Counted from the whole stretch's first letter, positions 1 through 62,953 are shown. The stretch is DNA of 62,953 nucleotides, filler included, from Folioceros fuciformis (GCA_049999805.1; 5 parts of 5 records of this genome joined end to end with filler, not necessarily neighbours in it); one strand, 5' to 3'. Numbers and translations: made by a program. Notes: generated from the sequence alone by a model not told the origin.

Positions 1-160
1 CTTTGCTTTAGTGCTACTACACTTGGAAGTTGGGGCTTTGCTTTAGTGTAGCACTACACTTGGAAGTTGGGGCTTTGCTTTAGTGCTACTACACTTGGAA
101 GTTGGGGCTTTGCTTTAGTGTAGCACTACACTTGGAAGTTGGGGCTTTGCTTTAGTGCTA
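1..160. repeat. Tandem repeat of alternating 35/37-bp units (72-bp higher-order dimer), running off the window start
   Basis: CTTTGCTTTAGTG(CT|TAGC)ACTACACTTGGAAGTTGGGG at 1-35, 36-72, 73-107, 108-144, partial 145-160. Confidence 0.95.
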
Positions 161-249
161 CAAAACAACATACCAACTCCGTAGAAAATAGCATGACAAA
201 CACATTATCTCTCACTTTCTCCATGGTCACCCCAACACTATGGAACATC

Positions 250-1870
250 ATCCTTCTACGCACACTCAAATCATAGCTATGTGATCTTATCATGGTTAGT
301 AGGCTCTTACAATTATTCCACATCTTGGCACCTACTATACATCTATTGCACATCAGCAAAACTGACATCGTGCTTATCAATACCTAGTGCCTTGTCTCAT
401 TGCCCTGCTCGACCCTGACCACCATGCATGTGTAGTGATCGAAGTTACGTTTGTGAGAGAAGCTTCCAAACCACTATGATTGAATACTATTTGTACACTA
501 AGGAACCTGATAGGAACCTGATACCTTTTGTCATTCCCACAAACAACTGAAATACCGCTTCCCCGTCCGCTTGATAAGTGTATCTACAACTAATGCAGTC
601 CAGGAGACGACTTCTGTTTCTGGCAAAGCATCAACCACGAGCTGTGCATCACGCTCCCTAACTTTGATGAATGCTTATCAAGCTGGTGCATAGGAAAGGC
701 TCAGCTTGAAACTTCTGATAATCTTATCTGTGCTTGATACTACCTTCCCGCATGCCAGGCTACTACACTTGCACATGCCTGTAGGAGGCAAGAAAATGTC
801 ACTGAACCCTCGTCTTGCATTGCCCTCCTAACAATGCCCGTCTTTGTCCACCTCGTTACCCCATCTTTCTATCTAAAATTCATCAAACGCACCCTGACAA
901 TCCGTTGGGCTGGCGCACTCTGCCTACATACATACGTGTATGTATATACCAAGCTGTCTGCTACAACCATGTCAACCTTACGGCCCCAATCTCTTACAGT
1001 GGCACGGAAGTGTTTGCTTTTCTCGAAAGCCCGGGTGACCGTTTAGCACACGCGTGCAGAAGGGGAACTAATGTCAGCGAAACGGGTGCAACAATCCCTT
1101 CCTCTTGCATAGCTGTGTAGAGATCAAGGGCTTCATGCCCCATGCCCTGCTGGCAATAACCTGCTAGCATGGCATTTCACGTCACCACGTTTTTTTTATC
1201 AAGCCCATCAACCACACTTTGAGCATCCGAGGCTGCCACACTTTGTATGTACGTCCACCACATTGGTGCATCCGAACATGTCAGCTTCAAGTCCCCGTTT
1301 TCGAATTTGTGCATGAAGACGCCTCCCCTCCTCCAAATCAGGGCTCCCAAGACTAACACATGCCTGAAGGAGGCACACAAAGGTTTCAGAATTCGGTTCA
1401 CCCATGCCTTTTTGATGCATAAACCAGTAGAGACGAGGCTTCCCGCTCCATGCACTGCTGTGCATATCCTGCTATCCTGGCATTCCACATCACCACACGT
1501 TTTGTGCACAGGCCTGAGTTCAACGTCAGAAGCCAACACATCGGCATGCACTTGCTGCCTGGATGTCAAGTCTCCACCCCAGCCTCAGGCTTGAAGGGCT
1601 GCTACAAATGCATGGCCATCTGGACTCCAGCTGACCTCCACATCCGATGATACAGTCGTATGACTTGCCTGTCTTCTCCATGTTTAACACTTGCAGAAAT
1701 TACAGCAGACCGCGTGAAGGATTCTGGTTCAGCAACCATGATGAACACATCCATAGCTTTTTTGAACCTGGCCTGAGAAGCACACATTCGCAAGATGCGG
1801 TTACACAAGAACATATGTACAGTACTTAACACAGCCCTCCTGCACGGCGAGAGCATGCACAATGCGACCC
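250..1870 (-). pseudogene. Degenerate PLS-class PPR gene, probably E-type
   Basis: PPR-like peptides in shifting frames: LCNRILRMCA..KAMDVF..FTRSAVISASVKHGEDRQVIRLYHRM; EPNSETFVCLLQACVSLG..LEEGRRLHAQIRKRGLEADMF..VVDVHTKCGSL; VVDGLDKKNVVT; E-like VLLMCNRCIVGAKMW near 300-360. Boundaries approximate. Confidence 0.8.
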
Positions 1871-2345
1871 AGATGCAAATCCATCTAGGCCAGTTAGATC
1901 GTACACCAGAGAACTCACAAAGCCTCAGCTGCATCACTGATCAACCCCTGCTAACGTATGTATATTGTTAGCGCCAGCGTCTTACAGCTTATCCCTCTTC
2001 AGAGGAATGCCTGTCACAGGCTGTGACAGGCATCCCTCTAAAGTTCCCTGAAGTTCCTGTAAATCGCAAGGGACTCCCCTCCATCCTCCTCGGTATGGGG
2101 TCGACAGGCAATTAATCTAGACGAGCGAACGGGACACGACTTCAGTTCGACAAGCCACACGCCCATGCAAAAGAGGATCTTTACTATGGAGAAACAGCCA
2201 GCTAGCTATACACACAGAGTCGAACAGGCAGGCGACAAGCGCAACTCCCATTTAGAACTACATAAACAGTACACTTTGACGTCCATCAAACAAATCCGCT
2301 AAACGGGAGGACTTTTCTATGCTGCCTGCAAACTCCTCGTCCAGT

Positions 2346-3599
<1,254 letters not shown>

Positions 3600-3664
3600 C
3601 TAGGGAAGGGAAGCCGAAATCGAAGCCGGGTGAAGATACGGTACTGGAGAGGGCAAGACGAGGT

Positions 3665-3671
3665 CTTTATA
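3665..3671 (-). promoter_or_regulatory. TATA box of the polyubiquitin gene
   Basis: TATAAAG on the minus strand ~150 bp upstream of the ATG, followed by a pyrimidine-rich leader. Confidence 0.6.
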
Positions 3672-4273
3672 GCGCAAGTAGCAGTACACAATGCTCTACG
3701 AGATTAAGCATAGCCCTAATGTGCCAGACTCGGGCACATTAGGGCTAAATACCGATGGAGCTCGATACGTCTGGCAGTGCCCGAGGTATCGAGCTGTGGG
3801 TTACTTGTGTAGTGGGTTATGTGGTCAATGGTGCACATTATTTTTGAATTCGTGTTTACACCTTACACCTCACAGTTTGAAAAAGAAGGAGGGTCAGGCC
3901 ATCCTACAATCTTATCCAACACGCTGTCAAAGTTCGCCTGTGGTTCACAGCGGCAATCAACCCGCCACACCACATACAGCCATAGGCCAACCCTGCCAAT
4001 CCTCATGTCAGCAGTCTCCCCAAGTGGCACCACTGACATTGAAACGGAACTTCTGACCTGATTTGCTTTTAAGTTGTCCACAGGTCTTGCTCTTTCTGGC
4101 TTATGGAACGAAAATTGGTTAACGGAAACAAGTGTGAAAGGGAAGATGGGGGCTGCTTAGAGTCTAAATAGCTTTTAGACCAAACGGAGCATGAATCCAA
4201 ATGGAGCAACGTACTTGTTGGCTCATCGTCCAAATGGCTTTTGGGCCAATAGGCACACACATTTGTCCAAATG

Positions 4274-4370
4274 GTACCTTGCCCCCTGACAGTAATGTCT
4301 CTCTTGGTACCTTGCGCCATGTCAAAATGTTTCTCTTGGGTACGTTGCCCCATGACAATATATCTCTCCT
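4274..4370. repeat. Three degenerate ~32-bp tandem units, possible MITE or transposon-end relic
   Basis: GGTAC(C/G)TTGC(C/G)CC..G(A/T)CA..AT(G/A)T(C/T)TCTC(T/C)TT x3; several CCAAA(T/C)GG motifs upstream at 4180-4275. Confidence 0.55.
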
Positions 4371-4780
4371 TGTCAACGTATGATATGTGAATATTGTACT
4401 AGGCCTTAAGTACAGGGCCTTTCATACCGTTCATAATCAATCACATACTTGGTGCGGTTAGATCGTGAAACATGTAGTTCTGATACTGAATGGCTTCTGG
4501 GCAACTCCTGGGGGTGTTCGTCATTGAAGATTTTCTTGCAAGTGCTCCCCGGCCTCTGGAACTCATCACAAGGTCCGGTTTCCGCTAGTCAGCCATGTGG
4601 AATCGATGAGGCCAGAGCCTGCACCATCATGATTGTAGCTCACGTTGCCGCCGTCCTTATCCTTGTGCACGTGTGAGGGGTCGAATAACCCAGGGGAGGG
4701 AGCTTCACTGAAATGTGTGGGCGGAAACATATCTTCGTGCAGGTTCGCAAGGATATTGCCTTGGCCACGTTGGTTGAGAT

Positions 4781-7231
4781 TCATAGTATGCAGCCTTGAT
4801 GTGGTACATAGCCCGCCCTCCTGAGCTCTGACTTGAGCGTCTCCAGGACTTCATATACTACTGCCTGTTGTTGATGTCTACGGTCCCCAACCAGGAAAGT
4901 GTGGACCTCCTGCTCATGCTCGATCCAGCTCTGCCCAGGTTTCTTCCACGCACAAGCTTTGTCCCTCATTACTCTTGTTTCATGTGCATATTCCCACATT
5001 CCAGCATCCGTGTAGATATTGGACATCAGCACATACGCTGAAGCTTCTGTTGGCTCCAGGGCTATTGCATGATTGAACGCCCGCCTCCCCACCACCACAT
5101 TGCCATGCTTTTGGCAGGCACCAAGCAAACACAACCACAAGGACAACTTTGGCTCCATGGGCATCTGCAGAATCAAGTCTTCAGCCTCTTTGAAACGTCC
5201 AGACCGACCAACAAGATCGATCGCACACACATAGTGTTCATGTATTGCAGCAATGCCATATTCTCTTGTCATGTTCTCAAAGTACGCCAATCCTTCATCC
5301 ACCAGACCAGCGTGACTGCAGGCAGACAGGAGCGCCATGAATGTAACACCGTCTGGCTTCAGGCCCCTCTCACACATGGCATTGTAACATTCTATACTCT
5401 TCTGACAATCACCTTGCCGGGAATAGCCCGCAATCATTGCCGTCCACGAAACCACATCAGGCTGGGGAAGCAAGTCAAATACACGTTGTGCGTCTTCCAT
5501 GCTCCCACATTTTCCGTAGGAATGAATCAGGCTCGTTGCTATGGACAGACTCTTATCAATTCCATCAACAATCATACTTTGATGGATTTGCTTGCAGGTA
5601 TCCAAGGCTCCTGTGCTGCTGCACGCCTCTAGGACAGAAAGGCATGTGGTCTCATCCAACTTTGGATGTGCCAATTGCATTTGCCTGTAGGCCTGCAACG
5701 CTTTTTCTCCCTCCCCTTGTGCAGCATATGCCGCGATCATTGCACTCCACGACACAACATCTCGGTGGGACAACCCATCGAATGCACGACATGCATCTGT
5801 AACACTACCACACTTGGAGTACATACTAACCAAACTGTTTCCGACAAACACATCCGACTCCAAGCCCATAAGAGCAGCTTCAGCATGTAGTTTCCTACCC
5901 TTCGCAAGTGACTGCACTTTTACGTATTGTCCGTGTACAAGTGCACTTTCCTCTTTCTCTGCCAGGCTGCCACATGCTTGGAAAACGCTTACAAACGTTC
6001 GACTGTTGGACTTGATGCCTTCTTGTTGCATTTGTGCATAAATCTGCAACCCTTGTTCTCCTTGGGCCAGCTGGGCATAAGCTGCAAGAATGGCATTCCA
6101 TGCCACTACGTCACGCTTGGACAAGCCATCAAAAACCAGCTGTGCATCCACAACGCTCCCACACTTTGCATACATACTGACCAGACTGCTGCCAACGTAA
6201 CAGTTCGAACCATAGCCTAGTGAAGCAGCTACCGCATGAATCTCCTTCCCTGTTTCCAAGAACTTCGATTTCTGGCGTTGCTTCTCGCTCTTCTCCAGCT
6301 CTGCTAGAGTACCACACGCTTGCAGAACACTTGACAAGGTCCAAGCATCGGGCTTAACGCCCTCTTTCCGCATTTGATAGAACATTCGCAGAGCCTTGTC
6401 TGCTCCTTGCTCCTGCTGAGAGTATGCTGCAAGCATTGCATTCCATGAGACCACATCCCGCTTAGGCAGGCTGTCAAAAACCTCTTCTGCATCCACGATA
6501 CTGCCACATTTTGCATACATACTAACCAGAGTATTGCGCACAAAGACATCAAACTCAAAGCCATCCTTCACAGCATCAGCATGAATTCGCTTGCCCATCT
6601 CTAGGTCCTCCATCCTACCACACACCTTGAGTAAGCTAACAAAGGTGTAGTTGTTGGGATGGACACCTGCTTCCTGCATCTGCTGGTAGCAGACCAGAGC
6701 CTCTCTACACCGTCCAGCATTGCCAAACCCAGAAATGAGAGCCGTCCACGAAAAAACTGCTGGCTTTGACAACCTCTGAAACACACGAAGACCGTCTGCC
6801 AGGCTTCCGCAGTTGATGAGCGTGGTCACAATGAAGTCGCCCAAAGCTCTGTCTGACTCCAATCCATGCTTTGCAATATGAGCACAAACCTGCCTCGCCT
6901 CCACGATTGCCTTCTTCTTCATACACGCCTGTAAAAGGCTTCTGTACACTGGCACCGGGGGTACACAACCCCGTTGATCCATGGAGAACAGGAGATCCAG
7001 CGCCCCATCAATCTTTCCATCTCTGCACAAATTGTCTACCTCACGCACCACGCTCCCTCGCTTAGTACCCACCCGAGCAGGATTCCGGCTGCTGAGCAGG
7101 ACAGGCTCGGTACCCCAGTTCTCCCTGCACTCCGGAGGCCTGGCTCCACAATGCAGGCCCGCTGCCACAGACTGGCTTGAAGTCGGAATTTCTTGGCCAC
7201 AGACAAATGGTTTTGGGCAAATGAGACTCAT
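4781..7231 (-). CDS. PLS-class pentatricopeptide repeat protein, E+ subgroup (organellar RNA-editing specificity factor); true start uncertain
   Basis: Uninterrupted P-L-S triplets (DVVSWNAMLAAYSQ; TLVSMYAKCGSIVDAEEVFDSL), E1/E2 (WLCLLGACQKHGN; AYVLMSNIY), PG box KKPGQSWIE, ends GYVPHQGCIL* with no HxE/CxxC/DYW; start taken at the MSLICPKP ATG (7231). Confidence 0.95.
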   Translation of the reverse strand: MSLICPKPFVCGQEIPTSSQSVAAGLHCGARPPECRENWGTEPVLLSSRNPARVGTKRGSVVREVDNLCRDGKIDGALDLLFSMDQRGCVPPVPVYRSLLQACMKKKAIVEARQVCAHIAKHGLESDRALGDFIVTTLINCGSLADGLRVFQRLSKPAVFSWTALISGFGNAGRCREALVCYQQMQEAGVHPNNYTFVSLLKVCGRMEDLEMGKRIHADAVKDGFEFDVFVRNTLVSMYAKCGSIVDAEEVFDSLPKRDVVSWNAMLAAYSQQEQGADKALRMFYQMRKEGVKPDAWTLSSVLQACGTLAELEKSEKQRQKSKFLETGKEIHAVAASLGYGSNCYVGSSLVSMYAKCGSVVDAQLVFDGLSKRDVVAWNAILAAYAQLAQGEQGLQIYAQMQQEGIKSNSRTFVSVFQACGSLAEKEESALVHGQYVKVQSLAKGRKLHAEAALMGLESDVFVGNSLVSMYSKCGSVTDACRAFDGLSHRDVVSWSAMIAAYAAQGEGEKALQAYRQMQLAHPKLDETTCLSVLEACSSTGALDTCKQIHQSMIVDGIDKSLSIATSLIHSYGKCGSMEDAQRVFDLLPQPDVVSWTAMIAGYSRQGDCQKSIECYNAMCERGLKPDGVTFMALLSACSHAGLVDEGLAYFENMTREYGIAAIHEHYVCAIDLVGRSGRFKEAEDLILQMPMEPKLSLWLCLLGACQKHGNVVVGRRAFNHAIALEPTEASAYVLMSNIYTDAGMWEYAHETRVMRDKACAWKKPGQSWIEHEQEVHTFLVGDRRHQQQAVVYEVLETLKSELRRAGYVPHQGCIL

Positions 7232-8486
7232 TTTGTCTGTCCGCCCTGCATCCGGCCTCTTCGCATTTCTCTTCGAAGAGATCACACGTATGCAAACTGT
7301 AAGGCATGGCCGTATACGTACTGCCACCGCGCTTTCAGGGGACGTGTTGCCTGCATGTGCTCCTCCACCAACTTCCCCAACCAGCGGAAGCATACACCAA
7401 TCACGAATCACAACCGAGTATCGTATCACACATCTTACGATCCGAATCAGCAAACTCGAGTCGCGAATAATGAACCGTGAAATAGATGGGTGTGCACATA
7501 CGAATTCATTCTGAAATGCCAGTTCTCTTGAAAGAAGCACACAAATAAGGCAGGTTGCAACGACGCCCACTTTCACGTGTTTTCATTCCGAAATCAGGTT
7601 GTGATGTTGGTCACCAGGGATGGTGCGGTGGAGGCCGGAGCAACATGCGCTCTGACCCTGGCTGACAGTCACCTGGGGGAGCTGGCTGCGCAAGGGACTA
7701 TCGTTCACAGACATAGGATTCCGCACACCGGACTGTTGTCATCTGTTTCACCAGATGCACTCACTTCGCGTCTGGGAAGCACGAGTGACTCCTTCCCTGG
7801 CGGATAAGTTTCTACAGTCTTGTTTCAGCACGCAATGATTCGGCGCCATCTGCGGGACCTAGGTGGAGTTACAGGAAGCCACTGAGGTACGTAGTCGTGT
7901 TTCCCCAATACAAGCACACAGACGTGTCGGAGTCGAGGCGCATCGGGGTAAGGCGAGGCTCGTGGAGACGGCACGATGCAGACGCTGGAGGTTGTGTAGG
8001 ACAAGAGGAACGACACGATCCACAGCGATCGGCGATCTCATGATTTCTGCCACCACAAAACACCTTGAAAAATGTGGCACACGCTTTTCCCTCCGATTTC
8101 TTCTCAAAGTCTTAGAAAGCACGGAAGAGAGTACATACTACTCGAATTAACTTAGATCTGAAATTTGCCGTTGGTCATTCACCTTAGAAATCAGCAGTAT
8201 GTAACTTTGAATGGAGTCTGTCCAGCCTTGGGCGTGCTCATTGACCGCCTCAATTGACCCATACCAAGATGCCCGGTTCTTACGTTCATTGAAAACCAAC
8301 ATGAACGACCGAAGAAAAACACTTGGCACACAGATAATGGACGTTTGCTGAGCAGGACAGAAGACAGCCGGCATCCCTGTTATCTAACACCATGACTGTG
8401 CCCAGGGCATGAACATTTTTTTGCAGTCGTATCCAAAGATACCACCACTCGGAAGGGTGCGGCAAACACCTCTGCTCTATCGAGGA

Positions 8487-9211
8487 TTATGTTGGATAAT
8501 CCGAATTTATTCCAAAAATCCGGACTCGGTGCATGTTGGGAATTTTTGCCACCTCCATCACAAATACCGCGACCGTGTTCGGGATGAGCCAGAGCATCCT
8601 GTGCTCAGTAGTATGACATGCAATCAAGTACCTACACAGGAGGGCAAAAGGGCAGAGAAGATCAGGCACAAACAAGGTCGGGTATCATGACGAATTTCTT
8701 GGAAACTTTTTCAAGCTAAGGCTGAGTCATTGCAAACAACATACAAGGAGAAGATCTTACAGAACAAGAGGTACTACAGTCAGAAACTTCCTGTTGCGAG
8801 TTAACTGCCTCCCATCATCTACTTGCTCCCACCATGTGAGCATGCTATACTCCCCCTGGTCTTCTGCAAAGGGTGTGCCCTTCATCCAGTGGAAACATCG
8901 GTATGTCACCTGATTATCACGTCATACAGGGTAAGGCAACGCAAGGCCCAGGTAGGGCAGGGTAGCTGCATGCAGAAATGTCACCATTGCTGCCCTGGAG
9001 AATCACTCACAGCAGCATGGATGAGGTTCACAATGCTCCAGGCAGTGCCTGCCTCCACACTGAACACTGAGAAAATGGTGAGCCAGAGCAGGAAAATGAT
9101 TATGATGTAGATGCTCCACACGCCGGGATACAGAAACCAGGAGGTATTCTTATTCGAATCAGGTGGAGGGACCGCCTTTACGTACAGATCCCCCACCACC
9201 GAGGCATCCAT
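8487..9211 (-). CDS. ORM1: ORMDL/ORM1-family sphingolipid homeostasis protein; 3 exons 9211-9011, 8909-8761, 8631-8487 (164 aa)
   Basis: LYVKAVPPPDSNKNTSWFLYPGVW; VTYRCFHWMKGTPFAEDQGEYSMLTWWEQVDDGRQLTRNRKFLTVVP; AKIPNMHRVRIFGIN; GT-AG introns keep frame (495 nt). Confidence 0.95.
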
Positions 9212-9964
9212 TCTCGTTCCTAGCCTGTGCTGAATTCCCTCGTCCGTCATGCTCATATGCCTGAGGATCCGTCCGCGAATTTCCCCTTCCGAGCGCACAG
9301 CTGTTGCGAGTCCCGCAGCTCACAGTGCGCTACCGGAAGCTGCACCTTTGCATCTAGGAAAAATAAGCCATTCCAGCAAGTAGCAAGGAACGGATTCAGC
9401 AATTGGACAGGCTCGGAATTCCTCTGCCAAAGCTCAGACCTTGCATCTGAGACCTCGTGGCCACTTGCTCACAAAGCCTCTCGGTATGGACGTTGAGATG
9501 AGCATGTTAGAACATGGTTACCACACCTACTCACTTTCCATCGACGACAGAGCGGTTGTAGCTACTGCAACAAGCTACAACCAACTATGAGTCCATGGAA
9601 AGTGCACAGGTGCAATGTGTAGAGGATAAAACTTGCACATGCTCCAGTGAGTACAACGGAGTTCCCTTCCTGAGGCCGACTCGAACCTCCCCCTTCGATA
9701 CGGGCTTCGTGGTAGAGTAGGGGTCACGTATCAGGGACTACCAGGAAGTTGAATGTTCCATAACCTAAAATTGGCCCTAACTTGTCAGTGCATTCCCTTA
9801 GGCGTGTGAAGTGGAAGCTGTCAATATTGTCCCGCGCTTAGTGGACAGGTCCCTGATCAGCATTGGAGGTTTGCAATTCTCGTTGCTCATCTGAGTTGCA
9901 GCGGCTTTCGACTGTCTGTCTGCTGGCCCTCTAATTTGAGCTGTGTGTGCAGGGTGAGGGAGCA

Positions 9965-10726
9965 ATGGCTCACGCACATGCTCCGTATCTGGGTGAGGCC
10001 GTGGTTGGAGGGCCTGGAAAATTCAGCCTAACACCTGCTACTCCAGTGGGGCACACGCAGACTCCATATGTCACAGGAACCTCTGTGCTTGGGATCAAGT
10101 ACAAGGACGGCGTATTGATCGCGGCGGATACTGCCGGCTCATACGGCTCCACTCTGAGATACAAGAGCGTCAGCCGGATAAAGGCTGTTGGGAAACATGT
10201 CTTGATTGGGGCCTCTGGGGAGGTCAGTGATTTTCAACAGATTTGTGAACTCCTGGATGAGCTTATCCTAGATGATCAGATGTGGGATGATGGGAACAGC
10301 TTGGGCCCCAAGGAGGTCCATAGTTACTTGAACAGGGTTATGTACAATAGGCGCAACAAGTTCGATCCTCTCTGGAACAGCTTGGTACTTGGTGGGGTGA
10401 AGAACGGAGTGAAACATCTTGGAGTGGTGAGCATGATTGGTGTTCATTACGAGGATGATCATGTCGCTACTGGTTTTGGGAACCATTTGGCCCGGCCCAT
10501 TTTTCGCAAGGAGTGGCGGCCGGACTTGTCTCTCGAGGAAGGAGTCGGGTTGTTGCAGAAGTGTCTGCTTGTGCTGCTTTATCGAGATAGGTCATCCATC
10601 AACAAGTTTCAGGTGGCAAACATCACGGAGAAGGAGACTACCGTGTCTGAACCTTTTGCTCTGAAAACAAATTGGGACTTGAAGGCATTCAAAAACCCTT
10701 CAGCTGGAGCGGAAGGTACATGGTAA
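9965..10726 (+). CDS. PBG1: 20S proteasome subunit beta type-4 (beta7), intron-free core
   Basis: TQTPYVTGTSVLGIKYKDGVLIAADT..SYGSTLRYKS..MYNRRNKFDPLWN..ATGFGNHLARP..LLYRDRSSINKFQ..GTW; TGTGCAG acceptor at ~9952 implies an upstream (UTR or short coding) exon. Confidence 0.96.
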   Translation: MAHAHAPYLGEAVVGGPGKFSLTPATPVGHTQTPYVTGTSVLGIKYKDGVLIAADTAGSYGSTLRYKSVSRIKAVGKHVLIGASGEVSDFQQICELLDELILDDQMWDDGNSLGPKEVHSYLNRVMYNRRNKFDPLWNSLVLGGVKNGVKHLGVVSMIGVHYEDDHVATGFGNHLARPIFRKEWRPDLSLEEGVGLLQKCLLVLLYRDRSSINKFQVANITEKETTVSEPFALKTNWDLKAFKNPSAGAEGTW

Positions 10727-11522
10727 TGTTGTGCACTTTCGTGTGGAGTGCGAGAAGAGCATTTCGTTGGCTGGTCGTAGTTCCTTGAGCTCGAAGACTA
10801 AAGGATGCGTTCGCAGTGCGTGTGGCTCTGTCTTGATTCTATCTGTATAACTTGTCAGTCCGAGTCTTGTCGGCAACCTACGTCCAGTGAGTTGTACTTG
10901 GGCAGTCTTTTCCTAGTGTCGGATCAGCAGATAGTTCGTACATAGTATGGACAAGGTGTGCAAACTGCTAGCTGCTATTTCAACGTGAAGGCATTTACCC
11001 CCCATCAATACATTACATGTTCGAAGGCGCATTCTGACGTTCCAACGACGTCTGGCTATTTTTTGAGTCCACCATCTACCGCGCTGCCAAAACTTGCCCT
11101 CTACACCTGTCAGAGGTGAGTTGCGCCCAAAGTACTTATCATTCTCGTAAACCAAAGATATTTGATACACCAAAACAAAACCCCTTGAACACAACACAAT
11201 GGGACAGCCCACAGCTGTTATTTGATATACAAGAATTTGTTCGTGATCAATGAAAAGCCGCTCTTCACATGTTTTGGAAAAAATTTACTCACCAGACATG
11301 AGACAAAAGCAAAGACCCTGAGCACTTTGTCAGCCACTCGGTATATTTCAACTCCAGACTTTCGTCATATCAGAGACTTTTTCATAACTTTCAGTGTCTG
11401 CAAGCAGGACAGGCAAGTTTTAGACAACTAGCGCCTTCCACTTACGAATTTGATCCCGTGCCAAACGTTATGGCTTCATGCAATCCAAGGAAACGCTTAC
11501 TTCCAATGAGCCTGTTATGCTT

Positions 11523-13927
11523 TTATTCCTCAAGATGGTTCAATGAGAGGTCCCAATAATGTCCCACTCCAGCATCAGCTAGGTATTTCCTTGCAGCAAT
11601 ATCCGATCGGAAGGTCTGAATAAGAAACTTATCAAAACTGGGTTTGGCGACACTGCCCTGCCAGACTAAGACGCATTTGTTCTCACGAGGTGGAGCATCC
11701 TCATCACCTTCCTCCGCTTCCTTCACAGCTGTGGCCCAATTGATGCGCCGCAACATCAACTTACCATACCTTTTGATCGACTTCAGGCCGCCCTCAACAA
11801 CAACCACTGAGATAGAATCGGATATGACCACACATCCAGTCAGCCTATTCTCTTGTGCATTGACATCCACCTTAAACCGAGTCTGAGGGTGAGACAAGTC
11901 ATTCACCCGATAAACAGAGACAATCGTCTCTAAAGTATGAGGATCGTCGAAAAGCTTTTTCTCTTTCTTCTCCCGACGCTCTGCAGGAGTCAGCTTGCGA
12001 GCCAAATTCCTGTCTGTGTGTGCTTGCTCACGCTCAGCAGCAGCACTTTGAATTTCGTACTCAAGTTTGGTTGGATCCTGTGTTGCCTCTGCCCCTAAAA
12101 CCTTCATAAGATTACTCATCTTAATTTTTGGCTTCGGAGGTTCAAGCAGCCCCTGACGTATCATCTCCTGTCTGTCCTTCTCCTTAGCCAGCCGACGTTG
12201 TGTACGTAACTTCTTCTGCTCCTTCTTGGTAAGCTTCAAGGGCTGAGGAGGTGGAGGTGCTAATTCTGCAGGTGGCTCAATGGGAACAGGATGCTCGACA
12301 TAGATAGTCATCTTCCCATCTTTCACATTCAACTCGCCGTCAACATCCGGGTAGCTGGGACTTGATAATAGGACAGCATCCCTGCATTTCCACGAAAGAC
12401 GTGTCACCGGAAAAAAAAATTGTAACATAGAATCATGCAGGTCATCTGGAAAGCACAAGGAGGTTGTGAAGAACAGCCCGTACCACCACTCCACATCAGG
12501 AATCGGGTCCTTGCTCTTTGCTTCCTTTACAAGAGCCCTTTCAGTCAACTCAATGAGGTTAGGATTCACATCAGCATCAGCCTTTGCCTTAGCTAAGGAT
12601 GCCTGTTTTGCTTTGATTTCCTTCGCTTTAGCCTCCCCAAACTGATTCTGCACACACGGAACTTTGACAAGTCAGAAGAATCTGACTGCAACCGATAATG
12701 CCAACATAGATTGCCACCACTATCATCGTAACCTTCATAGACATACTCTGAGCCTCGCCATTTCTGCATGCTTGCTCCATTTTCCCTCCTCAACAAATTG
12801 AAAGGTTGGCTTCTTGGAACGGATGAGTTTCTTCTTGTCAACACCCATCCTTGCATCAAAGAAGGGGTTGTCAACAGGATCCTCCTCCAATTCTGGCCTC
12901 AATATTTGAAACGCCTCCTTCTTCCGCTTGTTGATATTAACCTTCGCAAGAGCCAATGTGCACCAGAGTGAGCTAATACGTCACCCTGGCCCTGCAAAAC
13001 TATGATTACTTGTCACCAGATGACAGCTGAAAGAGAAAGCGACACGGATTTTGTCATGTACAGCTTGAGCTAGTGCCAAACTGCTGTGCACTAGGTATGA
13101 ATGCAAGGAACAGCCACTACCTTGAGAGTACTGATGGTAGAAATTTTTGGTCGGTCCACCACGTTCCCACGCTCATCAACCTCCCTTCCCTGCGCATCGA
13201 GGCGAAGGACTGGAGCCTTCACAGTTTTTGACAGTCCCAATCCCATGTCGTCTCCCTGACCTGGCATTAATCCCATCAACGGCATTGTTCCTGGAGCCTG
13301 TGGAAATCCCATCCGGCTTACGATGTCTTGTGCCCGTTTGACAGCCTCAATATTGGACACAATGCCAGGTAGGCCAGACACATAAGCTCCACCCCCGAAA
13401 CTTGCACCGAGTTGCAGGGCAGAGTGACCAGGTGCCATGGCATTCGCAGTTGTTGGGGCAGCTGAGGACGCCGCACCGGATTCCGGTCTATCCGCTGCAA
13501 GCTTGGACACCTGCACCCAAACAGCTGAAATACTCACACGGGGCTCAAAATCCTTAGCAGCGAAGAAACTGCAACACGACATGGTTGCTGCTTTCGAGAC
13601 GAAAAAAAATGCTGATACCTTGGGAAAGCCCGGTAGCTTGTTAATCTTCTCCGTCAGCTCCTTCTGTTGCTGCAACGCTCTCTTAGCTTTCGCCAGCGCA
13701 TCCAGAGACAGCCCGACCGGTTGCGCTGCCGGCGCCCCATCTTGCACAGTGGGAGCCGGAGGCGCTGGGGCAGGCTTACTTAAGGGTGGTGCGGACACCT
13801 CGTCTCGCTTCCGTTTGGAGGCGGAAGGGACCTCATCCTGCTCCTTCCCCTGCTCCAGTTCCTGCTTCCTCTTAGTGCCCATCCTGGATCCCGAGTCCTC
13901 GCGCTCCTGCTTCCTCTTCATTCCCAT
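11523..13927 (-). CDS. PRP3: U4/U6 snRNP protein Prp3 (RDM16 homolog); exons 13927-13619, 13510-13121, 12941-12747, 12647-12484, 12381-11523
   Basis: APVLRLDAQGREVDE; STLKVNINK; KKPTFQFVEEGKW; IPDVEWWD; YVEHPVPIEPP; LTKKEQKKLRTQRR; FKVDVNAQENRLTG; LVWQGSV; GT-AG introns restore frame. Confidence 0.95.
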
Positions 13928-14117
13928 GGTGAGCGGGAGTCTCGTCAAGACTTTTGTCCTCGAGGAAGGCCTGCGGTGCCCTAGCACACTAATAAATAGT
14001 GAATAAGTCTCTGACCCCTCAGAGCGTTGCTTTACGGAGTTGAGCAGGGGTGGACGGAGCAGAGAAGGCCCAAATCACCTGGTCACCGGCAGGGCGCGCC
14101 AGGCCGCGGACAGGCAA

Positions 14118-14546
14118 ATGGCGAGCGTCGTGCGATCCTCTCTGTCGTCTGCGCGCAAGACTTCCACGCCGGGCAGTTCCAAGTCGCTGGCGGAGGCCAA
14201 GCGCCGCGCGCAGGATTTCTTCAGGGATGTGTGCCGCAGCCTGCCCTTCATCATGGAGCGTTACAATCTGGATGAGGTTATCAGCTTAGGCGAGCTGCGC
14301 TCCAAGATCTCCTCGGAATTCCGGAAGCACCATAATGTGAGCAATCCTTTGGTGCTGGACATGCTAGTGTACAAGGGCGAGGAGCAGCTGCAGTACTGTC
14401 TGGATCATGCTAAGCAGCGGCATCACCTCATCAGCGAGTATGTGGTAGGACGGGAAGGGTCGGTTAATCCCAGCAAATTGGGAGTGGCGGATCACGGCGA
14501 GTCTCCCTTCTTGAAAAGCTTCTATGAGAGCAACAAGGCCTCGTGA
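14118..14546 (+). CDS. NDUFA6: NADH dehydrogenase (complex I) alpha subcomplex subunit 6 / B14, LYR family, single exon, 142 aa
   Basis: SLAEAKRRAQDFFRDVCRSLPFIMERYNL..LRSKISSEFRK..NPLVLDMLVYKGEEQL..HAKQRHHLI. Confidence 0.93.
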   Translation: MASVVRSSLSSARKTSTPGSSKSLAEAKRRAQDFFRDVCRSLPFIMERYNLDEVISLGELRSKISSEFRKHHNVSNPLVLDMLVYKGEEQLQYCLDHAKQRHHLISEYVVGREGSVNPSKLGVADHGESPFLKSFYESNKAS

Positions 14547-15404
14547 TTGTGACAACTGGAGCTGTAGCAGGATCTGGATGGACGACTTTGTCTCTGAATG
14601 CTCAGACTTCTTCACATTGTAGCGATGCGCGATGCACGTGGATTCACATTTTGCCGGGATCGGCTTACGGCAACATGCCCGTCCCGCTGTGAAGCTTCGA
14701 GTTTCTAACTGGGTTGGCCTTTGCCGTGCCCTAATTCTTCAATTGTAGGTTCATTTGCAGTTTCAGGTCGTCAGGACCCTGGTCGTCTTGAGAGGACGCC
14801 ACATAGCCCTGGAGAAAATGCGTCACATTGTGGCTTCATCGTTGGCAGTATCATCTTGCACACCACCCTCGGACACTTTGCACGCAAGCACAAGCCATTG
14901 ACAACGCGACAGGATGTACGCGTTTCCTACAAGTTCCAGTTCCATGGTCAGTATGAGGTTCGCTGCCAGCGTTATTGGTAATAAGCTTAGGGACTTTTCA
15001 TACCACGACATCCTGCTGCGATAGGCAGGTATGGGATTTGGCCTGTGTGGATTAATCTGTCTTTACACCTTAGCTCGTCCCATCTTTTTTTTAATTAAAT
15101 ATTTTGATTTTTTCTCATCGATAATAGTTTATACTATTATTGAGTTATAATTATTATTTATATAAAACTAATCTTAACTGGACTTCTTCATAAAGATGTA
15201 CATACAACCCACGAGAGAGAACAAAGCATCCTTTGTACTTGAAATCTTTATCCTATCATGGTTTATCTCTTTTTCTAGGGTAGATGGATTTTTTTCATAT
15301 TTTTTTCTAAATTAAACTAAAAAAATATTTTTTCCTTCAAATTTTTCATATAATTATACCTTGGTTCCTCACTCACTAATATGTGAAATTGGGTTTTATA
15401 GGAT

Positions 15405-18400
15405 AGGGCGGTAGTGCTGATGGAGAGTAGGGCGATGGTGATGAACCTGGACCGTAGGGCGGTGGTGATGAACCTGGAGGGTAGGGTGGTGAAATGCCAT
15501 ATTGGTCACAAGCATAAGGACTTCGATAGGACCACTTGGGTGGCACAAGTGCGACTTACTTCTTCCTCCGAACCAGGTGCCAATCTTCTTCTAACAGATC
15601 CTCTAGGGCCGTCCCCGGAGGCTTCATTGTGGCTTCGAGGGCAATCTAATCACTTGTTGGCTCTTTTCCATGCTCGTTTTCCATGTCCTCGCCTCTTCCG
15701 ACGTCTCCCTAGGCGCCTACATGATGATATTCGCCTTGCTTATCGTCTTCCCTTGGATCGCCTTGCTGACCCGAGGGACCCAAGGGATGAGGGTGCTTGG
15801 ATTTTGTTCCTTTCCTGCCTAGATGGTGCCTTCGGCGCTCTAAGGGTGGTCTGTCAGGTCATAGGGAGGTGGCCTCTTGACTTTGCCGTTTTCAATCCGA
15901 AGATTGGCAAGCTCTTCAGGAGGAGGATTTACTAGCAGCAAAACCTCGATTGGAGTCAGCTAAGGTTGACAAGGTGTGCCATGACGCATTTAAAGCGCAT
16001 CTCAAGCGATGTCTTATGTTAGGCAGGGATGGTCAATATGCTCGGGCTGCTAGAACATTGTGTCTAGAGCCGGCTGCATCTGCAACTAAGGACACCATTG
16101 CTGCACTTCGTGCCCTTCATCCAGAACCTCATGACACTATACCGCAAGATCTTCTTGACCACACGGTCGAGGAGCCTTTTTGCTTGGATAGGGTTGGTTT
16201 TGGACATGCACTCTCTTCTGCGCAGGGGGTTTGTCTGGCACAGTTTATGACCATTTTCAAGATTATTTTNNNNNNNNNNNNNNNNNNNNNNNNNNNNNNN
16301 NNNNNNNNNNNNNNNNNNNNNNNNNNNNNNNNNNNNNNNNNNNNNNNNNNNNNNNNNNNNNNNNNNNNNTTGCATTGGAAAAGCTTACCTCAAGAGTGCG
16401 CCCTATTGCTGTAGAGGAGGTATTTTTGCGTCTTATCAGCCGAAGTATCACAATTCAACTTCAGGAATACTTCCAAGCGCATCTTGCACCCCACCAATTT
16501 GGGATTGCTACCCTAGGTGGGTGTGAATCTACCTCTCTCGGCATCTAGGCTACCCTTGAGTTACATCCTCACTGGGTAGCTTTGCAGGTTGATATTGAGA
16601 ATGCTTTCAACACCGTCTCTAGGGTCGCCATCTTCTCGGAGCTCAAGAGTGCAGGAGGTCAATTGGCAAGTCTTATCCCTTTTGTTCGTTCCTTCTATGG
16701 CTCGCCATCCAAGCTCTACTACCAATACGGCCCGACTATTGAGGGGGTCTCAGTTTTTGATTCAGCAACGGGCACAAGGCAAGGGGATCTGTTGGGGGGT
16801 GCTCGTTTTGCAATGGCGCATTTTCGTGCGTTGTCCTCTACTGACTTAGCATTTCAGGAATGCCTTTTCCCTTCCGTGGCTGATGACACTCATATTCTTG
16901 GGAAAGGAGTCACAGTCAACGCAGCATTTGATTTCTTCTCATCAGAGCTCTCCAAGGTGGGGTTGTGGCTCAAGCTATCTAAATGCGGGGTTTGGTCCCC
17001 TTCAAGCATCACTCCCCCCCTTCCATATTGGGGGGGGGGGATATCACCCCCTCGCATGGACTTCGAGTCTTGGGTGTGCCTGTGGGACCTCCTGATTTTG
17101 TTCATAGGTTTGTGGATGAAGCATTGGATGAAGATTTGGCTCATATCATGGACCTCTCACAAATCGGTGATCCTCATATTGCGTTTGGTATCCTTTCTTC
17201 TTGTTTTGTACGGCGACCAGGTTACCTCACTAGGATTGTTGTGCCTTCTCCATTTTTCTTATCAAGTCTCAGGAAGTTTGACAATCAAGTTATGCAGGCT
17301 CTTGGGAACATCATAGGTCCGGGCACCTTCGAGTGTGCTATCAGTGATTTGGCTCGGAAGCAGGCTTCTTTGCCAATCGCCCTTGGAGGGGTTGGTGCTT
17401 TGGCCATGAAGGCCTACACCCCAGCTACCTGTCTCGGCAGCTAGGCCCTCTCAGCTCCAATTTTGGCCTCTCGTTTTTTGCTACAAGATTCCCTTGTTCT
17501 TGAAAGTTTTATTTCAAGTGTTGAGGAGGGCGTTTTCCCTTTACAGGTATCTCTTAGGCAAGCGAGGGATTCTCTACCTTTGGAGGCTCATGAGGCTCTA
17601 CCTCCTTTCACTTCCTTTTCTAGGAAAGGGTTGAAGGGTCTCCAAGCCTCCCTCCCAGAAAAGCAATATGGCCAAGCACTAAGAGCCCTTCTTTCAGACT
17701 CATCCATCCCTAGGTCTTCTCGAGCTCGTATTCGATCTTGTTCAGGTAAAGGAGTGGGCTCTTGGCTTTTAGCTCGACCTTGCATCTAGGCGTTTCGAAT
17801 CGCACCAGCAACTTTCGCCACCGCGATGAGATTTCGCTTAGGTTTGGCCCACCCCTTGGCTTTTTCTCTCTCTACATGCCGTTGTGGGGTTGCCATTGTC
17901 GATACAGGGTCCCATTTGGCACGTTGTACCATTGGGGGGCACCACATTGCCACTCATGATCCAGTTCGAGATGTCATGTTCTCAATGGCTAGGGAGTATG
18001 GGTTTCTTCTGTATAGGGAGCGTCCATATACTTTGCGCAATGGGGTTTCACTTAGAGCCGACCTTTACTTCACTAGGGGAGAACAGGTTTGTGTTGCTGA
18101 TGTGGTTGTTACGGACCCCACTAGGAATTTGATTTGTGAGCATGTCATCATCAACCCCCCTGGTTGGGCAGCAAAGGGTTGTGCAAGTGCCAAAGTCCAT
18201 AAGTATTCTCCCTTGCAAGACAGGCATACTTTTATCCCCCTTGCTCTTGAGACTCGTGGAGCTATGGGCAAGGACTTTTCAAGGTTTATCAAGGAGTGTG
18301 CCAAGGTTTATTAGAGCAATAGGAATGGTGTTCTCCCTCTTTCCTTTGTGGTGGCCTTCTTTCGACAACGTATATCCATTGCTTTGCAACGAGCATTGGC

Positions 18401-18670
18401 CAATGCAGTTTTGAGAACAGCAACAAGTGCAGGTCAAGCGGCTTCTTCGGCACCGGTGGTAGGTAGGCCTTTTGTTATTCCACATCATGATATTTTGGGA
18501 GCAGTAGGTAGTTTTTGAAAATGATATTCGCAGGGGAGAGTACCTCTTTTTGCCTTTAGCCCTAATGGGGTTGTTCCTCCAATCTTTGGAATAGATGGGA
18601 CTTTCCATCTCTTTTTCAATCATAGAAAATATTATCTCCATTATGATAGCTAATATAATCACTATCATAT
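15405..18670 (+). mobile_element. Decayed non-LTR retrotransposon with RT, Cys/His finger and restriction-like endonuclease (CRE-clade-like); N-gap at 16270-16368
   Basis: RPIAVEEVFLRL; QVDIENAFNTVSR; GTRQGDLLGG; SVADDTHILG; LRVLGVPVG; ASLPIALGGVG; SCSGKGVGSWL; CRCG..HLARC..H..HD; RADLYF..ADVVVTDP; AKVHKY..FIPLALETRGAMG; RQRISIALQRALA; several stops and frameshifts; ~27-bp tandem repeats at 15405-15490. Confidence 0.88.
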
Positions 18671-21600
18671 CTTGACTTGCACCTATCGTTGAGTTTGTTA
18701 ATTTTATGAGTTATTTTTTTTAAAGTGAACTCTTTTGATTTTGGCATGCATAAGAAAGTACGATAAAAACTTTTGAGTTTTAAAAGATTTTTTTTCTCCT
18801 CAATCTAAACTTCACATTTCAATAGTTATCACTTTACTTTAGAAATCTTATTGGAGAAAGCTCACCATCCATGTGTTAACACTTTGAAGTTCTGATTTAA
18901 CCAACATGAAATTGTTTACACCCTAGGATCTTAATCATGATTTATCTCCCTCTTTAGAAATGGTTTTTCCATCTTGTTTTTCAAAATAAATGGATCTCAT
19001 ATTTTCTTAGACCAATGCAAGTAAGTCATACAATAACAAACTTTGCAAAATAGATGTGTTTATATCAATAGTACATCTAGACATATAAATTCCAAGCAAA
19101 ATATTATCAAGATGTTGGCATGAATTCAAATAACTTCTATATTACTAGATACATAATACTTCAAATAATTATATCCATTTTGGTCAACCTCGTCTTATAT
19201 TAGTCATTGGGCATATAGAGGTTAGCTTGTTGGTTCTTGGCCTTATGGTAAGTTTTATTTTTGCTCAATTCTAATTGATAGATTTTTCTATCTCATCTTT
19301 TAAATAAATTATTTTGATTATTATATTTAAATAGTTAGTATTAAAATATTTTTATTAAATAAATTAGCTAACTTTTTAATATATAAATTCAAATATATTT
19401 TATATGATTAATTTAATTTATATAAATAATATTATTTAATAGATACGGTATATCAATACGGACATACGCTCCATAATTAGGGTTTTGTTTGTCAACCATA
19501 AATATTCTGAAGCATCTCTCGCATACATACGGAGTTTGGGGCTCCACGTCACATACAAGCTTTTTTTTTTCTTGTGTCTTTGGCACTTCAATGGACCAAT
19601 CAAGAACAATGAAGAATCTTCTTTAGTCCATAACTTTGTTTCTTCTCAATATACAATCTTTTCTAGTCCATATCGTTCTTTCTTGTGAGGGGTCTAATGT
19701 TTGTGAAGGGAGACTTGCACATGGCCTTCCAGATTGTCTGAGGGACCCTACACCCTAAGCGTGCATAGTGCTGAATGTAGTCTCAAATTGCCCTAAAGGT
19801 GTTAGGTTCAACTTGCCTAGCAACTAGTGTTGCACGTTATATGAGCAAGTAAGAGGCGCAAGGGGTATTTGAGGATGATGAGGTAGTTGCCTTGGAGGTT
19901 GTAAGCACTCTAAAGCCTTGCATGCTGAGCGGGACTTGCATATTGCCATTGCAAACTGCGTTGCCCTTGTAGATTAACCTTATAGACCATGTCGCACTTG
20001 CAAATTTGCCCAATAAAGTGTGTTGAATTGGAAGATTGTCCTTGCATAGTGAGTTACACACTACGTTGCAAATGGCATATGCAAAGTGCGTTGTCATTGG
20101 TTCATGCGCACTACATCATACAGTGTTTGTGCAGAATTGTGATGCTGCTTTCCCCTCAAATTGCCTTGCATATTGCAAATGGCTATGGGTGTTACTCTCT
20201 CACACACCCTAGGGTGAGCAGTTGCATGGAGGGATTGGAGGGTTTGATTACAGCTAAAGGTACCTTGGATTTGGGCTTCCAAATATCCTTAGGGGTTGCA
20301 AGAGTAGTGTGCAAGTGCTAACTCTAGTTGTAGATGTCCTTGCATACGGTAGATCCAAATTGTCTCTCAGATGGCATTGCACCATGCACTTGTAACTAAT
20401 AGGTGCAACGTGTATGTGAGGATTGCATATGCAGGTTGCCTAAAAGGGTGTGGTTGCAATTTGCCTTGTTGTGTGCATTGCAAATTTCACGCTACACATA
20501 GCCCTGCAAGTGTAGGTTGCGGATTTCCTTGGTACAAGGCTTGTGGAACCTTTGCACAAGATTCATTGTAGTTGCATAAGCCCTTGCAAAATGTCTCCTG
20601 CCTTGTCTTTCATATGCCCTTGTAACTTACAAGTGCCTTCCAGGTTGCATGTATGTATTGTAGTCACAACCCTGAGCCTTACGCAGAGTTTGCGTGTGTT
20701 GTTCAGGCCTTGCAAGTTGCCAAGGACAATGAGTATGCAAAGGGATTGGAAGGCATAATCTTCCTCCTCGACATGTATTGACTTCACTTCGCTTTAACGA
20801 CGATGTATAGAGAGTGCAGGAGTAGGATGGAGCCATTGGAGGTGTACTTGTAGCCATGGATAGAGAAGGAGGCCACTTCATGAGAGTGGAGCGACTTATT
20901 TGCCTTTTGTTGTCGTTGTAGTAGTGTGACGTCTTGCTATAAAGGCCCATGGAGCCTCTGATTTTGCTTGTAATTCGTTGATGAGCCATATAGCCCTCCA
21001 AGGCTTAGAATAAAGATTATATGCTTGTCGTGCTAAACAGCCTTGTCGTGCTAAACAGCGTCACCTTGATTAGTTGGCTGGCAATCAGCAGGATTGTGTG
21101 AAAGAGATAGATTCTGAGCACTTGCTTTCTAGCTAGCCTGGTGGTCATAAACGTGACCGTAAGGCAAATTGGAAATCCATCAAACAACATGGTAGCCCTT
21201 GCAAGTCCTGATTTGGCTTCACATACAAAAGCATCACCACACAGTCTCAGCCTCACAACATTCTCAAGTGATGTCCAGCTAGGGCAATTGTCTGCATCAA
21301 CTAGCTGACTCTCAACCGTCCATTCACACCCCGCGTGCACAACACGGATTACTACACATGTCGGTGTCACCACCAAGGTCCCGAAGGCGTTGATTCTGAT
21401 CCCGGTGGTGACCTCCACAAACAGCGTTGGCAATGCTCGTCGCCGCCCCCACAGCTTCGTCCGCGGCTCAAAACTCCTCTGCTCACAGCCTGCCCAGGCC
21501 AGGCCAGCGCCACGATCCAGGCACAGTGTCGCGATCTAGGCACAGAGTCACGATCCAGGCACAGAGCTACGATCCCCAGCTCCTCAGTCCTGGGAACGGC

Positions 21601-22835
21601 AACTATAGCTTTGCGTGCGCACGAACGTTGACACCCACACACAATTTGCTCATGCTGGCTCCAATTCACGATTAAATGAGCTCAGATCTGTTTGGGTGCC
21701 CCCTGTAGATCACAGACCGTGCAATCACATCCTCAGCTCCGTGAGCGGGTCTTCCACACAGTCAGCTCAGGTTCATGGACAGCCTCAGGCCGCACTCAAT
21801 GAGTCTTTCCCTCCCGACTTCTGGCACTCACACACGTGCCAGTTCGTTGTTGTCCACCAGTTCAACGCTTAGCGCTGCCGTGCGCTGGTGCTGCCCTGAT
21901 GCCCACGATGGGACACCACAGCGTGCATGAGCTCTCTTGGTACTTGAGCTAAGGATCTCAACTCAAAGTCCAGCGTTGTCATCCACTGGTGCCGTGCTAA
22001 TGCCCGCGACATAGCACGACGACCCTTGTGAACTTGCCTGACTGAATCTTGGGGTTTGTGAGCCAGATCTTCGTCCTGCAATCCTAGCGACTGTGTTTGC
22101 GAGTCGTAGTAAGTACTCCACCTAGCCCCGGCATGGCACGCTCAGATTGTTAGTCACACATGCTCACACCTCGATGCAACTCATCAGCGTTTTCACTCTT
22201 ATTTTTGAGCAGTGGATTCACAAGCAGTTCCTTGGCCAGCCACCTTGACCGCAGGCTTAGGCTCAACGAGAGAACTTCTAATAACTACGTGACTGAGCCT
22301 AGAAGTTCGACACTTATTTGTCATGCTTGCCCCTGGCCGTTGCACGCAGTCCTCCTCTTCGCACAATGGTGCTTCTGAGCCCTAAACGCGTCACACGTTC
22401 CCTACCTAGCTATCCCTCATCTACCTAATTATATAATCAGACTAATTACATACAATTAGCCTAATTACATATATTTGATTAATTAGATACCCTAATTAAT
22501 CAGCATGGCCGGACATGCTTCCATTCCCCCTACTATATGGTTCCATGCCCCCTACCTTTCTATAGCCAAAGATGTTGCAAGAAGATTGTTGCAAGGAGAG
22601 AGATGAACTTGGCTGGCCATGACCTTTCCCTCAAGGGAGAATGGCCTAGGTTCAGGAGAAGGAGGTGATTGAGAAACCTATCACAACGTAGACGACAAAC
22701 CTGAAGGCGCCTTCGTAGTCAATGAGAGAAAAGATAGGTAAAGGTTATGTTTAGCATATCTTTCTTTCATCTTTCCATGTGTAGACTACGCCTTCAAATT
22801 GCCTTCATCTTGGAAATCCACGTAGCGGATCCCAT

Positions 22836-22903
22836 TGATAGTATAACTAGCAGAACTTGGCCACATGGGTGATAGTATAACTAGCAGAACTTGGCCACAT
22901 GGG
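22836..22903. repeat. Perfect 34-bp tandem duplication
   Basis: TGATAGTATAACTAGCAGAACTTGGCCACATGGG x2. Confidence 0.95.
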
Positions 22904-23199
22904 AGCACCCGTGATTTTTAAGATTGGTTTTCAATTGAGAAAATTGTGCCCTAATATCTAATGATTTGGAATAAAAAAGTGCACAAGCACGGCCACCGCC
23001 ACGAACTCCAAAGCTTGGCCTTCCGGTTGTGGCTGGCTTGTACCATAGTGAACTCTGAACCTTGCTCCTTTAGCCGTGCCCGACTTGCACCATATTGAAC
23101 TCTTCCAGTTGTGCATGGGGTCGTGTTCAATAAGTTAGTCCAATAAGTCGTGTTCAACCTGGCTCCGTGCTCAAGTTCTTGTGGCTTCCGTTGTTCGTA

Positions 23200-23920
23200 A
23201 TGAGTGTGATGGAGGAAGCCTTCACAATGTTTTCAAATCTCGGAGACCATGAAGACCCAGTTAACATTGTTGTAGGCTCTCCTACAAAACACCAAGAAGC
23301 AAAAGCCAGAAGAACATATTATGTCAATTGGACATCTAAAGCAGCATCCACCTTGATAGATTCTTACTATGAGATGCATCTAGTGCATCTCAAGGCTGGA
23401 AATCTATTTACCAAACATTGGAGTGAGATTGCAAAGGAAGTTGGTAGTACTTGTCACCTTCAAGGTCTTTTAGCGAAGCAATGCAAGCAAAAGCTTGAGA
23501 ACCTCAAACGCAAGTACTGAAAAGAAAAGGAGACTCGCTCAANNNNNNNNNNNNNNNNNNNNNNNNNNNNNNNNNNNNNNNNNNNNNNNNNNNNNNNNNN
23601 NNNNNNNNNNNNNNNNNNNNNNNNNNNNNNNNNNNNNNNNNNCAACTAAACTTGGCCTCACTACCAAGTCATCGCCTGAGAACCTCAAATGCAAGTACTG
23701 AAAAGAAAAGGAGACTCGCTCAAGCACTAGCTAGGTCAACTAAACTTGGCCTCACTACCAAGTCATCGCCTGAGAACCTCAAACGCAAGTACTGAAAAGA
23801 AAAGGAGACTCGCTCAAGCACTAGCTAGGTCAACTAAACTTGGCCTCACTACCAAGTCATCGCCTCTCTGTGCGAAACCCAAATTTTCAGGCATTCCTAA
23901 TACAATGAACCATGGTAGAT
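23200..23920 (+). pseudogene. Myb/SANT-like (trihelix-type) DNA-binding ORF of a PIF/Harbinger transposon, disrupted
   Basis: WTSKAASTLIDSY..GNLFTKHWSEIAKEV..KQCKQKLENLKRKY*KEKE..WPHY, then KFSGIPNTM in another frame; in-frame stops and a 94-bp tandem expansion. Confidence 0.75.
23496..23864. repeat. 94-bp tandem repeat (3-4 copies across an N-gap) inside the Myb ORF
   Basis: TGAGAACCTCAAA(C/T)GCAAGTACTG...AAGTCATCGCC at 23496 (partial), 23677-23770, 23771-23864. Confidence 0.9.
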
Positions 23921-24384
23921 TTGGGAGCACTCGTAAGCCACATTTAAGTAGTTCCAGTGGCTCTTCGCGATATCACAAGGACAATAGTTGCGATGATGAA
24001 TTCCTTTGTGGGACACCTTTCCTACCTACCAAACAAGAAAGCTCACTCCACCCTACCATATATAGATTTTTATTTGGTAGGGAGGAGTGAGCTTCTAAAG
24101 GCTCACCCTAACATCACCATTGTATGTTTCTTGGATTGCTATGACATGCATGTTTTCTTCTATGTCCAAGCTCACAATTCGTGCTATGCATGTGATTTTG
24201 GTGAGCCAACTCCAAATGAGATTTATGAAGGAAAAAAACCCGCAAATAATCCTCTAATGTTGTTAAGGTAAACTAGTCAAACGAAGACGGTCTTCTTTTG
24301 GGCTTGGCAAAGACCTTGTGTTTGTGCTTTCCTCTTTTGCTGAATGTCTGTAAGTTATAGAGGTTGCGAAGATGACTCAATAGA

Positions 24385-24520
24385 TGGAGAACTTGATATG
24401 TGATCCATCAATGCAGCCCACCATGTTAGAAAATCTGGTTAGATCTTAAAACTTGGCAGAAATGATTTGTTGCCAGTGACTAGACATGGCCATGCAACAA
24501 ATTGTGAGAACAACTTCTTA
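24385..24520 (-). mobile_element. PIF/Harbinger DDE transposase fragment
   Basis: Minus-strand translation KKLFSQFVAWP / QQIISAKF*DLTRFSNMVGCIDGSHIKF; GCIDGSHI (24395-24418) matches the GAIDGSH first-aspartate motif of HARBI1/DDE_Tnp_4. Confidence 0.8.
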
Positions 24521-25629
24521 GGATAAACAACACCCAGTCTCAACTCAAAACCCTGGTGGCTAATGCCATGTTTTTAGGGCCTAACATAACTGCGCCTTCC
24601 CATTGGAAAGACATAGTTCCAACATCGCAATTATGCCTCATTTAGGCTATTTTAATGTATTAATGAAGACAGTAAAGGCGCTTTCCCTATTTGTCGATTT
24701 GTGGTTTACGTTGTGAAAGGCCCTGGCGAGCATGCTGACTTGGTTTCTATCATATTGTGCCCTTGAACCTTAAAAACCATAATCATGTGAGGAAAGAAAT
24801 GTAATGTTCTTTGTGGGTGAGAAAGAAAAAAGTCTTATATGTCGGGTGATGGCCGGGATGGCCACTACCGATACGGTCATGCCCATTAGCTTCAAAATAT
24901 AGGACTATATACTATACGGTAGTGTCAATACTATATATGGGACCTTGTCTTCTTAGTGTTTTTTTTGGCTTTGGTGAGTTTTGTGGCCCTCAGTTTGAAG
25001 TAATGCGATTTTTCAATCTTGCTTTCAGTGTGTTTTTATTATTATTTTAGTTTATTATTTTTAATAAAGAATTAATTAATCCTTATGGCATGCAGACGCA
25101 CTCCAGACTCCTCTTAGCCGCGCTCATCAAACCGCTCCATTTTTATCCTTGCTTTTATATATAATAATATTTTATACAATAAATAATCTTACTCTTTCTT
25201 TATTCAAAGTTTTGTGCTGCTCGAAGAGAAGTGGCGAGGCGCGGTGATTCAAATGTTAGAAGATTGGACCAAAATTAGCTATAACAAATTCTGGTACAAA
25301 ACCTCTGAGAAATACTAAAATACAGTTGTCTAAGGTACAAACTACAGTACACAGACATTTGGTGAAAGCTGGGCATCTAAGGTCCCGTCAGTAGGCAGAA
25401 CCCTGCAGAGGTTTCACAGAGTTTTAGGATCTCGGGCTTGGTAAAGGCTGCGCACCGTTCGGAGTTCTTGTCCTAGACATCTGTCTAATGCCCTCCCCTC
25501 CATACAACAACCTCCACAGATTTGTTTGTGGCTCCCCCAGGTCTCGCAGCTGGTGCTAACTCCATTCCTTGCTGGAACTACCTACTGATGCTCACCAGAC
25601 ACAGAGTGCACAAGACCATAGTCTCCTAA

Positions 25630-28542
25630 TCAGTTCAAAGGAGCCTCCGTCCATGTTGGATTTTCTGCAGAGATAAACGTCCTTATGCTTTCTGGAAGCA
25701 GGTCAAAGCTGTCTAATCTCCAACCTGTCATGTGCATAACAGCATTATCCGCGAAGGGAGGGGTTGATCCGACACGTAGCATGGCGCAATGGTTACTGAC
25801 GTCTTCATCTGCTTTGTCCATAAAGTATTCATAGCTTTCGTACGACTGATAGTTCCCTGCACACAGATAACAGGTTTCAATGCCTGCCGCTGCTGTTAAA
25901 GGAGAAGTGCGAAAGAAAGGAAGGCAGGAAACCCAGACCATTAGGCGTTCGAAGGTTCACGAAGACTGGACAGTTGAACGACAGCAGCGTCGTATTCTTC
26001 AAATGCCGAGGGATGACGAGACTCCCTCTCAAAGGTACAAGGGGCTCCCCTTGTCCATTACATGCCTGGTACAGGTTAAGATGGGAGTCAGATTCATAAT
26101 GTGAATTCCAAATGCGTAGGCCGCATCGAACCATCAAAATGCACCACTGCAGTCACCTCGGTCAGAAGCTGACCGCCCTCCAGGCTGTACGCCATCTTTT
26201 GGTATCGATACAACACAGGCAAGACCTTCGCACCCCGAAACTCTGTCAGCACCTCGTTGGAGCTCCTGTCGCGGAAAAGATATACTTTTCTTGACAGCTG
26301 GTAAAACTTATGTGCTCCTACAGCCACAGCCCTTGTGACTTCCAGACCCTCTACATTGGCGAGCACCTCCCCTCTGGGGAATTCGTAAAGCTCGCCAGTG
26401 GTGTACCAGAAGACAGTTCCTCCCCTTCTCCCAAGCCTAAGTGAAATCCACCTGTGTACAGCATCAAATCGCAAGCTCTCAGGAAATCAACCCACAAGCT
26501 CTCATACCCTCGACAAGTGCAACCGGGATTCCCACCAGGCAAAAAGGGTACCTCTGAAAGTTGGGCTCATCAAAGTAGTCGTTATCAACCGTCTTGAGAA
26601 GTTTGTCTCGGTAGTTGATCTTGGTCTGCAACACCTGTACCTCGCGTGACTGCTGCTCAAGCTCGCGCTGCCGTTGAACAAGAGCTTCCTTGGCTAGCTC
26701 AACCTCCCTCTCCCTTGCACTCACGCTTGACAGTCTTATTTCCAAACGAGCACCCTCTTTCCTGATCCTTTCATCAGTGAGCCTTCTCTTTTCATCCTTC
26801 TCTTCTTGTAGTAAAAGCTGCTGCTCTCTATCCTTCTCCAGCCTCTTCTTCCATTCAGTCTCTTGAGCAGATTTCCACTTTTCTCTTTCCTCCATTAGTC
26901 TTCTCTTCGTCTCCTCGAGCAGAACGGCTGTAATTTCTTCCTTATGTGCGTTTATCTTTTCGACCCACTGAGTCTGAAGTTTCGCAACCTCCTTCATCCT
27001 GTCTTCATCTAACTGCTTCTGACAGGCCAGCTGTTGGGCAAGCTTCTCTTCCTCCAAATCAACTCTACTTTGTTCCCAAAGCTTGGCCTGCTCCACCTTC
27101 CTTGCCTTCGCTAACTTTGACTCAAGCTCCGTTTCCCAGGCCAGCCGCTGGTTCTCAAGCTCTTTAGTACCTTCCTGAACTTGTGCAATCAGTGCTGCTT
27201 TTTCTTGCTCCGCTTCCTTGATCTTGGTCTCAAGCTCAACTTTTACCCTTTCATTTCTTGCGATATCAGCCCTCAACTTTTGCAGTTCGTCACCGAGGGT
27301 CACAAGTTTGGCACTAGACGATGCGTCTGCTTGCTGTATTGCAGACTGCGCCATTCTCCTGGATTCGGCCTCCGCTTCTCTGAGCCTCAGGTTCTCGCCC
27401 TCCACTTTAGCTAAAACTAGACAAACGTCCTTCAATTTAGCTTCCCTAGCAGCTCGCTCGTCTGCTATCACCTCCTGCGTCCTTCTGCTCGACTGAGCCA
27501 GCAGTTCTGTCTGCTGCCGATTTTTCGCTTCCAAAGTAGCAAGAACGAGCTCAAGGTGAGAAATCTTGGCCTCTGCATTTACCTGCGCTTGCCCTTTCTC
27601 ACGAATTTCCTGAGCCGTCTGTTCACGTAGTTGAACATAATCTGTCTCCAGTTGCGAAAAAGTCTGCATCCTATCCTGTTCCGCCCTGGTCCAGTTCTCC
27701 GTCTCTGCCTCCCTGTGCAACCGTAACAGTTCTCGCTCCGTCTCAAGCCTTTGAATCCACTCCTTGTCAAATGTCTTCAGATACACCTGTTCCAGGTTTC
27801 TCCTATTCTCTACCAGTTCGACATCCCTTACGTATTTGTCCCGCTCAATAGACAGGAGGTCATTCCACTCCTTCTGGAAAACATCCAAGTAATACGTCTG
27901 CTCTGCTGTCACCCCAATTACGTGATCAGAAGGCTCTGTCGCATCGTATGGCTTCACCACATTCTCACTGTGCAACATCTCAGTTGCATTCCCCTCCATT
28001 GCAAACTCGGATTCCATTAAATCATCCTGTCTGACGGGTACATTTCGCTGGACTCCCTGGATAGCTGCGCCGTCTTCCCTGCGAAGCTCTAGCTGGTTAC
28101 TCTTGCATTCAGAATCAACACCCCCTCTAAAGGAATCCATCATACCTTCTTCTTCAGCAACAGCAGGAGTCTGCAGCATCTTCTCAGTTCCTTCGTCCGT
28201 CGGACACACCAACTTACGAACGCCTTCCTCTACGGCGGCTTCCAGGTTCTCCGATACAGCGCAGGCACCATTGCTGCCTTCCCGCTTCTCGGAGGCTGCA
28301 GGGGCTGGCTCATCACCACCTAATCCACCCACATTCTCCCGTGCAGGCAATACGCTGCCATCCTTCTTGGTTCTGTCTCGGTGCTTAGCAAACACATCCC
28401 GCGATCTCTCTGGAAGGCCTCTTCTCCAAGTACCTCGTGCCGCATTGTTACCTCCTGTTGCTCTAGAACCGTGATGTTTCACGGCATTGCCTAAAGAGTA
28501 CCCAACATAGGCCGCAGCGATTGCTCCCAATACACGGATCAT
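25630..28542 (-). CDS. Predicted 879-aa protein: hydrophobic N-terminus, acidic linker, long coiled coil and C-terminal DUF1838-like domain; exons 28542-26552, 26451-26157, 26065-25939, 25856-25630
   Basis: GT..CAG introns of 100, 91 and 82 nt join four ORFs in frame (2640 nt); C-domain RWISLRLG..VFWYTTGELY..VEGLEVTRA..QLSRKVYLFRD..NEVL..LDSFDLLPESIRTFISAENPTWTEAP recalls DUF1838 (recognised from memory, not searched). Confidence 0.8.
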
Positions 28543-29079
28543 TTTTCCCGCCGGATTCAGCGCTCACAAGTAGCGACTTCACGCCTAGACGAGCCGGTTC
28601 GTAGCGGGAGGCCGCGCTATGTCTTTGTGAACCAAGCTTAATCATTGTATTGTAGTTGGATAGCGATCTGAGACGCTGTAGTAGAACGGGGCCCTACCAG
28701 CCCCACGCTCATGGACGCAGGCGGAGAGACAACACACAAAAATCGAGAGCATGACCATGGCGCCAAATCGCAAGCCATGAGCCTCTTTGTTTCGGGAGAA
28801 CGGAACCATGGAGACCAGGGAGCTACATCAACCACAGACGGATCGTTATCAGGCGCCAAGAGGACAGCATAGCGCTCACGTCACGAGGCATAGTTGGCGA
28901 GATAGAGTGGAACACACATCTCGACACCTGGATAATACTTTCCTTTTCCGTCAGAAATTTTCTCTGAGGATCTGCTGCTACGCTAGGCTTGGTATCAACG
29001 CGTCAGAGAACGATGTAGTCTAGGGTTAGGTTGGCCCGGGGACGAGTGCTCAAGAGGAGGTGCCTTGAAGGACAGCTCG

Positions 29080-30158
29080 ATGATTGCCCTCACCATTACC
29101 AGGAGCTTTGGCAAGGTGTTTTTTGGGCGGGCGTCTGCAAGGCTGCTATATAACCGTCCGGTAATTCGCAATGCGGCGGCGTCAGGGGGAAGCAGTTTTT
29201 GGGTGCTGGCGCCAGTGGAAATGGGCAGGAGATCCTCCAAGATTGCCATGCGTAAGGGCGTCCAGGATGCCAAAAAGGCGAAGCTGTATGGCAGGCTGGG
29301 CAAGCAGATCGTGACAGCAGTGAAGGGGGGAGGCCCCAATCCTACTGCCAATGTGGAGTTGGCTGCTTTGATAGAGAAGGCCAAGCAGTATGATATCCCC
29401 AAGGACATCATCGAAAGGTAGGCTATGTTATCTTCCTGCCTCTCCATCGACACTTGAGATCTCAAAGGAGCAGCCTTCCCAAACTGTGGTTTTGCCGATG
29501 TTCAGTTGCCTTCATGTGGAAATGCTTGCAGCCTGAGTGTGTCCTCTGTAGTATCATTCTGCAGCGCTTCTGTGGGCAACCGCCCCTGTTTCACATGTAA
29601 GGTACTCGACGCAGGAACATCAAGAAGGCCTCAGAGAAAGGCCAGCAAGACTTTGTGGAAGTAATGTACGAGGTGTATGGGGCTGGCGGTGTGGGGATCC
29701 TGGTGGAAGTTCTGACCGACAACTCCAACAGAACCGCTGCCAATGTGAGGGACATCGTCAAGAAGGGTGGGGGCAAGATGGCAAATCCAGGCTCAGTGTT
29801 GTTCAAGTTTAAGCGGTCGGGCATAGTATATGTGAATGCCAACGAGGTTGAAGCTGACGAAGTGCTGCTGGCCGCCATGGATGCTGGGGCAGAGGATGTC
29901 ATCGATCCCTCACCCGATGAAGCAGAGGAAGACCGCGACAAGTACTTCAGGGTTGTCACACCTGTTGAGGAGCACGCTTCCGTGCTTTCGAAGCTGAAGA
30001 CGGGGGGCTTGCTGGTGGATGCCGAGAGCTCTGGTCTAGAAATGATCCCCGTGGATACTGTGACTCCAGACCCTGATGCTGCCGAGGTGAACAACATTCT
30101 TGTCGACAGACTGCTTGAGCTAGATGATGTGGACGCTGTGTACATTAATCAACGGTAG
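29080..30158 (+). CDS. YebC/PmpR/TACO1-family protein with probable organellar transit peptide; exons 29080-29417, 29615-30158
   Basis: MGRRSSKIAMRKGVQDAKKAKLYGRLGKQIVTAVKGGGPNP..IPKDIIER|NIKKA..YEVYGAGGVGILVEVLTDNSNRT..GSVLFKF..LLELDDVDAVYIN. Confidence 0.96.
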
Positions 30159-30853
30159 TAGAGTTGCTGTTAGGGCAGGCTTCCCAAGCCTCAAGAGGGG
30201 GTTATTGTGAGCTCCGAGAACCTTCAGTGGACGTCCCTCGACACCCACTTCCCCTGCAGATGAAGGTTGGCCGCATTTACCCTCATGCACATTCCTTCAG
30301 TGTTTCCCTGTCCCAGTGCAACTGTAGTGCTTGTGTACGAGCTTTCGAGGTGAGCGGCCAGGGGGCCTTGTCTTTTTTTTTTTCTCCATGCAGTAGCAAT
30401 GCAATTACCATATCCAAACGGAATCCTTGTAGAAAACAAACACAGTAGTGCGTGCCGAGTCGTGAGCGGTCAGGTGAACCAATTGATCATAAAGAGACGT
30501 GCTCCTGTCGGGTTGCTGTCTGAGAGAGCCGCGGTGAGACGATGCCGATCGTGGTCGCTTCCTGGGACCAAAGGTCGTTGGCCATGTGCTCCACTTGTCA
30601 CGGTGGTTGAGCAGGAAGTAGCAGGTTTTTGGGTCGCTGGAGCAGAACGGAAAGTATCGCCTTGTCCTCGCAGCCTCCGCCCCAGCAGCAGCTCCGCTCG
30701 CGGCAGGAGCGAGGAGCAGGCTGCGGCAACCCTAGCCGGTTGGGGGAGCGACAGAGCTGGCTGCTTGGCTAGCTGAAGCCTCTAGTTGAGCTTCAGCTGT
30801 CGTGCTACTCTAGGCAGTGCTGTAGCGGAAGCAAGCGAGCAGCAGCCATGGCG

Positions 30854-30953
30854 NNNNNNNNNNNNNNNNNNNNNNNNNNNNNNNNNNNNNNNNNNNNTTA
30901 ATTAATTAANNNNNNNNNNNNNNNNNNNNNNNNNNNNNNNNNNNNNNNNNNNN
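30854..30953. other. Assembly gap with artificial six-frame-stop linker (also 48593-48692, 55950-56049, 60821-60920)
   Basis: Identical 100-bp N..TTAATTAATTAA..N blocks. Confidence 0.97.
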
Positions 30954-33275
30954 GGGGGGTAGCATATATAGAGACCTAAGGGGTCCCGGACCACCAAAGG
31001 CCAAGGACATACCCCACTCACCTACCTATAGACCTGGTCCTTAATGTTCTCAATGACCCGAGGGCTAAGGAGGTACTCGCTCATTCCACCTACTTATCCC
31101 GGTCTCCAGTACACCCCAAACCCCGAAGCCCAAGAGGGACTTTGGGCATAAACACCCTGGTCTTATTTACCTACTAAGCCGATTCGCCTGTCCCTTCACA
31201 AAAAAAATCACAACCTGCTCATTCCATCGCTCAAAATGGGGGTTCCGAAAGATTTTTTCGTTCACAGCCTGCAACTGAGGACCCGCAGGGGCATCTACTA
31301 CTACCACTGGCGGGTATGGGGGCTGCCTCATTGCTATTCCGAGGCAGTCCTCGAGGAACTAGCGGAGGAGGAGGCGCAGTACTGGGTTGAGCGGGAGCCT
31401 ATCCTCATCCTCAGCAATTGGCGACGGAGGGAGGAGAGGGATTCCTTGCGACGGGACCCACCTGCGCCACCTCTAGCGAGGACCAACAGCAGCAGCAGTG
31501 AGGTGGAGGTCTTGTGGGAGGACTTGCTTGACTAGCGGCGGGGTAGGAGGGCCAGAGATGGACCAGTAGGAGGAGGAGCGTGACGGCCAGGAGGAAGGCG
31601 TCAGCGGCCAAGAGAGAGGCGATAGTAGTTACACTCTAGACTAGATTTTTTTTAGATTGTTTTTGCTTGGACCTAAGCCGCTCAGAATTTAAGAGCGCTG
31701 ATTGACCCCTGACAGAATTTATGGCGGAAAGGCCGCCACTACTGTGTACAACAGGCCGGTTTGGGCCTCCGGAAAATCAGCAAGAAACCAGCCCAACATT
31801 CCAACCTTGTGGAAGCGTAGCGATGGCCGTTGTTGGACAGGAGGTTCAGGCAAGCGAGCGCACGTAGTGTTCTGAGGGTGTGGGTGCAAGTGGTGGATGC
31901 TCCGTGACCGGGCTCCGGGAACGAATCAGGAGGAGAGACCTCACCGAGTGGGAGACGAGCTCCCCAGCTCTTCCCGTGACGGTCGTGCGGAGTGGTGAGG
32001 GTGACGGCGGTCGAATCCGCGAGTTCAGAGTGGAAGAGGATACCCCTTCCCTTAGCCTCTGGTGACCCCATCATTCCTTCAATTTTAGAGAGAATAGAAG
32101 GCCCTGGACGGGCGAGTCGGAGAGAAGAGACGAGAGTCGCGGGTAGACTAAGAAATGAGAGTGTGTTGATGACTGTGTGTTGGTGAAATGAGAGGGTGGG
32201 TCTGAGTGACCGCTGTTATGAGAGCTATGCGTGGACGCGGGTCGCGAGTGTGGTGGCGGTAGAAGGAAGTAGATGTATGACTAAACGACTGTTATGACTG
32301 TGTGCGAGTTGAGGGTGAGTCGAAGGTTGAGCTGAGAAATCGTAAATCGAAACGGTGAGTGTGTTGCACCGCGGGGGTGTGGTCATGGCTGACAAGCTAG
32401 TGAATGGAGTAAGAGGGTGACGAGAACTAGATGTAATTATGTACTACGATGGAATGCCGTGAAGTGAAGAGAAATCTATATGTGTGTGTGACAAAAGTGC
32501 AGGGACGCGCGAGTGGATGTGGGAAGTATGGGATGAGGTTGCGAGCAGAATGCGGCAGTGGGTGAGAGCGCCCTGACTGATTTAGAGCTGTGTGTATGTG
32601 TGTGGGTGAGTGCGCCGTCGTGCGTAGCGAAACGTAAGGGTTCCAAGGAATGCAGGAAGGCCCTGTGAAAAATACGGCCAAAGAGTTGGTATGTGTGTGT
32701 ATGAACTGAGCACCTTTGAGACCCGGGTTGGGGTAATGAGCAACACTGAGTGAATGGAAGGATGTGAGCCGTGAGGGAAGAGTGATCGCAAGTGAGAGAG
32801 AGAGGACCGAGACGGGTCACGTCGGTAAGGAGGCGTAAGCCAGAAAAGTAAGTAAGTTAGAGAGAGAGAGAGAGAGTGTGTGGTCCCCATTGGGGTAGCC
32901 GGTTGGGTGACTGTTGTGGAGGGGCAACGGAAGTAGCCGAGTGTGGCGGTAGCCGTAAGGGCCGCGGGGTAGTCGGGGACCAGTAGTCGAAGCAACCCTC
33001 ACCCCAGTAGCCGAGTAGGCCTGTTAGGTAGATCAGGGTCACGGTAGCTGAGGAGGCAACGGTGGTAGTCGAGTCGCGATAAGGTCAAGGTAGTTGAATA
33101 GGCGGTAGGTGAGCAGTAGATGAGTAAGACTGACCTTGGGTAGTAACTGACTTTGTGAGAAAACCTGTGTTATTTAACACAAATCATTCCCTTGGGATCG
33201 AATCCCAGTGCTATAATGACAAAGAGGGTTTGTGTGGACCTCGCAGCACCCTCAGGTGCAATATTTTCCCCCACA
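30954..33275 (+). mobile_element. Gypsy (Tat/Athila-like) 3' region and LTR remnant; putative LTR ~31743-33275
   Basis: Ends with TTAACACAAATCATTCCCTTGGGATCGAATCC...CCCCACA, shared with 54504-54606; 30954-31260 is homologous (inverted) to 52080-52330; putative TG start after ..CACTAC. Confidence 0.5.
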
Positions 33276-34019
33276 CCATGCAAGCATGGTCGGCACTCAC
33301 TCCACCCTACGAGGAATCGAAAATGACAGATCATGGGGACACGACACGGAGAGCACAATCAAGAATTAAAAGGGACCCCGCCCTTAACCCTGGCCACCAC
33401 TTCTAAAAGCTTTACCAGACGTTGCACACATGCATAGCCGGCACACACACTGCTGTATCCAAGCAGGGACAGCCTGAGAGAGCTCGCAAAGTGACGACTT
33501 GCCTCCTACAGGCTCACCTGATCTTATAGGAGCCTCTCTCTATCTGACTTCACCTCTCTCTAGCATGAGAAGTATTATTTTAATAGGACCACTAGCCTAG
33601 CCGGCTGGCACCAGCCACTTATTTAGACTTTCCTAACACATCCTGCCGCCAATGAGTTGGCCCTACAACCTACTAACCCTACCACCACAAGTATCTACCA
33701 CCTCTTAGACTATCTTGAGACTTTAAAGGATGCCTAATCTCCAGAGTTCTTGCGGACGCCGCCTCTTCCTTGCTGGATGGCCGCCCGCAAAGCCTTCCCT
33801 TGCAAATGTTCCCCCTTGGTGGTTGAGACTGCCTCCACGGGGGGAGTATGAGCAGTGGGAGAAGATAGGGAAGAGGTGGGAAGAAGTGGGATCAGCGGCC
33901 GGAACCGGAACTGAAATCAACAGCTTATTCAGCAAAATCGGCTTCCAGCCAAAATAGTTCCTCGGCCATGGAAAACTGATCCTGGGGTCCTGGGACAGTT
34001 CAAACTGTCGACGTCCTAG

Positions 34020-34604
34020 TTTCTGGCTAACCCTGTCATGGCACAGTGGTTAGCAATGAGGAGGCTATTCAAGTACATACAGGCTACAAAAGACTGGGGC
34101 CTCCTCTACAGTGGAGATGCAGCTGATCCACTTACCCTCAAAGCATTCAGTGATGCCGACTGGGCAAGAGACCAGGATACATGCCGCAACATCTCAAGCT
34201 ATGTGTTCATTTTGGTAGGGAGTGCAATCTCCTGGAGCAGCAAGCGACAACCCACTATCACACTATCATCAATAGAGTCAGAATACAAATTGTTGACTGA
34301 AGCATGTAAAGAAGCTATTTGGGCAGTGGGAGCACTTACAGATCTCGGTTCTCCTCGAGCATTGCCGCTAAGATTGATGTGCGACAACCAAAGCGTCATA
34401 GCACTATTAAAGAATCCTCGGTTCCATGCACGCACTAAGCATCTCGGCGTGCAACATCACTTCATTAGGGAGCAGGTTGCAAGCGGACTCATCCAAGTAG
34501 TGTACTGCCCCACAGAGCTCATGACAGCGGGCGTCTTGACCAAGGAGCTAGGCAAGGCAAAACACAACCAGCATACTTACGGAATGGGGCTACGCTCTGC
34601 GTGA
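34020..34604 (+). mobile_element. Ty1/Copia RT-RNase H 3' fragment, with a possible PPT/LTR start near 35017-35030
   Basis: FSDADWARDQDT..SYVFILVGSAISWSSKRQPTITLSSIESEY..CDNQSVIALLKNPRFHARTKH. Confidence 0.92.
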
Positions 34605-35174
34605 GGCTAGCAAATCTGGCTGCCTGATTCAGCTGAATCCAGCAAAAGCCACCAGGCTCACTTCGTAGATGAAGAAGATGTCTGAGAGCGCAGCAGCAGC
34701 AGGCGTCGACGCAACAAGCGCGTGGGCATCACCAAGCAGCGGGCGCAGGAGCGCAGCATCAGCATCGACGGGCGGCGGTGGCTTTCTGCAGCTAGGTCGC
34801 GGCCATGCCTGGCAGGCAATCTCGCGCGGATCAAGCTCTCACAGTAGCGGCCTGGCCACGAAGAAGATAAAGTCAAAAAAGGTCTTTTGGACAGCGTTTT
34901 CTTCGGCGAGTTTCTTTCTAGGCGTTTCAATTCTAGTTGAAGTTTCTTAGAGCAGTCAATTAGAATTAGAATTAGAATCATTGCTAAAACTATGCCACTA
35001 TAAATAACCTAACTCCTGAGTGGGAGTGAAATGATATAGATATTAAGTAGGTCCAGTCCTTAGGTTAATTAGCGAACTAGACGGTTACCTAAATACGGTT
35101 GTAACTGTCACATGTTAGGTGACACACAAAACGTGTGTTACCCCATAATGCAAATTCATTCGATCCTAATAGTT

Positions 35175-35736
35175 TGCAAAACCCTGGCAGGAAGCATTGG
35201 GAGGCAGTGAAAGGAGTTATAAGGTACTTAAATGGTACAAAAGCTTTGTGCATATGTTTTGATAGTGAAGATGCATATGTCGTGGGATATACGGATGCTG
35301 ATTATGCAGGGGATATGGACAAAAGGAGGTCCACATTAGGTTACGTCTTCATGTTCACTGGAGGGGCAGTCTCATGGCGATCTCATTGCAATCGTGCATA
35401 ACGCTATCTACCACAGAGGCCGAGTATGTTGTAGCAACTGAGGCTTGCAAGGAAGCCATGTGGCTTGCTCGTTTAGTAGGAGATTTGGGGATCGAGGTTG
35501 AGCTGCCAGTGTTGCATTGTGATAGCCAGAGTGCTATCCAGTTGGCGAAGAATCCGGTGTTTCATGCGAAGACCAAACATGTGGAAGTGAAGTATCACTT
35601 CATTCGAGAGGTGCTGGAAGACAAGAGGGTACAACTTGTCAAAGTCCACACCAGTCAGAACCGTGCAGATGTTCTTACCAAGAGGCTCTCTACGGAGCAA
35701 TTCGCATAAGCTCGGACACTCATGGGCATGAGGTAG
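35175..35736 (+). mobile_element. Second Ty1/Copia RT-RNase H fragment, frameshifted
   Basis: NPGRKHWEAVKGVIRYL..GYTDADYAGDMDKRRST..GGAVSWRS; LSTTEAEY..CDSQSAIQLAKNPVFHAKTKH. Confidence 0.92.
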
Positions 35737-35742
35737 ACCACT

Positions 35743-38700
35743 TGTTAGAGTAAATGCCTTTTACCCTAGGTTAACCTGACTTAGATTAGTGGTTTATTAC
35801 CATAACTACAGTTAATACTTTTATTTGTATATATTTGGATCTCATTCATTATTCAAGTGCTTTTTCACAATTCTCTTTGTACACAGAATATTTCTGCAGC
35901 GTATCATGGTATCAGAGCCCAAAACAACATTTTTATTTGTGGTATTGGTCAGATGCCTGTGCACATGAGTCTTGCTCAGTAATTTGCTGAATGGGAACTC
36001 GTGTGCTAAGGTTCTGATCAGAACTTACACAATTTTGAAGTGTTAGATGTTCATGGGTGTCTAAAGAAAATTTCCTAAATAATTTTTCTAGATTAGCCAC
36101 ATGAGGTAGAGGCACTATGGCCAAAGGCAGAGGGTGTCGGGTTTTTGAATCACTTCATCCCGGTTACCTCAGTCTGCAACAAGTTGCTTGTGATATGCCT
36201 GCATGTCCAAGACGGAGAGATGTGAGGAATCTATTCAGAAGTGCCCAATTTCCAACAGAGAAAAGACAACCTGGATGTTTTCGAAGGGAACATAGGCTTT
36301 GAGTGAATCGAGTAGGTGTCTTGGAGCGGTGTCAACAACTTTGTGATGAGTTTCAGGAATCCTTGCTGCTGTTGTTGGATCTGCAAACACAAGTGCACAT
36401 TATCGAGCACATGCTGTTACAACTTATGCCTATGATCAGTCAGAGATTTACAGCTCTTGAAGACGTGGTAGCCCAGAATTGCTCTGCTGCTCAAGAGTTG
36501 TTGCTACTGATCAAGTGCTCGAAATCTACTGTCTCAGCTTGTGATTCCAAGGTGGCAATGTATCTTCCGTCCCTAAGGCTGCCTTGCGCTCTGTCACAAG
36601 CTCCAGCCTTGCTCTGACCAGTTCAGATTTGAAGAGGCGCGCTCAAGCTAAGGCGAGAGTGGTTGGTGCTGATCGGTGGGGTTTCTCCTGTCGGTTGCTC
36701 CTACACCTGCAGCGCCGGCCCCTACTGTTCTAGTGTCGAGGTTTGATGCGGCGTGTTTGGAGCTTATGCCTTGATCGAGACTCAGCCCTCAGCTCTCGTG
36801 GCGCTGCCACATGCGCATGTCTGCCTCCCGTGTAGCGTCTCCCTCTCTTGAGTTGTGCCCTTTCATGTCTCGGCTTTGGTGTCTTTGAGTTTTCTGGGTA
36901 TTTCGAACCGGTACTTAGTTAAAACTTTAAAAAAAGGAAACCTTAATTAAGTTTCTTTTGGTTTCTGTTTGTTTTAACTCTTCATCTTTGTGCATGTCTG
37001 CCCACTCTTCTAGTAGTGAGTCAGAAGATGTAGTTGAGCCTGATTCTGCTGATAGATTTGCCACTACCGATTCTGAAGTTGAAGACCAAATTAGGTTAAA
37101 TACCCAAATTACTTTGACACTACAAGAGCTTGCTAGATCAATTTCTAGTCCTCCTGTTTCTCAACCAGTTGCTCCTATTCCCTTCAACATGACATCAGCC
37201 AGTGGTGCCTCGACTTCTTTTGGATTAACTTATTCAGGTGAATTTAAAGAAAAGGACAGGTTTGATGGGAAATCCTCCCGATTCGAAAGCTAGCGTGCTC
37301 GGATGTGAGCCTTCTTGGACACTAGGGATGTGTGGGAGTATGTTGACAGATCACTTCCCAAGCCTGATCCTACTGATCCAAGAGTTACACAAGACATGAT
37401 TGATAAGTGGAAGAAGGGAAATAAAATAGCCTTTGCTATTCTACTCTTAGGCCTGGATGAGACAACAATGATTGAAGTTGAGTCCTTGCCAACTGCAGCA
37501 GAAGTTTGGACACAGTTGAAGGACACTTACCAGGTCCAGAATATTCTTACACTTATACATGCAAGAAATGAATTCTATGGCCTGAAGTTTTGCTATGGAG
37601 ATCCAGTGGGACCACATATTGTGAAGTTTTGCCATATGCGATCTCAACTAGCTGCTCTTGGATGCACTATGACTGAAGCAGATGCAATTGCTCAACTGCT
37701 TTCCAGCTTATCAATTTCTTATCAGAACTTTGTGTCAAGCCAGAATGCCTCAATTCACGCTTCTTATCAGGCTGTGAGTGCTGGTAAACCTTCTCTTATA
37801 ACGTTGAATGACTTGATTGGGGCCCTCCTGCAAGAGGAACAGAGCCGCCAGAAGTCAGGGCCTTCGTCTCGCCTTCGGGGAGAGAAGGTGCTTTACGTTT
37901 CAAAAGGAAAAGGTCCAAGATGCAGCAATAAGAACAAAAAGGAGGGATACTCACCTCGTCAATCTTCCTCCCCTGTTGTGAAGCGATAGGGCACTTGCAA
38001 TTGGTGTCAAATCCCAAGGCATTGGGAACGTGACTGTAGGAAGAAAAAGGTAGGTGAACCAAAGAAGGAGGGTCACCTTGTGGCTCAGGTTAGTACCAAG
38101 GAAGCACCTTCAAGAGTACAGCAGCACAAGAGTAGCAGTTCTGTTCTAACTCTTTGTCTCACCTCAAGTAAGGAGAACTCCTCCATGTGGTTTGTGGACT
38201 CCGGGTCCACTTCGCACATCTACAATAACAGGAATCTATTTTCTATGTTCAGCTATCAAACACCTTTTCGTACTGTATATGTTGGTGACTCTAGAGGACT
38301 TGAGGTTGAAGGAAGTGGTCAAGCTAACATACCACTGTTGGATGGCACCTCCTTGCAGCTCTTTGATGTGTTGTATGTACCGCCTATGAGCAAAATTTTG
38401 CTCTCTGTTAGAGCAATTACCTCTGCTGGACAATATGGATTTAGCTTTGAGCACAACCACTGTTTTCTTTACAGAATAAAGGATCCACGGTATTATGTTG
38501 CTAAAGCTATTTTGCAGGATGATTTGTATCAGTTGGATACCTCTTCTCCTTGTAGTGTTCAGGCGTTGGTGGCCTCTAATTCTCTTCAAGCTAAGCTTTG
38601 GCATGCACGTTTGGGTCATGTCAACCAGTCTAAACTCAATCTGATGTCCCATCTAGCTGCTATCGTGATAAGTTGCCTTCCTATTTCAAGCACCTTGCAC

Positions 38701-41116
38701 CCTGCAGTGCTTGCATATTGTCTAAACAAAAGGAGCTTCCCTTTAAAAATCATATGGCTACAAGAGCTAGAGCAGTCCTTGAGTTGATACATGCAGATCT
38801 TGCAAGGAAACTTCCAATTAAATCTCTTGGTGGGTCTGAGTATTACTTATCTCTCACAGATGATTTTTCTCGCTATACCTAGACTTTTCCTTTGCAGCTG
38901 AAGAGTGATGCCTTTGATCATATTTCCACATGGATTCCTATGGTTCAAAGACAAACAGAACATTTGGTTAAGTGTTTTCGCACAGATAATGGTGGCGAAT
39001 TCACTAGACATAGGTTTGATGACTTGTTTCAGCTTTATGGAATTACAAGGCAACTAGTTGTCTATTCCATACACACAGCAGCAAAATGGTGTGGCTGAGA
39101 GAAAGAATCAAACCTTAATGGGTATGACCAGAAGTATGTTGGCTTGGGCAGGTCTTCCAAAGTCCTTTTGGGCTGAAGCTGTGGTTGCTACCACTTATAT
39201 TTTGAATAGAGTTGTCACAGCTGCTCTTCCAAGACGTACACCTTATGAGGCGTTTTGGGGTCGCAAGCCAAGTCTTCTTCATCTTCGGGTCTTTGGGTCT
39301 CCAACCTTTGCATTTGTTCCTGAAGCCAAAAGGGGGAAATCAAATCATAGGTCCAAGCCCTTAGTTTTTCTTGGCTACTCAGAAGAATCCAAGGCCTATA
39401 AGCTATTTGACCCTCAGACACATAGGATAACACTAGCTCGTAGTGTTACATTTAGGGAGATTACCTCTTGTAAGTCTGACTCTGTTTGTGGTGATGTTGT
39501 TCCCTTGACTGCTGAGTTGGATGAATCTTCTAGTGAGGTTTCTTCAGTCATGTTTCCTCTATCTGATGGTGGTCTGGATACATCTACTGGCTCCACCATT
39601 CCTGCCACTGGTGATCAGCATATAGATGCAAATTTAGAGGGAGTTGGTGCTACAGTCGCTGATGTACCTGATGTGTTTGATCAATTGCCTTCTGATGAGG
39701 ATGTTGTTGATGAAGAGGATGCTGGGCTTGGAGACTTTGTTGCTCAACCTCTTGAAGAGGACCCTCCTCTTAATGCTGACCCAGCTCCACGTTACCCTAT
39801 GCGTGAGCGTCGACTACAGGATCAGTGGTTAGAGCAGCCATATCAGTCTATTGATTTTAGGAAGCCCTCAGCCCATGTAGCTGCTATCTCTATACCTGAT
39901 GTGAGACTTGATCCTCAATCGTATAGGGAAGCCTTGGAAGGACCTGATGGAGCACTTTGGCGCATCTCTATAGCTGATGAGTACAACTCTTTGATTAAAA
40001 ATAACGCTTGGGAGCTAGCAGACTTGCCACCTGGGAGGAAGCCCATTACATGTAAATGGGTGTTTAAGACAAAGCTCAAGGCTGATGGGACTATAACTAG
40101 ACATAAATCTCGACTGGTGGCACATGGCTTCAGTCAGATACTAGGTATTGACTATGGTGATATCAACCTTTAGTCCTGTTGTGAAGCCGCCTTCAGTGCG
40201 CATTCTTCTAGCTATGGCAATCGAGTTCGATCTAGAGCTCCATCAGATGGACGTCTGCACTACCTTTCTTCATGGAGAGTTGGAAGAGGTCTTATACATG
40301 ACACAGCCATAGGGTTTTGTTAGTAAGGAGTATCCCAACAAAGTATGTAAGTTACTCAAGACTATATATGGCTTGAAACAGAGCCCAAGGGCTTGGTTCA
40401 AACGGATAATGAAGTTTCTGAAACAGTCTGGTTTTTGTCAGTCTTCAGCAGATTCAAATGTTTCTTACCAGTCAGAAAGTGATTTGTTTGTGATCCTTGC
40501 CTTATATGTCGATGATGCAATCTTGTTAAGCAACAGTCTTCATTAGCTGGATAAGGTGAAGGCTCTCCTACGATCAGAATTTGAAATGACTGATTAGGGA
40601 CCTTTGCAATTTTGCTTAGGAGTACAAATACTTAGAGACAAACAGCACGGGATCATTGTTCTTCATCAAACTAAATACTTGAAGGAAATCCTTACCCGTT
40701 TTCATTTGGAAGCTGCTCGTCCAACTACTACACCGTTTGTAGTGGGAGATAAGCTTACCATTGAGCAGTCTCTACAGTCTGCAGCTGATAAGGAAGACAT
40801 GGCTTTAGTTCCGTACGCAGAAGCTATGGGTTGTTTAATCTTCTGTGCAAACTGGACCAGGCCAGATATTTCGTACGCTGTCAGCATGGTGTCCAAGTTC
40901 CTGAAAAATCCTGGTAGGTCTCACTGGAATGCTGCTAAAAGGATTTATAGATATCTTAAGGGCACATTGAGCTATGGCCTGCACTACACATCCGATGGGA
41001 GGAGTGAGTTTTCACTTACAGCTTTTGCAGACGCAGATTGGGCAGCTGATACCGATTCCAGAAGAAGCCTTTCAGCATATGTTTGTTTGTTGGCTTCTGG
41101 TTCGATTAACTGGTCT
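35743..41116 (+). mobile_element. Ty1/Copia LTR retrotransposon: short 5' LTR ~35743-35906, PBS-Met 35907-35919, gag-pol ~37190-41116 with stops, 3' truncated
   Basis: CA|TGGTATCAGAGCC; gag knuckle CNWCQIPRHWERDC; protease WFVDSGSTSH; LWHARLGH; integrase RTDNGGEF / PYTQQQNGVAERKN; RT LYVDD; RNase H FADADWA. Confidence 0.95.
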
Positions 41117-41432
41117 TGTAAGATCAAGAAAACATATAATTCTATACATCAATGCATATGTTTATGCATTTACTAGGATGCATTATGTACGCCCTGCTCT
41201 AATACCATAACAAATAAACTTGTCTATATTAAGAATAATATTGTTGGATTACATTGTGTGTATCAAGAAGAGCTTAAGACATATGTTGAAAAGACACTAT
41301 AGCTCTAACTTAAACGACATAACTGTTCACTATAAGTCGCAACCCTAACGAACGGGCACTTAATAATTATTTATTCTAAGTACCCCTATAAACCACTATA
41401 TATGTGCCTTTAATTGGCTAGATATTATCAAC
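41117..41432 (-). mobile_element. Probable LTR of another element interrupting the Copia RNase H
   Basis: Coding breaks at WSC|TGTAAGATC; segment bounded TG...CA (..TATCAACA) with a purine-rich tract next to it on the minus strand; no TSD found. Confidence 0.4.
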
Positions 41433-41489
41433 ACTATCTCTTAACACAGCTTGGGAGCAGCTTTACAGCTCATCCTATGGAAAGTTTCT

Positions 41490-41597
41490 TGCAAAAGTAA
41501 TAGAGGCTCAATGTTGGGCCCTTGACAAGCCTATCTCGGCCACTGAGGTGGTCCAAGATTTGAAGGAGATGCCAAGGAACAAATCTCCAGGGCATGA
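41490..41597 (+). mobile_element. LINE (L1-type) ORF2 fragment
   Basis: Translates EVVQDLKEMPRNKSPGHDGIPPEF, the K(S/A)PG.DG...EF pre-RT motif. Confidence 0.75.
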
Positions 41598-41631
41598 TGG
41601 CATTCCTCCGGAGTTTCCTTCTTGGGGGTGG

Positions 41632-42093
41632 TGTAGGGTTATTAAAGCCTAAAGGCTTGAGATAGGATCGAGAGGAGGATTTAGAGAAGAAAGGATGGAT
41701 TCTTGATGAGGGCCGTGTGGCCGCTTTAAAGTTGCGAGGACGCCGCTTAGTGGCGTCCCGTAACTTGTGTCGGTTATGTATTTAGGGTCCCCAGGGGCAT
41801 CTTTAGGAATCTAACGATTCCTATCTGATGCCCCTATTTAATATGCTAATAAATATAATTAATAATAATGCTGGCTATAATAATTTAACCTACTTTTAAA
41901 GCCCAATGTGCTTAGACTAATGTGTTTAGTCTAAGATTAGTGTCTAGTTAAGTATCATTTCTTTAGATGAGCTTAAGCTCATCTTTAGAAAGCTTCTTGC
42001 GCAACTTCTTGTGAGCTTCTTGTGAAGCTTCCTTGGGAGCTCTTCTAGAGGGCATAAATACCCTCTTGAGCTCCCTTGCAATATAGTGTGTGT
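41632..42093 (+). mobile_element. LTR fragment (GGGGGTGG tract then TGTAGGG) into which the next Copia inserted
   Basis: G-rich tract followed by TG; TATA-like CATAAATACCC at ~42054; cut off at 42093 by the Copia 5' LTR. Confidence 0.4.
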
Positions 42094-45000
42094 TGTTGAG
42101 TTATCGAGCTCTATATGAGCTAAACTCATGTGGTGTTAGTTATCCCGGTTGGGTTCACACTAGACTAGTTTTAGTTATTAGTGAACCAGTTAACTTGTGG
42201 ATTTGATAGTATATATAGAGGCACTTAGAATAGTGTAGATTATCCCATATTGAACCTTGAAGTTGTGTACCCCTAAATGTACTACTTAAATGGAGACCTC
42301 GGATCTCTATAGTAAGATAGTAGTGATATGTATTGTTTTTGGTTGTGACCACCAATACCACCCTCTCCTCTTCTCTCCTCTCCTACACTTGCACATAGAC
42401 TAGAGTCAATCCTATTGACATGGTATCAAAGCTTGAGAGCCAGATTGCTAGGCGTAGCACAGAGCTGGAGAGGCAGGCGGCTACACCTGAAGGCGGTGCA
42501 AGATCGGCGTAGGAGGTGCTGCAAGAGGCAGCAAGAGTGCACGGCGGTGCAAGATCGGCGTAGGAGGCGCTGCAAGAGGCAGCAAGAGTGCACGGTGGTG
42601 CAAGATTGGCGTAGGAGGTGCTGCAAGAGGCAGCAAGAGTGCACACCGGGAGTTGGAGCAGCTACGAGGAGTTGGAGCAGCTACGAGGAGTTGGAGCAGC
42701 TTGGAGGGAAATTGGCAGCAAGTGTCCCGGCAGCTAACTCTCACATCGGTGTGTGCAGGAAGTGAGGAGAAGGGCGACAAGGCCCTATCGGCCTGCCGGA
42801 CGGGCTGTTGATTCCCGGAGCCCTGTGGAAGGGCTGACAAGTGGAGGCAATAGCTGTAGCAGCCTCAGCAGCTGCAAGAAAGTGTGCTAACCCTAGCTTG
42901 GTAGCAGGGAAGGAATTGATAGGAAATCTCATATGAGCTTTGTCTAGAAAATTCCGTAGGAGCTTATTCCAACAAAATCGGCAGGAGGCCGTAAGTTGTT
43001 TTGGTAGAGGCCATGGGCAGACCGTCAAGAGTCTATAAGGACACGGAGCATGAGACAATCTGGTTCACGCAAGGCAACGTGATTCCGCACCAGATTGCTC
43101 TTAGGAAGCAGAGACTTAAGGTCGTGTGAGTAAAACTCCAGTTAGAAGTAGTCTGGTTCTTGCAGACATTTATTAGGTGTGAGTACTCAAGAAGGATTGA
43201 GTATCAACCTTGAGTGGTGGCAGGAATGGCCAGTGATAGTATTAACTAGATTGTGTAGGAGAAGCTGGACAAAAACAACTTCCATGCCTGGAAGTTTTGT
43301 TTTATAAACTTTCTCATGGGAAAGGGGTATTGGGACTACATTGAGGGGGAGCATGAAAAATCCCTTGTAGTACTTGAACAGAATGCAACAGCGGAGCAGA
43401 TTAAGGCGCTGAAGGAGTCAAGGATCTCGGAAGGTCATGTATTGGCTGTCAATCAGCATTCATGACACCATGATTGGGCACATACAGGATGTAGAGTCAC
43501 CCAAAAAAGCATGGGATGAGCTGGTCAAACTCTATCAGACTAACACAAAGGCGAGGAAACTGCAGTTGAAGAATGACTTCAACATAGTTACGAAGAAGAA
43601 CTTGACAATCAATGAGTACACGTTAAAGATCAAAGGGATAGTGGAATCCCTTGCATCCATTGGTGTCAGTGTAGAAGATGACAACAAGGTCGAAGTTTGC
43701 TTGCGCGGGTTAACACCTGCCTATAAGCAGTTCAAGACTTCCATACAGACTCGGGAAAACATTCCCAATTTCTCATACCTGATTTCTATGTTGGTCATAG
43801 AGGAGAAAAACCTAGGCAAGGAATCATCCTCTAAGCCTAAAGAAAACTTTGAGCAGGCCTTCTACTCTGGCAAAGGTAGAGGTAGAGGTAGAGCCCAAGG
43901 TAGCAGAGGGCAAAGAGGTGGTAGAGGTAGAAATTCCTACCAAAATCAGCAACAGAATCAGGAGTCCTAGTATAAGAGTACACGTGTAAGAGGAGAAATT
44001 TCTCGAGGCTGGGGGAGTCAAAGAGGATGTGGAAATCAACAACAAAATGATGCAAATACAGACAATAGTGGTTGCTGTACTTGTGGTAGGTTAGACCACT
44101 TCGAAAGAGACTGTCCACGGAGAAATCAAGGCAACAGGAGGCAACAGAACAATTATGCCTCTAGCAGTAGTCAGAATGACTCGGACAACTTGTTTGTCAT
44201 GCAGCATACGCTTAACTCTGTGTCTGCTAATGGATCCAACAATGGTGAGATTATGTGGTATGTGAACTCATGAGCTTCAAACCACATAACATGCCATGGG
44301 GAGTGGTTCAAAGAAATGCAAGTGCTTGACAAACCTGAATATGTGGAAACTGGAGATGACACAATACATGCAATTGTGCATACAGGTGCTGTACCTCTGA
44401 AGATGCAGGATGGCAAAGTGAAGTGCTTGGTAGATGTTCTTCACGTACCCAACATCACAAAGAACATGGTGTCGGTTGGGCAGATGGTTAAGCAAGGACT
44501 GCAGGTTAGGTTTACACCTGTAGGACTCTTCGTTGAAGAATGCAAGAAAGGTGGTTGCCTAATTGCTCAAGGATAGAAGGTTGGACGGATGTTCATCTTG
44601 AACGAGGAGGTTCCTAAGCTGAGGTCAGCCATGTTTGCGAAGGGTATAAGGGTATTGGCAGACCTAGAGATGTGGCACAAACCCATTGGACATGTGAATG
44701 TGTAGAAGTTGAAGTCCATGCAGCATCAGAAGGTTGTCTCAGGCATACCCAAGCTTATAGCAAATGGACTACAAGGTGTATGTGAAGCATGTCAACTTGG
44801 GAAACAGCCCAGGAATGCGTTCCCCCATGACAAATGTGTCAGCAGACATGTGTTGGATGTTGTGCATTCAGATGTATGGGGTCCTACACAGACTACATCA
44901 ATCGGAGGATGCAAGTACTATGTGACCTTCATTGACGACCACAAAAGGAAGGTGTGGGTCTATTTCATGAAAGAAAAGAGTGAAGTGATCACTCATTTTC

Positions 45001-47764
45001 ATACTTTCAAGGCGATGGTTGAGAAGCAGATAGGTAGGCACATCAAATGCCTAAGATCTGATGGAGGGGGAGAGTACTTCTCCATAGAGTTTAGCAAATT
45101 CTTATATGAACAGGGCATTCAACGGCAGTACTCATGTCATTATATGCCGCAACAAAATGGAGTTGCAGAGTGCAAGAACAGGCACATAGCAGAAGTGGCG
45201 AGAGCATTGATAACAGAGAAGAAGATGCCTCACTACTATTGGGCTGAAGCTATAAACACAACAGTGTACATCATGAACAGAACTCCCACAGCAGCAGTGC
45301 ATAGTGTAATACTGGAGGTGAAGTTCACACGGAAGAAACCCGACTTGTCACACTTAAAGGTATTTGGTTGCATCGCTTATGTCCATATTCTGGATGAGTT
45401 GCGGACTAAGCTTGATCCAAAAGCAGAAAAGTGTGTCTTCATTGGGTATTCTATTACACAAAAAGGATACAGGTGCTACAATCCCAGTATATGAACTATG
45501 AGAGTAAGCAGAGACGTAGTCTTTGATGAAATGGCTAGCTGGTACTTTGAAGTACAAGCAAGTAGTGTAGCTGATGTGCATGAAACTGAGGAAACAAGCA
45601 ATGCAGGTCAACAATGAAAAGTGTTGAGTGGACCGCAAGCGTCATCAAACTTGACAAATGTTCAGAATCCATGGAGTGGTAGGTTGTGAGGTAGTGTGAG
45701 CTTTGCGAGCTCCACAGTTGTGTCTCGCAAAGGGAAGGAAAAAGTCCAGGATTCAAAGATACCAGACCTGAGTGCAGGTGCAAATGATTCAAGCGACTCT
45801 GAGCAGAGCTTGGATGAGGAATTCGGTGTACCGAAAATTGAAACACCCGGTGCAAAAGAGGTTCAATCAGCCCCTGGATGTGTTTCAATCCCACGGAGAT
45901 CTAGAATGCAAAAGGTTCCAATATAGCGGTTGACCTATGTTAGCTATGTAGCTAGGCACCGTGCCTATATGGCAAAGGTTGTGCAGGATGTGGAACCAAG
46001 AAGCTTTGAAGAAGTTATTGGAGACACAAAGTGGGAACATGCCATGGATGAAGAAATGAATGCATTAGATCAGAATGCAACATGGGACCTAATATAGCTA
46101 CCTGAAGGCAAGAAACCAATAGGTTAGGGACATGCCCAGACATATGGAATAGATTTTGAGGAGACGTTCAATCCAGTTGCCAAAATGGCAACAATTTGAA
46201 CTGTGATCGCACTAGCGGCATCGAAAGGTTGGGTCCTACATCATATGGATGTGAAGAATACGTTCTTACATGGAGAATTGCTGGAAGAAGTATACATGGA
46301 CCAGCCACTAGGTTATGAGGATTTGGATGATCCAAATCATATGTGCAAGCTGAAAAAAAAACGTTGTACAGACTGAAGCAAGCCCCGAGGGCTTGGCATG
46401 AGCATTTTGCTCAACATCTGATTCACATCGGATTCAACATGGTAGATGTGGATCATTCATTGTATGTGTGTAGAAGTACAAAAGGATTGGTCTTTGTGAC
46501 CATTTATGTGGATGATCTAATCATTGGAGGTAATCAGTTGGATCAAGTGGAGCAGATCAAGGAACTTCTGCAACAAGAGTTCAAGATGACGGACCTAGGT
46601 GAACTGAGGTTCTTCTTGGGCATTGAAATTGTACGAACCAAAACAGGCATTTGGCTGTCATAGCGGAAGTATGCGTCAGATGTACTAACTAAGTATGGTA
46701 TGGCTGAGTGCAAGCCAATCTCGATTCCTTTGGATCAAAATCTGAAGCTCAGTGCTCATGATGGTGAAGCACTTGAAGATCCAACAATGTACAAGAAGAT
46801 TGTGGGTAGCTTATATATCTCACTCTATCCAGACCAGATTTGAACTATACAATGGGACTACAGAGTCAGCTTATGTAGGCGCCAAGAGAGCCACATTTGG
46901 ATGCAGTAGGGCGAACGTTGCGCTATGTGAAGGCAACTATGGATCATGCTCTCTTTTATGCTGCAGATTCAGAAATAAACCTGTGTGGGTACACAGATGC
47001 AGATTGGGCAAGCAGTATTACTGATCGTAGATCTACAAGTGGATTCATATTTTCACTTGGGAGTGCAGCAATAACATGGAGTAGCAAGAAGCAGCCTACA
47101 GTGGCTTTGTCTAGTATAGAAGCTGAATACAGAGGCGCAGCAATGGCAGCGTGTGAAGTGACTTGGATTTGTAAGTTAGTCGAAGATTTTGGATAGTAGG
47201 TCAACGACAAAGTTGTTATCTACTGTGACAATCTTAGCATCATACAGTTGGCACGAAACCCAGGTTTCATGCCAAGACGAAACACATTGAGGTACATTAT
47301 CATTTCCTTCGAGAAAGGATTTTATCTGGAGCTATTGATCTTGTGTATGTCAACATAGACGAGTAGATAACCGATATATTTACTAAGCCAATGGAAGTAG
47401 AGAAGCTGAAGAAATTCTGAGCTATGTTAGGCATACAGATGCTATGTTGAGCTTGAGGGGGAGTGTTGAGTTATCGAGCTCTATATGAGCTAAACTCATG
47501 TGGTGTTAGTTATCCCGGTTGGGTTCACACTAGACTAGTTCTAGTTATTAGTGAACCAGTTAACTTGTGGATTTGATAGTATATAAAGGGGCAGTTAGGA
47601 TAGTGTAGATTATCCCATATTGAACCTTGAAGTTGTGTACCTCTAAATGTACTACTTAAATGGAGACCTCGGACTTCCATAGTAAGACAATGATGATATG
47701 TATTGTTTTTGGTTGTGACTTCCATAGTAAGACAATGATGATATGTATTGTTTTTGGTTGTGAC
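42094..47764 (+). mobile_element. Near full-length Ty1/Copia element: 5' LTR 42094-42420, PBS 42421-42432, gag-pol ~43227-47450 (inactivated), PPT ~47454-47463, truncated 3' LTR from 47464
   Basis: TGTTGAGTTATCG.. at both LTRs; CA|TGGTATCAAAGC; knuckle CCTCGRLDHFERDC; integrase VHSDVWGP, LRSDGGGEY; RT IYVDDL; RNase H YTDADWA; TTGAGGGGGAG|TG. Confidence 0.97.
42492..42644. repeat. 51-bp tandem repeat x3 in the Copia 5' UTR
   Basis: GG(C/T)GGTGCAAGAT(C/T)GGCGTAGGAGG(T/C)GCTGCAAGAGGCAGCAAGAGTGCAC x3. Confidence 0.9.
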
Positions 47765-48592
47765 TGTTGAGATGTCACCCCCGCCATGCTCAAAGGAGGT
47801 TAAAACAAGTTAGTTGAAGCAAGATGCAGAATCCCAAAACTAAGAGCACTATAACAAGGCTCTTAAACTCAAATAAAAAGGAGAATTACAAAAAAAACAC
47901 AATACAAGTGAAGAGGGAGTTAGGCTGCATATACTAAGTGGGTTCATCCCTTCTTTTATGGACCTATGGGTGGCACTCTCATTTCGTGCTCAATATGGGA
48001 TAAATGACCCCAAACCCTATAATACTTTTTTTGCCTAACATAGCAAAGTCTAATAAGCTATATATATATATATTAATCATAACCTTAATCACTCTTACTA
48101 CTAATTAGTACTAACTCAATAAGCTGGATTAGCACTAATTAATCTCAACATTAATTATGCTTAACACTCACACTCAGCGCACTTGAGTTTGCTTGAGTCC
48201 AAGTAGTCCCCTGCATTTCTCAAACTTGAACTTACTCACTGCCTTGGTTAAGAAATCTGCAGCCATTTCCTCACTGTTGCAATATTCAAAGGTAACCTCC
48301 AATAACTTCACCTTCTCACATACAAAGTGATGTTGAATGTCAATATGCTTTGTCCTTGCATGATGCACTGGATTCTTGATCAAGGCCATACTTCCTTGAC
48401 TATCGCTCCTAAGAGTGGTCGGATGCAATTGTTCATAACCAATCTCCTTCACGAGCTTTCTCAACCATACGGCCTCCTTGGTGGCTTGTGTGGATGCCAT
48501 GTACTCAGCTTCAACTGTCGATATGGCCACCGTGGGTTGCTTCTTACTATTCCAGGTAATGGCACCTCCTCCTAAAATAAAAGTATATCCTG
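47765..48592 (-). mobile_element. 3' end of an antisense Copia (RNase H 48592-48174, LTR ~48166-47765) inserted in the preceding 3' LTR
   Basis: AISTVEAEY..SDSQGSMALIKNPVHHARTKHIDIQHHFV..ADFLTKA; TGAGTGTGAG|TGTTAAG ... CTCAACA. Confidence 0.88.
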
Positions 48593-51500
48593 NNNNNNNN
48601 NNNNNNNNNNNNNNNNNNNNNNNNNNNNNNNNNNNNTTAATTAATTAANNNNNNNNNNNNNNNNNNNNNNNNNNNNNNNNNNNNNNNNNNNNCCCCCTAC
48701 CTCCTAACTACTGGTTTTACACCGGAGCGACCACAGAAGGAGTTACACAAGCAGCCCAAGGGATCATAACCACTGTAGCAGAGGGGCTAGCTTGGTTCTT
48801 TTGATAGGTTGTGGCCAAAGAGGGCAAAAATATTTCTCTTTGAAGAAGGATGACTGAATTAGCAGCTCAATCGTCTGCTTTAAAGGAGAGAGCTATTGGG
48901 CACACCACGGAACTCCATGAAGAGTCCGAGACATATTAGCGAAAGCGAGATCGTTGTCGGCAGGAATTTGAGTAACTCAAGGCACAAGTACCCAACCGGA
49001 CAATCGACTTGGAAAAACAACGGGGAGAGGCACAGGAAGAAAATGTCCGGGCTCGGTTGGCGATGGAGACCATTCATGCGGAGGAGTGGCAGGCATGAAG
49101 GAAACGGGAGCTTGACACCCAAGAGGCTTGCAGATGACATACGGCGCACCGCAACCGATACCGGAAGGAGCGAAATCGAGGCCAGGATGCTGAGAAGGAA
49201 GGAGTCCGAAAATTGGCAGAGTCGGCTCAACAGTTGAAAGAGATGAGGGGAAAGCTCCGAGTGGTCCAAGTTGAAGAGAAGACAGCCCAACAGGAAATCC
49301 GGACCCTTAAGGCAGACTGGCTCAGATACGGGAGAGCATGAAGACCCATGGAGATCTATGGGACGGGGAGTGGAAGGCTCTCTTAAACAAGTCCAATGCG
49401 TTGCAGACCCAAGTTCAGGATTTGGAATCGCAACTCGCGGACTTCGGAGCCCAGGAGGAACATTGGGAGGTGACCTTACTCCGAGCGCACACAGAAGCAG
49501 TCGCCAACCTCCGGGCTGTGAGAATCTACCACAACCACTTCGGTGGCCCTTGAAGAGCTCCGGCGCTATGTGGCCTTAGCCACAGCACAACATGCGAATC
49601 TTCCAGAGGCCAGGTGGCATCCGAAGTATTGAACACTCCGGAGGATGGTGGTAGACGCTATCCAGCAATTAGACGATAGCCATGCCTTCTTCCACAATGA
49701 GGCACTCCAGGTCCTGAGAGAAACAGCGGAGTTCCGTAGCTGTTGTGACTGAACCGGACTTACCCCTTGACGAGTGGACCTCCCTAGGTAGCCCGAGGCT
49801 ACAGTCTCCCAACCCCCTTTCACCGGACCTTGATCTGTAGGACGTAGTTCGTTCCCCCAGACTGGTTCCCCATAGCTACCCATACCCATTGGCGGCATGG
49901 AATCCTCCCCTAGACCCACCTCACCCATGAGATCCATGGGTGCTGCTCCTTCTTCAGACCTCGACTTGCCCACACTGCTGTCAGCCCATTAAGACTTTGT
50001 GACAGGACCTATCTGGCACACACACCTTCCTAGGTAGCTGTGGTCATATAGTACTTAGCTTTCTTTTCGCAGTTATGACTATTGTCCAGACTTTAGATCT
50101 AGCCGTGTATAAATGTCCCTCAGTTAAACAAAGGAGGGGGCCTTAGGGTTACACTCCTTCGTTTCGTCTAACTCTCTCTTGCGTCGTCCTCCTTCCCATC
50201 ATCGTGTCTTCTCTTTACTTCGTGCTAGTACACACAAAAGCTCTTGGGTGGTACGCATCCCTACTTGGGCACCCCTTGAGGTTAGGCCAACAGGCGGGCT
50301 GGCAAGGGGCACGCGCCGGAGTCCTTAAGGGCGAGTAAGGGCGGACTCACAGCTGGGAGTCGTTGAAGAGCCGCAGTGCTCAGGGAATGAGCCCGGCAAT
50401 CCAGACTACAACGACCCGATCAAGTAACTCCGTCTGAGTACGCACACACAATGTCGTAGGATTTCCTCTTGGACCGATAGCTTCACCTCGTCGCTTGCAA
50501 TTCGTTCCGCCTGCCAACCCTCAGCACGTCCTTTGACGCAATGGCCTCCTTTCGCTCACCTCCCTCTCTCCGTTCTTTACCAACCGGGCTGATGTTGCAT
50601 TCCCTCAACTGAGAATCTTCGACAGACCCCCTGTCAAAAGGCACGGGCGGTGATCCTACTAGGACGGAGTAGCGCTACAAAGGTCCTCCCCCTCCCAGCC
50701 TGATAGCTCGAGCTCCTCTTGGGTGGATCACTTTTGTGGTAATCCTCCACCTTTCTTGGCCCTTCAAGAGTCTTTCACTTGCTACCAGCATTTCTCCTCT
50801 CCAACTGTTGCTCCTCCTTTCTAAGCTGCTAATATTGTCTCAAAATGACACCAAAAGTAGCACCCAACTCCAGGCCCTTAAGATTTCCGAAAGCAGACGT
50901 TATTGCCTCTCCCCATAGCAAGTTGGTAGAACACAAATTTTCCAACAGACGATGCTTCTCTGCCTGCCTTACACACAACTCATGCACAACCATAGAGAGC
51001 TTGTCTCTGTGCACCACCAGCAATGCCAACTTCTTTTCAATCTCCTCCACCTCCCTCTCAACCTGCTCCTAAAATTGGCATTGTGCAATGTCAGCAAACT
51101 TGTGAGTTTCTGTGAGACCCCACTTGCGCTCCGGAGTAGCCAGGTCACCACTGTCTCACACCTCTCCTGCTTCAATTAACTCCTCTCCTTCCACCTCTTG
51201 TCCCTCTTCTTCAGTTGCCGCTTCCTTGCCGTCTCTTGAATCTCGTTGAAACTTTGGCTGAAGTAGCGATTTTATAACTGCCATGGAAGCTCTTCTAGGC
51301 TTTTTGTTGGCGTTGTCTCCATCCTTTGAGGAGGAACTATACTCCAGCAGTAGACTCCTTCTTGGTATCAAAATCGACGCTCTCCTTGCCACCATTTCGT
51401 CTTACGCTCACTATGCCCCTACCTCCACTTCCTTTCCTGAGTGTACGCCTCCAATGTCTGCTGGAGCACCAGTACTCGCTCCTTCACACGCCACCACCTG

Positions 51501-52404
51501 CACCTGCTTCGCGTTTTCTTCCTCCACGCGTCCGTCCTCACCGCCCCCCACCTTCTCCAACGATTGCCTATTCCTTGCTTCCTACCCTACAGACCCGTGC
51601 GATTGCTCCTCCTCACCTTCGTCTTGCATGCAAGAAAAATGCATTGAACTCACCTCCTTTCGCTGCTCAACCCATAGTGCCTGGTCATCTTTCTCCACTT
51701 CCACCACTTCCTTGCTCCTAGGTTTCTATTCAGGCGAGTGGCTCCCCACTACTGCCCCCGCCTCTATACTTGCTTGCCGAGCTACTTCCTTTAACCCCGC
51801 TGATTCTCGTGCGCTCACTTGCTCCTTCGAAACTCTTGCCTTCCTCCCCTTTGCATACCTTCCACCCCTCGCTCCTTGTCTTCTACCTCTTGCACCACAC
51901 CTTTCTTTGCGCTTCCTTCACATCCAACTACACCCACGACCTCCTCGCCTAGAACTCCCTCGTCTCCTTCTTGGCTCACTTCCTCACCTCTTCTTGCGCT
52001 CGTCAAAATCCTGTTGCCCGGTATCGGCAGTAATACAGGTGGCCCGCAAACATTCACCACCGCCTCCTGCAACCTTGTAGAGGGAAAAACTATTCGCGAA
52101 CCCCTTTTTGAGTGATAGATTTGGTGGATTTTGGTTTTTTTGTGTGAAGTGAAGGAGAAAGCGGCTTGGGTTGAGAATAAAACCGAGGTATTTATACCCA
52201 AAGTCTCCTTGGGCCATGGTACTTTGGGTGAATCGGTGGCCAGACCAAGTGTCTGGGGGTGGTTGGTTGTCCTTGGTCTTTGGCGGAGAGGGGGGGTACC
52301 AGGAGGTCTATATATGCACCCCCCCCTTAAAAATAAGAAATAAGAAAGGGGCCTGGGATAAGGTAGTTGTGGACTTAGGCTGGAAAATAGGGATGCTGTG
52401 ACTC

Positions 52405-52700
52405 GGCGACAACAGGTAGCCGAAGTTCGACGACGACAGGTAGCCGAAGTTCGACGACGATCACCGAAGGACAACGTCGGTAGCCGAAGGGGCTACCGGT
52501 AGTCGAGCGACAACGCCGGTAGCCAAAGGGGCTACCGGTAGTCGAGCGACAACGGAGGTCACCGAACGACAATGCCTGTAGCCGAAGGGGCTACCGATAG
52601 TCGAAGGGACAACGCCGGTTGCCGAAGGGGCTACCGGTAGTCGAGCGACAACGGAGGTAGCCGAAGGGACAACGCCGGTTGTCGAAGGGAGACGACGGTT
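52405..52700. repeat. Degenerate GC-rich minisatellite
   Basis: Repeats of GGTAGCCGAAGGGGCTACCGGTAGTCGAGCGACAACG, each with an internal GGTAGCC/GGCTACC inverted pair. Confidence 0.85.
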
Positions 52701-53254
52701 GCTGAAACCCTACCTGCACCAGGAGGCCTGGAATAGCAATAATTGCAGCCAGAGTGACAGGAGGCAACCAACATCCTTGGAGGGCAGAGAGTGGACAGCC
52801 AGGATGGGTCAGCCAACAGCATGAGTGAGGAAGGATTTGCCCAATCAGCAGCAAGGAGGGAGAACCTGAAGATTTTGTGTGGCAGGGGAAGGTAGGCCAG
52901 AAGAATAAATAGGAGGAGAGAGAGTGGCGTTGAGGTAAGCCAAGAGTGGTTGCATCTAAAAATAGTATTTAGATAAGATTTGGTAAGATGCTATTCTGAC
53001 CTGGTGCTGCCTGCCATTAAGAGCACTTTTTTTAAAAAGTTGACTATTTTAGAGCTAGACTTTATGACGAGCTGTGGCTCCCGCTCTTGGAAACTCTATA
53101 CAAAAGGGGCCTATTGGTGCCTCGCTGATTAGCAAATGTTTGAGACTCCTCCCGGTTGAGATCCCCTGCGCTGTCCATGGCGAGACTAGAGAGGTCTGGG
53201 TGAGGCAGTGAGTGCGAGACGCTCCTAGGGGTAGTTGAGGATTTTTGCTCCACA

Positions 53255-53685
53255 GCTGAAAGTGAGGGGAACGAATCCACCGTTGCTGGAGTGGAAGGAG
53301 CACCTTCTTCCTTTATTCCCTGAACGGCCAGTTGTGTTTGCAGTGGAAAGTGAGGGGGACGAATCCACCGGTGCTGGAGTGGAGGGAGAGCTTCTCCTTC
53401 CCTTATTTCCTGAGTTGGTTGACTGCATTTTTAATCTGGAGTTGAAGAGAGTGTGAGTTGAGAACGAGAAGGAGTGTGTGAAAGGAGAGTGTGTGGAGAA
53501 GAAGAAGTGTTGGAGAATGCAGGAGAAGAGTGAGTAAGAAGAGGAGGAGTAGGGGGTTGAGGAGCTGGAGTAAGTTGGGAAGAAGAGAGTGAGGACTGAT
53601 TTTTGTCTGTAGCTGAGAAGAGGGGGACGAATCCACCGCTGCTGGAGTGGAGGGAGATTTCCTCCTTCCCTTATTCCCTGAACCA
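53255..53685. repeat. Three ~70-bp direct repeats; also GAAACCCGTGGATG x~4 at 54156-54207
   Basis: GGG(A/G)ACGAATCCACCG.TGCTGGAGTGGA.GGAG....CT.C.T.CC.TTATT.CCTGA near 53265, 53355 and 53625. Confidence 0.85.
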
Positions 53686-55029
53686 TCAGCTGCGTGCTAA
53701 ATCTGGTGAGGAGAGAGAGCTGGAAGACTGAATTGAACCGTGGAAAATTGCTGGAGGAGATTTGTTGAGAAATTGCTGGGTGATTGTTTGCTAAGGTTTG
53801 GACGAAATTGCTGGGGAATTTCTTAGGAATCCCTGGATGTTTGTGGAGGACTGAGGAAGGCTACTGATGTTGCTGTGAGATTGCTGGAGATATTGTTGAA
53901 GAGCTGGAGAAAACGGATGAGAAGATTGCAGGGGAATGGAGGAGGAATGCTGAAGATTGAAGCCCTTGGGGGCAGGCCTGCAAGAATAATTGTGATCCAG
54001 AGCTCCTATGTGTGTTTTGTATGTGTGCGGAGTGTTGCATGAGTGAGTGGGGAGGTGTGGCTGATCTGCAAGGCCTTGTTCCCCAAGGATCAGCCCTTAC
54101 ATGTGTGGGGAGCATGGAATAACCTAGCTCTGTGAGTCTGGAAGGTCTAGGGCAGAAACCCGTGGATGGAAACCCGTGGATGGAAACCCGTGGATGGAAA
54201 CCCGTGGCGGCGCCTGCGCCAGAAATAATTAGTTAGGGTTTGGGGTGGGACCCACCATGAAGGTAGCCGAAGCGGCTACCGGTAGTTGAAAGACAACGGT
54301 AGTAGTCCATTGGGGAACGGAGGGTAGCCCAGTGGGCAACCAAGAGTAGTCCAGGGGGGGGTAGTCCCTGGAGCGACCGGGTGGTAGGGGAGTCGCCTGG
54401 TGGAAGAAGTAAGGGGGATTGGTAAGGTCTGAGCACTGGACGTGTGTGTGTGGGTTAGTCGAGCTTTAGGTGGTAGCTGACTTTAGAAGCTAACTTGTGT
54501 AGTTTAACACAAATCATTCCCTTGGGATCGAATCCTAGAGCTACAACGACATAGAGGGCTTGTTTGGACCTCGCGGTACTCTCGGGTACCATATTTTAAC
54601 CCCACAAAGCTCTCCAAACTAAGGCTAATACCCCTCCTAAGTTGCTCCAACTCCGCGGCCTATTCTTGCAATTGTTGTCTCAATTGAGCTTTGGTAAGCC
54701 TGGTCTAGCTGAGCTTTGGTTGTCTAGCTCTTGCACTATCTTTAGGCGGCTTCTTGGTTCACCCCAAGAAGAACTAGCTCCCCCTGCACGCTCCTTGCCC
54801 TTGCCCACCATGACCAGACTTGCTGCAACCTCCAACTTGCTGCCAAATTCTCCAATTGATTGCGCCCGCAATCACTCTTCTCCTTCCTTTATGACCACTC
54901 TCTGGTACACTTGTCCCCGCCATAACTCTTCCTACACTGAAGTTCTTTCTCTTTCTAAAAAAAAAAAGACCGTAAACTTCTTCCTTATCAACAAACTTCT
55001 CCCTTCTTCTTTCACCAACTTTGCAATCA

Positions 55030-55900
55030 CACTCCACTTCTCACAACCACAACCCCCCTATCAATTTTTGCCTTGAACCTCAATCCACACCTCTATCTGT
55101 AAAGACGTCCTCACTTGCTCCTTCAACCTTCCTAAATTTCCATCTTCATATACCTACTGCCACTCATAATATCTTTGCAACACATCATTATATCTCCACT
55201 CAACTCCTACCTAATCCTCCTAGCCATCTTCTCCACCTTTCAAACTATTGATACCTTTCACTTAGGCATCTTTTCAAAAGTTTCCACAACCACCTTTACA
55301 CACTCACCCCTGGCTTGAACAACTATCAGCGCCGATAGCCAAACTCATCTTCGCCAGGCACATCTGACTACTATTATTACTGCTATATATTACTTGGAAA
55401 CACATTACTTATGGTCCAAGGGCAATGAATCACTAACATGCACAAGGCTCATCTAACCTATCTCAACATCCATGATCCAAGGACAACTTCTCCACACCAA
55501 GCGACACCATGACCTTACCAACACATGTCTCAACACAATGTCCACTCCATCGAACAAGACAACAATTCGTTTCATAGTGATAAGTTTCTTGATGTCAATA
55601 TGACAGTATTTTGTATCACAACATTGCAACTTTCTAATGTAGAAAGAGACAACACTTAAAGCTTGATTCAATTGTTCAGTCCGCTACCAACTTTGCGATC
55701 ATAGCTCTTTTATCAATAATACTTTGATTATCCCTTGATCTCAAATGTATTAGCGAATTATCGAAAGAATGTTTGTCCATTCTTTCCAAACCCTTATATC
55801 CTAGCAACATTTCGTTGCCATTTGCCGAGCAAAACACTCTCAACGGCCAAAAATGCACGCAAAATTAAACTACTAGAATAACTATGTCTACCCGTAACCC
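55030..55900 (+). mobile_element. Highly decayed LINE ORF2-like relic
   Basis: Frameshifted NF.AIIALL..DYPLISNVLAN..KECLSIL at 55688-55790 resembles the RT 'RPISLLN.DYKIISKILANRL' motif; weak. Confidence 0.3.
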
Positions 55901-56049
55901 TTTTGCGATAACTTTTTATGCATAGATCACCTTGCTAGTCAAAACAGTTNNNNNNNNNNNNNNNNNNNNNNNNNNNNNNNNNNNNNNNNNNNNTTAATTA
56001 ATTAANNNNNNNNNNNNNNNNNNNNNNNNNNNNNNNNNNNNNNNNNNNN

Positions 56050-59000
56050 CCATTGAGATAAGATTGTAACCAAACTTGTATTGATGAGGATTCATTTCAA
56101 AGTTGGCCTTAGAAAAGAGACGATTTCGTAAGGCCACCTACAACAAGACACCAGGAGTGAATGTAATTAGCTACATCACGTAGATTAGCACCTTGGTCAT
56201 ATTCTTGAACGTAAGTACTTAATACAAAGAAGTAAAGCGTACCTGAAACCGTGGAAAAAAACCCTCAGTTAAAACCATTCGAAGAGAATCTTCACATTGC
56301 AATCGACGTCCAAAAAATTCGTATTGCACTCCTGGCTTATCATATCCAGATAACCATTGTAGAGCTTTCTTCTTGGTGGGTGGGGGACAAATTGTTGTTG
56401 GAATGAAGAAGCCTTGTATTTGATCATCTTCTAGAGTAGCTTCGTAGCACAATTCTAATTCCACCATAATATTCACCAAGTCTTGGGTTTTCAAGTTAGT
56501 GTACTTAGCATCATTAATAAATGTGGAATTGAGGACATGTTCGAGATGGTATCTTCTAATAAATCCTTGTTCATTAGCTTCTATGAGTAAAGGACTATGT
56601 GTTTGGATAAGTTTACCTAAGAAGTGTTCAGTCATCCAGTTTGGATTTACTATTCTGATATTAAACTTTTTAAAATAAAGAATATTTCCACTATCATGTA
56701 GATAAGATGAAATAGCATTTACAATGTTAATTTGGTCAGCATATTGTAAGCTAGTTAATTCTTCACACGTGGACATACAAAAGCTTGTGAACTCAGCTTG
56801 TGTCATGAGCGGCTGAGATTGGTTATGTAGTGTCCACTTTATCAAGGCACTACTTACCTTCTCACACACTTTAGGCACTTTAATTGCTTCCTCACACAAG
56901 TGTTTTAGTGGTATTAAGATATATGACCATATATTTTCTATATATATTGTAGAAAGAGTATTTATCATTTGCATGTCCAAAGGAAAACTAATGAATTCAT
57001 TATATATATTTTTTAATTTGAAAAATTCTTCTTGTAAAATATTATGAATGGTGTCTTGCTCCTTTTCAAACTTATCTAGATGGCTGATGATTACAAATAA
57101 TTTTGGTTTTTTCCTGCTTCTTTCTTGCATATTAGATGAAATAAATTTTAACCAATAGCTAAATTGTTTTTGAAATTGTGTACTAATTTCATTACCATTT
57201 AAAAGCTTTGTTAATTGAAAAGGACTAAACACAAACAAAAATAAGCAAGCTTGGTGAATATTAGGGAAGAGGTAGTCATGCAGAATGCGAAACTCATCTT
57301 GACCAGCTAAATCCCAAAAGCTTACTTGCAATCCCATTTCTGGATAGAAGAGGGACTCCACTGCTATACCTTGAGTCTTCCTCCATGGCTTCCATATATA
57401 CTCCTTCATCCGCATTCCCCAGTCTTTTGATTTTGCTTGAGAATGATGGAATTTACACATATTTTCTCGCAATGTCGTTTTTCCTTCATGAATAAATGTT
57501 CAAGCACAACTTAGTTACGTGGTGACTGGCATATTAAAAAAATGATAAAAAAAAAGCATTATTACCTGCAGCTGGTGGACCGAGAAGGAAAATTCTACCA
57601 GTGGTTGGTGTGGCAAACTGGAGATTTCGTACTTGGAATTGAGGTAGATAAGTTGCCAAGCTTCTATTTTGCTGTAATTTTTCTTCTATCAATGCTACCT
57701 TTTCAGTTGTAAGAGGACTATAAATCTTTTCCAACGATATATTTTTATCCAACAAGTCCATCAGCTGGATGTACAAAAATTCCTCTTTCACGCCACCTTT
57801 CGTAAGAAAGTAAAGTGTTTTCACTGTTGCATTGACCTGCAATGATTGGAGGAATACTCTGATGAAGTTTTGGCTGAATCCAGCTAAGTATATATCCTTG
57901 ATGTTCGTATTCTCATTTAGCTTCAACCCCACATTTGCTTGACCACAGGAGATAGCCGTAAGAGCCAACCATTCTAGCACACGATTAGTGCGCAACATGA
58001 TGTTCACATCGTCCACATCTTCTTCCCTCATCTTGTAGAGGAAAAGATAGGTTACAGTAGTATTCCCCTCCGCCAAACCAGTGTGGGTGGGGCAACTCTC
58101 CCTCTCCCTCTCCCTCGCCAGTCCCGTCCGAAGCAGTAACCCTACCCCTTTGTCTTTCACCCCTCCCAAGTGCAACGTGCGCACCGACGAGTTTTTCGCC
58201 AAAGCCCGACCTATCATGTGCGCACCTTCCAAATCCAACCCAATATTCATGATATGCAACTGTTGCAGGTTGGGGCACACGGTGGGCTGAAGCAGCTTCG
58301 CTACCTGCGAAGCCCCGCCCTCACCTCCTGCTGTACCGCCATAACCACCTCCCAGCTCGTTCCCTGACAGATCCAGCGAGCGGAGAGGGCGGTGGGGATT
58401 CGCCTCCAGCCCCCACACCAACTGACTTAGCCCGTCTGGCTTTAGGCCTGTACCCTTCAACCCCAAATGGCGGATGCTGCGACTGGAGCGGAGGAAGCCC
58501 CCCAGGGCAGCACATCCAGCGTCACTCCCCCCCACAGCGCTGCACCTTCCCAGATCCATCCTTTCTAAGGCCGAGTAGTTGGCAATCGATTTCAAACCTC
58601 CCAACAGTGCCTCCACCTCATCTTCTCGCCCCTCCTCGTACATGTCACGAGGCAAGTATTCCAGTTCCCTGAGGGAGACGCATCTGCCAACGGCAGTCCA
58701 CACCTCCTGCCGCACCTGCCTCCACCGCTTTCTTTCCTCATTCTCCACCGGCCGAGGTAGTCGATCGAAGAAATCCCCGAAAGGCACAGTTTCGAATGTC
58801 AAAAAGTTTGGAAGGCGGGTGCGTTGCCGGCGTCGGTGAGGTAGGTGCCGGTGAGGTAGGTGCATTTGGGAGGAGGGTGACGATGGGGACAGACTAATAC
58901 TCCCGCCTAGATCCAGCACAAACTCTTGCAAAGCCACTGAAATTCGCGGCTGCAGGTCTTCAACATCCCCTTGCCTCCAGCATCTCCTTTGCATCCCACC

Positions 59001-60059
59001 CCCGTCCCCCTCATCCACCATTCTTTTCTTCATCATACTTCCTTCCACCCATCTGCTATAGTTAGGCCCCGAGCTAGACTTAGGCCTGCTAAACACGTGA
59101 ACGTCCGTCTCGAGTCCACGTGGCATGCCCGAAATGCGAAGGCAGATGTCGTCAATCTTAGCCACGTCAACGCCAAAATCGATGACAGAGTCTTCGGTTA
59201 CACCAAGTCCAGTGCGAACCACATGGGCCAAGGCGTGCTTGTTACCATGACCAAGGAGCAGGGTTCGCAAGGTGGTGTTCCTGGCCAGGCCCATCCCAAT
59301 CACTTCTGCTCCTTTCAAGTCCAACCCTGTCATTCTCATGTCCAAGTGTTGCAGGCAGGGACACACTCTCTCACTCAGCAGCGCCGCCACAAGTGCGGCC
59401 CCTCCGCTACTCCCGCTGCGGCCCAGACTCCGATTCCCAAACAAGTTCAGGACGCGGAGGGCGGACTCCTCGTTCTCTTCCAGCTTGCTGCGCAGATGCA
59501 CCAGCCCGCTGGCCTCCATGCCCGTGCGAGAGATATCCAGCACGCGAAGCGTACGACTGTGGGCCAGGACGCCACCCAGTGCCTCACACGCAGCCTCGCT
59601 TCTTCCCAGTCCCGAACACCCTGCCAAATACAGCTCTTGTAAAGAGGAGTTGTTCGTTTTGGATGCCACCTCCAGAGGGCCCCACATGGCTTCCCACTCC
59701 TCCTCATGGCCGCCTTCCCCGACGCACCAGTCGCTGGGCACGTGGATCATTTTCAGAGTCCTGCATCGCGCGATGGCAGCCAGCACCCGCACTCGGACTT
59801 CCAACCACCGCTTCTGCTCCGCCGCCGTCTGCTTCACGAGTTCCGATGCGACATCCCAGTTGAAGAAGGGCCCGTAATCGCCGTACACTTCCTCCAGACT
59901 GTCATCAAAATATGTAAGATGTAGGCGGGTGCCGTCAGCTGTGGAAGCCGACGCTGACTCTGGCCCTCCTGTTGCGCCAAGATCGCGCAGGAGCTTCACC
60001 AGACCAGCAGGAAGGGGCTCAAGATCCTGCCACTCGCTGCTCTGCTCCCAACTACCCAT
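56050..60059 (-). CDS. LRR-Roc-COR (ROCO) protein, TORNADO1-like; exons 60059-57566, 57483-56243, 56137-(gap at 56049); 3' end missing
   Basis: RI-like LRRs; P-loop GRIFLLGPPAAG|KTTL split by an 82-nt intron; KTQGIAV (G2); FWDLAGQDEFRILHDYLFP (G3); ISHLD (G4); COR YLHDSGNILYF..VNPNW, LELCY, FFIP, FFGRRLQC..LTEGFFPRFQ|V. Confidence 0.92.
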
Positions 60060-60920
60060 GCCTCCACCGCCAAACCTGCCACCACCTCCTCACGCCTACT
60101 GCACAACCACAGGCCTCGCTACACAAGTCACCATCAGCTGGAGTCAGTGAAACCGTTCGCCCGGCCACGGAATCCCCAGCTCCCAAAGCATTATCTCGAA
60201 CGTCTAACCGATACTACACACACAGCATCCTACTATAAGCATCCACATCACAATCGCCGGTACAATGCTACACACCCACCTGGCCACATACCATCCATAC
60301 CACTCTACACTCAGGGATCATCCGCTCACAATGCACTACAAGGACTGCGATATCTCGCCGAAACACGAACCTAACCACCTACCATGCAACAGCCGTCCAC
60401 CACACTCAACAACCATCCATGATCAGCTAATTCTACACTGCCCACACTGCCACACCTTCCCACTATCCTCGCTCAAAGGCCATTGCCCCTACCTACTGGG
60501 CCTGTTGGCAAAGTACCTGGGCGTCAGCACGTGATACGACTCAATTGTACTCGCAACCACCCACAACCTTCTTCCGCACGCCGCCCATGGATCCAACACC
60601 CAAACTCATCAAGGCAAGCCCTCGGCCCCAGGCCTGCCAAATCCGACTGCTCGGCTTCGGATCACCACCCTTTGCACCACCCAACACACGTACATGTGAT
60701 CAACTACCACACCCTCCAAGCCTACCAATGCATTCCACGCAGAAACACACCAACCTGGCCAGCTACCATGCCACAGTCATCCATATCGATCAACGCAGGA
60801 ATCATTAGCTCGCACACCATNNNNNNNNNNNNNNNNNNNNNNNNNNNNNNNNNNNNNNNNNNNNTTAATTAATTAANNNNNNNNNNNNNNNNNNNNNNNN
60901 NNNNNNNNNNNNNNNNNNNN

Positions 60921-62953
60921 CAGGCAGGTAACCCGGCACCAGATCAGGTGAGCCACGGGGGGGGGTCTAGCAGTTTGGTCGGCTGGCTGGGCTGTGGCTA
61001 GCTACCGGCCTGGGTGCCCATGATCGAAGTGACACAGGTGGTCGACCGAGCTGCAGCCAGGCATCAGGCAGCCAGCGTGCCGGCTGATGACAGGTGACCC
61101 TGCAGGTAGACAGCCGGCAGTGGCGGGCGGGGCCGGTGGCTGGAGAATTCAATGGGCTAGCGGCCGGAACCGTAGGCCAGTAGCAGCCCAGCTGCTTGTG
61201 GCTGGTCGGGTAGAATCGGGTAGCCAGGCCGACTGGCTAGACCCTGGCCCGTCGGCAACCTGGCTAAAGTGGGGCAGGCTAGCCAATGCTTCAGGCTAGG
61301 TTGGTCGTGACCAGAGGAAGTCGAACGGCGGTGAGGCAGGATTCAGACGGGGTGGCAAAACGGCAAAGTTAGATTTGGGTTGGTCCGACGGGATGGCAGG
61401 CAGCTGAAGTCAGGCAATCCAGGTCTGCCAGCAACTGGGCTGATCGGCAAAGGCAGATTTGAGCTAGGCGGTGGGGCTGGCTAGCTAGCCGATTCCGGAG
61501 CTAGGTAGGCGGGCCAGCAAGCTGAGTGCTTGGACGAGACAGGCATGGCAGGTGGTCGAGCTGGCAGCGGCCAGCTGCTGAGGAGCAGCCAAGCCTCGCA
61601 GGCGGCATGGCCGGTGGCTGATTGGCCGGGGGGAACTTGGTTAGGAGGGAAATCTAGGCCAGGCGGGCCTCAGCATGATCCAGGCTGCAGGTAGGCGCGG
61701 CCATCGGCTGGTTGTGGATGGGCTAGAGCTGAGCTGGGCAGCCGAGTTGGTCGGCTGGCTACTAAGGAGCCTGGCCACAGCCTAGCCTGGCCTAGCTACA
61801 GGCAGGCTGCGGGCGGGTCTGTTGGGCTAGCTTCTGGCCAGGTTCAGGAGGGCAGGAGGCCGGGAATGTCGGTGGCAGGCCAGCTGAAGGGTAAGCGACC
61901 CATCTCGGAGTCCGGGTTGGCTGTGGCTGCTCATGACTGGTGCCAGGCAGCCTGGAGCGCAAAGGAGCAGCCAGCTGACGGGCGGGCTGGCTGGCCTGGC
62001 TGGGCGGATCCAAGCTGGTTGAGACCGGGGCTGGATCTGGAGGTTGGCAAGCGGTCAGCAGCAGCCGAGTCTTGGTCGGCAGGGCACTCCGAGGCTGCGG
62101 TAGTATCAGATTCAGGAGGCAGACCAGCCAGGCGTGGGCAATGGCATAAGGTCCTGGACAGGCTGGGTGGCGGCACCTCTCCAATGGCTGTAAAATCAAC
62201 AACTGCAGGGCCCAAGCAGGCAGGCGGCCAGCCGGATTCAGGCTGGCTGGGCAGGTGGCCTGGCCATGGCGGCTGGTCGCAGCTGGGCCAGTTAGCCTAA
62301 GGCGGCGCTGGATCGTAGCCAGACGGGCCTCTGGCTGATCCAGATCGTGCTGGCCAGGAGGGGGGCCAGGTATGCGAGAAGGATGGTAGAGCGGCTGCTG
62401 GCTGGTGATGGCCGGCTGAGGAGCTTAGCCAAGCAGCCCAGCCCGCGCCGGTGGCGAGCAGGCTGCCGGGATCTGATCCCGGATCCCGGCTAGGATCTCT
62501 GCTAGGCCGCGGGACCGGCTGGCCACAGGCACAAGGGGCAGCCTGATAGCAGCAACCAGGCGACACAGGGTTCAGACAGTCATGGCTGGCTATCCTGGAT
62601 CGCGTCCATCAGGACAGCTGGCTAGGGGCTCTAGATGGCCGGGGCAAGATCAAGAAGCTAGACAGCAGCCTAGCTGCAAGATCCCAAGCAGGCTGTCGAC
62701 CAGTCGGATCAGGGGGGACAGGTTGGCTGATCGGACTGCGGACCTGCCTGGGCAAATCGGCCAGCCGAAGTGCAGGAGGCCCGGCTGGGCGCCTAGGCTG
62801 GTTGTGGTTGGTCACGCCTGGAAACAGGCAGCTTCGTCCGGCTGCAGGCAGGCAGCCCGGCCCGACTGCAGACAAGCAGCCTAGTGCCGGCCAGGCGGGC
62901 GCTGTAAACCTGGCGGGACGTTGGAGGCGGGCTGTCGGCAGAGCGCTCTGGGC
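60921..62953. repeat. GC-rich low-complexity repeat region, probably TE-derived
   Basis: Dense GGCTGGC/GCCAGCC/GGCAGGC motifs; only low-complexity short ORFs. Confidence 0.5.

Follow-up and report, generated by a model that had tools for sequence, protein, structure and literature searches.

The four minus-strand open reading frames (ORFs) at 26479..28563, 26094..26486, 25877..26152 and 25630..25956 are parts of one gene (28542..25630, minus strand), and this gene encodes an 879-aa protein whose C-terminal 230 aa are, as judged from homology, a true, if divergent, DUF1838 (PF08894) domain. The protein belongs to an old, unstudied family and is not a new fusion. We consider it almost certain that the ORFs form a single gene and, at the same time, that its product is a member of DUF1838. 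The window, i.e., the whole stretch of Folioceros fuciformis DNA (GCA_049999805.1) that was analysed, is 62,953 nucleotides long, filler included, and all positions are counted from its first letter. An earlier interpretation of the same DNA, made without database searches (the sequence-only reading), had joined the four ORFs through phase-matched introns into 879 aa, and this is borne out by the joined model and by one spliced contig from a public run (X1, labelled 'RNA?'), in which the joints are exactly as predicted. The contig (record 1; 4694 nt with no other letters, no gaps and no mismatches) covers the blocks 25220-25855, 25938-26064, 26156-26449, 26550-29415 and 29613-30383, and it omits 82, 91 and 100 nt whose ends read CT..AC, corresponding to GT..AG on the minus strand. 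Its joint from 26449 to 26550 (100 nt, cut +2) is the 26552/26451 junction once ambiguous bases are allowed for; this is the junction that the sequence-only reading had named for a check by RNA-seq. Among the runs found, none is on record as RNA, X2 and X3 added no cover, and 24000-25219 was likewise without cover, from which nothing can be concluded.

The gene has four exons, defined by the ORFs and the spliced contig, and all of its features lie on the minus strand. Exon 1 (26552..28542, 1991 nt) starts with the ATG at 28542-28540, encodes residues 1-663 and 2 nt of codon 664, and is covered by the contig without a break. Intron 1 (26452..26551, 100 nt, GT..AG) follows these 2 nt and lies inside the DUF1838 domain. 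Exon 2 (26157..26451, 295 nt) encodes residues 664-762, the first half of the predicted barrel described below, and exon 3 (25939..26065, 127 nt) has a homologous exon in the metagenome locus L020. Intron 2 (26066..26156, 91 nt) and intron 3 (25857..25938, 82 nt) are both GT..AG introns found in the contig and in the joined model. The coding part of exon 4 (25630..25856) encodes the last third of the predicted barrel and the C-terminal helices and ends with the TGA stop at 25632-25630. The joined coding sequence of 2640 nt yields 879 aa and one terminal stop, with the frame open throughout. The region 3' of the stop that lies within the contig cover (25220..25629) is a probable 3' UTR, whose true end cannot be given by the contig.

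On the contigs of relatives, gene callers report P0001, which corresponds to exon 1, and P0002, which corresponds to exon 2, as two proteins, and this would fit an erroneous joining here of two genes, one for a coiled coil and one for DUF1838. However, both are ORF calls cut off by introns: P0001, with 48% identity, stops precisely where exon 1 ends, and the similarity of ORFs P0002 and P0003 stops at the position of intron 2. Moreover, X1 links 26552 to 26451 with an open frame across the joint, the match to the domain profile already starts 14 residues ahead of the intron 1 junction, and the full-length Mesotaenium protein and P0142 read through the same ...DFFDE..F..W... junction. The existence of two genes is already refuted by the spliced contig, unless the contig is an assembly chimera, and we regard its probability as virtually nil.

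The globular C-terminal part of the protein comprises residues 650-879 (230 aa). When the separate exon ORFs, not the spliced protein, were scanned with Pfam, the exon 2 ORF matched positions 4-68 of the DUF1838 profile with 16.6 bits (E 0.0072), and the exon 4 ORF matched positions 178-213 with 14 bits (E 0.045); the two matches are collinear, and each is below the 25-bit gathering score of the family. A phmmer search with exon 2 alone retrieved 83 proteins at E<=1e-3, including 29 at E<=1e-10. The 25-bit cut-off for DUF1838 is reached by 33 of these 83 proteins, 52 have a match at E<=0.01, and no other Pfam family recurs among them. We built a profile from 29 cut-off-passing proteins, from which the four closest green-lineage matches were excluded and in which two other green-clade rows remain. 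In the spliced protein, this profile aligned with residues 650-879 without interruption, at 222 bits (single-target E 3e-70), showing a collinear, full-length similarity to known DUF1838 members. Of the 32 columns with a conservation of at least 75% in 60 other domains, 26 are kept, and four of the six differences are conservative. An Atlas search with the homologue P0005 returned DUF1838 clusters for all 30 matches (score 0.95). These results uphold the resemblance to DUF1838 that the sequence-only reading had pointed out. The word-index search with exon 2 at longer lengths gave no match, and this blank reflects a limit of sensitivity, because the exhaustive search later found the relatives.

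The same ~230-aa domain is present in bacterial DUF1838 proteins, such as Brevundimonas WP_297800908.1 and the Bacteroidota 'DUF1838 family protein', which share the motifs F..W..R.G, WY..G, QLSRK, Y.YQ, YE.YDYF, PPF and LP with the 879-aa protein. The bacterial proteins are 200-300 aa long and carry a signal peptide directly before the domain, whereas in the 879-aa protein an anchor that looks uncleaved, a linker of 210 aa and a rod of 420 aa precede the domain, and its gene contains three introns. The Pfam model scores the subfamily of the 879-aa protein weakly, compared with 230.7 bits for the second Brevundimonas copy, and the Mesotaenium and Riccia proteins are not recognised by Pfam. None of the 88 proteins of the domain family that were read (the 83 phmmer matches and five more) has a described function. 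In the literature searched, DUF1838 is named only in two table rows, and nothing was found for PF08894 or Mp2g21060; DUF1838 genes are tabulated in two Streptomyces biosynthetic clusters.

The protein had been described as a novel fusion, but an anchor and a linker ahead of DUF1838 also occur in Mesotaenium (ME000369S06369), Mesostigma (Mv02255/Mv10617), Marchantia polymorpha (MPTK1_2g21060), M. paleacea, Riccia fluitans (KAL2644744.1), R. sorocarpa and Micromonas pusilla (XP_003059799.1), where the accessioned orthologues are annotated as hypothetical proteins. These green-lineage orthologues share the N-terminal hydrophobic anchor, the charged linker and the C-terminal DUF1838 domain, and they fall into one clade with the 879-aa protein. 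The Mesotaenium protein (728 aa) also has a coiled coil ahead of the same DFFDE..F..W junction. Several residues that are conserved across the family and kept in the 879-aa protein have been lost from the domains of liverworts. In the tree, the 879-aa protein lies inside a green clade of 14 rows (98% SH-aLRT) and, within it, in an inner clade with Spirogloea, Mesotaenium and Riccia (99% SH-aLRT). With GYSLG at the end of its anchor and its placement in the green clade, it is a member of the anchored green DUF1838 group. The group is an old green-lineage one, with the design anchor, variable linker and DUF1838 in prasinophytes, Mesostigma, zygnematophytes, liverworts and Folioceros fuciformis. 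No vascular-plant name was found among the 30 that were looked up of the 83 matches or among eight further matches, which is no proof of absence.

These relationships also bear on the idea that a bacterial domain was acquired horizontally and that its introns and tether were added within this lineage, so that the fusion would be peculiar to this genome. DUF1838 is mostly bacterial in the Atlas clusters, and the sister group of the green clade contains two named bacterial rows (92% SH-aLRT), as such an acquisition would lead one to expect. However, chlorophyte and streptophyte members form one clade and share the anchor as well as the domain, which places any transfer before the split of the two lineages; Mesotaenium (P0007), P0142 and P0001 have the coiled-coil form as well; and L020 has introns at the positions of introns 2 and 3. 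A recent, genome-specific transfer is thus already contradicted, and we consider it highly improbable; the other option that had been offered, a patchily retained domain, fits better. In an AU test, a single clade of all eukaryote-like rows was not rejected (p 0.48, with the groups named after the tree was seen), and therefore neither a donor nor a direction of transfer can be named.

The N-terminal hydrophobic segment, residues 1-21 (MIRVLGAIAAAYVGYSLGNAV; 28480..28542, minus strand), is 90% identical to that of the relative P0001, has a Kyte-Doolittle 17-aa mean of 1.49, and bears a GxxxG-type motif, GYSLG, at its end (residues 14-18). A hydrophobic segment lies N-terminal to the domain in 16 of 19 green-clade proteins and starts at residue 1 in eight of these. 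The motif G[YF]xxG is present at the anchor end in 12 of 16 green-clade proteins compared with 3 of 55 others, which indicates that the anchor is ancestral to the clade and was not gained here, contrary to the earlier proposal that the domain had acquired a tether. Streptophyte segments are weakly hydrophobic (Kyte-Doolittle 0.9-1.7); prasinophyte anchors are more hydrophobic, lie 13-76 residues from the protein start, and are preceded by more basic residues than the streptophyte ones. It is likely that the segment serves as a membrane anchor. According to one study, signal-anchored outer-membrane proteins of plastids and mitochondria combine a single N-terminal transmembrane segment of moderate hydrophobicity (Wimley-White <0.4) with a basic flank (at least three basic residues) behind the segment, and they lack a cleavable presequence (PMC4010795). 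The predicted anchors appear to match this rule: the mean Wimley-White hydrophobicity is <0.4 in 14 of 14 anchors, and 12 of 14 have at least three K/R within 20 residues after the anchor. Residues 1-18 of the 879-aa protein average 0.00 on the octanol scale and 0.11 on the interface scale (the <0.4 of the rule may use either scale), and the segment is followed by a flank of at least three basic residues (3 K/R and 2 His within 20 residues).

The low hydrophobicity and the basic residues directly behind the segment would fit the plastid/mitochondrial outer-membrane rule better than the ER rule, and the segment would then be an uncleaved signal anchor, with the rest of the protein facing the cytosol. 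A cytosol-facing position on an organelle outer membrane is a tentative assignment, to which we give slightly less than an even chance. The segment could instead direct the protein into the secretory pathway, either as a signal peptide that is cleaved off or as an anchor of type II, with rod and barrel in the ER/Golgi lumen, the vacuole or the extracellular space. In most bacterial-type matches the domain comes immediately after a classical signal peptide at the N-terminus, which implies that the bacterial homologues are exported; together with the 4-8 K/R in the 20 residues ahead of the hydrophobic segment in prasinophyte and Mesostigma members, this means that the barrel could be luminal or extracellular. 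Several members of the diatom/dinoflagellate clade also have a strong hydrophobic start, and in our own reading of the sequence, S-L-G at the segment end (residues 16-18) fits the small-x-small cleavage pattern and could also be a signal-peptidase site. By contrast, residues 22-61, with a net charge of +8 right behind the segment, favour a cytosolic C-terminal side under the positive-inside rule. The 90% conservation of the segment between the 879-aa protein and P0001 and the retention of G[YF]xxG from prasinophytes to liverworts would be unusual for a cleaved signal peptide, the hydrophobicity of the segment is low, the 879 aa contain only eight Cys, and long charged coiled coils are mostly cytosolic. 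We therefore assign the secretory pathway a minor, though appreciable, probability.

Behind the anchor, the sequence-only reading had seen a basic and then acidic region, a long coiled coil and a globular end, and the composition and heptad analyses recover the same order. The linker (residues 22-231; 27850..28479, minus strand) is rich in Pro and Gly and probably disordered; it is basic in residues 22-61 (12 K+R and 4 D+E, net +8) and acidic in residues 62-231 (14 K+R and 35 D+E, net -21), and it shares only 33% identity with P0001. The coiled-coil-like rod (residues 232-649, 418 aa; 26596..27849, minus strand) is rich in E, L, R, A, Q and K, with no Pro and five Gly, and the protein is free of proline between residues 205 and 659. 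Large hydrophobic residues occupy the heptad a/d positions of the rod with a z of 3.7, a value reached by 1 of 500 shuffles, whereas the control region (residues 31-231) is not above shuffles in the same test (z 0.7). A cruder Fourier test of the rod for a 3.5-residue period, in which Ala was included among the hydrophobic residues, gave no signal above shuffles (the observed value is reached by 608 of 1000). By the a/d occupancy, residues 232-649 show a heptad pattern in a long helix-compatible stretch, and on these sequence statistics the rod is predicted to be helical. Its identity to P0001 is 37-65%, the highest value (65%) being in residues 521-663, which adjoin the barrel. The Pfam scan of exon 1, linker included, found no family, and the Atlas search with exon 1 returned generic coiled-coil clusters only (scores 0.78-0.83). 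The rod of ~420 aa compares with ~150 aa in Mesotaenium, and by the same measure the proteins of liverworts, Mesostigma and Micromonas have no coiled coil. As a filling of the linker, the long coiled coil is lineage-specific and occurs in only one streptophyte sub-lineage, which also includes Mesotaenium P0007, P0142 and P0001.

The structure of the domain was predicted for the homologue P0005 (52% identical) in place of the domain of the 879-aa protein itself. AlphaFold2 with 69 aligned sequences gave a model with a pLDDT of 94.7 and a pTM of 0.89 that contains 11 strands and C-terminal helices, and the DUF1838 domain is accordingly predicted to be a closed antiparallel beta-barrel of 10-11 strands followed by short helices. 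Nitrobindin/THAP4, Rv2717c, Rv0813, BFA1 and the CpeS/CpeT bilin lyases are up-and-down closed barrels of a size similar to the model, with which they align at Z 7.0-10.4 over 116-140 residues (rmsd 3.2-4.2 Å, identity 4-10%). The VIA-align scores for soluble 10-stranded barrels are Z 10.4 for BFA1, 10.2 for Rv2717c, 9.6 for Rv0813 and 9.5 for DUF3598, followed by the CpeS bilin lyase (9.1), nitrobindin (8.8) and OlmO (8.6); Z values of 9-10 only slightly exceed the background, stated as 7-8, and a designed membrane barrel ranks first among the matches. Of the fold check that had been suggested for the last 220 aa, AlphaFold followed by Foldseek, the first half yielded a barrel for P0005; Foldseek of the P0005 model against the PDB found nothing at E<=1e-3. 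By sequence, exon 2 had no match in the PDB, and the domain profile gave only two chance-level rows (E about 0.5).

Taken together, these features lead us to lean, slightly, towards a signal-anchored protein, probably of an organelle outer membrane, in which a coiled-coil stalk carries at its tip a barrel that binds a small ligand. The rod would probably be a parallel dimer, aided by the GxxxG anchor, and would hold two barrels tens of nanometres off the membrane, where each, like other soluble 10-stranded barrels, may have a small ligand, hydrophobic or anionic, that it binds or acts on. By analogy with these barrels, binding or conversion of a small ligand is reasonably probable. A more specific form of this proposal, to which we give a low probability, is an unrecognised class of organelle-surface proteins: dimers in the plastid or mitochondrial outer membrane with a tetrapyrrole-, bilin- or lipid-binding barrel in the cytosol and a stalk of evolving length, which would serve metabolite hand-over, organelle-to-cytosol signalling or contact sites and would have been lost in vascular plants.

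The barrel could also be an enzyme (a cyclase, hydratase or isomerase) with a lipid-like or polyketide-like substrate, the anchor and rod merely positioning it. The conserved columns are mostly polar or charged (R718, K719, Q748, E811, Y813, R832 and R851 in the numbering of the 879-aa protein), the spirocyclase OlmO is among the fold neighbours, P0079 has SnoaL-type domains downstream of a weak DUF1838 match, and the Streptomyces clusters mentioned above point in the same direction. However, the liverwort orthologues have replaced several of the conserved residues and have nevertheless been retained, fold similarity by itself shows no function, bacterial gene neighbourhoods are inconsistent over four loci, and we know of no catalytic motif for DUF1838; we consider an enzyme unlikely. 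As to the neighbourhoods, a TonB-dependent receptor adjoins the gene in two of the four loci (L002 and L019, not L017 and L018; L003, of the same genus as L002, was left out of the count), which is too weak to serve as a clue to function. A strong DUF1838 match was present in 4 of 301 sampled Pseudomonadota genomes.

The anchored-stalk arrangement that we favour has partial parallels among plastid envelope proteins. CHUP1 and the 879-aa protein are alike in layout, with an N-terminal hydrophobic region followed by a coiled coil, and the first ~15 residues of CHUP1 presumably resemble the anchor of the 879-aa protein. [quoted passage not shown] The 879-aa protein does not belong to the CHUP1 family: residues 232-649 are without proline, exon 1 has no Pfam family, and the C-terminus is DUF1838. 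CRUMPLED LEAF (CRL) is a plastid outer-envelope protein (PMC3355566). CRL has a bacterial-type beta-barrel (structure 6lix), but it is of a different family, its Z of 6.3 against the P0005 model is low, and it lacks a coiled coil, so that it resembles the 879-aa protein in fold and layout only.

For a gene that is broken up by ORF-based callers, the analysis provides a gene model that has been checked and a clear assignment to a family, and it places DUF1838 in green algae and bryophytes as a predicted membrane-tethered protein with a conserved GxxxG anchor. Because Marchantia polymorpha is genetically tractable and has the orthologue MPTK1_2g21060, location, topology and loss of function can be tested directly. 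If tetrapyrrole or lipid binding by the barrel does take place at the surface of an organelle, the family would be relevant to exchange between organelle and cytosol in early-diverging plants; a barrel without such binding would be one more conserved hypothetical protein.

The gene is head to head with a TACO1/YebC gene, as the sequence-only reading had noted. This neighbour (29080..30158, plus strand; exons 29080-29417 and 29615-30158) encodes 293 aa that match PF20772 (E 6.1e-22) and PF01709 (E 5.6e-46), and its ATG at 29080 lies 537 bp from that of the DUF1838 gene. Its one GT..AG intron (29418-29614) corresponds to 197 nt omitted by the contig, and ~47 aa with 6 K+R, 1 D+E and 7 S+T precede the conserved domain. 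An Rfam scan of the whole window gave no match. In addition, the analysis noted a PPR gene of the PLS class that has an E motif.

Four open frames on the minus strand, of 694 aa (26479..28563), 130 aa (26094..26486), 91 aa (25877..26152) and 108 aa (25630..25956), are the exons of one spliced gene encoding a protein of 879 aa, as the sequence-only reading had proposed. In the sequence, no in-frame ATG lies between the upstream stop and the start ATG at 28542, and GT..AG boundaries are present at the predicted splice sites. The public sequencing run X1, whose RNA label is a guess, contains 0.89 of the words sampled from 25500-28700, and its contigs were compared with 24000-30800. One X1 contig of 4694 nt lies on the window in five pieces (25220-25855, 25938-26064, 26156-26449, 26550-29415, and 29613-30383) with 0 differing letters and 0 gaps. 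It skips 82, 91, and 100 nt with CT..AC ends, which are GT..AG on the minus strand, and a fourth skip of 197 nt with GT..AG ends lies inside the plus-strand neighbor. Because the contig lacks four canonical introns, each oriented as its own gene, it is derived from spliced RNA, and it confirms the junction 26552/26451 that had been named as the test of the gene model. The exons, joined by script, measure 2640 nt and encode 879 aa with one terminal stop, and the introns measure 100, 91, and 82 nt.

The C-terminal domain had been likened to DUF1838, and this proved to be the right family. When scanned against Pfam as unspliced pieces, the exon 2 ORF (E 0.0072, 16.6 bits, profile positions 4-68) and the exon 4 ORF (E 0.045, 14 bits, profile positions 178-213) give collinear matches to DUF1838 (PF08894), each under the 25-bit cut-off. 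Searched exhaustively with phmmer, 1.84 billion representatives yielded 83 proteins that match the 98 exon 2 residues at E<=1e-3; 29 of them reach E<=1e-10, and 2 reach E<=1e-30. Among these 83, 33 pass the Pfam DUF1838 cut-off, 52 match it at E<=0.01, and 31, including the Mesotaenium and Riccia proteins, have no Pfam DUF1838 match; other Pfam families (EFG_C, PRA-CH, and SnoaL) occur only on three apparent chimeras or fusions. We compared the spliced protein with profile 1, built from the 33 cut-off-passing proteins, and with profile 2, built from 29 after removal of the four closest green-lineage sequences. Residues 650-879 match both in one stretch, with 248 bits (E 3e-78) and 222 bits (E 3e-70), respectively, the E-values being for a single target. 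The profile match begins 14 residues upstream of the exon 1/exon 2 junction, which places this intron inside the domain and thus rules out two separate genes. In 60 other domains, 32 columns reach 75% conservation or more; the window protein retains 26 of them, and four of the six changes are conservative. All 30 Atlas matches of P0005, a Spirogloea homolog, are DUF1838 clusters (score 0.95). Judged by the profile scores, the conserved columns, and the Atlas matches, the resemblance is real, although the subfamily of the window protein sits at the edge of the Pfam model.

One Brevundimonas genome carries two DUF1838 genes (loci L004 (G002:C2) and L003/L005); one copy scores 230.7 bits against Pfam DUF1838, and the other, of the type of homolog P0013, scores 26.8 bits against Pfam and 300.8 bits against alignment A2. 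These differently scoring copies indicate that DUF1838 comprises at least two deep subfamilies, with the window protein in the one that Pfam models poorly.

The domain fold was predicted from P0005 (218 aa, 69 aligned sequences), which is 52% identical to the window domain over 204 columns, and not from the window protein itself. The model (pLDDT 94.7, pTM 0.89) has eleven strands followed by three short helices. Foldseek found no PDB match to it at E<=1e-3, and no PDB chain was matched by sequence. VIA-align against 48,161 representative chains returned 13 chains at Z>=8; models that lack a true match commonly reach a best Z of 7-8. A designed membrane barrel with ten strands ranks first (Z 12.2), and the other matches include BFA1 (10.4), Rv2717c (10.2), Rv0813 (9.6), a DUF3598 protein (9.5), the bilin lyase CpeS (9.1), nitrobindin (8.8), the spirocyclase OlmO (8.6), and the THAP4 nitrobindin domain (8.2), with CpeT (7.0) and Arabidopsis CRL (PDB 6lix; 6.3) lower. 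DUF1838 is therefore taken as a predicted closed up-and-down barrel of about ten strands, a statement of fold class and not of kinship because the background Z already reaches 7-8. Since the conserved barrel columns are largely polar or charged, a defined ligand or active site would fit better than a purely greasy pocket. The liverwort domains (P0144, P0143, P0008, P0145, and P0146) differ at several family-wide residues that the window protein retains: E-R stands in place of the R-K pair, Y.YQ lacks its Q, and residues P795, F797, and Y813 are changed. These changes may reflect an altered or lost ligand site; the anchor of the same five orthologs is nearly unchanged.

The architecture had been regarded as a novel fusion, which does not hold, as the order of anchor, linker, and domain recurs in liverworts, Mesotaenium, and other proteins of the green clade. 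The exon 1 search gave one match, the homolog P0001 (781 aa, 48% identical), which with an upstream ORF extension begins MIRVLGAVAAAYVGYSLGN and terminates ...FFDESNFDR precisely at the exon 1 boundary of the window gene. P0001 and P0002, an ORF 65% identical to exon 2, each come from a 14,176-nt contig of the same source, and we infer that they lie on one contig. Identity to P0001 is 90% over residues 1-21, 33% in the linker, 37-43% in the rod, and 65% over residues 521-663, the part of the rod adjoining the barrel. Of the 83 phmmer matches, 30 were checked for a name, and an alignment search added 8 proteins. The named sources comprise the streptophyte algae Mesostigma viride (two proteins), Spirogloea muscicola, and Mesotaenium endlicherianum; the liverworts Riccia fluitans, R. 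sorocarpa (two proteins), Marchantia polymorpha (MPTK1_2g21060), and M. paleacea; Micromonas pusilla and a Pelagococcus transcriptome entry that clusters with Micromonas at 90% identity; the dinoflagellate Ansanella; the diatom Seminavis, whose protein is called DUF1838 by its source; and, from bacteria, an uncultured Brevundimonas and a Bacteroidota/Kapabacteria cluster named "DUF1838 family protein". No vascular plant is among these names, which is not proof of absence, given that 30 of the 83 matches were checked and that each representative stands for a 50% cluster.

The 728-aa Mesotaenium protein has the same order of parts: its N-terminus is hydrophobic, and a long charged linker leads to a coiled coil, then to ...NDFFDEASFKSW... 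and the domain. The liverwort proteins (563-596 aa) begin MFRVVGAVVAAYAGYKYG or MLRVVGAVVAAYAGYKYG and continue with a long charged linker, in which our own measure finds no heptad character, and the domain, while the transcriptome protein P0142 (501 aa), which may be incomplete, has the coiled coil and domain without the anchor. A hydrophobic segment precedes the domain in 16 of the 19 green-clade proteins with sequence there; it starts at residue 1 in the eight streptophyte proteins and is set back by 13-76 residues, with higher hydrophobicity, in the prasinophyte-like proteins. Two of the three segment-less proteins have cluster mates with the segment. G[YF]xxG closes the segment in 12 of the 16 proteins, compared with 3 of 55 other matches (first 110 residues); these 12 are not independent, including five liverworts as well as the window protein and its close kin P0001, yet they span prasinophytes and streptophytes. 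The gene is both a DUF1838 member and a member of an unnamed green-lineage group of database "hypothetical proteins".

A quick, unrooted IQ-TREE analysis (LG+C20+F+G4) was run on 59 domains, with 29 dropped (fragments, one-cluster duplicates, and the SnoaL fusion). Spirogloea, Mesotaenium, Riccia, and the window protein form a group (99% SH-aLRT) nested in a green clade of 14 rows (98%). The sister group of that clade (92%) comprises 20 rows, most of them with a signal peptide at the start, and includes the two named bacterial ones. A separate 21-row clade (99%) contains the diatom and the dinoflagellate. Forcing all 35 eukaryote-like rows together, in groups named post hoc, costs only 1.3 log-likelihood units (AU p 0.48). 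As the tree is unrooted, the donor, direction, and number of transfers are not statable from it. Horizontal acquisition in the lineage of the window, as once suggested, is not upheld; by its sequence relationships, this is a green-lineage gene, anchor included, older than the chlorophyte-streptophyte split. The introns are old too, as shown by the metagenome contig L020, which carries an exon 2 homolog (57% identical) with a longer intron at the intron 2 position, and by the ORFs P0002 and P0003, whose similarity stops exactly at the exon 2 end. The exon 3 homolog of L020 ends at the same point as exon 3 of the window gene. A PLS-class PPR gene with an E motif elsewhere in the window points to a land plant, in which case the DUF1838 family would reach at least one further land-plant lineage besides liverworts. 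In the diatom/dinoflagellate clade, which includes P0066, P0032, P0039, and P0044, at least 4 of the 21 proteins begin with a strongly hydrophobic stretch and then small-x-small-F. This recalls the ASAFAP-type signal that plastid proteins carry in algae with secondary plastids (PMC4329603) and offers a lead to possible plastid targeting in that clade.

The anatomy of the protein had been seen correctly. Residues 1-21 are weakly hydrophobic (Kyte-Doolittle 17-residue mean 1.49), residues 22-61 are basic (12 K+R vs 4 D+E), and residues 62-231 are acidic (14 K+R vs 35 D+E, 8 Pro, 16 Gly). Residues 232-649 contain 83 K+R, 90 D+E, 0 Pro, and 5 Gly, with E, L, R, A, Q, and K most frequent, and no proline lies between residues 205 and 659. 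In a home-made heptad test of best-register a/d occupancy by L, I, V, M, F, Y, and W, the rod exceeds shuffled sequences (z 3.7; 1 of 500 shuffles as high), as do the relatives P0001 (z 3.0) and P0007 (z 3.3), while neither P0142 (z 0.6) nor the control region 31-231 (z 0.7) does. A home-made Fourier test at period 3.5, with Ala counted as hydrophobic, gave no signal in the rod (608 of 1000 shuffles at or above the observed value). We accept residues 232-649 as a "coiled-coil-like rod" by sequence. The motif EW..[LR]L..ER occurs three times in exon 1 across linker and rod (residues 221-238, 257-274, and 559-576), with all three copies kept in P0001 and one in P0142; because tryptophan is an unusual residue for coiled coils, it may be a binding motif.

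Our view of function builds on this layout of parts. According to the review PMC4010795, signal-anchored proteins have no cleavable targeting sequence, and low hydrophobicity with a basic flank sets those of the plastid and mitochondrial outer membranes apart from those of the ER, a rule that the review credits to Lee et al. (2011). The Wimley-White mean is below 0.4 in 14/14 anchors, and 12/14 have at least three K/R in the 20 residues after the anchor. The N-terminal segment would thus be a signal anchor in the plastid or mitochondrial outer membrane. By the positive-inside rule, the flank at residues 22-61, with a net charge of +8, would put the C-terminal side in the cytosol, where a 420-aa charged, proline-free rod would be most at home. 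A luminal or extracellular location is a serious rival, albeit a less likely one in our estimate: the bacterial relatives are exported, prasinophyte members carry basic residues ahead of the segment, and residues 16-18 could act as a signal-peptidase site. Both halves of the layout have precedents, in CHUP1, whose N-terminal hydrophobic region fixes it to the chloroplast outer envelope and whose coiled coil dimerizes (PMC4911103), and in CRL, an outer-envelope protein with a bacterial-type barrel (PMC3355566). The lack of the defining C-terminal parts excludes the window protein from the CHUP1 family, and the likeness to CHUP1 is limited to a possible membrane mounting. Bacterial gene neighborhoods gave no consistent clue, a TonB-dependent receptor adjoining the gene in two of four loci. 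In our literature search, "DUF1838" appeared only in two papers, each time as a single table row of a Streptomyces gene cluster, and "PF08894" and "Mp2g21060" were not found. The family is conserved, probably tethered, and entirely uncharacterized, and its Marchantia ortholog is tractable.

The gene is, as described before, paired divergently with a TACO1/YebC gene, head to head with 537 bp between the ATGs. The spliced X1 contig continues across this spacer into the neighboring gene, and a contig spanning two genes is no proof of one transcript; the complete cover of the spacer (28543-29079) by the X1 contig points to 5' ends that may overlap or adjoin and arise from a bidirectional promoter. 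Ahead of its conserved domain, the YebC protein carries an extension of about 47 aa (6 K+R, 1 D+E, 7 S+T) that resembles an organellar presequence. Elsewhere in the window, an intron-less 933-aa ORF (4784-7582, minus strand) encodes a pentatricopeptide repeat protein of the PLS class (PPR_2 E 1.3e-78) that carries an E motif (E_motif E 4.6e-11), a protein kind tied to organellar RNA editing in land plants. Further ORFs encode a polyubiquitin of five units (2349-3599, minus), a proteasome subunit (9935-10723, plus), and the PRP3 splicing factor (11526-12671, minus). Four pairs of N runs of 44 bases each, 12 bases apart (30854-30953, 48593-48692, 55950-56049, and 60821-60920), and single N runs (3306-3315, 16270-16369, and 23543-23642) may be gaps or masked stretches. 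Copia-type LTR retrotransposon pieces with broken frames (gag, pre-integrase, integrase, SH3-like domain, and RVT_2) and a weak RVT_1 match lie on the plus strand (37309-40170, 44706-45491, and 16549-17313). On the minus strand at 56222-60089, an ORF with Roc and COR-A domains (426 aa) adjoins one with leucine-rich repeats (851 aa), and the two may belong to a single ROCO-type GTPase gene.
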